This document shows positions 1-64,000 of a DNA stretch of 64,000 bases, in pieces. Origin of the DNA: Macrostomum lignano (lineage: Eukaryota); assembly GCA_002269645.1 (NCBI GenBank), contig NIVC01000100.1:496001-560000 (forward strand), written 5' to 3'. Below the pieces are notes generated by a model. The model saw nothing but the letters and a program-made list of their open reading frames with translations, made no database searches and was not told where the DNA came from. Every line of letters starts with the position of its first letter. Position 1 is the stretch's first letter. Made by a program: the position numbers and the translations under genes.

Positions 1-3000
1 GAGATTCTAGCGTCAATTAAGCGCCGCAGGTGAGATTCTAGCGTCAATTAAGCGCCGCAGGTGAGATTCTAGCGTCAATTAAGCGCCGCAGGTGAGATTC
101 TAGCGCCAATCAAGCGCCGCAGGTGAGATTCTAGCGCCAATTAAACGCCGCAGGTGAGATTCTAGCGCCAATTAAACGCCGAAGGTGAGATTCAGCGCCA
201 ATTAAACGCCGAAGGTGAGATTCTAGCACCAATTAAACGCCGCAGGTGAGATTCTAGCGTCAATTAAGCGCCGCAGGTGAGATTCTAGCGTCAATTAAAC
301 GCCGCAGGTGAGATTCTAGCGTCAATTAAACGCCGCAGGTGAGATTCTAGCGCCAATTAAGCGCCGAAGGTGAGATTCAGCGCCAATTAAACGCCGAAGG
401 TGAGATTCTAGCACCAATTAAACGCCGCAGGTGACATTCTAGCGTCAATTAAACGCCGCAGGTGAGATTCTAGCGTCAATTAAGCGCCGCAGGTGAGATT
501 CTAGCTCCGCAGGTGAGATTCTAGCTCGGCAGGTGAGATTCTAGCTCTGCAGGTGAGATTCTAGCGTCAATTAAGCGCCGCAGGTGAGATTCTAGCGTCA
601 ATTAAGCGCCGCAGGTGAGATTCTAGCGCCAATCAAGCGCCGCAGGTGAGATTCTAGCGTCAATTAAGCGCCGCAGGTGAGATTCTAGCGCCAATCAAGC
701 GCCGCAGGTGAGATTCTAGCGTCAATTAAGCGCCGCAGGTGAGATTCTAGCGTCAATTAAACGCCGCAGGTGAGATTCTAGCGTCAATTAAGCGCCGCAT
801 GTGAGATTCTAGCGTCAATTAAGCGCCGCAGGTGAGATTCTAGCGTCAATTAAACGCCGCAGGTGAGATTCTAGCGTCAATTAAGCGCCGCATGTGAGAT
901 TCTAGCGCCAATTAAACGCCGAAGGTGAGATTCAGCGCCAATTAAACGCCGAAGGTGAGATTCTAGCACCAATTAAACGCCGCAGGTGAGATTCTGGCGC
1001 CAATTAAGCGCCGCAGGTGAGATTCTAGCGTCAATTAAGCGCCGCAGGTGAGATTCTAGCGCCAATCAAGCGCCGCAGGTAAGATTCTAGCGTCAATTAA
1101 GCGCCGCAGGTGAGATTCTAGCGCCAATTAAACGCCGAAGGTGAGATTCTAGCGCCAATTAAACGCCGCAGATGTGACTCTAGCGCCAATTAAACGCCGC
1201 AGGTGAGATTCTAGCGCCAATTAAACGCCGAAGGTGAGATTCAGCGCCAATTAAACGCCGAAGGTGAGATTCTAGCACCAATTAAACGCCGCAGGTGAAA
1301 TTCTAGCGCCAATTAAACGCCGAAGGTGAGATTCTAGCGCCAATTAAACGCCGCAGGTGAGATTCTAGCGTCAATTAAGCGCCGCAGGTGAGATTCTAGC
1401 TCCGCAGGTGAGATTCTAGCTCGGCAGGTGAGATTCTAGCTCTGCAGGTGAGATTCTAGCGTCAATTAAGCGCCGCAGGTGAGATTCTAGCGTCAATTAA
1501 GCGCCGCTGGTGAGATTCTAGCGCCAATCAAGCGCCGCAGGTGAGATTCTAGCGTCAATTAAGCGCCGCAGGTGAGATTCTAGCGCCAATCAAGCGCCGC
1601 AGGTGAGATTCTAGCGTCAATTAAGCGCCGCAGGTGAGATTCTAGCGTCAATTAAGCGCCGCAGGTGAGATTCTAGCGTCAATTAAGCGCCGCAGGTGAG
1701 ATTCTAGCGCCAATCAAGCGCCGCAGGTGAGATTCTAGCGCCAATTAAACGCCGCAGGTGAGATTCTAGCGCCAATTAAACGCCGAAGGTGAGATTCAGC
1801 GCCAATTAAACGCCGAAGGTGAGATTCTAGCACAATTAAACGCCGCAGGTGAGATTCTAGCGTCAATTAAGCGCCGCAGGTGAGATTCTAGCGTCAATTA
1901 AACGCCGCAGGTGAGATTCTAGCGTCAATTAAACGCCGCAGGTGAGATTCTAGCGCCAATTAAGCGCCGAAGGTGAGATTCAGCGCCAATTAAACGCCGA
2001 AGGTGAGATTCTAGCACCAATTAAACGCCGCAGGTGACATTCTAGCGTCAATTAAACGCCGCAGGTGAGATTCTAGCGTCAATTAAGCGCCGCAGGTGAG
2101 ATTCTAGCTCCGCAGGTGAGATTCTAGCTCGGCAGGTGAGATTCTAGCTCTGCAGGTGAGATTCTAGCGTCAATTAAGCGCCGCAGGTGAGATTCTAGCG
2201 TCAATTAAGCGCCGCAGGTGAGATTCTAGCGCCAATCAAGCGCCGCAGGTGAGATTCTAGCGTCAATTAAGCGCCGCAGGTGAGATTCTAGCGCCAATCA
2301 AGCGCCGCAGGTGAGATTCTAGCGTCAATTAAGCGCCGCAGGTGAGATTCTAGCGTCAATTAAACGCCGCAGGTGAGATTCTAGCGTCAATTAAGCGCCG
2401 CATGTGAGATTCTAGCGTCAATTAAGCGCCGCAGGTGAGATTCTAGCGTCAATTAAACGCCGCAGGTGAGATTCTAGCGTCAATTAAGCGCCGCATGTGA
2501 GATTCTAGCGCCAATTAAACGCCGAAGGTGAGATTCAGCGCCAATTAAACGCCGAAGGTGAGATTCTAGCACCAATTAAACGCCGCAGGTGAGATTCTGG
2601 CGCCAATTAAGCGCCGCAGGTGAGATTCTAGCGTCAATTAAGCGCCGCAGGTGAGATTCTAGCGCCAATCAAGCGCCGCAGGTAAGATTCTAGCGTCAAT
2701 TAAGCGCCGCAGGTGAGATTCTAGCGCCAATTAAACGCCGAAGGTGAGATTCTAGCGCCAATTAAACGCCGCAGATGTGACTCTAGCGCCAATTAAACGC
2801 CGCAGGTGAGATTCTAGCGCCAATTAAACGCCGAAGGTGAGATTCAGCGCCAATTAAACGCCGAAGGTGAGATTCTAGCACCAATTAAACGCCGCAGGTG
2901 AAATTCTAGCGCCAATTAAACGCCGAAGGTGAGATTCTAGCGCCAATTAAACGCCGCAGGTGAGATTCTAGCGTCAATTAAGCGCCGCAGGTGAGATTCT

Positions 3001-6000
3001 AGCTCCGCAGGTGAGATTCTAGCTCGGCAGGTGAGATTCTAGCTCTGCAGGTGAGATTCTAGCGTCAATTAAGCGCCGCAGGTGAGATTCTAGCGTCAAT
3101 TAAGCGCCGCTGGTGAGATTCTAGCGCCAATCAAGCGCCGCAGGTGAGATTCTAGCGTCAATTAAGCGCCGCAGGTGAGATTCTAGCGCCAATCAAGCGC
3201 CGCAGGTGAGATTCTAGCGTCAATTAAGCGCCGCAGGTGAGATTCTAGCGTCAATTAAGCGCCGCAGGTGAGATTCTAGCGTCAATTAAGCGCCGCAGGT
3301 GAGATTCTAGCGCCAATCAAGCGCCGCAGGTGAGATTCTAGCGCCAATTAAACGCCGCAGGTGAGATTCTAGCGCCAATTAAACGCCGAAGGTGAGATTC
3401 AGCGCCAATTAAACGCCGAAGGTGAGATTCTAGCACCAATTAAACGCCGCAGGTGAGATTCTAGCGTCAATTAAGCGCCGCAGGTGAGATTCTAGCGTCA
3501 ATTAAACGCCGCAGGTGAGATTCTAGCGTCAATTAAACGCCGCAGGTGAGATTCTAGCGCCAATTAAGCGCCGAAGGTGAGATTCAGCGCCAATTAAACG
3601 CCGAAGGTGAGATTCTAGCACCAATTAAACGCCGCAGGTGAGATTCTAGCGTCAATTAAACGCCGAAGGTGAGATTCTAGCGCCAATTAAACGCCGCAGG
3701 TGAGATTCTAGCGTCAATTAAGCGCCGCAGGTGAGATTCTAGCTCCGCAGGTGAGATTCTAGCTCGGCAGGTGAGATTCTAGCTCTGCAGGTGAGATTCT
3801 AGCGTCAATTAAGCGCCGCAGGTGAGATTCTAGCGTCAATTAAGCGCCGCAGGTGAGATTCTAGCGCCAATCAGCGCCGCAGGTGAGATTCTAGCGTCAA
3901 TTAAGCGCCGCAGGTGAGATTCTAGCGCCAATCAAGCGCCGCAGGTGAGATTCTAGCGTCAATTAAGCGCCGCAGGTGAGATTCTAGCGTCAATTAAGCG
4001 CCGCAGGTGAGATTCTAGCGTCAATTAAGCGCCGCAGGTGAGATTCTAGCGCCAATCAAGCGCCGCAGGTGAGATTCTAGCGCCAATTAAACGCCGCAGG
4101 TGAGATTCTAGCGCCAATTAAACGCCGAAGGTGAGATTCAGCGCCAATTAAACGCCGAAGGTGAGATTCTAGCACCAATTAAACGCCGCAGGTGAGATTC
4201 TAGCGTCAATTAAGCGCCGCAGGTGAGATTCTAGCGTCAATTAAACGCCGCAGGTGAGATTCTAGCGTCAATTAAACGCCGCAGGTGAGATTCTAGCGCC
4301 AATTAAGCGTCGCCGGTGAGATTCTAGCTCCGCAGGTGAGATTCTAGCTCGGCAGGTGAGATTCTAGCTCCGCAGGTGAGATTCTAGCTCCGCAGGTAAG
4401 ATTCTAGCTCCGCAGGTGAGATTATAGCTCGACAGGTGAGATTATAGCTCGGCAGGTGAGATTCTAGCTACGCAGGGGAGATTCTAGCGTCAATTAAGCG
4501 CCGCAAGTGAGATTCTAGCTCCGCAGGTGAGATTCTAGCTCGGCAGGTGAGATTCTAGCTCGGCAGGTGAGATTCTAGCTACGCAGGTGAGATTCTAGCG
4601 TCAATTAAGCGCCGCAGGTGAGATTCTAGCTCCGCAGGTGAGATTCTAGCGCCAATTAAGCGTCGCAGGTGAGATTCTAGCGCAAATTAAGCGTCGCAGG
4701 TGAGATTCTAGCTCTGCAGGTGAGATTCTAGCTTCGCAGGTGAGATACTAGCTCTGCAGGTGAGATTCTAGCTCTGCAGGTGAGATTCTAGCTTCGCAGG
4801 TGAGATTATAGCTCGACAGGTGAGATTCTAGCTCGGCAGGTGAGATTTAGCTCGGCAGGTGAGATTCTAGCTACGCAGGTGAGATTCTAGCGTCAATTAA
4901 GCGCCGCAGGTGAGATTCTAGCTCCGCAGGTGAGATTCTAGCGCCAATTAAGCGTCGCAGGTGAGATTCTAGCGCAAATTAAGCGTCGCAGGTGAGATTC
5001 TAGCTCTGCAGGTGAGATTCTAGCTTCGCAGGTGAGATACTAGCTCTGCAGGTGAGATTCTAGCTCTGCAGGTGAGATTCTAGCTTCGCAGGTGAGATTC
5101 TAGCTCGGCAGGTGAGATTCTAGCTACGCAGGTGAGATTCTAGCGTCAATTAAGCGCCGCAGGTGAGATTCTAGCTCCGCAGGTGAGATTCTAGCGTCAA
5201 TTAAGCGCCGCAGGTGAGATTCTAGCGCCAATCAAGCGCCGCAGGTGAGATTCTAGCGTCAATTAAGCGCCGCAGGTGAGATTCTAGCGTCAATTAAGCG
5301 CCGCAGGTGAGATTCTAGCGTCAATTAAGCGCCGCAGATGAGATTCTAGCGCCAATTAAACGCCGCAGGTGAGATTCTAGCGCCAATTAAACGCCGAAGG
5401 TGAGATTCAGCGCCAATTAAACGCCGAAGGTGAGATTCTAGCACCAATTAAACGCCGCAGGTGAGATTCTAGCGTCAATTAAGCGCCGCAGGTGAGATTC
5501 TAGCGTCAATTAAACGCCGCAGGTGAGATTCTAGCGTCAATTAAACGCCGCAGGTGAGATTCTAGCGTCAATTAAACGCCGCAGGTGAGATTCTAGCGCC
5601 AATTAAGCGTCGCCGGTGAGATTCTAGCTCCGCAGGTGAGATTCTAGCTCGGCAGGTGAGATTCTAGCTCCGCAGGTGAGATTCTAGCTCGGCAGGTGAG
5701 ATTCTAGCTCCGCAGGTGAGATTATAGCTCGACAGGTGAGATTCTAGCTCGGCAGGTGAGATTCTAGCTCGGCAGGTGAGATTCTAGCTCGGCAGGTGAG
5801 ATTCTAGCTACGCAGGTGAGATTCTAGCGTCAATTAAGCGCCGCAGGTGAGATTCTAGCTCCGCAGGTGAGATTCTAGCGCCAATTAAGCGTCGCAGGTG
5901 AGATTCTAGCGCAAATTAAGCGTCGCAGGTGAGATTCTAGCTCTGCAGGTGAGATTCTAGCTTCGCAGGTGAGATACTAGCTCTGCAGGTGAGATTCTAG

Positions 6001-6622
6001 CTCTGCAGGTGAGATTCTAGCTTCGGAGGTGAGATTATAGCTCGACAGGTGAGATTCTAGCTCGGCAGGTGAGATTCTAGCTCGGCAGGTGAGATTCTAG
6101 CTCGGCAGGTGAGATTCTAGCTACGCAGGTGAGATTCTAGCGTCAATTAAGCGCCGCAGGTGAGATTCTAGCTCCGCAGGTGAGATTCTAGCGCCAATTA
6201 AGCGTCGCAGGTGAGATTCTAGCGCAAATTAAGCGTCGCAGGTGAGATTCTAGCTCTGCAGGTGAGATTCTAGCTTCGCAGGTGAGATACTAGCTCTGCA
6301 GGTGAGATTCTAGCTCTGCAGGTGAGATTCTAGCTTCGCAGGTGAGATTCTAGCTCGGCAGGTGAGATTCTAGCTACGCAGGTGAGATTCTAGCGTCAAT
6401 TAAGCGCCGCAGGTGAGATTCTAGCTCCGCAGGTGAGATTCTAGCGTCAATTAAGCGCCGCAGGTGAGATTCTAGGCCAATTAAGCGTCGCAGGTGAGAT
6501 TCTAGCGCAAATTAAGCGTCGCAGGTGAGATTCTAGCTCGGCAGGTGAGATTCTAGCTCTGCAGGTGAGATTCTAGCTTCGCAGGTGAGATTCTAGCGCC
6601 AATTAAGCACCACAAGTGAGAT
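1..6622. repeat. 31-bp satellite (GAGATTCTAGCGTCAATTAAGCGCCGCAGGT) with 20-bp short variant and ~1603-bp higher-order period; runs off the window start
   Basis: Direct tandem units. Rare variants recur at a fixed offset (GTGACAT 431/2034; GATGTGACTC 1171/2774). Confidence 0.97.
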
Positions 6623-7204
6623 ATCTCGATAATATTTATTAGATCCTTAACAAAACTGATTCAGGACCATCAAAGAGCAAAAATCAAAATTACAAGTCTG
6701 CATGATTCATAAGAAAGAGACTAACCCATATCGTGTAGTGTTTATATTACGCATTTGCTTACTCAAACATACAGGCTTTCAAGTCACTATAAGAACAAAA
6801 AACAGCAGCCTTGATGTAGCTTGTAGCTCTAAAAGGGTGTTTTCTTGCAAAGTAGGGAGTATAATATTTCATGGAAATAGAATACCAAAAAACTGCAAGT
6901 TTCTATCTGAAGACAAGGTCAGGTAATCATCAGAATACTAAAATTCTCAATTATTTTAACATGAAGAAGATAAGTTTGCTTACCTTATAAATTTGTATTG
7001 TATTAATTAAGATAACTAATATGCAGTTTCCAAAAAATGGAAATATCAGATTTCAACTCATCCATTATTAACCTCAGACCACGAATAAGACCGCGTTCGA
7101 GTTCGCGTTAAAAGCAAACAGACAGCGCGTTTATGTTTAATTTAGAACCAGCAATCACACATCAGTCCCTATGTGTTAATCTCCCCATAGGATCTTAAAT
7201 TCTC

Positions 7205-10200
7205 AACTGAGAACCTCCCCATGGGATACTAGATCCTCATTCCCAACTGAGAACCTCCCCATTGGATCCTATAGATCCTCATTCCTAACTGAGAATCTCC
7301 CCATGGGATCCTAGATCCTCCTTCCTAACTGAGAACCTCCCCATGGGATCCTAGATCCTCCTTCCTAACTGAGAACCTCCCCATGGGATCCTAGATCCTC
7401 CTTCCTAACTGAGAATCTCCCCATGGGATCCTAGATCCTCCTTCCTAACTGAGAATCTCCCCAATGGATCCTAGATCCTCCTTCCTAACTGAGAATCTCC
7501 CCATGGGATCCTAGATCCTCCTTCCTAACTGAGAATCTCCCCATGGGATCCTAGATCCTCATTCCTAACTGAGAATCTCCCCATGGGATCCTAGACCTAG
7601 ATCCTCATTCCCAACTGAGAATCTCCCTATGGGATCCTAGATCCTCATTCCCAACTGAGAATCTCCCCATCGGATCCTAGATCCTCCTTCCTAACTGAGA
7701 ATCTCCCCATGGGATCCTAGATCCTCATTCCCAACTGAGAATCTCCCCATGGGATCCTAGATCCTCATTCCCAACTGAGAATCTCCCCATGGGATCCTAT
7801 AGATCCTCATTCCTAACTGAGAATCTCCCCATGGGATCCTAGATCCTCATTCCCAACTGAGAATCTCCCCATGGGATCCTATAGATCCTCATTCCCAACT
7901 GAGAATCTCCCCATGGGATCCTAGATCCTCATTCCCAACTGAGAATCTCCCCATGGGATCCTAGATCCTCATTCCCAACTGAGAATCTCCCTATGGGATA
8001 CTAAATCCTAATTCCCAACTGAGAATCTCCCCATGGGATCCTATAGATCCTCATTCCCAACTGAGAATCTCCCCATGGGATCCTATAGATCCTCATTCCC
8101 AACTGAGAATCTCCCTATGGGATCCTAGATCCTCATTCCCAACTGAGAATCTCCCCATGGGATCCTAGATCCTCATTCCCAACTGAGAATCTCCCCATCG
8201 GATCCTAGATCCTCCTTCCTAACTGAGAATCTCCCCATGGATCCTAGATCCTCATTCCCAACTGAGAATCTCCCCATGGGATCCTAGATCCTCATTCCCA
8301 ACTGAGAATCTCCCCATGGGATCCTATAGATCCTCATTCCTAACTGAGAATCTCCCCATGGGATCCTAGATCCTCATTCCCAACTGAGTATCTCCCCATG
8401 GGATCCTAGATCCTCATTCCCAACTGAGAATCTCCCCATGGGATCCTAGATCCTCATTACCAACTGAGAATCTCCCCATGGGATCCTAGATCCTCATTCC
8501 CAACTGAGAATCTCCCCATGGGATCCTAGATCCTCATTCCCAACTGAGAATCTCCCTATGGGATACTAAATCCTCATTCCCAACTGAGAATCTCCCCATG
8601 GGATCCTAGATCCTCATTCCCAACTGAGAATCTCCCCATCGGATCCTAGATCCTCCTTCCTAACTGAGAATCTCCCCATGGGATCCTAGATCCTCATTCC
8701 CAACTGAGAATCTCCCCATGGGATCCTAGATCCTCATTCCCAACTGAGAATCTCCCCATGGGATCCTATAGATCCTCATTCCTAACTGAGAATCTCCCCA
8801 TGGGATCCTAGATCCTCATTCCCAACTGAGAATCTCCCCATGGGATCCTAGATCCTCATTCCCAACTGAGAATCTCCCCATCGGATCCTAGATCCTCCTT
8901 CCTAACTGAGAATCTCCCCATGGGATCCTAGATCCTCATTCCCAACTGAGAATCTCCCCATGGGATCCTAGATCCTCATTCCCAACTGAGAATCTCCCCA
9001 TGGGATCCTATAGATCCTCATTCCTAACTGAGAATCTCCCCATGGGATCCTAGATCCTCATTCCCAACTGAGAATCTCCCCATGGGATCCTAGATCCTCC
9101 TTCCTAACTGAGAATCTCCCCATGGGATCCTAGATCCTCCTTCCTAACTGAGAATCTCCCCATGGGATCCTAGATCCTCCTTCCTAACTGAGAATCTCCC
9201 CATGGGATCCTAGATCCTCATTCCTAACTGAGAATCTCCCCATGGGATCCTAGACCTAGATCCTCATTCCCAACTGAGAATCTCCCTATGGGATCCTAGA
9301 TCCTCATTCCCAACTGAGAATCTCCCCATCGGATCCTAGATCCTCCTTCCTAACTGAGAATCTCCCCATGGGATCCTAGATCCTCATTCCCAACTGAGAA
9401 TCTCCCCATGGGATCCTAGATCCTCATTCCCAACTGAGAATCTCCCCATGGGATCCTATAGATCCTCATTCCTAACTGAGAATCTCCCCATGGGATCCTA
9501 GATCCTCATTCCCAACTGAGAATCTCCCCATGGGATCCTATAGATCCTCATTCCTAACTGAGAATCTCCCCATGGGATCCTAGATCCTCATTCCCAACTG
9601 AGAATCTCCCCATGGGATCCTAGATCCTCATTCCCAACTGAGAATCTCCCTATGGGATACTAATCCTATTCCCAACTGAGAATCTCCCCATGGGATCCTA
9701 TAGATCCTCATTCCCAACTGAGAATCTCCCCATGGGATCCTAGATCCTCATTCCCAACTGAGAATCTCCCTATGGGATCCTAGATCCTCATTCCCAACTG
9801 AGAATCTCCCCATGGGATCCTAGATCCTCATTCCCAACTGAGAATCTCCCCATCGGATCCTAGATCCTCCTTCCTAACTGAGAATCTCCCCATGGGATCC
9901 TAGATCCTCATTCCCAACTGAGAATCTCCCCATGGGATCCTAGATCCTCATTCCCAACTGAGAATCTCCCCATGGGATCCTATAGATCCTCATTCCTAAC
10001 TGAGAATCTCCCCATGGGATCCTAGATCCTCATTCCCAACTGAGATCTCCCCATGGGATCCTAGATCCTCATTCCCAACTGAGAATCTCCCCATGGGATC
10101 CTAGATCCTCATTACCAACTGAGAATCTCCCCATGGGATCCTAGATCCTCATTCCCAACTGAGAATCTCCCCATGGGATCCTAGATCCTCATTCCCAACT

Positions 10201-10618
10201 GAGAATCTCCCTATGGGATCTAAATCCTCATTCCCAACTGAGAATCTCCCCATGGGATCCTAGATCCTCATTCCCAACTGAGAATCTCCCCATCGGATCC
10301 TAGATCCTCCTTCCTAACTGAGAATCTCCCCATGGGATCCTAGATCCTCATTTCCAACTGAGAATCTCCCCATGGGATCCTAGATCCTCATTCCCAACTG
10401 AGAATCTCCCCATGGGATCCTATAGATCCTCATTCCTAACTGAGAATCTCCCCATGGGATCCTAGATCCTCATTCCCAACTGAGAATCTCCCCATGGGAT
10501 CCTATAGATCCTCATTCCCAACTGAGAATCTCCCCATGGGATCCTAGATCCTCATTCCCAACTGAGAATCTCCCCATGGGATCCTAGATCCTCATTCCCA
10601 ACTGAGATTCTCCCCATG
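7205..10618. repeat. 40-bp satellite (AACTGAGAATCTCCCCATGGGATCCTAGATCCTCATTCCC)
   Basis: Tandem units with 40-bp spacing (e.g. 7693/7733). Rare variants recur ~1.66 kb apart. Confidence 0.97.
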
Positions 10619-12367
10619 GAATTTCCAATAATTTCAAATTCGCTATTGAAGTGGTGAATCTCGTTTCCCATTTAATAAGGGGATTCTAATTTTCTTAAAG
10701 ATAGTTATAAAATGTTATAATTAAATTAAAATGTGGGATAAAACGTAATGAGATGAGTTAACGGTTGCCAGGAGAGCTAGCGAGGTGTTCAGATGGACTT
10801 GGACAAAGCAAATTTTGAACAAAAACTTCATTTCTGACGTATTTGTTACACAAAACCGCTTTGCCTAATTAATTAATACATAGCACATCTAAACAACCCA
10901 CTACCTCACCTTGGTAAATTTGATTAACAAATTAACAACCGATTAAATATATAATTATTAATCACTTGTAGTTTCGTTTGGTTCGGTTTGCAGCCTTTGC
11001 TAAAAAAAACGCCGCATAAGCAAAAATTTCGCAATAAAACAAAACTGGCCCTCGCTTACGCACAGAAGTCTCCAGCGGCGCACAGATTTTTTTCTTAAGC
11101 CGACGATTATTAGGCGACGAAAAATTTTGGAGCTCCCGTCCCGTCCCGCCGGGCCCGCCCCGATTCCGCCCGGCCAGAAAATCGTTGGCGCGTTGCGGGC
11201 AAACGGGGGAGGGAGGGCCTTGAAAAGCCATGGAAATATATATATTTTTAACCCCCCCCCCCTCCTGCCCGCAGGGGCTTGTTGGGTTGAGGTTGGGCCC
11301 GCCGCCGGCCGGCACCAGGAGGGTATGAGATTTCTACTGTGCAGCGGCGGGGACTATGGCGTGGAATTGGGTATAGAGAGCTAGTCTAAAAAACGTTTGG
11401 CTGAACGGAGGGGGTTGGGACTGCGAGACTTGCGGGGGCGCGGTTGGTTGTGCCTTTGTCTGGGGTGGTGGGCGCAACAACACCCCCGGGCCACCACTCC
11501 CCTCCTCCCCGGCCACCCCCCTCCGCTAAGTGGAGTGGAGGCCCTGGTTGTAAACTGACGTCAGGTCTATTAATAAAACGTGCTCCCCTCCCCCAGCCGG
11601 CCACGGGCCCTGGAGGGTTTGGATAGAGAAGGGAGTTATTACATTGAAGCGAGAATGGTCCTAGACTTGAACTATATAAAACTGGCAAATCCAAGCGTCG
11701 TGCATGTACATACACACACACACACATATACACACCGCGAACACAGTGACGCCCACCATCCCAAGGCTGCGCAAATAATCACGTGCCCCTCCCCGCAATT
11801 TTTTTACAGAACTAATACTGACTTTGCGCTTGCGGTTTATGGAAGGGTAAGGGAGGGGGGGGCAGCGGCGGCGGGTGCGGGACGAGAGGCCGGGACTTGG
11901 AAGCCATGCATTTGGCCTGGCTCACTGTCTGGCTTGGGCTAAGAAAGGAACTCGGTTAGAGAAATTTATCAAGCCCCAGCTGGTCCAGTTCTTCCTTACA
12001 GCAAACACCGACCCCCGACCCGTTCTCTCTCCCCTCTCTCAAACGCCCCACCAAACTAAAACTAAATCAAACCACCCCGCCCGCTGGTGCGGGGAGGGGG
12101 TGGGAGTCTGACTATCGGGGACAGATTTTCAACTTGCAGTTGGGACAGCTGGGAGACACCCGCTTGGACTGATCGGCCAATAAGGCTTAATACCTAAAGC
12201 CCTACAGTTACAGAGCCTTAACCGCTTTGTGCTAAATATTACGAAATGATCGAAAAACAGACAAAAAACCTAAACCTCTGCTTCCTAGGTTTAAATTTAT
12301 TAAGGAAACCTCTGCTTATGGAGTCCAGGGCCAGGCATTAGATTTATATTTTGGCAAGGCCGAAAAC

Positions 12368-12602
12368 CAATGACGGATACACGGGGGTCAAGAGGGTCAG
12401 CTGACCCCGTGAGAAAATTAAGGGGGTCATTGATCCCATATAGAATTTGAAACAAAAATTTTACTGTTTTGTACCATATGTGCAAGGGTTGCACTGAGAC
12501 CAAGCAGACCATTACTCAATGCGGCTCCGGGGGGAGGGGGTCAACGGGGGGTCAGGGGTCAGCTGACCCCGTAGTGAAAAATCTTAAACCCACCCCGGCC
12601 CC
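12368..12602. repeat. Two direct copies of a GC-rich module containing palindrome GGGTCAGCTGACCC; possible non-autonomous DNA-transposon end fragments
   Basis: Palindromes at 12394-12407 and 12555-12570, each preceded by CAATG(A)CGG and G-runs. TE assignment is inference only. Confidence 0.35.
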
Positions 12603-12605
12603 TGG

Positions 12606-13688
12606 CCGAAGGTGAGATTCTAGCGCCAATGAAACGCCGCAGGTGAGATTCTAGCGTCAATTAAACGCCGCAGATGAGATTCTAGTGCCAATTAAGCGCC
12701 GCAGATGAGATTCTAGCGCCAATGAAACGCCGCAGGTGAGATTCTAGTGCCAATTAAGCGCCGCAGGTGAGATTCTAGTGCCAATTAAGCGCCGCAGGTG
12801 AGATTCTAGCGCCAATTAAGCGCCGCAGGTGAGATTCTAGCGCCAATTAAACGCAGCAGGTGAGATTCTAGCGTCAATTAAACGCCACAGGTAAGATTCT
12901 AGCGCCAATTAAGCGCCGCAGGTGAGATTCTAGCGCCAATTAAGCGCCGCAGGTGAGATTCTAGCGCGAATTAAACGCCGCAGGTGAGATTCTAGCGCGA
13001 ATTAAACGCATCAGGTGAGATTCTAGCGCCAATTAAACGCAGCAGGTGAGATTCTAGCGCCAACTAAACGCCGCAGGTGAGATTCTAGCGCCAACTAAAC
13101 GCCGCAGGTGAGATTCTAGCGCCAACTAAACGCCGCAGGTGAGATTCTAGCGCCAACTAAACGCCGCAGGTGAGATTCTAGCGCCAATTAAGCGCCGAAG
13201 ATGAGATTCTAGCGCCAATTAAACGCCGCAGATGAGATTCTAACGCCAATCAAGTGTCGCATGTGAGATTCTAGCGCCAATTAAACGCCGCAGGTGAGAT
13301 TCTAGCGCCAATTAAGCGCTGAAGATGAGCAGGTGAGATTCTAGCGCCAATTAAACGCCGCAGGTGAGATTCTAGCGCCAATTAAGCGCTGAAGATGAGC
13401 AGGTGAGATTCTAGCGCCAATTAAACGCCGCAGATGAGATTCTAACGCCAATCAAGTGTCGCATGTGAGATTCTAGCGCCAATTAAACGCCGCAGGTGAG
13501 ATTCTAGCGCCAATTAAGCGCTGAAGATGAGCAGGTGAGATTCTAGCGCCAATTAAACGCCGCAGGTGAGATTCTAGCGCCAATTAAGCGCTGAAGATGA
13601 GCAGGTGAGATTCTAGCGCCAATGAAACGCCGCAGGTGAGATTCTAGCGCCAATTAAGCGCCGCAGGTGAGATTCTAGGTGAGATTTC
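12606..13688. repeat. Second, more diverged array of the 31-bp satellite
   Basis: Same unit as 1-6622, plus a 40-bp variant containing GCGCTGAAGATGAGCAGGT. Confidence 0.95.
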
Positions 13689-14439
13689 AGTAACACTTCA
13701 ATACTGCAAATACTGTACTCAGTGTACTGTAAGTATTTTTTTAGTCTGGCACTATCCTGCTGTGCGGTGTGACACATTAAACTATATAATAGGAATCGAT
13801 CTACATGTATATTGTATAGTACGGTTGTGCAGTACGCAGCGCACAGACCGGTTGCCCCATGCAGACCAGACAGGCGGACTGATGGGGGGGGTCTGGGTAG
13901 GGGGGGTTTGGCCAATGAGCCGTATCGTTTTATATTTTATTCCCTCTCTCTCTCTCTCTGAGCCTACCTACGAGTATAACATTATAGTAAGCCCATAATA
14001 AGTAAAACAACAAACAGAGAAGAAATACTTATTCACAGGTTGGCTTAGTGAAGAAGAAACTTGAGGATAAAAGTATACAAAGATAGAGAATTGACAAGGG
14101 GAATCCTATCATGTTGATTGCTTCGTTTACCAGGTGCACTATGCACTATTGAAAGTCCAAAGTGGGGCCAGACTATAAATAAACGTTATAAATCCGAGAC
14201 TAAGCTGTGATTAGCATTTTAGCCATGTATAATGTTTATTTAAGAAACGCAGCGAACTACAAACGTTAGCTAGACGCTTTTATATATAATAATAGTTTGT
14301 ACTTACATATTTATAATATTGTTATTGCACACGCGATAATGCAGCCATCAAGGCCTTCAAATATGAGTGTCATAATTTAAATATTGTTTACCGATGAAGC
14401 GCTAGGTTGGGGTTGGGTTTTGGGGCTAGAACATGATGA

Positions 14440-14675
14440 GAGGGAGAGATGAGGGAGGGAGAGGGAGAGATGGGAGAGGAAGAGATGGGAGAAGGAGAGA
14501 TGAGAGATGAGAGAGGAATAGATTGGAGAGGGAGAGATGAGAGAGGAAGAGATGGGAGAGGGAGAGATGGGAGAGGAAGAGATGGGAGAGGGAGAGATGA
14601 GAGATGGGAGAGTGAGAGATGAGAGAGGGAGAGATGGAAAAGTTGGAAGAAGGGGATATGGGAGAGGGAGAGAGT
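14440..14675. repeat. GA-rich low-complexity tract
   Basis: GAGAGATGG/GGAGA-type degenerate repeats. Confidence 0.85.
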
Positions 14676-15358
14676 GGAAATCATAAGAGGTATAATGTAT
14701 AACCTACAATCAAATTTACGTAGCGCGCAGGCAACTGGCAAGAATGTATAATCTGAGAGTCTGAGACGTGTCCATACATATCCATGATAATAACTTTTAA
14801 ATAAAGATATTATTGCAATGAAAGTAAGAAAAGGCTTTCTTTGAATATAAATATTTGTTTTGAAATTTATTAACATACGAGTACCAATTTCCTAGTGGTA
14901 TTGCATTTGCATTCGCACACACTTTAGTTTGGAGTTGACATTGACTAGTCTACAGGGAATGGAGGGCGGAGGCTGAATGGATATGGAGACACAGACTCAC
15001 TCACTGTCACTAGCTGTAAACTTCCATGTAAAATGTATAAATGTGTACAAGTGTCATCTTTTACTCTTTCTCTTTTTTTGCTTGTTAGAAATTGTCTTAG
15101 TGCACCTTAAATGCGGGTCTCTTTTGAGTAGACACACACAGCGGTTAACAAATCTTTTAAACCTGACCTCAAACCCTCCAAGACCCAGTACAGAGTCCAG
15201 ACAAGACAGGGTCGGAGAGAGAGGAGAACAGACCGACAGATAAGATTTAACCTAAAGAGTAAAAATAGAAATGAATATATGTACGATTATGCACGCATAA
15301 TGTTTGTAGTAACGTTGCAAATGCGTACCTGTGTGTGTGTGTGTGTCACTGACCTAGT

Positions 15359-16084
15359 GTGTGAACCTCTCCTTCCTCAGTGTGAACCTCTCCTTCCTCA
15401 GTGTGAATCTCTCTTTCCTCAGTGTGAACCTCTCCTTCCTCAGTGTGAACCTCTCCTTCCTCAGTGTGAATCTCTCCTTCCTCAGTGTGAACCTCTCCTT
15501 CCTCAGTGTGAATCTCTCCTTCCTCAGTGTGAACCTCTCCTTCCTCAGTGTGAATCTCTCATTCCTCAGTGTGAATCTCTACTTTCTCAGTGTGAATCTC
15601 TCCTTCCTCAGTGTGAATCTCTCCTTCCTCAGTGTGAATCTCTCCTTCCTCAGTGTGAATCTCTCCTTCCTCAGTGTGAATCTCTCCTTCATCAGTGTGA
15701 ATCTCTCCTTTCTCAGTGTGAATCTCTCCTTCCTCAGTGTGAATCTCTCCTTCCTCAGTGTGAATCTCTCCTTCCTCAGTGTGAATCTCTCCTTCCTCAG
15801 TGTGAACCTCTCCTTCCTCAGTGTGAATCTCTCCTTCCTCAGTGTGAACCTCTCCTTCCTCAGTGTGAATCTCTCCTTCCTCAGTGTGAACCTCTCCTTC
15901 CTCAGTGTGAATCTCTCCTTCCTCAGTGTGAACCTCTCCTTCCTCAGTGTGAATCTCTCATTCCTCAGTGTGAATCTCTACTTTCTCAGTGTGAATCTCT
16001 CCTTCCTCAGTGTGAATCTCTCCTTCCTCAGTGTGAATCTCTCCTTCCTCAGTGTGAATCTCTCCTTCCTCAGTGTGAATCTCC
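15359..16084. repeat. 21-bp minisatellite (GTGTGAATCTCTCCTTCCTCA), ~34 units
   Basis: Direct tandem repeat; explains ORFs 15279..16172 and 15361..16233. Confidence 0.96.
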
Positions 16085-16848
16085 TTCTTCAAGTCATCAT
16101 CTTGATCGCGCTTCTTGTCCTCTCTTCTTCCAGTGGAACAGCGTGGCCTGGGATATCAGTAAGCATAACTAGCAAAGTCCCACTCCCACCGCAAGACAAA
16201 GCCTATTGCCCTGCACTTTCTAACCCTTGGTAAAGGTCCCCCCCTCTTCCTTGAGCGTGACTCATAAGGGTATAAAAGCTGGAAAGCGGACCCGACCGCA
16301 GACTAGAAGTAAACCCTTGGTCTGGAATGGGGTGATGGGAGGGGTACTTCTCTTGGAGGGGATCCGAGTTGTGGAGATAAAGATTTGTACGGGACAAGGA
16401 CGGCTTTCGTGGCGAATCGGGAATCCAGACCGTCTGTGTCCATGACCTTGAACTGGAACTTACGGCGGAGGGGGTTGCTTGCGGCAGACATGCGTGGAAT
16501 AAGGGCTTAAGGGTCGCTTCGAACTGTTGGGTGTGTAATATCGGCAATTGTGACTCACTTTGACTCACTGACCTTGATAATTCTTTTCGCTACCAGCTAT
16601 TGAACTACTGTTAGTTGAAATTACTACTTGAAACGGATAAGTGAGTAGTAGGTCGATATGTAAGGCTAAATAAAATCACAATTTGTTTCAACAAAATAGA
16701 ATGAGCTAGAATTTTTATATGAATTCTACTTACATGCTAAACAAGAGTAGTGCGTTGAAGAAAGACGCTGTCTTTTTATCTAAATCACCGAGAGTCTTGG
16801 AGTCCCACTTTAGTAATAACTCTAATTGGCTCAAGTCGGTTCAGAATG

Positions 16849-17283
16849 CTCTCCTCTCCTCACCTCTCCTCTCCTCTCCTCTCCTCTCCTCTCCTCTCCT
16901 CTCCTCTCCTCTCCTCACCTCTCCTCTCCTCTCCTCTCCTCTCCTCTCCTCTCCTCTCCTCTCCTCTCCTCTCCTCTCCTCTCCTCTCCTCTCCTCTCCT
17001 CTCCTCTCCTCTCCTCTCCTCTCCTCTCCTCTGCTCTCATCTCCTCTTCTCTCCTCTCCTCTCCTCTCCTCTCCTCTCCTCTCCTCTCCTCTCCTCTCCT
17101 CTCCTCTCCTCACCTCTCCTCTCCTCTCCTCTCCTCTCCTCTCCTCTCCTCTCCTCTCCTCTCCTCTCCTCTCCTCTCCTCTCCTCTCCTCACCTCTCCT
17201 CTCCTCTCCTCTCCTCTCCTCTCCTCTCCTCTCCTCTCCTCTCCTCTCCTCTCCTCTCCTCTCCTCTCCTCTCCTCACCTCTC
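16849..17283. repeat. (CTCCT)n microsatellite
   Basis: Near-perfect pentanucleotide run. Confidence 0.97.
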
Positions 17284-18027
17284 CCCACCTCTCAATTTCT
17301 CATCGCCTCTCGTCTTCTGTCCTTTCTTCCACATTCCCCTCTCTCCCCCTCCTTTCTTCTTTCAGAGTTTTTGCTAAAAATATGTTTCCAATTAAGATAG
17401 TGTCGTTTCTTGCCAAAAGTCCTATCTCCCCCCGTAGCTTTAGTCTGTTTTTCGCGCAAAAATGGACTCAATTATTTTCTTAGAAACTATGATGTTCCTG
17501 CCGCTTCTACTTCTCTCTTAGCTTCATCAAGAATTTTTAATCCATGTTGTCATGACAACGCTAAAAATGGGCACTGTCTTTCGTCTGTCCACTAGCTTTG
17601 TTCCATAGTTAAGGCGGAGCATTTCGCTGCAAGCGTGTCGCATTAAAAATTCACCTAATGACTTTTATCGCGGTTGAGTTTCCGTGAGAACTTAAATTGA
17701 GACTTCGATGCTATGTGCCCGTTTGTGTCAGCTGTCAGTCATTGACGTAAATCATTCCTCACTCTGTGTCTAATTTTAAACTAGAGAGACTTCTCTGGTC
17801 CAATCACACAGACCCGCGACTACTGCATGTGAATATTAACAGCTAATTTCGCGGGTCTCAGGACCGTCGCATCAAGAAATTTTCATGTGCGCAACAATAC
17901 TGGAGCATTGCAACATGAAATTAGCCTTGAGTCTGTACACCTTGGCCTTCTTGACTTCTCTGGCTTGTGGTGAGTCAACACAATGTCGGTTTTGTAAAAT
18001 GATATTTAAGCTTACGTGCTACACGGG

Positions 18028-20395
18028 TCTCTCCTGACATCTTCACTGCGTGTGTCCTCTGACACCCCACTGACTCTCCTGACATCTTCACTGCGTGTCT
18101 CCTCTGACACTCCACTGTCTCTCCTGACATCTTCACTGCGTGTGTCCTCTGACACCCACTGTCTCTCCTGACATCTTCACTGCGTGTGTCCTGTGACACC
18201 CCACTGACTCTCCTGACATCTTCACTGCGTGTCTCCTCTGACACTCCACTGTCTCTCCTGACATCTTCACTGCGTGTGTCCTCTGACACCCACTGTCTCT
18301 CCTGACATCTTCACTGCGTGTCTCCTCTGACACTCCACTGTCTCTCCTGACATCTTCACTGCGTGTGTCCTCTGACACCCACTGTCTCTCCTGACATCTT
18401 CACTGCGTGTGTCCTCTGACACCTCACTGACTCTCCTGACATCTTCACTGCGTGTGTCCTCTGACACCCACTGTCTCTCCTGACATCTTCACTGCGTGTG
18501 TCCTCTGACACCCCACTGACTCTCCTGACATCTTCACTGCGTGTCTCCTCTGACACTCCACTGTCTCTCCTGACATCTTCACTGCGTGTGTCCTCTGACA
18601 CCCCACTGACTCTCCTGACATCTTCACTGCGTGTGTCCTCTGACACCCCACTGTCTCTCCTGACATCTTCACTGCGTGTGTCCTCTGACACCCACTGTCT
18701 CTCCTGACATCTTCACTGCGTGTGTCCTCTGACACCCCACTGACTCTCCTGACATCTTCACTGCGTGTCTCCTCTGACACTCCACTGTCTCTCCTGACAT
18801 CTTCACTGCGTGTGTCCTCTGACACCCCACTGACTCTCCTGACATCTTCACTGCGTGTGTCCTCTGACACCCCACTGTCTCTCCTGACATCTTCACTGCG
18901 TGTGTCCTCTGACACCCACTGTCTCTCCTGACATCTTCACTGCGTGTGTCCTCTGACACCCCACTGACTCTCCTGACATCTTCACTGCGTGTCTCCTCTG
19001 ACACTCCACTGTCTCTCCTGACATCTTCACTGCGTGTGTCCTCTGACACCCCACTGTCTCTCCTGACATCTTCACTGCGTGTGTCCTCTGACACCCCTTT
19101 GTCTCTCCTGACATCTCCACTGCGTGTGTCCTCTGACACCCCACTGACTCTCCTGACATCTTCACTGCGTGTGTCCTCTGACACCCCACTGTCTCTCCTG
19201 ATATCTCCACTGCGTGTGTCCTCTGACACCCCACTGACTCTCCTGACATCTTCACTGCGTGTGTCCTCTGACACCCTACTGTCTCTCCTGACATCTCCAC
19301 TGCGTGTGTCCTCTGACACCCCACTGTCTCTCCTGATATCTCCACTGCGTGTGTCCTCTGACACCCCACTGTCTCTCCTGACATCTTCACTGCGTGTGTC
19401 CTCTGACACCCCACTGTCTCTCCTGATATCTCCACTGCGTGTGTCCTCTGACACCCCACTGTCTCTCCTGACATCTTCACTGCGTGTGTCCTCTGACACC
19501 CTACTGTCTCTCCTGACATCTCCACTGCGTGTGTCCTCTGACACCCTACTGTCTCTCCTGATATCTTCACTGCGTGTGTCCTCTGACACCCCACTGTCTC
19601 TCCTGACATCGTCACTGCGTGTGTCCTCTGACACCCTACTGTCTCTCCTGACATCTTCACTGCGTGTGTCCTCTGACACCCCACTGACTCTCCTGACATC
19701 TTCACTGCGTGTGTCCTCTGACACCCACTGTCTCTCCTGACATCTTCACTGCGTGTGTCCTCTGACACCCTACTGTCTCTCCTGATATCTTCACTGCGTG
19801 TGTCCTCTGACACCCCACTGACTCTCCTGACATCTTCACTGCGTGTGTCCTCTGACACCCCACTGTCTCTCCTGACATCTTCACTGCGTGTGTCCTCTGA
19901 CACCCCACTGTCTCTCCTGATATCTTCACTGCGTGTGTCCTCTGACACCCCACTGTCTCTCCTGATATCTTCACTGCGTGTGTCCTCTGACACCCCACTG
20001 TCTCTCCTGACATCTTCACTGCGTGTGTCCTCTGACACCCCATTCTCTCTCCTGACATCGTCACTGCGTGTGTCCTCTGACACCCCACTCTCTCTCCTGA
20101 CATTTTCACTGCGTGTGTCCTCTGACACCCCATTCTCTCTCCTGACATCGTCACTGCGTGTGTCCTCTGACACCCCACTCTCTCTCCTGACATCTTCACT
20201 GCGTGTGTCCTCTGACACCCCATTCTTTCTCCTGACATCGTCACTGCGTGTGTCCTCTGACACCCCACTCTCTCTCCTGACATCGTCACTGCGTGTGTCC
20301 TCTGACACCCCACTCTCTCTCCTGACATCGTCACTGCGTTTATCCTCTGACACCCCACTGACTCTCCTGACATCTTCACTGCGTTTGTGCTCTCC
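18028..20395. repeat. 45-bp intronic minisatellite (TCTCTCCTGACATCTTCACTGCGTGTGTCCTCTGACACCCCACTG), ~52 units, intron 1 of left gene
   Basis: 45-bp spacing (19801/19846); lies between donor 17970 and acceptor 20412. Confidence 0.96.
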
Positions 20396-20799
20396 TACAA
20401 GTCTTCTGCCAGAAGTACAACTTGTACTTTTGAATCCTGTCACGCAACTCCCATCTGATCCCCCCAACTTGCTCGCAGCCGACGTGCCGCCATTCGAGCT
20501 CACGGAGGCCCCGGTCCAGCTCAACGCCTCCTCGAGCAGCGAGCTTTTCAACTCCACCGGCCTGCGCTCCGACTCCGAGTGCCTCGCCGTCTGTCGGTCA
20601 CGTGACTGTCTGGCGGCCGCCTTCGTTCCGTCGACCGGCTTCTGTCAGCAGCTGGTGATGCACCACGATTCTCTGGGCCAGCAGCCTCAGGAGACTCGCG
20701 TGGACAGGCAGCTGGGAGTCGAGCTAGGCGACTCCGGCATGCGCGTGTGGCGGCGAGAGGACTTCGACAGCCAAGTTGGGCAACGCCGCATCGGAGCAC

Positions 20800-21030
20800 C
20801 TACGACGGCAACTCCGACGACAACTCCGACGACTACTCCGACGACTACTCCGACGACAACTCCGACGACAACTCCAACGACAACTCCGATGACAACTCCG
20901 ACGACAACTCCGACGACAACTCCGACGACAACTCCGACGACAACTCCGACGACAACTCCGACGACTACTCCGACGACAACTCCGACGACTACTCCGACAA
21001 CACCTCAAACGACAACTCCGACTACAACTG
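20800..21030 (+). repeat. Coding 12-bp repeat (ACGACAACTCCG) encoding a (TTTP)n mucin-like stalk
   Basis: In frame within exon 2 of the left gene; absent from the right copy. Confidence 0.85.
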
Positions 21031-22670
21031 CCCCTCCAGTCAGCTACACTATTCAATTTCAAAGTAAGCACTTCCTGATTTAGCATGTACGCGTTAGCCA
21101 ATGAGGCACCCAGAAAAAACAAAAAGTGCAGTTATGATTGTGTTATATTTTACAGATACAAACACAGGACCTTCCGGCTCGGTGCAGCAGCTGACAATCA
21201 ACGCCACCGGCTGCTACCGCATCGAGGCCTCCGGAGCATGGGGCGGAAACAACACCAGCAGCGGCAAGCTGGGGGGCAAAGGCGCTCTGGCCAAGGGCAA
21301 CTTCAGCCTGACTCTGGACACAACTCTGAGCATCCTTGTTGGCCAGGCGGGTGCAGAGCCGAATGACCACTACGGCGGTGCTGGCGGAGGCGGCGGCAGC
21401 TTCGTGTTCATCAACAGCAGCCCGAAGCAGCTCCTGGTAGCTGCTGGCGGCGGCGGCGGAGCTTCATAGTACTCTGATGGTGAGCTGTGAACATGGATTT
21501 TCCAAGGACCACTAGCACTACATCAGTACGCTATATTCAAAGATCGTGTAGGCCAATTTCCGCCCAGCTTATTAGTAGCTATTTTATCCTAATTCATAGA
21601 CTTGTCTAAATAATTAGCTCGTGTATATAGGCTATGTTTAGCGATATTTATCTTCATATTGCTGTCAACTAGCCTTTAGACACCTATAAGTTTTTAAGCC
21701 AGGCCAGGTAACCTTCACTAACTCAGATCAAATGCAATCAAAGATTTTGTAATGAAAAAATAGGGTTTTTCTTATCTCTGCAGTGTATTTTTTGACGAAA
21801 TTGGCCTAAAAAATACAAGATCTTTGAGTGTAGCGTCCTGATATACCGCTAGTGGTCCTTGGGAGTTTTTTGTAACAGGTATGCTGGGACCAGAAGGATG
21901 CTATATACATTGTGAGTCGCTTTGTATAGGTTTCCGTCTTCAGGTGTTGGGATTCTCGGGGAGTGCATGCATGTTTGCTGTTTGCTGTCTCACCCCAGGA
22001 CGCCCCGGCCAGTCCGGCGTGAACGGCACCGACGCTACCCAATCGAGTTCCGGCAAGCCGAGCTTCGATCACGGCGGTGCCAACGGCGCTGCTGGCTACA
22101 ATTCTCCCCAGGAAGTGGACAGCAAGGCTACTCACGGCGGCTGCGGCTCAGGCTGGAATGGCAAGGCTGTCTTAGTCAGGCGTGGCAACTATGACGGCGA
22201 ACGAGGCGGCTGGATTTTCGACAGCACCGGAGGCTCTGGCGGAGCTGGCGGCACCTCTAATGGCGGCGGAAGCGGCGCGGGCACCGGAGGCTTCGGCGGA
22301 GGCGGCGGCGGTGGCTGCGGTGGCGGTGGCAACAAGTGCGACAGCGCCTGCTCCGGCCCGTGCAGAGCGGCTGGCGGAGGCGGCGGCGGCTACAGCGGCG
22401 GCGGAGCCGGCGTCAACGAAGGTCAAGCTGGCGGTGGCGGCGGCTCCTACTGCTCCGGTGTCGGCTGCTCCAGCGTCACAGGCGGCTCGGTGAACTCGGC
22501 GAATCCACACGGTCTGGTGACGGTGACCGGGCCTGGCGGCGGCACCTGCTGACGGCTGAAGCTGAGCACTCGGGATCTACGGAGAATAACGGAATGACGA
22601 GAGTATGTTTATGAGTTTAAACTGAAAACTATAAACAAAATAGTCGGTCACTAGCAGTAGTGAGTAGAAT

Positions 22671-22829
22671 CCAGCTACAGAGGGGGGCGCCAGCTACGGA
22701 GGGGGCGCCAGCTAAAGAGGGGGCGCCAGCTACAGAGGGGGCGCCAGCTACAGAGGGGGCGCCAGCTAAAGAGGGGGCGCCAGCTACAGAGGGGGCGCCA
22801 ACTACAGAGGGGGCGCCAGTTACAGAGGG
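22671..22829. repeat. Short array (~9 units) of the 18-bp CCAGCTACAGAGGGGGCG repeat
   Basis: Reverse complement of the unit of the 41989-53018 array, at the homologous position ~120 bp after the stop codon. Confidence 0.92.
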
Positions 22830-23321
22830 TGTGGATGTCGAGTTGTCTTTACAAATTCAGCGAAGCTTCAGTCAGTGGGCCATAAATATCAATCATATTC
22901 GAATGCAATATTTAAACTTTAACGCGAATCAGCTTTTGTTTCAGTTTAGTGTGTTATAGTTTAATGTACTTTTATCTTAGTCTAACCTTCAAGTCAATAT
23001 TAATATAATCGATTGCTATTACATGCCCTCTTATAAGTCAATAATATACCCCCTATCTAAAAGTTTTTTCTAACATTTTTCAAAGACATTGACGTACAAA
23101 GAAAGTTCTTAAACTACCTTGTTTATATGCTTCTTTTCAAAACAAACCTTTTTTAACAAACATGTTTTTCTGTCTGGAGTGTCTCTGAAAACCAATTTAT
23201 TAAATACACTGGAAAACTTGACCGAGAATATTCTGTTTTTAATGCCCTCCCAACAAGTGCAGTGGCATGGTGACTTTCTTTTTTAATGGGGTAGCAGAGT
23301 ATGGTTTTGGGTACTCTGAGT

Positions 23322-24150
23322 GAGTCCCCGAATCCCTCACTGATCCTTTAGATCCCTCACTGAGTCCTTAGATCCCTCACTGAATCCCTAGATCCCTTAC
23401 TATGTCCTTAGATCCCCACTGAGTCCCTAGATCCCTCACTGAGTCCTCAGATCCCTCACTGAGTCCCTAGATCTCTCACTGAGTCCTTAAATCCCTCACT
23501 GAATCCCTAGATCCCTTACTATGTCCTTAGATCCCCACTGAGTCCCTAGATCCCCACTGAGTCCCTAGATCCCTCACTGAGTCCTCAGATCCCTCACTGA
23601 GTCCCTAGATCTCTCACTGAGTCCTTAAATCCCTCACTGAATCCCTAGATCCCTTACTATGTCCTTAGATCCCCACTGAGTCCCTAGATCCCTCACTGAG
23701 TCCTCAGATCCCTCACTGAGTCCCTAGATCTCTCACTGAGTCCTTAAATCCCTCACTGAATCCCTAGATCCCTTACTATGTCCTTAGATCCCCACTGAGT
23801 CCCTAGATCCCCACTGAGTCCCTAGATCCCTCACTGAGTCCTCAGATCCCTCACTGAGTCCCTAGATCTCTCACTGAGTCCTTAAATCCCTCACTGAATC
23901 CCTAGATCCCTTACTATGTCCTTAGATCCCCACTGAGTCCCTAGATCCCTCACTGAGTCCCTAGATCCCTCACTGAGTCTCTAGATCCCTCACTGAGTCC
24001 CTAGATCCCTCACTGATTCTGTAGATCCCTCAGTGAGTCCCTAGATCTCTCACTAAGTCCCTAGATCCTCCTCACTGAGTCTCTAGATCCCTCACCGAGT
24101 CCCTAGATCCTTTACTGATCCTCTAGATCCCTCTCTCAGTCCCTAGATCC
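23322..24150. repeat. ~20-bp minisatellite (CCCTAGATCCCTCACTGAGT) with higher-order units
   Basis: Tandem repeat; short inverted homologue at ~29800-29900. Confidence 0.93.
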
Positions 24151-24464
24151 CACTGAACCCCTACATGTAGATCCCAGTTTCCTCGACAACCTCATTCACG
24201 TGAGTAACCTGTAGCCCAACAAAGGCAGGCCCACGGAAAAATGTGATGCTCAAAAATTCACAGCAGGTTGAATTCTGGGCCTACCCAAAAACTTTTTTAA
24301 TCCTTCTGGCAAGAAATATTTAGCACAGTCAAAGGCTGGTTGCTAAGCAATTAAAACTCAGAGAAAAACTGAAACAAAGAAGATTTTAACTTGCCTGTCC
24401 TATTCAAAGTGTTCTCGTTATCTCTTTTGTCTGACAGCTGTTGCTAAAAAGGCTTACTTACTGG

Positions 24465-25860
24465 GAGAGTGGAATGGAGTAGAGTGGAGCAGAGTAGGGT
24501 AGATCAGAGTAGAGTAGAGTCGAGTCGAGTGGAGCAGAGTAGGGTGGATCAGAGTAGAGTAGAGTGGAGTAGAGTGGAGCAGAGTAGGGTAGATCAGAGT
24601 AGAGTAGAGTGGAGTAGAGTGGAGCAGAGTAGGGTAGATCAGAGTAGAGTAGAGTGGAGTAGAGTGGAGTGGAGTAGAGTAGGGTAGAGTAGGGTAGAGT
24701 AGAGTAGAGTAGATTAGATTAGAGTAGAGTGGAGTGGAGTAGAGTGGAGTGGAGTGGAGTAGAGTGGAGTAGAGTAGAGTGGAGTGGAGTGGAGTAGAGT
24801 GGAGTGGAGTAGAGTGGAGTGGAGTGGAGTAGAGTGGAGTGGAGTAGAGTGGAGTAGAGTGGAGTAGAGTGGAGTGGAGTAGAGTGGAGTAGAGTGGAGT
24901 AGAGTGGAGTAGAGTAGAGTGGAGTGGAGTGGAGTAGAGTAGAGTGGAGTGGAGTAGAGTGGAGTGGAGTAGAGCTGAGTAGAGTGGAGTAGAGTGGAGT
25001 GGAGTAGAGTGGAGTGGAGTGGAGTAGAGTGGAGTAGAGTAGAGTGGAGTGGAATGGAGTGGAGTAGAGTGGAGTAGAGTGGAGTGGAGTAGAGTGGAGT
25101 CGAGTGGAGTAGAGTGGAGTAGAGTAGAGTGGAGTGGAGTGGAGTAGAGTGGAGTAGAGTAGAGTGGAGTTTAGTGGAGTAGAGTGGAGTAGAGTGGAGT
25201 GGAATGGAGTGGAGTAGAGTGGAGTAGAGTGGAGTGGAGTGGAGTTGAGTGGAGTCGAGTGGAGTAGAGTGGAGTAGAGTGGAGTAGAGTGAAGTGGAGT
25301 GGAGTTGAGTGGAGTGGAGTGGAGTGGAGTGGAGTTGAGTGGAGTCGAGTGGAGTAGAGTGGAGTAGAGTGGAGTGGAGTGGAGTTGAGTGGAGTCGAGT
25401 GGAGTAGAGTGGAGTAGAGTGGAGTAGAGTGGAGTAGAGTGGAGTTGAGTGGAGTGGAGTGGAGTAGAGTGGAGTGGAGTGGAGTGGAGTGGAGTAGAGT
25501 GGAGTAGAGTAGAGTGGAGTTTAGTGGAGTAGAGTGGAGTAGAGTGGAGTGGAGTGGAGTGGAGTAGAGTGGAGTAGAGTGGAGTGGAGTGGAGTTGAGT
25601 GGAGTCGAATGGAGTGGAGTGAAGGAGAGTAAAGTGGAATCTAGTAGACAATAGTAGAGTGGAGCAGAGTGGAGTGGAGTGGAGTGGAGTGGAGTGGAGT
25701 GGAGTAGAGTGGAGTGGAGTAGAGTGGAGTGAAGTAGAGTAAAGTGGAATCTAGTAGACAATAGTAGAGTGGAGTACAGTCGAGTATAGCGGAGTAGAGA
25801 AGAGTAGGATAAATTAGAGTGGACTAGAATAGAGCAGAGTCGATGCAGTTAGAGTGGAAT
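24465..25860. repeat. (GAGTA/GAGTG)n pentanucleotide microsatellite
   Basis: Direct sequence. Confidence 0.96.
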
Positions 25861-26690
25861 ATTAGCAAAGCAGGAGCTCACTCATACCGTTTGAAGGCAG
25901 ACATGCCAGCAAATTCTGCATTGCCCAACCTGCATTTGAGCCGTGTTCGCAAACAGCTCCAGCTTAATTCCTAACTGTCCTTTTCTTAATCCCCCCTGGT
26001 TCAGCACTTATTATTCTTGAAGTGAACAAACCCTGTTTCTCTCTACACGCAAGACAACTACCCCCCCCCCCAGCCAGAGCTGGTCTCAACTTTGAAAATT
26101 TAATTAAACCTCAGCAGATGGAAGAGAGCAGTGGCGCATAGGAGAAAGGCAGGGAGCAAACAGAGCTTATTGTTAGCAGAGAGGTGACAGAACGGTGCAT
26201 ATTTAAGTACGATATGGCTGGCAAGTTGATGCTTGCTATATAAATGACTGCAAGGCTCTCTAGACCGTTTTTTTCAACTGCAAAAAACGAATAAATCGAG
26301 GCCCATTACCCTGCCTGTCTTAGACTATAGACCCAAGAAAGCCTCCAAAAAACCCGAAATGGAAGACCCAGTCGTGAAACTGAGACGCTGCAAATCTGCC
26401 CGACCAGACATGGCTCGGAGATCCCGGTAACATGATTTATTATTAATAATCTAAGATTGATTAATGAGGAGTGAGTTCATCAACTGTGTCGCATTGCAGC
26501 ACTGACAATCGCTGGGATCCCTGGGATCCGGTGGTCCAGGCTCGAATCCTGCCGCTCGGCACTAGGCACTGGAGTCAGATGAAGGCTCAGGTAGTAGAGG
26601 AAGTAGGAAGTGATATCAAGTTGCTTTCGATACATATCGTCAAGTAATGTAGTCAATAACGAAGTATACTTACCTGCAAATCTTGCTGAT

Positions 26691-26945
26691 AGCACATCTC
26701 ACTGAGCACATCTCACTGAGCACATCTCACTGAGCACATCTCACTGAGCACATCTCACTGAGCATATCTCACTGAGCATATCTCACTGAGCACATCTCAC
26801 TGAGCACATCTCACTGAGCACATCTCACTGAGCACATCTCATTGAGAACAGCTCATTGAGTACACTCACTGAGCACATCTCATTGAGCACATCTCACTGA
26901 GTACGTCTCATTGAGCACATCTCACTGAGTACATCTCATCGAGCA
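26691..26945. repeat. 14-bp minisatellite (GCACATCTCACTGA)
   Basis: Direct tandem repeat. Confidence 0.92.
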
Positions 26946-27216
26946 CACCAAAATCCCCTTTGTTTTCACAGGCCACCGCAAACTGCCCCTCGACATCCAA
27001 AAAAGACACTTCGGTGCAATCTGCTTTGCCAGAAAACGAGAAGCAACAGAAGTCTGCTGGTGGAGGCCCTGAGGTTTGAATAATCAGGAGCTGTCATAAT
27101 CTTTCCATTAGTCAAACCATTATAATTGTGCTCAAATTCCCACAACTCAATTGCAGAAATTCAACAGGCCAAGGACTGCTTAAGAAGCCACCACAGCCGC
27201 CGCCCTCCCAGTCGCC

Positions 27217-29244
27217 ATGGACGGCTTGCGCATTCGCAGGTCACCGCATACGGGCTCTCCCAGCTGGCTAGCGAAGCTCAACACTGGCTACAATCAGAGG
27301 GCCAGACAGGGCTTCGTGTACTGGTTCACCGGACGGCCGAAACCGACTCAATGTGAGTAAAATGATAGCTGATGATGCTTGGTTTGTTGTCAAGGGGATC
27401 TGGTTAGACGCATTTGGTTCCCTTTGTGAGATCCTTAGGAGCAGCCTTACTTCCCTTACAAGATCCTTTGATGTTGCCTTAATTCCCCTACAAGATCATT
27501 TGGTGTTGCCTTAATTCCCCTACATGATCCTTTGGTGTTGTCTTAATTCCATTATAAGACCCTTTGATGTTGCCTTAATTCCCCTACAAGATTCTTTGAT
27601 GTGCTTTAATTCCCCTACAATTGATCCTTGGATTTTGCCTTAATTCCCCTACAAGATCCTTTGATGTGCCTTAATTCCCCTACAAGATCCTTTGATGTGC
27701 CTTAATTCCCCTACCAGATCATTTGGTGTTGCCTTAATTCCCCTACATGATCCTTTGGTGTTGTCTTAATTCCCCTACAAGATCCTTTGATGGTGCCTTA
27801 ATTCCCCTACAATTGATCCTTTGATGTGCCCTAATTCTCCTACAAGATCCTTTGATGTTGCCTTAATTCCCTTATAAGATTCTTTGATGTGTCTTAATTC
27901 CCCTACCAGATCATTTGGTGTTGCCTTAATTCCCCTACAAGATCATTTGGTGTTGCCTTAATTCCCCTACATGATCCTTTGGTGTTGTCTTAATTCCATT
28001 ATAAGATCCTTTGATGTGCCTTAATTCCCCTACAAGATCCTTTGATGTGCCTTAATTCCCCTACAAGATCCTTTGATGGTGCCTTAATTCCCCTACAAGA
28101 TCCTTTGATGTGCCTTAATTCCCCTACAAGATCCTTTGATGTTGCCTTAATTCCCTTATAAGATTCTTTGATGTGCTTTAATTCCCCTACAATTGATCCT
28201 TGGATTTTGCCTTAATTCCCCTACAAGATCCTTTGATGTGCCTTAATTCCCCTACCAGATCATTTGGTGTTGCCTTAATTCCCCTACATGATCCTTTGGT
28301 GTTGTCTTAATTCCCCTACAAGATCCTTTGATGGTGCCTTAATTCCCCTACAATTGATCCTTTGATGTGCCCTAATTCTCCTACAAGATCCTTTGATGGT
28401 GCCTTAATTCCCCTACAAGATCCTTTGATGGTGCCTTAATTCTCCTACAAGATCCTTTGATGTTGCCTTAATTCCCTTATAAGATTCTTTGATGTGTCTT
28501 AATTCCCCTACCAGATCATTTGGTGTTGCCTTAATTCCCCTACATGATCCTTTGATGTGTCTAAATTCCCCTACAAGATCCTTTGATGTTGCCTTAATTC
28601 CCTTATAAGATTCTTTGATGTGCTTTAATTCCCCTACAATTGATCCTTGGATTTTGCCTTAATTCCCCTACAAGATCCTTTGATGTGCTTTAATTCCCCT
28701 ACAAGATCCTTTGATGTGCCTTAATTCCCCTACAAGATCCTTTGATGCGCCCTAATTCCCCTACAAGATCCTTTGATGTTGCCTTAATTCCCCTACAAGA
28801 TCATTTGATGTGCTTTAATTCCCCTACAAGATCCTTTGATGTGCCTTAATTCCCCTACAAGATCCTTTGATGTTGCCTTAATTCCCCTACAAGATCCTTT
28901 GATGTGCTTTAATTCCCCTACAAGATCCTTTGATGTGCCTTAATTCCCCTACAAGATCCTTTGATGTTGCCTTAATTCCCCTACAAGATCCTTTGATGGT
29001 GCCTTAATTCCCCTACAAGATCCTTTGATGGTGCCTTAATTCCCCTACAAGATCCTTTGATGTTGCCTTAATTCTTCTACAAGATCATTTGATGCGCCCT
29101 AATTCCCCTACAATTGATCCTTTGATTTTGCCTTAATTCCTCTACAAGATCCTTTGGTGTTGCCTCACCATCCCCGCAGTCGGTCGGTACAGCACCGGAG
29201 CGAAGCACATGCAGTACGGTCTCGGCATGGCGCCAAGAAGTTAA
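27217..29244 (+). CDS. Candidate small spliced ORF (27217-27352 + 29180-29244; 66 aa MDGLRIRR...GLGMAPRS), possibly the 3' part of a larger or disrupted gene starting at 26359
   Basis: GC-rich exon-like islands with T|gtgagt donor and cccgcag| acceptor in compatible phase. No recognised homology. Confidence 0.3.
27440..29165. repeat. 31/32-bp minisatellite (CCCCTACAAGATCCTTTGATGTGCCTTAATT)
   Basis: 31-bp spacing (28681/28712). Confidence 0.95.
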
Positions 29245-29587
29245 ACGAAAGTTAGACAACATTTCGATGAAGACGAAGAAAACATTTCTGTCTTATCAAT
29301 AGCATTAACCAACAGGTCTGCACAGAATTTACGTTTACAATGAACAGTAAATATTTAGAAATTAGTTGTATATTTTTGCACAGGTAACGCCTTGTCAATT
29401 ACAACATAAAACTTGGAAAAACTGTTTTTAAATTTGCTTTCAATCAAATATACAGTAGAAAGCTTTTAAAATATTATTTTTCGCTAACCGTATATCGTAG
29501 AATTTTGTTTTAATTTCAACGTAAATATGAATTTAGATTCAATAGCTATCTGTTTTAATGGATGCTAGCTGCATCACTTCAAGACTA

Positions 29588-29790
29588 TCGATGATCTAGT
29601 GAGCGGTACTCCACTCTCGATGATCTAGTGAGCGTCACTCCACTCTCGATGATCTTGTGAGCGTCACTCCACTCTCGGTGATCTAGTGAGCGTCACTCCA
29701 CTCTCGGTGATCTAGTGAGCGTCACTCCACTCTCGGTGATCTGGTGAGCGTCACTCCACTCTCGGTGATCTAGTGAGCGTCATTCCAAGA
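29588..29790. repeat. 29-bp minisatellite (GATGATCTAGTGAGCGTCACTCCACTCTC)
   Basis: 29-bp spacing (29641/29670). Confidence 0.9.
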
Positions 29791-29910
29791 TACTCAGATA
29801 GAGGTATCTAGAGTGAGGGATCTAGAGGATCAGTGAGGGATCTAGGGACTTAGTGAGGGATCTTAGGGACTCTATGAGGGACCAGGGACTCACTTAGAGG
29901 ACTTAGGGCC

Positions 29911-30185
29911 TGTTTGGGAGGTAGATTATTAACTTATTGATTTTCTATTCATTGCATGATTTAATGTACTGCTTTATTCAGTTCGCTATGTACGCTGGTC
30001 TAGACCAGGCCCATTTCACCCACCCCCACCGCTGGCTGATATTCTGGCTGACTGCAAATAAATATATCATCGAGAGGGCTTGCGGGCCCTGTACGGTTTA
30101 CGGTTTTCGTTTTGTTAGCGTCTCGCTTGAGCCTCAGCTCCAAAATAGTTTGGCGGACCATCGGTCTGTTCATTTCTACAGTACA
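29911..30185 (+). repeat. 5' LTR of BEL/Pao element
   Basis: Starts TG after the TSD, ends CTACAGTACA, immediately followed by the PBS. Confidence 0.8.
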
Positions 30186-30188
30186 TTT

Positions 30189-30206
30189 TGGTAGCAGAGC
30201 GTGGTT
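30189..30206 (+). promoter_or_regulatory. Primer-binding site TGGTAGCAGAGCGTGGTT, complementary to an initiator-tRNA-Met-type 3' end
   Basis: 3 nt after the 5' LTR; complement ends ...CTCTGCTACCA as in eukaryotic tRNA-iMet. Confidence 0.75.
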
Positions 30207-30397
30207 GGACAAGCCTAACTTACCGCTGACGTGGCAAGCAATAGAATCCTACTGTGAAACAAAGGACCAGGATGGACAGTGACGACGCCAATGAGCAGCA
30301 GCAGCAGGAAGCTCAAGACGATGCCTGCGCCCTACGTTTGGAGAAGCTGCGCTTCGAGAAAACCCGAAAAAAGCAGAGTTCACTGTGGTAGCGTGGG

Positions 30398-30691
30398 GCA
30401 CGCGAAGGCGTATTCAGCATGCCAGTGAAGTATGAGACAGACTAGGCCCATGGGCTAACGTCTGCGATGCTTCACGCCTGCCCCTATCTTCAGCAGGTCA
30501 AGGCTGGTGGGAGGTCTGCACCCTCTACATGTATTTGCCTCTGGCAGCCGCAGACCCCCCCCCCCACGCTGTCTCGCAAGTCGACCCAGGGTACTCGTCC
30601 CCGCGTGTGTTCAAGGCAGTCCCTAGGGCTGCTGGACAGACTGGGCTCCGGCGCTGGCGACCCTATCCAGTGGCTTCGGCCGAATTTGGGT
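30398..30691 (+). ncRNA. Candidate HDV-like self-cleaving ribozyme at the LINE 5' end
   Basis: P1 GCACGCG(30398-404)/CGCGTGT(30602-608) with G1-U wobble; P2 ACCCA(30584-588)/TGGGT(30687-691); P3 GGG/CCC around L3 TACTCGT(30592-598); GT after P1; J4/2 CGAA(30681-684). Folded by hand. Confidence 0.7.
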
Positions 30692-30923
30692 ATGCGGGTC
30701 TGGCTCGCCAACCTGCAGGCCGTGGTACTGCTCAACGTAATCTCTAATGCCTAAGGTGTTGACCGTGCCGATGGGCTGGAAGGCCGGGGAGTAGTCCGGT
30801 CGCAAGCGGTCCCCCTCCTGGTGTCGGGCCAGCCTTGAGGGTGCTATTGGCCTACTGCCCGGTCAGGTGGAGCGGCCGGGTGGGTACCGCGCCCCTTTGA
30901 GGGTAGCCCACCAACCTTCTATC

Positions 30924-32432
30924 ATGGCCTTCGAGCCGTCTATGGATAAACAAGCTATTTCTAGGGACGGGGACCCTTCTAAACCCCAACCTCAGTCCGA
31001 AGGACCGGCCGGCCCTGCTGGCAGATCCCAACCGACTGATTCAACTGTGGCAAAGGAAGGACCGGCTGGCTCTGCTGGCAGATCCGACCAGAGCTACCAA
31101 ACTCAAAATACCCAAAGACCTGCCAGCTCCGCTGGTGGATCTAAGGGAACCGCGAGCTCTGAGCCTAAAGGACCGGCCAAATCTGGCAGATCCGACGAAG
31201 CTCAGCGGGCTCGGCTTGAGCGCAAACGCGCTAAACAACGCGCCAAAAGGCAGGCCAAGAAGGGAGCTGCGGGGGCCAAAGCGGCGGCGTCCACCATGGA
31301 TGCTGAAGCGACTGGCGTCCCAAGGCAACCAGACGGGCCGGCCGGTGGAAGCTCCGGTAGTTCAGCGGCGGCGCTCCCTGGAGATGCTGCTGCGGCTGCT
31401 GAGGCCGAAACCACGGCGCAACAAATGGCCACTGCCAACAAGGAGGTTCCTTCGGGAGCTACCTTTGCGGCGAAGGCCAAGGCCAAAATCCCGGGAGTGA
31501 TCATCCAAGGTCACGACCAGGACTGGACCTTGGGCCAGATCAGCTTCAAAAAGTGTGGAGTGCTGTTGACTCCTATCTGATTGAGCTGACTGTCGAGAAG
31601 GGAATCTCCATCGGCATTGAGCGGATGGTGCTGCGAAGCACATTCGTTCTTATTGCTCCTAGCAGCGAGGAGGACGCTCGGCAGCTGCTCCAGCGGCTAC
31701 CGACGGTCTCCTTGGATGCTGACCTTGGCGGAGCTCTTTTTCTTCGCGAGGGCCAGCGTCCAAAGACGATACCCTATGTGGTTTTCGTCCCTGCTAAGAG
31801 CACCGCAGCTGGACCAGACGTTATTCGCCGGGTCCTACTGCGTCTGAACCCCGACCTCCCTGCTAGTGGACTGGTGTATCACCGCAAAGTCCGCAGGGGG
31901 GAGACGGGCAACTCAATTGTCCTCGGCCTTTCCAGCACTTGGGCGAGTCGGTACCCTAATGGATCCTCTTTCCAGTTGGGTGCCCTCAAGCTCAAGATGC
32001 GCCGAGGAAAGTCTGCCAAAGGGAAGGCTTCTGCCAACCCCGGCATCTCCGGCAAGAGCGGGGCGCAGTCTAAGGCCCAAGGAAAGGCGCAAGCCGATCC
32101 CAAAGCCAAAGCTGCGTCTCGCCCCTCTGCTAGCAGCAGTTCGGCGACCGCGGTAACGGCTCCGGCCAAGCCCCGGGAACCAAACCTGCCAGTCGGAGAA
32201 GGAGTTGAGGACGAGGCCGGGTCTTCGGAATCCGAGCTCTCCTCGGCCACCCTGGTGGGGTCTGAAGGTAAAGATGCAGGTGAGGAAGCTTCCTCCATCC
32301 TGTCATCGGAGCCTGAGGACTCTGCTGGGGGGGGGGGTGGGTGAGGAGGCCATGGACGTCGACCAACTCCCATCTCCCAGTCAAGCCCCAGCGGCCTGGG
32401 ACGAGGACGATCTGTTGTCCAAGTCTCCTTGA
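30924..32432 (+). CDS. LINE ORF1 (gag-like nucleic-acid-binding protein) with two homopolymer frameshifts
   Basis: Joins ORFs 30867..31580, 31553..32344 and the end of 32205..32432. Breaks fall in A5 (31548-31552) and G11 (32327-32337). Basic stretch and an RRVLLRLNPDL motif; no zinc knuckle seen. Confidence 0.7.
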
Positions 32433-32471
32433 TGGCCCTGGGCTCTAGCCAGAAATTGCATTTAATACAGT

Positions 32472-35400
32472 ATGACTAAGCTCCACGCTGCCAAAGGAGC
32501 GACATTCTGTCTGCAAATTAATTTACAGCATTGCGTATCTGCGTCAGTAAATCTGATGAAGATTGCTGAGCTGTACAGGCCAGGCCTCATCCTGATCCAG
32601 GAACCCTGGATGCGCAACGGTAAGTTGCCCAACATTCCCTCTGGCTACTCTGATTTTTATGTGTGTGGCCCGGGGAACAGTCGCCCTAGAGCGGCTATCC
32701 TCGCTGCTAGCCATCTCCAGGCTTGGCTGAGGACTGATCTCTCTGATGGAGACCTTTGCGTCATCCAATCTAATCATTTCTCTCCGCGTACGTGTCTTGT
32801 TGCCTCGGTTTATATCCCAGGCGACAGAGACCCTGCTCCTGAGAGTTTACTGCGCCTCGCGCAGTACTGCGAGTCCCAGAACGCTGAGCTGTGCTTAGGG
32901 GGCGACCTCAACGCGCACCACAAGCACTGGGGCAGCAAAGATACCAACACTAGAGGAGAGGAGCTTCTGGCCCTCATCTCTAACACAAACCTCATGCTCT
33001 GCAACCGCGGCAGCACTCCTACCTTTAATAATGGCAGATGGACCGAGGTCCTCGACGCCACACTCGTTACCCCAAGACTCTTTGACAGAGTTGAGGAGTG
33101 GAGAGTCTGGTCTGAGGAGCCCTCCCTGTCTGACCACTGCTTTATCGCCTTTAACATCGCGGACACTAAAACCCAGTCTCCGATCACTTGGAGACGCAAT
33201 ATCCGCAACACTGATTGGGCGGCCTACAAGGCTGCCCTTGATCTGCACCTGCAGGAACTCACGGACTTACGTCCGATTGAGACCTGCGAGGATGTGGATC
33301 ATATGGCTGAGACGCTGACAGGTTGCATTATTGAAGCCTACGAAGCGGCTTGTCCTGCTCGCGCCTACAAAGGCAAGACCTCGGCGCCGTGGTGGAACCC
33401 GGAGCTGGGGAAACTCAGGCGGAAGGCCAAAAGCCTTCATCGCCGTGCCATGAAGACCGGAAACCCGGAGGACATGGAGCTTTTCCGGCAAGCCTCCCGC
33501 AATTTCAAATCTGAAGTGCGCAAGGCCAAGGAATGTAAGTGGCGCCAATTCTGCAATGAATTGGATCAAGACAGACCTACTTCTAGGCTTGTCAAGGCCC
33601 ATACAATGGACAAAATGTCCAAATTAGCCATGATCAAAAAAGATGATGGCTCTCTTACTAAAGACCCTGAAGAAGTGCTTCAGCATATGCTCAGCACATT
33701 CTTCCCGAGGGTACCTACTGCTAGACCGGAGCCCAACCATTCGATGGATGGAGCCACCCTAGCGGCGGGCATTGTCACTGAAGACCAAATCGCTCGTGCG
33801 GTCAGAACCTTCAAACCCTTCAAATCTCCTGGACCTGATGGTATCTACCCTGTTCTCCTTCGTGAAGCAGCCAAGATACCCTCGTTCCTGAGACTCACCC
33901 GCAATCTTATGCGGGCCTCTATCCAGCTGGGATACGTTCCCAAATGCTGGACTGAAGCTCGGGTAGTCTTTATTCCCAAACCTGGGAAGGGTGACTACCA
34001 AAGCGTCAAGGCCTTCCGGCCTATTAGCTTAACGTCAGCAATGCTTAAGCTCACTGAGAGGCTTATTCTCTGGCGGCTGCTGTCCTGCGAGCTGACAGCG
34101 ATGCCCCTCAGCAATAATCAGCACGCCTTCCGTACCGGGAGGTCGACTGACAGCGCCTTGCATGCGATTGTCGAGAAGATTGAAAGGGCGGTACTGGGTG
34201 ACGGTTACGCTCTGGCTCTCTTTCTTGACATTGTTGGCGCCTTCGACAACGTTATCTTTGAAGCGTTTCAGAGGTCCCTTCAAAATCGCAAAGCTCATGC
34301 TACCCTCATACGGTGGATCATGTACATGATCTCCAACCGTACGGTCACTGCCCAACTTCTTGGGCAAACTGCCTCCACCAGAGTCTGTAAGGGTGGACCC
34401 CAAGGCGGAGTCCTCACCCCGACGCTCTGGAACCTGGTCATGGACGCTCTTTTGAGTGACTCCCGACCCGACCCCGTCTTCAAAGTCGGGTATGCTGATG
34501 ACGTCACGGCCATTGTGGCAGGACCGTCTCCCAGCACGCTCAGGGATCTGATGCAGAGCTTTATCCGCAAAGCAGAATCCTGGGCCAATGACAATGGTCT
34601 GGAACTCTCTGAGCCCAAAACCGTTGCCATTATGTTTACCAGCAGACTACGCTGGAACATACGTCCTTTGCAGCTCTACGGCAGAGATATTGCCTTCGCG
34701 CACCAGACCAGATGTCTCGGGGTCATACTTGACCACCGGCTCAACTGGTCCTTCCACGTGAAAGCAAAAGCCAAGCGCGCCTCAGCCATCCTGGCCCAGC
34801 TCCGACGAGCACTTGGCACTTCTTGGGGTCTATCCCCAAAGCGGCTTTGGTGGATCTATACTTCCGTAGTTAGACCTGCCATTACGTACGCCTCTGTTGT
34901 CTGGGTTAGCGCTGCCCAGGTCAAAAGCCATGCAGACCTGCTCAACACGATCCAAGGCAGAGCGTGTAGGCTCATCTGCAACGCCACCAGGTCCACGCCC
35001 TTTGCTGGCATGGGGGCCTTCCTTAATCTTCCGCCTCTTGACCTCTTCATCAGGGGTGAGGCGGCTAGAACGACGCGGCGTCTAATTGATGCCGGCGTCA
35101 AATTCATTTACATGAGAGCACCTGCTAAGCGGAACCTTGTCCCGCATAGCGATCTGTGCCTCAACTTTCTCAACGAGTGTCAGGCCAATCGCGTCTTCAC
35201 CGATGGCATTGCCTCAACGCTCAACCTGAGACAGCGCTACTCCGTAGCTATCGACTCGCGCGATAACATCAATGACCAATGGAACCCTGGTGAGCTTCAT
35301 TGCTACACCGACGGTTCTAAGCAGTCAGCCAACACCGGCTTTGGTGTTGGAATCTTTCTGAACGGGAGGGTCATCGCTACCCACGCTCAATACACTGGGG

Positions 35401-36212
35401 TCAACTCCAGTGTTTTCCAAAATGAAGTTCTGGCCATCAGCTCCTGCACTGCAGAGCTTCTCGCCACTGGCGTTACTGGTAAGAACATCATTTTCCATTC
35501 GGACAGCCAAGCTGCCTTGCACGCCATCAGTGGCTGCAGCACCAACTCTGCTACAGTCCTCGACTGTATCAAACTCCTCAACATGTTGGGTTCCGCCAAC
35601 AAAATTACCCTTAAGTGGGTTCCGGGGCATGTGAGGATCCGAGGAAATGAGTTGGCTGACACCCTTGCAAAAGTTGGTGCCTCCGGCTCCTCTCTCGGCC
35701 CCGAACCTCTTGTCCCGATTCCTAGCTGTGTCATCGACTCGCGCATCAAAGCGTGGATCAGGACTCAGCACCGCTCGACTTGGGCGAACCGCACGAACTG
35801 CAGGCAATCCAGAGGCGCTGTCCCTCAGCCCTCTCACCAGCTTCGGAAGCTCCTCTTGCGCCTCTCGCGCAGAGACATCCGGGCTGCCACCATGACCCTC
35901 TCTGGTCACGGCTGCTTCTCCAGGCACCAGTACCTGCAGGGCAACGCCACCAACGCCACCTGTAGCTTCTGCAACTCAGGTGACGAAACCGCTGAGCATT
36001 TTGTCAGCATCTGTCCCGCCTTCACGCGGGCCAGACTCACTTACCTCGGGCCACACACATCTATTACTGAAGCGTGCAAACCCGAAAACTTTAATCAGCT
36101 CATGCGCTACCTTCGGGCCACCCGCAGGGCTGAACTCTCCTTTCCAGAGAGCACCATAGCTGCTGGCGACACTGGGGGACCTCCCTGGGCGGCGCCAACC
36201 CTCCGTCCATAG
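32472..36212 (+). CDS. LINE ORF2 polyprotein, 1246 aa, uninterrupted: AP endonuclease, reverse transcriptase, RNase H, C-terminal CCHC
   Basis: QINLQH, LIQEPW, GDLNAHH..WG and SDH (APE); PGPDG, FRPISL, LDIVGAFD, PQGGVLTP and YADD (RT); YTDGSK, SDSQAAL and KWVPGH..GNELAD (RNase H); CSFC..ETAEHFVSIC. Confidence 0.96.
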   Translation: MTKLHAAKGATFCLQINLQHCVSASVNLMKIAELYRPGLILIQEPWMRNGKLPNIPSGYSDFYVCGPGNSRPRAAILAASHLQAWLRTDLSDGDLCVIQSNHFSPRTCLVASVYIPGDRDPAPESLLRLAQYCESQNAELCLGGDLNAHHKHWGSKDTNTRGEELLALISNTNLMLCNRGSTPTFNNGRWTEVLDATLVTPRLFDRVEEWRVWSEEPSLSDHCFIAFNIADTKTQSPITWRRNIRNTDWAAYKAALDLHLQELTDLRPIETCEDVDHMAETLTGCIIEAYEAACPARAYKGKTSAPWWNPELGKLRRKAKSLHRRAMKTGNPEDMELFRQASRNFKSEVRKAKECKWRQFCNELDQDRPTSRLVKAHTMDKMSKLAMIKKDDGSLTKDPEEVLQHMLSTFFPRVPTARPEPNHSMDGATLAAGIVTEDQIARAVRTFKPFKSPGPDGIYPVLLREAAKIPSFLRLTRNLMRASIQLGYVPKCWTEARVVFIPKPGKGDYQSVKAFRPISLTSAMLKLTERLILWRLLSCELTAMPLSNNQHAFRTGRSTDSALHAIVEKIERAVLGDGYALALFLDIVGAFDNVIFEAFQRSLQNRKAHATLIRWIMYMISNRTVTAQLLGQTASTRVCKGGPQGGVLTPTLWNLVMDALLSDSRPDPVFKVGYADDVTAIVAGPSPSTLRDLMQSFIRKAESWANDNGLELSEPKTVAIMFTSRLRWNIRPLQLYGRDIAFAHQTRCLGVILDHRLNWSFHVKAKAKRASAILAQLRRALGTSWGLSPKRLWWIYTSVVRPAITYASVVWVSAAQVKSHADLLNTIQGRACRLICNATRSTPFAGMGAFLNLPPLDLFIRGEAARTTRRLIDAGVKFIYMRAPAKRNLVPHSDLCLNFLNECQANRVFTDGIASTLNLRQRYSVAIDSRDNINDQWNPGELHCYTDGSKQSANTGFGVGIFLNGRVIATHAQYTGVNSSVFQNEVLAISSCTAELLATGVTGKNIIFHSDSQAALHAISGCSTNSATVLDCIKLLNMLGSANKITLKWVPGHVRIRGNELADTLAKVGASGSSLGPEPLVPIPSCVIDSRIKAWIRTQHRSTWANRTNCRQSRGAVPQPSHQLRKLLLRLSRRDIRAATMTLSGHGCFSRHQYLQGNATNATCSFCNSGDETAEHFVSICPAFTRARLTYLGPHTSITEACKPENFNQLMRYLRATRRAELSFPESTIAAGDTGGPPWAAPTLRP

Positions 36213-36487
36213 CGACGCGTCGGCCGTTCAGGGACTAGCGGAATGGGCGCCCGCGCCTTCCCGCTGTGTCCCCTTCGGGACAGCCCTGCAGCTAAGTCAA
36301 GAAGACTAAGTCAAGTGGTAGCGTGGGTCTGCTCAGTTGCTCCGCTCAGTGTAATGTACAGTGCAGGTGTACACCTGCACGCGCGCGTGTGATTGGCTGA
36401 CGCTTTGTCAGACAACCTTTATTGTTGGCCAGCTATATTAAATACAAGCTCTCTGCCTTTGGGGGGTCTTACCCCCGAAGTGGAGGT

Positions 36488-39400
36488 TTCACAGTTGCAA
36501 AAACAAGCTGTCTTGGCTGCTAAAGACGCGCGCCTCTGATGACGAAGTGCAAGTTGCCTGTGACGCTCTGTCAGACCTGCAGGACCTGGTCAGCGCCATC
36601 CAGGAAGAACTGCATCAAGGCTACGCCGACGCCAAGGACAACGAGAGGCGACAGCGCCTACGGGACGAATTGGAGGAGACGGAGCGCGACTATCAAGCTG
36701 CCATGCAGCGCGTCGAAAGTTCCAGAAACCGGGGATTGCAGCGCGCCCAAGAAGCTCCTGCCGCGAGTTCAAGCGGTGAGAACGCTGCGGGTGACCAAGA
36801 AGAAGCAGCTGGTGAGTTAGACAAACTTTCTGGCAGTGCTGCGTCCAGCAAAGGATCCAACCCGAAGGAGCTTTCAAAGGATTTGTGGAAGATGCTGAAG
36901 CGTGTTGAAATCCCAACGTTTAGTGGAGAAAAGCAGAAGTATGAAAACTGGAAGGCAGCCTTTGTTGCGTGCATCGACAGCGCCCCTGCAACACCAGAAT
37001 TCAAGTTGCTGCAGCTTAGGCAGACCTTAGCGGTGAAGCTTTGAAGGTTATAGAACATCTAGGACACTCCGCTGCTGCATATGAGGCTGCAAAAGAGAGA
37101 CTAGAGAGAGAATTTGGTGGGCAGCGTAGGCAACTTGCTCTGCACTTGGAAGAGCTGGACAGCTTCCCGATCGTACGGAATGGAAACGCCAAGGATCTGA
37201 AAAGCTTTGCTAATCTACTGGATGTGGCTGTCGTTAACCTTGAGGATGCGGGTAAAGAGGCAGAGCTTCAAGATGGAATGTTGTATGTGAGACTGCAGAA
37301 AAAGTTGCCTGAGCAGATGGTTACCAGCTACCGGAGGTGGATTTTCGAGCAGCGGAAGTCGGAGAGTGTTAGAAATCTGAGAATGGGTGCTGCAAGAAGC
37401 GGAGTTTCAGACTGAAGCGTCAGAGATTGTGCAGGGCGTTGCCACCATGCAGCAGGAGCGTCAAAAGCGAGAGCAGCGACCAAAGACTTTCGTTACTACG
37501 GACAGTGACAAGAAGGTACAGCGAAAGATTTGCATTGTTTGTCAAGGTGATCACGAGCTGTGGTCCTGCAGTGAGTTCAAGGAGCTTCTGGTGGAAAAAC
37601 GCTGGGACGCGGCGCAGAGCTCGAAGTGTTGTTTCCGGTGCTTGGGCCAAGGACATCTTGGCAGCCAATTTCGGCGCGGTCGTCGGTGCGGCATCAACAG
37701 CTGCACAAAGTTCCATCATCGCCTGCTTCATGCAGAAAAAGTGTTGGCCAAGTCTGGTGAAGCGAAGCAGACTGCATCCAAGGACGTTAAATCCGCTTCC
37801 AGTTCAGGAAAGACTGGACCGGTGACGCTTCTGTCAGCTGGTGAAACGGCAATCTCGTTACGAACGGTACCTGTAGTCCTACGGAACGGGTCCCGGAAGC
37901 TGAAGGTGAATGCCTTGCTCGACGATGCCAGTACCAGGAGCTACGTCAACATCGGGATAGCAGAAGCGCTTGGAGTGCATGGAGTGCTCGAAAAGGTGAA
38001 AGTCGGAGTCATCAACGGCCAAACAGAGACCTTCATGACAGCCCCAGTCTGCTTTAGCTTGGAAAGTCTGGATGGTCAGAACAGCTCAATGATCGTCGCC
38101 TTCACCGCTGATCACGTGACCGGGTCCCTCAAAGGCGTCGACTGGCACGAAGAAGCGCAGCAGTGGCCTCATCTGAGAAATGTGCCGTTTCCGAAGCTGT
38201 GTGAGCCTGCAGTAGTGGACTTGCTGATTGGTGCTGATCACCCGGATCTTCACGTTTCCTTCAAGGAAATCGTCGGACAGCCGCTGGAGCCAAAGGCGCG
38301 CCTGACTCCCCTGGGTTGGACGTGCATCGGTCGCACAGAGCAGGACAATTCTGAGATGCAGAACGCCCATTTTGCTGCCACTTTCTTCAGCTGCGATTCC
38401 GAATCTGGTCAGGTGGCTAAGATCCTGCGGCAGTTTTGGGAGATCGAGAACGTCTCAGAAGGTGCCAATCGAAGTCCGCTGACCGCCGATAAGGAGAGAG
38501 CCGTCCAGCAAGCCAAGTCGTCGCTGAAGTACATGAAGGGCCGTTACCAGATCGGGATTCCATGGAAAAAGGATTGGCTGGCTCCAGCAGGCACTTTCTC
38601 AATGGCCTTGAAGCGACTAAAGAACACCGAACAGCGGCTGATTAAGGATGTGCACGTCTGCAGGCAGTATCAGGAGATCCTTGAAAAGTATGAACAGCAA
38701 GGGTATATCCGAAAAGTGTCGCAAGCTGAGACTGAATGCCACTGTTTCCTGCCGCACTTCCCAGTGCTGCGGCTAGACAAGGCTACAACAAAAGTGCGGA
38801 TAGTCTTTGATGCATCGGCTGCCAGATTGAACGAGCAGATCCTCCAGGGCCCCAAACTGCAGAGGGATTTGGTTGACGTGCTGCTTCGGTTCCGCCGACA
38901 ACCGATTGCGATCGCATGCGACGTATCTCCAGATCGAGATGGACCCGAAGGACAGGCCGCTGCACAGTTTCCTTTGGCGGGACGCCGATCCTTCAAAGCA
39001 ACCGGATGTCTACGAGTTCAACAGAGTGGTGTTCGGCGTCAACAGCTCTCCTTTCTTGGCGCAGTTGGTTACCCGTTGCCATGCTGAAAAATTAAAAGGT
39101 GAGCTTCCAGAGGTGGCCCAAACAGTACTGCACTCTACCTATATGGATGACAGCCTGGACTCTGCGCCCACCGAGGCAGCCGCCTGCAGGCTGTGCGATC
39201 AACTCAGTGAGCTCTTGAGGCGCGCCGGCATGCCGCCTGAAGACCGTGCAGCAGAAGTTACCTTGGACAGCAAAGAACTACCGAGTGCCAAGACGCTGCG
39301 TATCACGTGGCAGAGTGAGCAGGACGAATTTACTTTTAAAGACGAAAACCAGTCGTATCATGTGACCACAAGAAGGAGTCTGCTGACAAAGCTAGCGAGC

Positions 39401-40290
39401 GTCTTTGATCCACTTGGACTGATCTCCCCGTTTGTCGTGCAGGTGAAGATTCTGATGCAGGTGAAGATTCTGATGCAGGTGAAGATTCTGATGCAGGTGA
39501 AGATTCTGATGCAGGTGAAGATTCTGATGCAGGTGAAGATTCTGATGCAGGTGAAGATTCTGATGCAGGTGAAGATTCTGATGCAGGTGAAGATTCTGAT
39601 GCAGGTGAAGATTCTGATGCAGGTGAAGATTCTGATGCAGGTGAAGATTCTGATGCAGGTGAAGATTCTGATGCAGGTGAAGATTCTGATGCAGGTGAAG
39701 ATTCTGATGCAGGTGAAGATTCTGATGCAGGTGAAGATTCTGATGCAGGTGAAGATTCTGATGCAGGAGCTTTGGCAGTCAATCTGGTCAATTCTGAGGG
39801 AGACGGAAGTCATCGATGAGGAGCTGCTAAGCGCGTTTGCTGGAGCGGAGGCACTTCTGAATTCAAGGCCGCTGACGTACCAGACGGCGCATCCGGGTGA
39901 TGATGTGCCGCTGACGCCAAATCACTTCCTCATCCGGCAAGTCGGCGGGAAGTTTGCACCGGAGGTCGACGCTGCCATCGCCCGCAGTCCTTCAAGAAGA
40001 TGGCGTCACGTTCAGCAGCTGGTGTCGCAGATCTGGCGCCGGTGGTGGCGCGAGTGGCTGCCGGGACTCGCACCGCGGAGCAAGTGGCGCCGCGAGCTGC
40101 CTGACCGGCAACCTGGAGATGTGGCGCTGCTGGTGAGCCCCGACTCGCCTCGGGGTCACTGGCCGCTGGCTCGCGTGCTGGACGTCATGCGCGGTCCAGA
40201 CGGGCACGTGAGAGTCGCCACAATCAGAGTTGGTGAATCGCACAATGACGAGACCAATAACAAAGTTGTGTCCAATATCTGTAGGTTAGT
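36488..40290 (+). pseudogene. BEL/Pao gag-pol remnant (frameshifted, internally deleted)
   Basis: KRVEIPTFSGEKQKYENWKAAF (Pao gag); three Cys/His knuckles; ALLDDAS protease; FLPHFPVLRLDKATTKVRIVFDAS and YMDD RT; [13 protein letters not shown] RNase H start; jump to AEALLNSRPLT/LTPNHFL..RWRHVQ..WRRW integrase C-terminus; RPITKLCP in a shifted frame near 40270. Frameshifts near 37040, 37385 and 38925. Confidence 0.92.
39443..39766 (+). repeat. 18 perfect copies of GTGAAGATTCTGATGCAG (VKILMQ) inside the Pao RNase H region
   Basis: 324 bp = 18 x 18 bp, in frame. Confidence 0.97.
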
Positions 40291-40871
40291 TTGCGAACCT
40301 TTGCTAGAGAATTAGACTTTGTCAGGTTTTGCAATTTTTCTGATGAGTTTTTCAATTTTCCTGTTTTTTGCATTGTTCGTATTGTCTTTTTTCTCTTTCC
40401 AGCTAATAGGATTCACCCTGTTTAGCAGTCATAACCCAATTTTCGTTTTCAGTGTTCAACGCGATTAACATTCATTATTTAGTTATTTATTTTCTTGCGT
40501 GAATTTTTGCTGAAGTTCATTACGGTCGTTACGGTTTATTGAATTTGTCGGCAAGTTTGTCTTTTGTGCTTTTTTTAGTTTTTTTACGAGCGATGTTGGC
40601 ATTCTTTGAGTTCTACTTATTGCTTTATTTTGTTCGCTTAGAGGTACTACAGTTTTTGCACTAGTTACGACCTTTTGATAGTCCAATGCTTACAATTATT
40701 GTTTCAGTTGCGTTTGGTGGCGGAAGTCTGCGTTCGTGTTCAATTTTGAATTTTTCTTTATAGCTGACGTACTTTTGCAAAATTTTCGATTTTCGAATAC
40801 TTTTCTAATATTCGTTTCTTTTTCATCCCGTCATCCCTCGAATAGTTTTTTGTCATTGTTATTTTTGTCAT

Positions 40872-41120
40872 ACTTATTGATTTTCTATCCATTGCATGAT
40901 TTAATGTACTGCTTTATTCAGTGTACGCTGGTCTAGCCCAGGCCCATTTCACCCACCCCCACCGCTGGCTGATATTCTGGCTGACTGCAAATAAATATAT
41001 CATCGAGAGGGCTTGCGGGCCCTGTGTACGGTTTACGGTTTTCGTTTTGTTAGCGTCTCGCTTGAGCCTCAGCTCCAAAATAGTTTGGCGGACCATCGGT
41101 CTGTTCATTTCTACAGTACA
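40872..41120 (+). repeat. 3' LTR of BEL/Pao element (5'-truncated)
   Basis: Near-identical to 29932-30185 (small indels); ends in CA followed by TSD GGGCC. Confidence 0.82.
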
Positions 41121-41516
41121 GGGCCACCCCTTAAAAATGCAAGTCACCATGGCACTGCAATTATTGGGACGGCATTTAAAAACAGGATAGTTTCGGTCAA
41201 ATTTTCCAGTGTATTGAATAAAAACCTTTTTAGAGACAGTCCAGAGAAAATAAGAGTTATTTTTTCAAAGGGTTGGTTTTGAATGAAACCATTTAAGCAA
41301 AGAAGTTAAAAAACTCTCTTTGTTTTACATTATTAAATAGCGGTTTTTAATAAGCGTAAAAAGTTAGAAAAAACTTTAAGATAGGGGGAATATTATTGAC
41401 TTATAAGACTAGTAAATATCGATTCTCTTGATATTGACTTGAAGGTTGAACAAAATAAAAGTACATTTTCCTACTGAAAAAGGCTGATTTTAGGTCAAAG
41501 CATAAATATTGCATTT

Positions 41517-41874
41517 TTTTTATTAGAGGCAGGGGGGTTGTGTGCACCCTGGCGCACTTTAAGCGACATAGGCACACAACCGGCGAGAGGCATTGCTGCC
41601 CATTCCGCCGACTCCCCTGAGCAGGCACACAAGCGCGCGGATACGTACGCAGGCACACACTCACACAGGAGTGTACAGCGGCCCTAACTTTATTTTATCG
41701 TTAGGCATGTACACTTCACTGCGCCTTGGGGGGTTGGCTCTCAAGGCCGTTAATTGCACGAGCAGAGCCAAGCCGAGATTCCAATTCAGCCCCAAATTAA
41801 TGTGACTGCACTTGGAATCGAGCCTGGGTCGCTGGCACACCAGAGCCTGCGCTACCGCTGGGCTACGCCCCCTT
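41517..41874 (-). mobile_element. tRNA-derived SINE (~360 bp)
   Basis: Minus-strand head GGGGCGTAGCCCAGCGGTAGCGC...CCAGGCTCGATTCC (box A TAGCCCAGCGG, box B-like GGCTCGATTCC); 3' AATAAAAAAAA tail; TSD ATAAATATTGCATTT at 41502-41516 and 41875-41889; absent from the homologous left arm. Confidence 0.82.
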
Positions 41875-41988
41875 ATAAATATTGCATTTGATTATGATTG
41901 ATATTTATGGCCTACTGACAGAAATGCTCGATTTGTAAAGACAACTCAACAGCACAGACCACACAGGTGAACCCGGTCTGTCTCAGTT

Positions 41989-44900
41989 TCTGTAGCTGGC
42001 CCCCCTCTGTAGCTGGCCTCTGTAGCTGGCGCCCCCTCTGTAGCTGGCCTCTGTAGCTAGCGCCCCTCTGTAGCTGGCCTCTGTAGCTGGCGCCCCTCTG
42101 TAGCTGGCCTCTGTAGCTGGCGCCCCCTCTGTCCCCCTCTGTAGCTAGCGCCCCCTCTGTCCCCCTCTGTAGCTGGCACCCCTCTGTAGCTGGCGCCCCT
42201 CTGTAGCTGGCGCCCCTCTGTAGCTGGCGCCCCTCTGTAGCTGGCGTCTCCTCTGTAGCTGGCGCCCCTCTGTAGCTGGCGCCCCTCTGTAGCTGGCGCC
42301 CCTCTGTAGCTGGCGCCCCTCTGTAGCTGGCGCCCCTCTGTAGCTGGCGCCCCTCTGTAGCTGGCGCCCCTCTGTAGCTGGCGCCCCCTCTGTAGCTGGC
42401 GCCCCGCTCTGTAGCTGGCGTCCCCTCTGTAGCTGGCGCCCCGCTCTGTAGCTGGCGCCCCCTCTGTCCCCCTCTGTAGCTGGCGCCCCCTCTGTCCCCC
42501 TCTGTAGCTGGCGCCCCTCTGTAGCTGGCGTCTCCTCTGTAGCTGGCGCCCCTCTGTAGCTGGCGTCTCCTCTGTAGCTGGCGCCCCTCTGTAGCTGGCG
42601 CCCCTCTGTAGCTGGCGCCCCTCTGTAGCTGGCGCCACCTCTGTAGCTGGCGCCCCCTTTGTAGCTGGCCTCTGTAGCTGGCGCCCCCTCTGTAGCTGGC
42701 CTCTGTAGCTGGCGCCCCCTCTGTAGCTGGTGCCCCGCTCTGTAGCTGGCGCCCCTCTGTAGCTGGCGTCTCCTCTGTAGCTGGCGCCCCTCTGTAGCTG
42801 GTGCCCCTCTGTAGCTGGCGCCCCTCTGTAGCTGGCGCCCCTCTGTAGCTGGCGCCCCTCTGTAGCTGGCGCCCCTCTGTAGCTGGCGCCCCCTCTGTAG
42901 CTGGCCTCTGTAGCTGGCGCCCCCTCTGTAGCTGGCGCCCCCCTCTGTAGCTGGCGTCTCCTCTGTAGCTGGCGCCCCTCTGTAGCTGGCGTCTCCTCTG
43001 TAGCTGGCGCCCCTCTGTAGCTGGCGTCTCCTCTGTAGCTGGCGCCCCTCTGTAGCTGGCGCCCCTCTGTAGCTGGCGCCCCTCTGTAGCTGGCGCCACC
43101 TCTGTAGCTGGCGCCCCCTCTGTAGCTGGCGCCCCCTTTGTAGCTGGCCTCTGTAGCTGGCGCCCCCTCTGTAGCTGGCGCCCCCTCTGTAGCTGGCGCC
43201 CCCTCTGTAGCTGGCCTCTGTAGCTGGCGCCCCTTCTGTAGCTGGCGCCCCTCTGTAGCTGGCGTCTCCTCTGTAGCTGGCGCCCCTCTGTAGCTGGCGC
43301 CCCCTCTGTAGCTGGCGCCCCCTCTGTAGCTGGCGCCCCCTCTGTAGCTGGTGCCCCGCTCTGTAGCTGGCGCCCCTCTGTAGCTGGCGTCTCCTCTGTA
43401 GCTGGCGCCCCTCTGTAGCTGGTGCCCCTCTGTAGCTGGCGCCCCTCTGTAGCTGGCGCCCCTCTGTAGCTGGCGCCCCCTCTGTAGCTGGCGCCCCCTC
43501 TGTAGCTGGCCTCTGTAGCTGGCGCCCCCTCTGTAGCTGGCGCCCCCCTCTGTAGCTGGCGTCTCCTCTGTAGCTGGCGCCCCTCTGTAGCTGGCGTCTC
43601 CTCTGTAGCTGGCGCCCCTCTGTAGCTGGCGCCCCTCTGTAGCTGGCGCCCCCTCTGTAGCTGGCGCCCCTCTGTAGCTGGCGCTCCGCTCTGTAGCTGG
43701 CGTCCCCTCTGTAGCTGGCGCCCCCTCTGTAGCTGGCGCCCCCCTCTGTAGCTGGCCTCTGTAGCTGGCGCCCCCTCTGTAGCTGGCGCCCCCTCTGTAG
43801 CTGGCCTCTGTAGCTGGCGCCCCCTCTGTAGCTGGCGCCCCCTCTGTAGCTGGCGTCTCCTCTGTAGCTGGCGCCCCTCTGTAGCTGGCGTCTCCTCTGT
43901 AGCTGGCGCCCCTCTGTAGCTGGCGCCCCTCTGTAGCTGGCGCCCCTCTGTAGCTGGCGCCCCCTCTGTAGCTGGCGCCCCCTCTGTAGCTGGTGCCCCG
44001 CTCTGTAGCTGGCGCCCCCTCTGTAGCTGGCCTCTGTAGCTGGCGCCCCGCTCTGTAGCTGGTGCCCCTCTGTAGCTGGCGCCCCTCTGTAGCTGGCGCC
44101 CCTCTGTAGCTGGCGCCCCCTCTGTAGCTGGCGCCCCCTCTGTAGCTGGCCTCTGTAGCTGGCGCCCCCTCTGTAGCTGGCCTCTGTAGCTGGCGCCCCC
44201 TCTGTAGCTGGCGCCCCCCTCTGTAGCTGGCGTCTCCTCTGTAGCTGGCGCCCCTCTGTAGCTGGCGCCCCCTCTGTAGCTGGCGCCCCCCTCTGTAGCT
44301 GGCGTCTCCTCTGTAGCTGGCGCCCCTCTGTAGCTGGCGTCTCCTCTGTAGCTGGCGCCCCTCTGTAGCTGGCGCCCCTCTGTAGCTGGCGCCCCTCTGT
44401 AGCTGGCGCCCCCTCTGTAGCTGGCGCCCCCTCTGTAGCTGGCGCTCCGCTCTGTAGCTGGCGTCCCCTCTGTAGCTGGCGCCCCGCTCTGTAGCTGGCG
44501 CCCCCCTCTGTAGCTGGCCTCTGTAGCTGGCGCCCCCTCTGTAGCTGGCGCCCCCTCTGTAGCTGGCGCTCCGCTCTGTAGCTGGCGTCCCCTCTGTAGC
44601 TGGCGCCCCGCTCTGTAGCTGGCGCCCCCCTCTGTAGCTGGCCTCTGTAGCTGGCGCCCCCTCTGTAGCTGGCGCCCCCCTCTGTAGCTGGCGTCTCCTC
44701 TGTAGCTGGCGCCCCTCTGTAGCTGGCGTCTCCTCTGTAGTTGGCGCCCCTCTGTAGCTGGCGCCCCTCTGTAGCTGGCGCCCCCTCTGTAGCTGGCGCT
44801 CCGCTCTTTAGCTGGCGTCCCCTCCGTAGCTGGCGCCCCGCTCTGTAGCTGGCGCCCCCCTCTGTAGCTGGCGCCCCCTCTGTCCCCCTCTGTAGCTGGC

Positions 44901-47900
44901 GTCTCCTCTGTAGCTGGCGCCCCGCTCTGTAGCTGGCGCCCCTCTGTAGCTGGCGTCTCCTCTGTAGCTGGCGCCCCTCTGTAGCTGGCGCCCCTCTGTA
45001 GCTGGCGCCCCCTCTGTAGCTGGCGCCCCCTCTGTAGCTGGCGCCCCTCTGTAGCTGGCGCCACCTCTGTAGCTGGCGCCCCCTCTGTAGCTGGCGCCCC
45101 CTTTGTAGCTGGCCTCTGTAGCTGGCGCCCCCTCTGTAGCTGGCGCCCCCTCTGTAGCTGGCCTCTGTAGCTGGCGCCCCCTCTGTAGCTGGCGCCCCGC
45201 TCTGTAGCTGGCGCCCCTCTGTAGCTGGCGTCTCCTCTGTAGCTGGCGCCCCTCTGTAGCTGACGCCCCTCTGTAGCTGGCGCCCCTCTGTAGCTGGCGC
45301 CCCTCTGTAGCTGGCGCCCCTCTCTGTAGCTGGCCTCTGTAGCTGGCGCCCCCTCTGTAGCTGGCGCCCCCCTCTGTAGCTGGCGTCTCCTCTGTAGCTG
45401 GCGCCCCTCTGTAGCTGGCGTCTCCTCTGTAGCTGGCGCCCCTCTGTAGCTGGCGCCCCTCTGTAGCTGGCGCCCCTCTGTAGCTGGCGCCCCCTCTGTA
45501 GCTGGCGCTCCGCTCTGTAGCTGGCGTCCCCTCTGTAGCTGGCGCCCCGCTCTGTAGCTGGCGCCCCCCTCTGTAGCTGGCCTCTGTAGCTGGCGCCCCC
45601 TCTGTAGCTAGCGCCCCCTCTGTAGCTGGCGCTCCGCTCTGTAGCTGGCGTCCCCTCTGTAGCTGGCGCCCCCTCTGTAGCTGGCGCCCCCTCTGTAGCT
45701 GGCGCCCCCCTCTGTAGCTGGCCTCTGTAGCTGGCGCCCCCCTCTGTAGCTGGCCTCTGTAGCTGGCGCCCCCTCTGTAGCTGGCGCCCCCCTCTGTAGC
45801 TGGCGTCTCCTCTGTAGCTGGCGCCCCTCTGTAGCTGGCGTCTCCTCTGTAGCTGGCGCCCCTCTGTAGCTGGCGCCCCCTCTGTAGCTGGCGCCCCTCT
45901 GTAGCTGGCGCCCCCTCTGTAGCTGGCGCTCCGCTCTTTAGCTGGCGTCCCCTCTGTAGCTGGCGCCCCGCTCTGTAGCTGGCGCCCCCTCTGTCCCCCT
46001 CTGTAGCTGGCGCCCCCTCTGTCCCCCTCTGTAGCTGACGCCCCTCTGTAGCTGGCGCCCCTCTGTAGCTGGCGCCCCTCTGTAGCTGGCGCCCCTCTGT
46101 AGCTGGCGCCCCCTCTGTAGCTGGCGCCCCTCTGTAGCTGGCGCCACCTCTGTAGCTGGCGCCCCCTCTGTAGCTGGCGCCCCCTTTGTAGCTGGCCTCT
46201 GTAGCTGGCGCCCCCTCTGTAGCTGGCGCCCCCACTGTAGCTGGCGCCCCCACTGTAGCTGGCCTCTGTAGCTGGCGCCCCCTCTGTAGCTGGCGCCCCG
46301 CTCTGTAGCTGGCGCCCCTCTGTAGCTGGCGTCTCCTCTGTAGCTGGCGCCCCTCTGTAGCTGGTGCCCCTCTGTAGCTGGCGCCCCTCTGTAGCTGGCG
46401 CCCCTCTGTAGCTGGCGCCCCTCTCTGTAGCTGGCCTCTGTAGCTGGCGCCCCCTCTGTAGCTGGCGCCCCCCTCTGTAGCTGGCGTCTCCTCTGTAGCT
46501 GGCGCCCCTCTGTAGCTGGCGTCTCCTCTGTAGCTGGCGCCCCTCTGTAGCTGGCGCCCCTCTGTAGCTGGCGCCCCTCTGTAGCTGGCGCCCCCTCTGT
46601 AGCTGGCGCCCCCTCTGTAGCTGGCGCTCCGCTCTGTAGCTGGCGCCCCGCTCTGTAGCTGGCGCCCCCTCTGTCCCCCTCTGTAGCTGGCGCCCCCTCT
46701 GTCCCCCTCTGTAGCTGGCGCCCCTCTGTAGCTGGCGTCTCCTCTGTAGCTGGCGCCCCTCTGTAGCTGGCGTCTCCTCTGTAGCTGGCGCCCCTCTGTA
46801 GCTGGCGCCCCTCTGTAGCTGGCGCCCCTCTGTAGCTGGCGCCACCTCTGTAGCTGGCGCCCCCTTTGTAGCTGGCCTCTGTAGCTGGCGCCCCCTCTGT
46901 AGCTGGCCTCTGTAGCTGGCGCCCCCTCTGTAGCTGGTGCCCCGCTCTGTAGCTGGCGCCCCTCTGTAGCTGGCGTCTCCTCTGTAGCTGGCGCCCCTCT
47001 GTAGCTGGTGCCCCTCTGTAGCTGGCGCCCCTCTGTAGCTGGCGCCCCTCTGTAGCTGGCGCCCCCTTTGTAGCTGGCCTCTGTAGCTGGCGCCCCCTCT
47101 GTAGCTGGCGCCCCCTCTGTAGCTGGCCTCTGTAGCTGGCGCCCCCTCTGTAGCTGGCGCCCCGCTCTGTAGCTGGCGCCCCTCTGTAGCTGGCGTCTCC
47201 TCTGTAGCTGGCGCCCCTCTGTAGCTGGTGCCCCTCTGTAGCTGGCGCCCCTCTGTAGCTGGCGCCCCTCTGTAGCTGGCGCCCCTCTCTGTAGCTGGCC
47301 TCTGTAGCTGGCGCCCCCTCTGTAGCTGGCGCCCCCCTCTGTAGCTGGCGTCTCCTCTGTAGCTGGCGCCCCTCTGTAGCTGGCGTCTCCTCTGTAGCTG
47401 GCGCCCCTCTGTAGCTGGCGCCCCTCTGTAGCTGGCGCCCCCTCTGTAGCTGGCGCCCCTCTGTAGCTGGCGCCCCCTCTGTAGCTGGCGCTCCGCTCTG
47501 TAGCTGGCGTCCCCTCTGTAGCTGGCGCCCCGCTCTGTAGCTGGCGCCCCTCTGTAGCTGGCCTCTGTAGCTGGCGCCCCTCTGTAGCTAGCGCCCCTCT
47601 GTAGCTGGCGCTCCGCTCTGTAGCTGGCGTCCCCTCTGTAGCTGGCGCCCCGCTCTGTAGCTGGCGCCCCCCTCTGTAGCTGGCCTCTGTAGCTGGCGCC
47701 CCCTCTGTAGCTGGCGCCCCCCTCTGTAGCTGGCGTCTCCTCTGTAGCTGGCGCCCCTCTGTAGCTGGCGTCTCCTCTGTAGCTGGCGCCCCTCTGTAGC
47801 TGGCGCCCCCTCTGTAGCTGGCGCCCCTCTGTAGCTGGCGCCCCTCTGTAGCTGGCGCTCCGCTCTTTAGCTGGCGTCCCCTCTGTAGCTGGCGCCCCGC

Positions 47901-50900
47901 TCTGTAGCTGGCGCCCCCTCTGTCCCCTCTGTAGCTGGCGCCCCCTCTGTCCCCCTCTGTAGCTGACGCCCCTCTGTAGCTGGCGCCCCTCTGTAGCTGG
48001 CGCCCCTCTGTAGCTGGCGCCCCTCTGTAGCTGGCGCCCCCTCTGTAGCTGGCGCCCCTCTGTAGCTGGCGCCAGCTGGCTCTGTAGCTGGCGCCCCTCT
48101 GTAGCTGGCGCCCCCTTTGTAGCTGGCCTCTGTAGCTGGCGCCCCCTCTGTAGCTGGCGCCCCCACTGTAGCTGGCCTCTGTAGCTGGCGCCCCCTCTGT
48201 AGCTGGCGCCCCCTCTGTAGCTGGCCTCTGTAGCTGGCGCCCCTTCTGTAGCTGGCGCCCCTCTGTAGCTGGCGTCCCCTCTGTAGCTGGCGCCCCTCTG
48301 TAGCTGGCGCCCCTCTGTAGCTGGCGCCCCCTCTGTAGCTGGCGTCTGTAGCTGGCGCCCCCTCTGTAGCTGGCGTGCCCCTCTGTAGCTGGCGCCCCTC
48401 TGTAGCTGGCGCCCTCTGTAGCTGGCGCCCCTCTGTAGCTGGCGCCCTCTGTAGCTGGCGCCCCTCTGTAGCTGGCGCCCCTCTGTAGCTGGCGCCCCTC
48501 TGTAGCTGGCGCCCCTCTGTAGCTGGCGCCCCCTCTGTAGCTGGCGCCCCCTCTGTAGCTGGCGCCCCCTCTGTAGCTGGCGTCTCCTCTGTAGCTGGCG
48601 CCCCTCTGTAGCTGGCGCCCCTCTGTAGCTGGCGCCCCTCTGTAGCTGGCGCCCCTCTGTAGCTGGCGCCCCTCTGTAGCTGGCGCCCCTCTGTAGCTGG
48701 CGCCCCTCTGTAGCTGGCGCCCCCTCTGTAGCTGGCGCTCTGTAGCTGGCGCCCCTCTGTAGCTGGCGCCCCCTCTGTAGCTGGCGCCCTCTGTAGCTGG
48801 CGCCCCTCTGTAGCTGGCGTCTCCTCTGTAGCTGGCGCCCCTCTGTAGCTGGCGCCCTCTGTAGCTGGCGCCCCTCTGTAGCTGGCGCCCCTCTGTAGCT
48901 GGCGCCCCTCTGTAGCTGGCGCCCCTCTGTAGCTGGCGCCCCTCTGTAGCTGGCGCCCGCTCTGTAGCTGGCGCCCCTCTGTAGCTGGCCTCTGTAGCTG
49001 GCGCCCCCTCTGTAGCTGGCCTCTGTAGCTGGCGCCCCTCTGTAGCTGGCGCCCCCTCTGTAGCTGGCGCTCCTCTGTAGCTGGCGCCCCTCTGTAGCTG
49101 GCGTCTCCTCTGTAGCTGGCGCCCCTCTGTAGCTGGCGCCCCTCTGTAGCTGGCGCCCCTCTGTAGCTGGCGCCCCTCTGTAGCTGGCGCCCCTCTGTAG
49201 CTGGCGCCCCTCTGTAGCTGGCGCCCCCTCTGTAGCTGGCCTCTGTAGCTGGCGCCCCGCTCTGTAGCTGGTGCCCCTCTGTAGCTGGCGCCCCTCTGTA
49301 GCTGGCGCCCCTCTGTAGCTGGCGCCCCTCTGTAGCTGGCGCCCCTCTGTAGCTGGCGCCTCTGTAGCTGGCGCCCCCTCTGTAGCTGGCGCCCCTCTGT
49401 AGCTGGCGTCTCCTCTGTAGCTGGCGCCCCTCTGTAGCTGGCGCCCCCTCTGTAGCTGGCGCCCCTCTGTAGCTGGCGCCCCTCTGTAGCTGGCGCCCCT
49501 CTGTAGCTGGCGTCTCCTCTGTAGCTGGCGCCCCTCTGTAGCTGGCGCCCCTCTGTAGCTGGCGCCCCTCTGTAGCTGGCGCCCCTCTGTAGCTGGCGCC
49601 CCTCTGTAGCTGGCGCCCCTCTGTAGCTGGCGCCCCTCTGTAGCTGGCGCCCCGCTCTGTAGCTGGCGCCCCTCTGTAGCTGGCCTCTGTAGCTGGCGCC
49701 CCCTCTGTAGCTGGCGCCCCTCTGTAGCTGGCGCTCCTCTGTAGCTGGCGCCCCTCTGTAGCTGGCGCCCCGCTCTGTAGCTGGCGCCCCTCTGTAGCTG
49801 GCCTCTGTAGCTGGCGCCCCTCTGTAGCTGGCGCCCCCTCTGTAGCTGGCGCTCCTCTGTAGCTGGCGCCCCTCTGTAGCTGGCGTCTCCTCTGTAGCTG
49901 GCGCCCCTCTGTAGCTGGCGCCCCTCTGTAGCTGGCGCCCCTCTGTAGCTGGCGCCCCTCTGTAGCTGGCGCCCCTCTGTAGCTGGCGCCCCTCTGTAGC
50001 TGGCGCCCCGCTCTGTAGCTGGCGCCCCTCTGTAGCTGGCGCCCCTCTGTCCCCTCTGTAGCTGGCGCCCCTCTGTAGCTGGCGCCCCGCTCTGTAGCTG
50101 GCGCCCCTCTGTAGCTGGCGTCTCCTCTGTAGCTGGCGCCCCTCTGTAGCTGGCGCCCCTCTGTAGCTGGCGCCCTCTGTAGCTGGCGCCCCTCTGTAGC
50201 TGGCGCCCCTCTGTAGCTGGCGCCCCTCTGTAGCTGGCGCCCCTCTGTAGCTGGCGCCCCTCTGTAGCTGGCGCCCCTCTGTAGCTGGCGCCCCTCTGTA
50301 GCTGGCCTCTGTAGCTGGCGCCCCTCTGTAGCTGGCGCCCCTCTGTAGCTGGCCTCTGTAGCTGGCGCCCCTCTGTAGCTGGCGCCCCCTCTGTAGCTGG
50401 CCTCTGTAGCTGGCGCCCGCTCTGTAGCTGGCGCCCCTCTGTAGCTGGCGTCTCCTCTGTAGCTGGCGCCCCTCTGTAGCTGGCGCCCCTCTGTAGCTGG
50501 CGCCCTCTGTAGCTGGCGCCCCTCTGTAGCTGGCCTCTGTAGCTGGCGCCCCTCTGTAGCTGGCGCCCCCTCTGTAGCTGGCGCCCCTCTGTAGCTGGCG
50601 TCTCTCTGTAGCTGGCGCCCCTCTGTAGCTGGTGCCCCTCTGTAGCTGGCGCCCCTCTGTAGCTGGCGCCCCTCTGTAGCTGGCGCCCCTCTGTAGCTGG
50701 CCTCTGTAGCTGGCGCCCCTCTGTAGCTGGCGCCCCCTCTGTAGCTGGCGTCCCTCTGTAGCTGGCGCCCCTCTGTAGCTGGCGTCTCCTCTGTAGCTGG
50801 CGCCCCTCTGTAGCTGGCGCCCCTCTGTAGCTGGCGCCCCTCTGTAGCTGGCGCCCCTCTGTAGCTGGCGCCCCTCTGTAGCTGGCGCTCCGCTCTGTAG

Positions 50901-53018
50901 CTGGCGTCCCCTCTGTAGCTGGCGCCCCTCTGTAGCTGGCGCCCCCTCTGTAGCTGGCCTCTGTAGCTGGCGCCCCTCTGTAGCTGCGCCCCTCTGTAGC
51001 TGGCGCTCCGCTCTGTAGCTGGCGTCCCCTCTGTAGCTGGCGCCCCGCTCTGTAGCTGGCGCCCCTCTGTAGCTGGCCTCTGTAGCTGGCGCCCCTCTGT
51101 AGCTGGCGCCCCCTCTGTAGCTGGCGCCCTCTGTAGCTGGCGCCCCTCTGTAGCTGGCGCCCTCTGTAGCTGGCGCCCCTCTGTAGCTGGCGCCCCTCTG
51201 TAGCTGGCGCCCCTCTGTAGCTGGCGCTCCCTCTGTAGCTGGCGTCCCCTCTGTAGCTGGCGCCCCTCTGTAGCTGGCGCCCCTCTGTAGCTGGCGCCCT
51301 CTGTAGCTGGCGCCCCTCTGTAGCTGGCGCCCCTCTGTAGCTGGCGCCCCTCTGTAGCTGGCGCCCCTCTGTAGCTGGCGCCCTCTGTAGCTGGCGCCCC
51401 TCTGTCCCCCTCTGTAGCTGGCGCCCCTCTGTAGCTCTGTAGCTGGCGCCCCTCTGTAGCTGGCGCCCCTCTGTAGCTGGCGTCCCTCTGTAGCTGGCGC
51501 CCCCTCTGTAGCTGGCGCCCCTCTGTAGCTGGCCCCTCTGTAGCTGGCGCCCCTCTGTAGCTGGCGCCCCCTCTGTAGCTGGCCTCTGTAGCTGGCGCCC
51601 CTCTGTCCCCCTCTGTAGCTGGCGCCCCCTCTGTCCCCCTCTGTAGCTGGCGCCCCCTCTGTAGCTGGCGCCCCCTCTGTAGCTGGCCTCTGTAGCTGGC
51701 GCCCCTTCTGTAGCTGGCGCCCCTCTGTAGCTGGCGTCTCCTCTGTAGCTGGCGCCCCTCTGTAGCTGGCGCCCCTCTGTAGCTGGCGCCCCTCTGTAGC
51801 TGGCGCCCCTCTGTAGCTGGCGCCCCTCTGTAGCTGGCGCCCCCTCTGTAGCTGGCGTCTGTAGCTGGCGCCCCCTCTGTAGCTGGCGCCCCCTCTGTAG
51901 CTGGCGCCCCTCTGTAGCTGGCGTCTCCTCTGTAGCTGGCGCCCCTCTGTAGCTGGCGCCCCTCTGTAGCTGGCGCCCCTCTGTAGCTGGCGCCCCTCTG
52001 TAGCTGGCGCCCCTCTGTAGCTGGCGCCCCTCTGTAGCTGGCGCCCCTCTGTAGCTGGCGCTCCTCTGTAGCTGGCGCCCCTCTGTAGCTGGCGTCTCCT
52101 CTGTAGCTGGCGCCCCTCTGTAGCTGGCGCCCCTCTGTAGCTGGCGCCCCTCTGTAGCTGGCGCCCCCTCTGTAGCTGGCGCTCCCTCTGTAGCTGGCGC
52201 CCGCTCTGTAGCTGGCGCCCCTCTGTAGCTGGCGCCCCTCTGTAGCTGGCGCCCCTCTGTAGCTGGCCTCTGTAGCTGGCGCCCCCTCTGTAGCTGGCGC
52301 CCCGCTCTGTAGCTGGCGCCCCGCTCTGTAGCTGGCGCCCCCCTCTGTAGCTGGCGTCCCCTCTGTCCCCCTCTGTAGCTGGCGCCCCGCTCTGTAGCTG
52401 GCGCCCCGCTCTGTAGCTGGCGCCCCCCTCTGTAGCTGGCGTCCCCTCTGTCCCCTCTGTAGCTGGCGCCCCCTCTGTCCCCCTCTGTAGCTGGCGCCCC
52501 TCTGTAGCTGGCGTCTCCTCTGTAGCTGGCGCCCCGCTCTGTAGCTGGCGCCCCTCTGTAGCTGGCGTGTCCTCTGTAGCTGGCGCCCCTCTGTAGCTGG
52601 CGCCCCTCTGTAGCTGGCGCCCCTCTGTAGCTGGCGTCTCCTCTGTAGCTGGCGCCACTCTGTAGCTGGCGCCCCCTCTGTAGCTGGCCTCTGTAGCTGG
52701 CGCCCCTCTGTAGCTGGCGCCCCTCTGTAGCTGGCGTCTCCTCTGTAGCTGGCGCCCCTCTGTAGCTGGCGCCCCTCTGTAGCTGGCGCCCCTCTGTAGC
52801 TGGCGCCCCTCTGTAGCTGGCGCCCCCTCTGTAGCTGGCGTCCCTCTGTAGCTGGCGCCCCTCTGTAGCTGGTGCCCCTCTGTAGCTGGCGCCCCTCTGT
52901 AGCTGGCGCCCTCTGTAGCTGGCGCCCCTCTGTAGCTGGCGCCCCCTGTAGCTGTCTGTAGCTGGCGCCCCTCTGTAGCTGGCGCCCCCCTCTGTAGCTG
53001 GCGCTCCCTCTGTAGCTG
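41989..53018. repeat. ~11-kb satellite of 13-19-bp units (core CTCTGTAGCTGGCGCCC), roughly 600-650 units
   Basis: Direct sequence. TAG occurs in every plus-strand unit, whereas the minus strand has almost no stops, giving artefactual 1000-3600-aa ORFs. Confidence 0.98.
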
Positions 53019-53153
53019 CGAAGGTATTAATGGCAGACAAGGAAATCTCCCAGTTATTATCTTGAAAGCGGATCCTTGGACCCTCTGTTTTGTTTAAAGT
53101 CTCATTTCAACTCCGTTGTTTTTCTCTCGCTCTCGAGTGCTCAGCTTCAGCCG

Positions 53154-56014
53154 TCAGCAGGTGCCGCCGCCAGGCCCGGTCACCGTCACCAGACCTTGCG
53201 GATTCGCCGAGTTCACCGAGCCGCCTGTGACGCTGGAGCAGCCGACACCGGAGCAGTAGGAGCCGGCGCCGCCGCCAGCCTGGTCGCGGTTGACTCCGGC
53301 TCCGCCGCCGCTGTAGCCGCCGCCGCCTCCGCCAGAGGATTTGCACTGGCCTTCGCAGGCGCTGCCGCACTTGACGGCACCGCCACCGCAGCCACCGCCG
53401 CCGCCGCCGCCGAAGCCTCCGGTGCCCGTGCCGCTTTTTCCTCCAGCTCCGCCAGCGCCTCCGGTGCTGTCGAAAATCCATCCGCCTCGTTGTCCATCGT
53501 AGCTGCCCAGTCTGGGGTTGGCGGCTTTGCCTCTCCAGCCCGAGCCGCAGCCGCCGTGCCTGGCCAGGTTCTCGACTTCACTCGGCTGGTTGTAGCCAGC
53601 AGCTCCGTTGGCACCGCCGTGGTCGAAGCTCGGTCTGTCCGAAGTCAATAGGGTTGCGCCGGTGCCGTTCACGCCCGACTGGCCGGGTACACCTGAACGA
53701 AACAGCAGTGTTTTTAGAGAAAGAAGAGAGTCGGTCAGTCAGTCAGTCAGTCAGTCAGTCAGTCAGTCAGTCAGTCAGTCAGTCAGTCAGTCAGTCAGTC
53801 AGTCAGTCAGTCAGTCAGTCAGTCAGTCAGTCAGTCAGTCAGTCAGTCAGTCAGTCAGCTCACCATCAGAGGACTGTGAAGCTCCGCCGCCGCCACCAGC
53901 AGCTACCAGGAGCTGTTTCGAGCTGCTGTTGATGAAAACGAAGCTGCCGCCGCCTCCGCCGACACCGCCAGCCTTGTCATTGGGCTCTGCACCTGCCTGG
54001 CCAACAAGGATGCTCAGAGTTGTGCCCAGAGTCAGGCTGAAGTTGCCCTTGGCCAAGGCGCCTTTGCCACCCAGCTTGCCGCTTTTGGTGTTGTTGCCTC
54101 CCCAGGCGCCCGAGGCCTCGATGAGGTAGCAGCCGGTGGCATTGATTGACAGCTGCTGCACTGAGCCGGAAGGTCCTGTGCTCGAGTCAGGTAGTTCGGA
54201 GTAAAATTAACACTCATGTACAAAAGTAGGGCCTATGGTCGATATATAGGATAAATTGTTTTAAGACAGTGGTCATAAAGTACGAGTATTTCATAGAGAA
54301 TCCAGCTTCATGGGTGCGGGCCAGATGAGAGTGGAAAGGATAGGGAATGGAAGAGGAGAGATGAGAGAAGAGAGGAGAGATGAGAGGAGAGATGAGAGGA
54401 GAGAAGAGCTAGGGGAGAGAAGAGAGAGGGAAGAGAAGAGATAGGGGGAGAAAGAGAGAGGGAGAGAAGAGAGAGGGAGAGAAGAGAGAGGTTGAGAAGA
54501 GAGAGGTTGAGATGAGAGAGGTTGAGAAGAGAGAAGGAGGGAAGAGAGAGGTTGAGATGAGAGAGGTTGAGATGAGAGAGGTTGAGATGAGAGAGGTTGA
54601 GATGAGAGAGGTTGAGAAGAGAGAGGGAGAGATGAGAGAGGTTGAGAAGAGAGAAGGAGGGAAGAGAGAGGTAGAGAAGAGAGAGGGAGAGGAGAGAGGT
54701 TGAGATGAGAGAGGTTGAGAAGAGAGAAGGAGAGAAGAGAGAGGTTGAGATGAGAGAGGGGAGAGAAGAGAGGGGAGAAGAGTAGACTTAGAGAAGAGGA
54801 GAGACGGGACACGAAACTGAGAGAAAAACTTTCTGAATGCCATTTTAATCTACAATATACGACCAAACACATCTAAAGCGGCCTTGAAGACTTTTAACAG
54901 CGATTTTTGCCAACGACCTTAATTTAGAACGTCTAGACATTTTTGGTTGTTCGAATGAGTGCTTTTACTTACTTCGAAAAACATGCACAGACGGCGGCTT
55001 GAATCGACGCTGCCCAACCTGGTTGTCGAAGTCCTCTCGCCGCCACACGCGCATGCCGGAATCGCCCAGCTCGACTCCCAGCTGCCTGTCCACGCGAGTC
55101 TCCAGAGGCTGCTGGCCCAGAGAATCGTGGTACACCACCAGCTGCTGACAGAAGCCGGTCGACGGAACGAATGCGGCCGCCAGACAGTCACGTGACCGAC
55201 AGACGGCGAGGCACTCAGAGTCGGAGCGCAGGCCGGTGGAGTTGAAAAGCTCGCTGCTCGAGGAGGCGCTGAGTTGCACCGGGGCCTCCGTGAGCTCGAA
55301 TGGCGGCACGTCGGCTGCGAGCAAGTTGGGGGGATCAGATGGGAGTTGCGTGACAGGATTCAAAAGTACAAGTTGTACTTCTGGCAGAAGACTTGTAGAC
55401 TGGGACTTCAATGAAGTCAGCTGATGTCTCCTTGCGGCCAGCGATCGGGTGTCAGAGGAGACACGCAGTGAAGATGTCAGGAGAGACAGTAGGGTGTCAC
55501 AAGGACACACACAGTGGAGATGTCAGGAGAGACAGTGGGGTGTCAGAGGACACACACAGTGGAGATGTCAGGAGAGACAGTGGGGTGTCAGAGGATAAGC
55601 GCAGTGAAGATGTCAGGAGAGACAAAGGGGTGTCAGAGGACACACGCAGTGAAGATGTCAGGAGAGACAGTGGGGTGTCAGAGGACACACACAGTGGAGA
55701 TGTCAGGAGAGACAGTGGGGTGTCAGAGGACACACACAGTAGAGATGTCAGGAGAGACAGTGGGGTGTCAGAGGACACACGCAGTGAAGATGTCAGGAGA
55801 GTCAGTGGGGTGTCAGAGGACACACGCAGTGAAGATGTCAGCAGAGACAGTGGGGTGTCAGAGGACACACGCAGTGAAGATGTCAGGAGAGTCAGTGGGG
55901 TGTCAGTGGGGTGTTGTACGGAAGCATTTAACAAAACTGACGTTAAGAGTTGACCTCACCACAAACCAGAGAAGTCAAGAAGGTCAAGGTGTACAGATTC
56001 AATGCTAATGTCAT
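53154..56014 (-). CDS. Secreted PAN/apple-like + ALK/LTK-type glycine-rich protein, right copy, intact 437 aa; exons 56014-55960, 55380-54973, 54175-53864, 53692-53154
   Basis: MTLALNLYTLTFLTSLVC signal-like exon 1. Three phase-1 GT-AG introns at positions homologous to the left copy; 1314-nt open frame; same PAN-like and Gly-rich motifs. The exon 3 acceptor is the least certain boundary. Confidence 0.82.
53734..53857. repeat. (GTCA)31 microsatellite in intron 3 of right gene
   Basis: Perfect tetranucleotide run directly after the splice donor. Confidence 0.96.
54340..54800. repeat. GA-rich repeat (GAGAGAGGTTGAGAT-like) in intron 2 of right gene
   Basis: Direct sequence. Confidence 0.88.
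55445..55915. repeat. 45-bp intronic minisatellite, ~10 units, intron 1 of right gene
   Basis: Reverse complement of the 18028-20395 unit. Confidence 0.94.
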
Positions 56015-56544
56015 GTTGCAATGCTCCAGTACGGTCGTACAGTTTGAGTTGGAATTTTTTGCACTGAAATTTCTTGGTGCGATGCTCCCGAGTTTTCAAG
56101 TTTCCCTGTTAATATGCTTCCGAAAGAAGACAATTGTGATGCAGTCACGATGAGTCCGCTTGATTGGGCGCGCTGCTTTTGCCTCGGGCCAAAAAAAATC
56201 ATGCACACGGGCTTTTTTACAAAAAGTTAAAATTAGGCTCGTTAAACTCGAGTGCACTTTAAAGCATCTAGAGTCGAAGTAGTCTAATTAGTGTTCACGG
56301 CACGTCTTCAAAGAGTCCCTCACCCCTATTGTCTATTAAACAATGGGAGCCACCTACCTGTCTGAATACATGTACCTGCAGCAAGCAGGAAATTTTTTAA
56401 TGAGACAGCAGAAGCTGCATCGCATGCTTTAGTTGCTTAAGTGGTGGGTGTTTCGAAGTAAGACAGTTTTTAGTAGCTAAAAGCAAAAACCTCTGCCAAA
56501 AGCAAGAACCAAGCTTTGACAAACAAATTCTGAGCAAAGTACAT

Positions 56545-57570
56545 TACTCGTAGAGACCAATAGAGTTGATCTCAGTCAGGGGATATCTAGAGACCAACAG
56601 AGTTGATCTAAGCACAGTGAGGGGGACATCTAGAGACTAATAGAGTTGATCTAAAGCACCGTGAGGGGATATCTAGAGACCAATAGAGTTGATCTAAGCA
56701 CAGTGAGGGGATATCTAGAGACCAATAGAGTTGATCTAAGCACAGTCAGGGGATATCTAGAGACCAACAGAGTTGATCTAAGCACAGTTAGGGGACATCT
56801 AGAGACCAATAGAGTTGATCTAAGCACAGTGAGGGGACATCTAGAGACCAATAGAGTTGATCTAAGCACAGTGAGGGGACATCTAGAGACCAATAGAGTT
56901 GATCTAAGCACAGTGAGGGGACATCTAGAGACCAATAGAGTTGATCTAAGCACAGTGAGGGGACATCTAGAGACCAATAGAGTTGATCTAAGCACAGTGA
57001 GGGGACATCTAGAGACCAACAGAGTTGATCTAAGCACAGTGAGGGGGACATCTAGAGACTAATAGAGTTGATCTAAAGCACCGTGAGGGGATATCTAGAG
57101 ACCAATAGAGTTGATCTAAGCACAGTGAGGGGATATCTAGAGACCAATAGAGTTGATCTAAGCACAGTCAGGGGATATCTAGAGACCAACAGAGTTGATC
57201 TAAGCACAGTTAGGGGACATCTAGAGACCAATAGAGTTGATCTAAGCACAGTGAGGGGACATCTAGAGACCAATAGAGTTGATCTAAGCACAGTGAGGGG
57301 ACATCTAGAGACCAATAGAGTTGATCTAAGCACAGTGAGGGGACATCTAGAGACCAATAGAGTTGATCTAAGCACAGTGAGGGGACATCTAGAGACCAAT
57401 AGAGTTGATCTAAGCACAGTGAGGGGACATCTAGAGACCAATAGAGTTGATCTAAGCACAGTGAGGGGACATCTAGAGACCAATAGAGTTGATCTAAAGA
57501 ACAGTGAGGGGACATCTAGAAACCAAAAGAGTTGATCTGAGCACAGTGAGGGGACATCTGGAGACCAGAC
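56545..57570. repeat. 42-bp minisatellite (GAGACCAATAGAGTTGATCTAAGCACAGTGAGGGGACATCTA) with ~422-bp internal duplication
   Basis: Tandem units; the variant GAGACTAATAG...CTAAAGCACCG occurs at ~56634 and ~57056. Confidence 0.95.
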
Positions 57571-58119
57571 ATCTACTATAGCAATAATTATATTTTTATT
57601 GAAATAAGGCAAACGAACTCAAATGCAAAATTCTTTCTCAAGAAATAAATTTTATCAATCCTAATTCACGCTGCAAAAAACCAGATGTTAAATTAACCAA
57701 ATGATTCAACTCAGCTGCTATTAAAAAAAATATATTTTATTTCATATAAATAATCTTGCAATACTCAAACACACTACTGACAGTGGCACAAAGACAATGA
57801 AAAACCCAACTAATAAAACTCACAAATAAAGAGAAAGAAAAAAACTAAGCATGGGATTAAAGCGAATTTAAATTCAAACAGATCAGAATGTTACGGTAAG
57901 AGATATAAAAAGCAGGAAATTATTACCCACAAAACTGTTAGCACGGAAAGCAATATTCTTAACAATATGAGCAACAAAATTATAGATTGTATATTTATTT
58001 AAGAGTAGATAAAAATAGAGACACCAAAACTGCTACAAATTGCAAAGCTGTGTGCAGGAAGTGCTCGACAAACGACAGCTGGGGTGCCGCCACTTGGCAG
58101 TGAAATATGCCGGTAGACA

Positions 58120-58600
58120 GGGATAGAGAGAGATAGAGGGAGAGAGAGACAGGGAGAGAGAAATAGAGGGAGAGAGAGAGGGGAGAGAGAGACAGGGAGA
58201 GAGAGGACGACAGAGGGAGACAGGGAGACAAAGGGGGCACAGAGAGAGACAGGGAGTCAGGGAGACAGGCACAGAGGGAGATAGGGATACAGGAAGGGAG
58301 ACAGGGAGGGAGACAGAGGGGGATACAGAGAGTGAGACAGGGAGGGAGACAGAGGGAGACAGAGAGACAGGGAGGGAGACGGAGGGGAGGGGGACACAGA
58401 GAGGGAGACAGTGAGACAGGGAGGGAGACAGGGAGGGAGACAGAGAGACAGGGAGGGAGACGGAGGGGAGGGGGACACAGAGAGGGAGACATTGAGACAG
58501 GGAGGGAGACAGAGGGGGATACAGAGAGGGAGACAGTGAGACAGGGAGGGAGACAAAGAGGGAGACAGAGAGACAGAGATGAGACAGGCCAGTGAGACAG
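58120..58600. repeat. GA-rich low-complexity tract
   Basis: GGGAGACAGAGA-type repeats. Confidence 0.88.
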
Positions 58601-59319
58601 ATAGGAAACACAAAATATCAGATTCAAAGCATTCAGAGATTAGCCATAACAAGCAGCTATCAACAACAACAAAAAAAATAGAAACCTCCTTCAAATTGCT
58701 AGATTTTTTATCGGCGCAAAATAGATACGTGTTGTCACACTACTTGCAATAAAAACGGCACCAATAGTAGAATAAAGCGCACACGAGCAACCAAATTTGT
58801 TTAAAAAAGTTTTAAAAAAGACAAAAAATTGCAGTTCACGAAAAAATAGAAGAGGTGCAAAAGCTGCATTGCTAGTGAGTTGCTATTAAATGGTGATACA
58901 GAGGCGTAAGACAGCTCATAGTAGCTAAAAATATTGAATTGCCAATAATCGACGCTATTACATACTAATAGAAAATTATAAAGTGCATAATCAGAATAAA
59001 CACTGCACTTTGAGTAGTCCCAAAAAGCATTATTTTAACATATAATGTTGATAATGTTGAAATCCATCAAATTATTGAAAGCAAGCAAATTGCTTTTGGC
59101 TGATAAATCGAATGTTTTTAGATTTTAGAATCAATGCAAAATATTTTTTAAAGGAAAATTGTTTCAATTTTGCTTATCAATAATTAATTTTTCTCCACAA
59201 CTGGCGAGTTTTCTGCGGTGGGCGGCTGAACCACAATCCTGGGCGCGTCTAGCAGCAGTGGGTTCGATTCCTCCGGTCTGTCCGAACTGTCCGGAGGGGG
59301 TGAGTTAATGCATTTGTGT

Positions 59320-59890
59320 CCGAGTGACAATAGATAGGTGTCCGAGAGATAATGGACTTGTGTCCGACAGATAATGGACTTGTGTATGGGAGATAATGGA
59401 ATTGTGTCCGGAAGACAATGGACTAGTGTCCGAGTGACAATAGATCTGTGTCCGAGAGATAATGGACTAGTGTCCGAGAGACAATAGATAGGTGTCCGAG
59501 AGATAATGGACTTGTGTATGGGAGATAATGGACTTGTGTCCGGGAGATAATGGACTTGTGTCCAGGGGATTTGTGTCCGAGTGACAATAGATAGGTGTCC
59601 GAGAGATAATGGACTTGTGTCCGAGAGATAATAGACTTGTGTATGGGAGATAATGGACTTGTGTCCGGGAGATAATGGACTTGTGTCCAGGGGATTTGTG
59701 TCCGAGTGACAATAGATAGGTGTCCGAGAGATAATGGACTTGTGTCCGAGAGATAATAGACTTGTGTATGGGAGATAATGGACTAGATGTCCGAGACAAT
59801 AGATAGGTGTCTAGACATAATGGACAGGTGTCCGAGAGATAATGGACTAGTGTCCGAGTGACAATAGATAGGAGTCCGAGAGATAATGAA
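59320..59890. repeat. ~21-22-bp mixed minisatellite (TGTGTCCGAGAGATAATGGACT)
   Basis: Direct tandem variants. Confidence 0.9.
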
Positions 59891-59896
59891 TTTGGA

Positions 59897-62800
59897 TTAA
59901 TGAACATACCCGGCCGCATCGTCCTTCCTAGGCCGTCGTTGCATCTGGCCCCGGTCACCAGCGCCCTTCTCGTCCATCTCGTCCGACACATTGAAGGTCA
60001 CTTCGATAGATTTTTTCTTTTTAACAGCGGACGAATGAGCGACGCCCTCTGGAGTCTCAGACATTGGCATGTCGACTGTTGCGTCGTTTTTGTTGGACTC
60101 GGGATTTGAACCGTCCGTTCCTCGTCCGCAGCACAGCGTGATGGGGGGCATGATGTCGTCCAGCCACCTCAGCTCGGTTGTAGTGAACAAGTGGTTCAGC
60201 GCCCATCGCACGAAGCACATGGCCAGCACCATGACGGGGAACAGGATGGAGATGGCCGAGATTGCTTTCACAACCCAAAGCAGGACCAGGCAGGTCACTT
60301 GGATGATAGTGAACTTGTGCACCTGCATGATTTTCACGTGCCTGCGGGGCGATTGATGGATCCCACTAGCTTATGGGATTATCAGGTACAAGAGGACCTG
60401 GGAGGCTGGTCCAGAAACTGGGGATCTGGGAGGCTGGTCCAGAAACTGGGGATCTGGGAGGATGGTCCAGAAACTGGGGATCTGGGAGGCTGGTCCAGAA
60501 ACTGGGGATCTGGGAGGCTGGTCCAGAAACTGGGGATCTGGGAGGCTGGTCCAGACTCTGGGGATCTGGGAGGCTGGTCCAGAAACTGGGGATCTGGGAG
60601 GCTGGTCCAGAAACTGGGGATCTGGGAGGCTGGTCCAGAAACTGGGGATCTGGGAGGCTGGTCCAGAAACTGGGGATCTGGGAGGCTGGTCCAGAAACTG
60701 GGGATCTGGGAGGCTGGTCCAGAAACTGGGGATCTGGGAGGCTGGTCCAGAAACTGGGGATCTGGGAGGCTGGTCCAGAAACTGGGGATCTGGGAGGCTG
60801 GTCCAGAAACTGGGGATCTGGGAGGCTGGTCCAGAAACTGGGGATCTGGGAGGCTGGTCCAGAAACTGGGGATCTGGGAGGCTGTTCCAGACTCTGGGGA
60901 TCTGGGAGGCTGGTCCAGAAACTGGGGATCTGGGAGGCTGGTCCAGAAACTGGGGATCTGGGAGGCTGGTCCAGAAACTGGGGATCTGGGAGGCTGTTCC
61001 AGACTCTGGGGATCTGGGAGGCTGGTCCAGAAACTGGGGATCTGGGAGGCTGGTCCAGAAACTGGGGATCTGGGAGGCTGGTCCAGAAACTGGGGATCTG
61101 AGAGGCTGGTCCAGAAACTGGGGATCTGGGAGGCTGGTCCAGAAACTGGGGATCTGGGAGGCTGGTCCAGAAACTGGGGATCTGGGAGAGGCTGGTCCAG
61201 AAACTGGGGATCTGGGAGGTGGATGGCCCAGCAACTGGGGATCTGGGAGGCTTATTTGCCTCTAAATCTACAGGAGACGGTACCAAAAAGACAGTCTCAC
61301 CTGAGGAACCTGTAGTCCGGCTGGTACTTCTGCGGCATGAAGAAGAGCCCCACCCGCTGCACGAACTGCACGCCGCGCAGGCTGGAGATGCCCATGAACA
61401 GGAACACTCCGTACAGCACCGGCATGGGGATGTGCTTGAGCACCGGGGTCAGAAAGACGGACAGACCGATGAGCAGGAAGATCAGGAAGCCGGTGACGCG
61501 GTTCTCGCTGAAATTAAATTGCAAGCACGCAAAAAAATGGCGATAAAGCAGCATTATTAATCTCCATTAGGAATATCCCTTAAATTTTCTAAAAAGTTAG
61601 TTACTCAATAAATTCTTCAAGAATTCCCCATTGAATTCTCCCATAATTCCCCCATTGATTTCTCCCAGAATTCCCCACTGAATTGTCCTAGAATTCCCCA
61701 TTGGTTTCTCCTAGAATTCCACATTGGTTTCTCCTAGAATTCCCAATCGAATTCTTTCAGAATTCCGCATTGAATTCTCCCAGAATTCCCCATTGAATTC
61801 TCCCAGAATTCCCCATTGAATTCTTCCAGAATCCTCCCACTGAATTCTCCCAGAATTCCCCATTGAATTCTCCCAGAATTCCCCATTGAATTCTCCCAGA
61901 TTTCCCCATTGAATTCTCTTAAATCGGCTTTGATTTACAACCATAGAATTTCTAATAGAATTCCCTAAATACTAATTTGAGAATTATGCTAGAATGTTAT
62001 AAAAATTCTTCTTAGGGAACTTTCCCAAGAACTCAAGCCAGACAAAAATCTGTGAATCTAATAAAAACTCAATAAATATACTCACCGACACCCGAGGAAC
62101 TTGGGCCTCTCCCCCGGAGCAGTTGTCTCGCTCTCAATTTTCAAGGCCATCACGTGATTGATTGACAGCACGGTGGCGGCAACAAACCAGGGAATGCCCA
62201 GAATAGAATTGATGCCAATCAGCACTGCAACAATCAGCAAGTCAAGATGATAGCCCAAGCCTTTCTTCAGCTTGTTCTCTTTGCGATTGACAATCACAGC
62301 TGTGATCTGCTGGTCCATGAAGATCAGAATAGTTGCTAGGAGAGCCGGCAGCAGGGCCAGTGGGATGGAGTACCAGGGATTCTGATTGCGAGTACCGAAC
62401 GGCGAAACCAACCAGCCCCTGGTCTCGTAGCCCAGCGTAGGCGAGAAGGACTCCGGGACGTGCAGTTTAGGAGTCTGCAGGCCTACCAACAGGTCCAAAC
62501 CAGTCATGGCAACAATCGCTATCATCACAGCGAAATCGCTAATGACCATACGGACTCGGTTAGGAAAGAATGGCGAAGTTCGCATCAGTTTGAGTCCATA
62601 GCTGATCACAAATGTGCCAATAGCCAGCAGGCAGGAGAAGAAGAATACGTCAGGTACTGCGAACTTGCCGCACCCGCTGCCAACCCACTGGCCCAGCTGG
62701 GCGGTGCACAGCTTGTTATTCTTGTCCCAGTCCCAATCGTAGTACACAATGGCAGTGTGGTTAGTGTAATACCTGCCATCGGAGTCGTTGTAGCTGGGTA

Positions 62801-63703
62801 TTCTCAGATGCTGGCCCTGAGCTAGCGGTTTCGATTGGTTGAGATTCGACTCGCAGATGCAATTGAAATCCGGCAGGTAGTTGGGATGCCAGTCGGGATT
62901 AATAGGATAAGCTTTCAGTATGTTGCGCAACTTTTTGAAGGCTTCGATGATGAAGATGAGAGCGATTAGGCTGGCGAATGACTCTTCTGTGAAGCGGGTG
63001 ATGTACCTGCGGGATTGCGGATGGATGAAGGACTTAGTAGATTAGCAATTACCACAAAATAAATTCCTTATTGCACACAAATTTACCCCCCCCCCCAGTT
63101 TATACCTGAATAAAAACCGTTGCTTAAACCAAGAGAAACACCACCACTTTTAACCCAAATAAACACTCTAGTTTGTAACTGAATAAACATCCTCTTTATA
63201 CCAAAAAGAAAATTTAGTTTACACTCACATAAACACCCTAGTTCAAACCCGAGTTTATAACCAAATAAACAACCCCAGTTAAAATCCAAAAACACCCCAG
63301 TTTAAACCCAATCAAACACCCCACTTAAAATCCAAATAAACAATCCCGTTCAAACCCAAATAAACACCCAATTTAAACCCAAATAAACACCCAGTTTAAA
63401 CCACAAATAAACACCCGTTAAACAAAAAAAACCCAGTTTAAACCCAAATTAACACCCCAGTTTAAACCCAATCAAACACCCCACTTAAATCAAAATAAAC
63501 ACCCCTTTTATGGATATTAAAAACAGCCATAAAACTCAAAACTCACTTGACCAAAGCGCTCAAATCGAAGGCCACAACGGTGAGCAAAATGAGAAATATC
63601 CACAAGCCAACCCACATTCGAAATGACAGATAGTCCCAGCCCAGCGAGTTCTTGCTGAACCTGAATATGATTGACTCGAACACGAGCATGGGACCGGTGG
63701 AAC
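59897..63703 (-). CDS. SLC4A: SLC4-family bicarbonate transporter, 3' portion (transmembrane domain); exons 63703-63547, 63006-62086, 61507-61301, 60341-59897 (or donor at 59909); 5' exons lie beyond the window
   Basis: [87 protein letters not shown] and [14 protein letters not shown] motifs. Four-Cys third extracellular loop as in Na+-coupled SLC4s. Splice phases are consistent. Confidence 0.93.
60392..61250. repeat. 28-bp intronic minisatellite (GGGATCTGGGAGGCTGGTCCAGAAACTG) in SLC4 intron
   Basis: 28-bp spacing (60424/60452); lies between exons 61301 and 60341. Confidence 0.96.
61620..61915. repeat. ~23-bp intronic minisatellite (GAATTCCCCATTGAATTCTCCCA)
   Basis: Tandem variants in SLC4 intron. 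Confidence 0.85.
63230..63510. repeat. ~24-bp degenerate intronic repeat (AAATAAACACCCCAGTTTAAACCC)
   Basis: Tandem variants in SLC4 intron. Confidence 0.75.
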
Positions 63704-63849
63704 CTGTTGTCGCAGGTATGAAGGAAAAGGTTACGGATATGAATGCGAGTACACAGTTGCGGAATCTTCTACCTAGAAACTGCTTTCTCATGATAAATCT
63801 CATGGCTCTGACATATTTTATCTTAACTATAGTTAACTATCAGATATAT

Positions 63850-64000
63850 TATATCATCTTTTCTAAACCATCCCATAGTTCTCTATCATCTGTCTCATAG
63901 TTCTCTCTATCATCTGTCTCATAGTTCTCTATCATCTGTCTCATAGTTCTCTCTATCATCTGTCTCATAGTTCTCTCTATCATCTGTCTCATAGTTCTCT
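63850..64000. repeat. 24/26-bp intronic repeat (TCTCTATCATCTGTCTCATAGTTC); runs off the window end
   Basis: Direct tandem repeat. Confidence 0.88.

Follow-up and report, generated by a model that had tools for sequence, protein, structure and literature searches.

The first approximately 250 nucleotides (30398-30652) of a LINE retrotransposon in the genome of the flatworm Macrostomum lignano probably form an HDV-like ribozyme, a nested double pseudoknot that would process the 5' end of the LINE, and we estimate the probability of this reading at roughly three in four. HDV-like ribozymes are known to set the 5' ends in R2, RTE-type, and L1Tc/ingi LINEs, and the leader described here probably represents this known LINE strategy in a new lineage, the Platyhelminthes, where it would release the LINE RNA from upstream transcripts. 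The LINE was encountered in a stretch of 64,000 nucleotides of contig NIVC01000100.1 (the window), to which all positions refer (Table 1). The evidence consists of the sequence anatomy of the leader, its position at the element end that is set by the target site duplication (TSD), its conservation and covariation in related elements, and its uniqueness in the window. An initial annotation of the window had already proposed that the LINE frees its own 5' end by means of an HDV-like ribozyme; the TSD-anchored P1 helix, the match to a published descriptor, and the covariation sustain that proposal, but its assignment of the 3' half of the ribozyme did not hold. The core is better modelled as a compact structure that ends at 30645, or at 30652 when an extension of P2 is included, and its candidate catalytic residue is C30637.

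Table 1. Positions in the window of the LINE, its flanks, and the features of its leader.
Feature	Position	Strand	Remark
Pao-type 5' LTR	29932-30185	+	95.7% identical to LTR 40872-41120
TSD, 5' copy, 13 bp, GTGGTAGCGTGGG	30385-30397	+	13/13 identical to 3' copy
LINE, full-length, 5917 bp	30398-36314	+	ends set by TSD and L001 homology
LINE 5' UTR	30398-30923	+	
P1, 5' strand GCACGCG	30398-30404	+	pairs with 30602-30608; predicted cleavage 5' of G30398
J1/2 peripheral domain, ~175 nt, structured	30405-30579	+	MFE -65 kcal/mol, domain ends paired together
J1/2 hairpins	~30425-30475 (conserved); 30507-30567 (second)	+	
P2 extension, 5' strand GUCG, within conserved GCAAGYCG	30580-30583	+	pairs with CGGC 30649-52
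P2, 5' strand CCCAG	30585-30589	+	pairs with CTGGG 30641-45
P3 GGG/CCC closing L3 UACUCGU (30592-98)	30589-30601	+	GGG 30589-91 / CCC 30599-601
P1, 3' strand CGCGUGU	30602-30608	+	
J1/4 GU	30609-30610	+	P1.1 with C30594 and A30593 of L3
P4, short hairpin (3 bp, AG bulge, 7 bp, loop CUA)	30611-30635	+	MFE fold
J4/2 CAGA	30637-30640	+	C30637 candidate catalytic cytosine; fits CNRA
P2, 3' strand CUGGG	30641-30645	+	aligned by MAFFT with UCUGAG of L001 and L002
P2 extension, 3' strand CGGC, within conserved CGGCGC	30649-30652	+	
Remaining 5' UTR, outside ribozyme core	30653-30923	+	
Conserved local stem ACCC/GGGU	30660-63/30688-91		RNAalifold, three sequences
Covarying hairpin after ACCC/GGGU stem	30695-30709		GCGGG/CUCGC, CCGGG/CCCGG, CACGG/CCGUG across three sequences
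Conserved blocks in remaining 5' UTR	30784-99, 30847-59, 30878-88		
LINE ORF1 region	30924-32344	+	split over two overlapping frames
LINE ORF2 (endonuclease, reverse transcriptase, RNase H)	32472-36212	+	Pfam Exo_endo_phos, RVT_1, RNase_H
TSD, 3' copy, GTGGTAGCGTGGG	36315-36327	+	abuts LINE 3' end
Pao-type element coding matches	38873-40315		Peptidase_A17, RVT_1, DUF5641

Element boundaries and related elements

The TSD directly abuts both ends of the LINE, and because the bases that flank the duplication differ, G30398, which had been annotated as the first base, and A36314 as the last base are unambiguous. The 3' UTR ends in CTAAGTCAA and carries no poly(A), and the similarity of a related element, L001, to the LINE stops at the same ...CTAAGTCAA, which supports the 3' end. 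The LINE has a DUF4780-like ORF1, of which the fragments are 98-99% identical to Macrostomum lignano UniRef proteins; since this ORF runs in two frames, the copy may be inactive or not autonomous. An exact look-up of ORF2 returned no identical record. The LINE is nested in sense orientation within a Pao-type LTR retrotransposon, and the upstream Pao-type LTR was found where the annotation had placed it, 212 nt away and in the same orientation. BLAST searches of the window detected neither further copies of the LINE nor an empty-site copy of the Pao target.

Two related elements, L001 and L002, were obtained from one public run (Logan ERR14788467) via ORF1 and ORF2 searches. L001 is a complete element with an ORF2 that is 57% identical to that of the window at the amino acid level; L002 has an ORF1 with 32% amino acid identity, misses its 5' end, and begins inside J1/2. 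The leaders of both elements are homologous to the 5' UTR in the window. Nucleotide identity to L001 is 60% for ORF2, 45% for the ORF1 region, and 54-58% for the 5' UTR, with 58% over 30653-30923, and conservation covers the whole 5' UTR, not the ribozyme core alone. The first base of the L001 contig is precisely the G aligned with G30398. The predicted +1 of the ribozyme is thus the first base of a full-length copy according to both the TSD and the L001 contig start, the coincidence being that of a single genomic copy with both flanks.

Two further elements (L003 and L004) come without a 5' UTR, and three elements with 34-36% identity in ORF2 (L005-L007) contained no GGG-N7-CCC core and no convincing descriptor match; L006 has a weak descriptor candidate at 171-355. 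Two ORF1 profile searches returned L001, L002, and M. lignano UniRef models only. A 23-base pattern taken from J1/2 had 0 matches in the genome-contig and viral-contig collections. The core pattern matched 97 metagenome loci, which are regarded as chance matches at that database size because none of them was homologous by BLAST.

Helices of the leader and their covariation

The published HDV descriptor of the Lupták laboratory (PMC4870747, supplementary Figs S11/S13) specifies P1 as GNNNNN*/...Y, P2 with a length of at least 6, P3 as NNN in Watson-Crick pairing, L3 as TYYHCG*Y, J1/4 as RN, and J4/2 as CNRA*. In most of the features tested, the leader conforms to the structure by which the HDV-like family is defined. 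The nested double-pseudoknot order P1-J1/2-P2-P3-L3-P3'-P1'-J1/4-P4-J4/2-P2' was found in the window, L001, and L002, and the latter contributes every strand in order except the 5' strand of P1.

P1 consists of 7 bp, as annotated: a G1-U wobble (G30398-U30608) and six Watson-Crick pairs (G-U, C-G, A-U, C-G, G-C, C-G, and G-C in order). Its counterpart in L001, GCCUGC/GCAGGC, combines G1-C194 with five Watson-Crick pairs (G-C, C-G, C-G, U-A, G-C, and C-G). Both have the 6-7 bp and the opening G paired to Y that characterize the family, and two pairs are compensatory between them (A-U to C-G, and C-G to U-A). P3, L3, and the GU after P1 were all recovered at their annotated positions. GGG-N7-CCC is invariant in the three sequences, as is the U....GU pattern of L3. 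The L3 sequences of L001 (UCUCCGU) and L002 (UUCCCGU) fit TYYHCGY exactly, and that of the window has one mismatch, at position 2, where the A forms a pair with U30610. In P1.1 the bases that follow P1 pair with positions 3 and 2 of L3, and these pairs are C-G and A-U in the window, U-A and C-G in L001, and C-G and U.U in L002, both being compensatory between the window and L001 (C-G to U-A, and A-U to C-G). In the MFE fold G30609 can pair with C30637, an alternative that would rival the active fold.

P2 of the compact model is CCCAG/CUGGG in the window, CUCAGA/UCUGAG in L001, and CCUCAGA/UCUGAGG in L002. Its length is therefore 7 bp in L002, 6 bp in L001, and 5 bp in the window when G30589, which can pair in either P2 or P3, is included, and 4 bp otherwise, as against a family minimum of 5-6 bp for a P2 that stacks on P3. 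The closing A-U pair of P2 is absent from both strands in the window, and one pair is compensatory (C30586-G30644 in the window versus U-A in the relatives). Across a small internal loop P2 is continued by an extension of 4 bp, GYCG/CGGC, which is common to all three sequences and explains the conserved GCAAGYCG and CGGCGC motifs. The position of P4 is occupied in L001 and L002 by different hairpins, each with an AA bulge. J4/2 reads CAGA in the window, CUGC in L001, and CUGA in L002; the window and L002 fit CNRA, and L001 has one mismatch, a C that replaces the constrained A. The C at position -4 from the 3' strand of P2 is invariant in all three sequences. Moreover, when the core strands of L001 and L002 were blocked, unconstrained MFE folding gave the compact P2, its extension, and P4.

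The covariation check that had been suggested was thereby positive, since the pairing of P1, P1.1, and the compact P2 is kept in L001 and L002 through compensatory changes. These changes number five in total (two in P1, two in P1.1, and one in P2), on the basis of two or three sequences only, with two for P1, L002 being without its 5' end. A Leishmania (trypanosomatid) example with a P2 of 3 bp has very low activity (PMC4035085), and in view of this precedent and its own short P2 the window copy may cleave weakly.

Both long hairpins that had been annotated in J1/2 exist. J1/2 of L001 (162 nt) has the same closed multi-branch architecture with paired ends, and RNAalifold identified a conserved hairpin in J1/2 of which 8 pairs are kept via changes on both sides. 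The limit of ≤50 nt that the search descriptor sets for J1/2 is exceeded here, with a range of 160-180 nt, but this limit is a search convenience and not a limit of the family. In active R2 ribozymes J1/2 spans 23 to >700 nt, P1 has 6-7 bp, P2 has at least 5 bp, and P4 is highly variable (PMC3774820), and the dimensions in the window fall within those of these proven LINE ribozymes, for P2 when G30589 is included. Structured J1/2 domains speed up cleavage (PMC4908430).

A cmscan search of Rfam with the window, the 91-nt core, and L001 (gathering score and E≤10) returned weak unrelated matches only and none to an HDV-family model (HDV, CPEB3, and drz families), so that the covariance-model check proposed with the annotation came out negative. 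Such a miss is expected for a poorly conserved sequence with pseudoknots and a long insert. It would also suit a structured 5' UTR that is conserved for another purpose and that never cleaved or no longer does so, as a partial mimic of HDV or a decayed ribozyme, in which the 1-7/205-211 helix might serve an internal promoter in the DNA, protein binding, RNA stability, or translation. We consider this unlikely, even though each of the sequences departs somewhere from the descriptor, P2 is weak in the window, J4/2 of L001 is without the constrained A, ORF1 of the window is in two frames, and conservation extends over the entire 5' UTR, beyond the core. The P1.1 pairs, which are specific to the pseudoknot, and the P2 that crosses P1 covary, and a plain nested structure needs neither of them. 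Furthermore, none of the three sequences has lost the U...CGU of L3 or the C at -4, and base 1 of the element is base 1 of P1 in the window (by the TSD) as well as in L001 (by the contig start).

The 3' half of the core and the descriptor searches

The initial annotation had joined the same P1, P3, and L3 to a different 3' half, with a branched P4 of 70 nt (30611-30680), a J4/2 CGAA in which C30681 was catalytic, and a P2 formed by ACCCA (30584-88) and UGGGU (30687-91). The ACCCA/UGGGU complementarity is real, the P2 of the compact model is also short in the window copy, and a CGAA that resembles the J4/2 of HDV and CPEB3 is indeed present at 30681-84, yet this arrangement appears highly improbable. 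L001 and L002 have no distal P2; in the RNAalifold consensus of the three sequences the partner of GGGU 30688-91 is the nearby ACCC 30660-63, and the P2 5' strand CCUCAGA in L001 and L002 has a single complement, located right after the short P4. Because J4/2 would read CGAAUU, with two extra U, and fail the published CNRA*, the distal model is off-descriptor; the branched P4 is off-descriptor as well and unconserved, and the short P4 (30611-35) stands in its place. In the three-way alignment C30681 is aligned with a U in both relatives, and it is buried in a GGC-UUCG-GCC hairpin (30672-81), the presence of which the annotation had correctly noted. The descriptor returns the compact solution only, and constrained folding of the window sequence gave -49.8 kcal/mol for the compact model versus -45.7 kcal/mol for the model with the distal P2. 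Since the candidate catalytic residue of the conserved compact core is C30637, the C30681U control that had been suggested would probe the wrong residue, and the correction of the putative catalytic residue from C30681 to C30637 matters for the design of a cleavage assay.

Searches were performed with the published descriptor relaxed to a J1/2 of ≤250 nt, one mismatch in L3, and a P2 of at least 4 bp. Among 33,732 G positions (both strands, 128 kb), 30398 was the sole match, in agreement with the annotated ribozyme start and with the compact 3' half (P2 3' strand at 30642-45, preceded by CAGAC); a shadow match at 30417 uses the same core. The unrelaxed published descriptor fitted none of the three sequences (window, L001, and L002) exactly. 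A loose home-made descriptor (J1/2 up to 300 nt) gave several chance loci per 128 kb, among which two in a duplicated glycine-rich exon, and its strict version missed the locus. Because a loose descriptor yields chance loci, the motif alone proves little and the test must be anchored at base 1 as defined by the TSD. Anchored in this manner, the relaxed published descriptor matched 4 of 50,000 5' UTR sequences randomized by dinucleotide shuffling, and a looser descriptor gave a chance frequency of 2e-4 to 6e-4. Despite the several matches per 128 kb that loose HDV descriptors with a long J1/2 produce, the idea that a highly structured, GC-rich leader resembles the ribozyme by chance is hardly credible and already disfavoured, given the anchored probability of about 1e-4, the single match to the published descriptor in the window, and the conservation with compensatory changes in independent elements.

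Predicted 5' end processing and comparison with known ribozymes

If the leader acts as an HDV-like ribozyme, the LINE would be transcribed within a longer RNA from any upstream promoter, for which the Pao-type 5' LTR is the candidate in the window. The double pseudoknot would fold with C30637 as the putative general acid/base cytosine, and the structured J1/2 domain probably keeps P1 and P2 together. Cleavage 5' of G30398 would then generate a 5'-OH LINE RNA that starts exactly at base 1. Because the 5' end of the cleaved RNA would be base 1, target-primed reverse transcription would yield full-length copies that begin at G1, in agreement with the TSD and the L001 contig start. More speculatively, the conserved remaining 5' UTR may serve cap-independent translation, an analogy drawn from the literature on the ribozymes of R2 and RTE.

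A broader proposal is that the complete leader of ~530 nt constitutes a conserved composite RNA machine that is common to a set of LINE families in Macrostomum. It would consist of the ribozyme, with its unusually large multi-branched J1/2 clamp and two-segment P2, and of the conserved region 30653-30923, which would recruit ribosomes to the uncapped 5'-OH RNA, and the promoter-less element would be transcribed via sense nesting in other transposons. We offer this as a tentative idea that is less likely than not.

No report of an HDV-like ribozyme in flatworms, or in the APE-RT-RNase H lineage with a DUF4780-like ORF1, was found in the literature. Activity of the ribozyme would imply that the LINE strategy of 5' processing reaches the Platyhelminthes, and would explain the precise full-length copies of a LINE without an obvious promoter. 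Moreover, an active leader would be a naturally occurring case in which a J1/2 clamp that is large and covarying goes together with an extended P2, and it would provide a descriptor seed for copies that the Rfam models miss.

Large HDV-like ribozymes of insect RTE/Baggins-type elements, including drz-Agam-2, were reportedly described by Ruminski et al. in 2011. Ribozymes of the drz-Agam-2 type (PMC4908430) resemble the one predicted in the window in that a structured helix in J1/2 joins P1 and P2, and in that they are located at retrotransposon 5' ends with a possible role in translation. The window differs in the greater size and multiple branches of J1/2, in a P2 that is interrupted and then prolonged by a second helix (GYCG/CGGC), and in the host phylum and the LINE lineage.

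The R2 ribozymes (Eickbush & Eickbush; PMC3774820) likewise lie at the start of a non-LTR element, which they release from a co-transcript. They share with the window the length of P1 (6-7 bp), the great length of J1/2, a P4 that varies, conservation of the P3/L3/P1.1 core, and a J4/2 that contains a constrained A and a catalytic C, the candidate for the latter being C30637 here. However, R2 has a single ORF and a restriction-like endonuclease and is specific for 28S rDNA, whereas the LINE in the window has two ORFs, belongs to the APE-RT-RNase H type, and is inserted elsewhere, in this case inside an LTR element. P1 of R2 often uses upstream 28S sequence, and P1 in the window begins at the element's own base 1; no sequence similarity between the putative ribozyme in the window and R2 ribozymes was detected.

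L1TcRz, the Pr77 ribozyme of L1Tc/ingi elements of trypanosomatids (PMC3185411, PMC4035085), occupies the first nucleotides of an APE-RT-RNase H LINE, as does the ribozyme predicted in the window, and cleaves 5' of +1, the same place as predicted here. L1TcRz needs only 77 nt and additionally serves as an internal promoter, in contrast to the ~250 nt of the window, where a structured J1/2 accounts for 175 nt.

The L3 of the CPEB3 ribozyme is UUCACGU. The CPEB3 and HDV genomic ribozymes have in common with the window the order of the helices, the GU after P1, the C four bases before P2, and an L3 of the type U-N-C-N-C-G-U, and sea-urchin CPEB3-like sequences also display the L3 UUCACGU (PMC4870747). 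J1/2 of CPEB3 and HDV comprises a few nucleotides and J4/2 is CGAA, as opposed to ~175 nt and CAGA in the window. Finally, the CPEB3 ribozyme is intronic and that of HDV is viral, so that neither forms the end of a transposon, unlike the ribozyme predicted in the window.

Conserved leader, ORF1 and 3' end of the LINE

Conservation of the leader extends 3' of the predicted ribozyme (window 30653-30923) over all three elements compared, i.e., the window LINE, its complete relative L001, and the 5'-truncated relative L002, and includes a short stem, a covarying hairpin, and three sequence blocks (see table). This leader may represent a translation or packaging signal.

Features of the LINE leader and of the element hosting the LINE
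Feature	Window position	Basis
Pao-type LTR retrotransposon	29932-41120	LTR pair and domain matches
ACCC/GGGU stem	within leader 30653-30923	conserved in three elements
Covarying hairpin	30695-30709	conserved in three elements
Conserved block CCGGGGAGTAGTCCGG	30784-99	three elements
Conserved block TTGGCCTACTGCC	30847-59	three elements
Conserved block GGGTGGGTACC	30878-88	three elements

The ORF1 region of the LINE (30924-32344) consists of two overlapping frames (30924-31580 and 31553-32344), and ORF1 of L001 is a single ORF of 508-525 aa; the split could reflect a frameshift mutation or genuine overlapping ORFs. ORF1s of more distant relatives matched Pfam DUF4780. The 3' UTR is also conserved, displaying 69% identity between the LINE (36213-36314) and L001 (5849-5966), and lacks a poly(A). 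Both elements share the terminal sequence GCAGCTAAGTCAA, and the terminal motif of the window copy is present in repeat (…CTAAGTCAAGAAGACTAAGTCAA).

The Pao-type host element and surrounding repeat arrays

The LINE is nested in sense orientation within the Pao-type element, 212 nt past the 5' LTR. The 254-bp LTRs (29932-30185 and 40872-41120) are 95.7% identical, and internal ORFs matched Peptidase_A17, RVT_1, and DUF5641. The leader ORF of this element starts at 30262 and meets a stop codon within the target-site duplication of the LINE. Its pol region contains an 18-nt tandem repeat, TGCAGGTGAAGATTCTGA (18.3 copies, 100% match, 39438-39767), of which the unit corresponds to 6 codons and thereby keeps the reading frame.

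Satellite and minisatellite arrays make up more than half of the window, with locations including 1-6597, 7199-10619, 12605-13678, 18027-20393, 27444-29165, 41989-53018, and 55447-55906, and unit lengths including 31, 32, 40, and 45 nt. The array at 55447-55906 is an inverted copy of the 45-nt unit array, and an 11-kb array of the 17-nt unit TCTGTAGCTGGCGCCCC begins 870 bp beyond the Pao 3' LTR.

HDV-like motif matches elsewhere

A glycine-rich, exon-like segment is duplicated in inverse at 21164-21488 (+) and about 53856-54180 (-), with 91% identity over 325 bp; an (AGTC)n run follows the minus-strand copy. Both copies matched a loose, home-made HDV descriptor (L3 'TGTTGGCC'), and these matches were judged false. 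Positions 171-355 of L006, a distant relative (36% identity in ORF2), contain a weak HDV-like candidate, comprising P1 GGCGGG/CCUGCU with two G-U pairs, P3 CGA/UCG with L3 UCCUGACC, and CUAC followed by a 5-bp P2.
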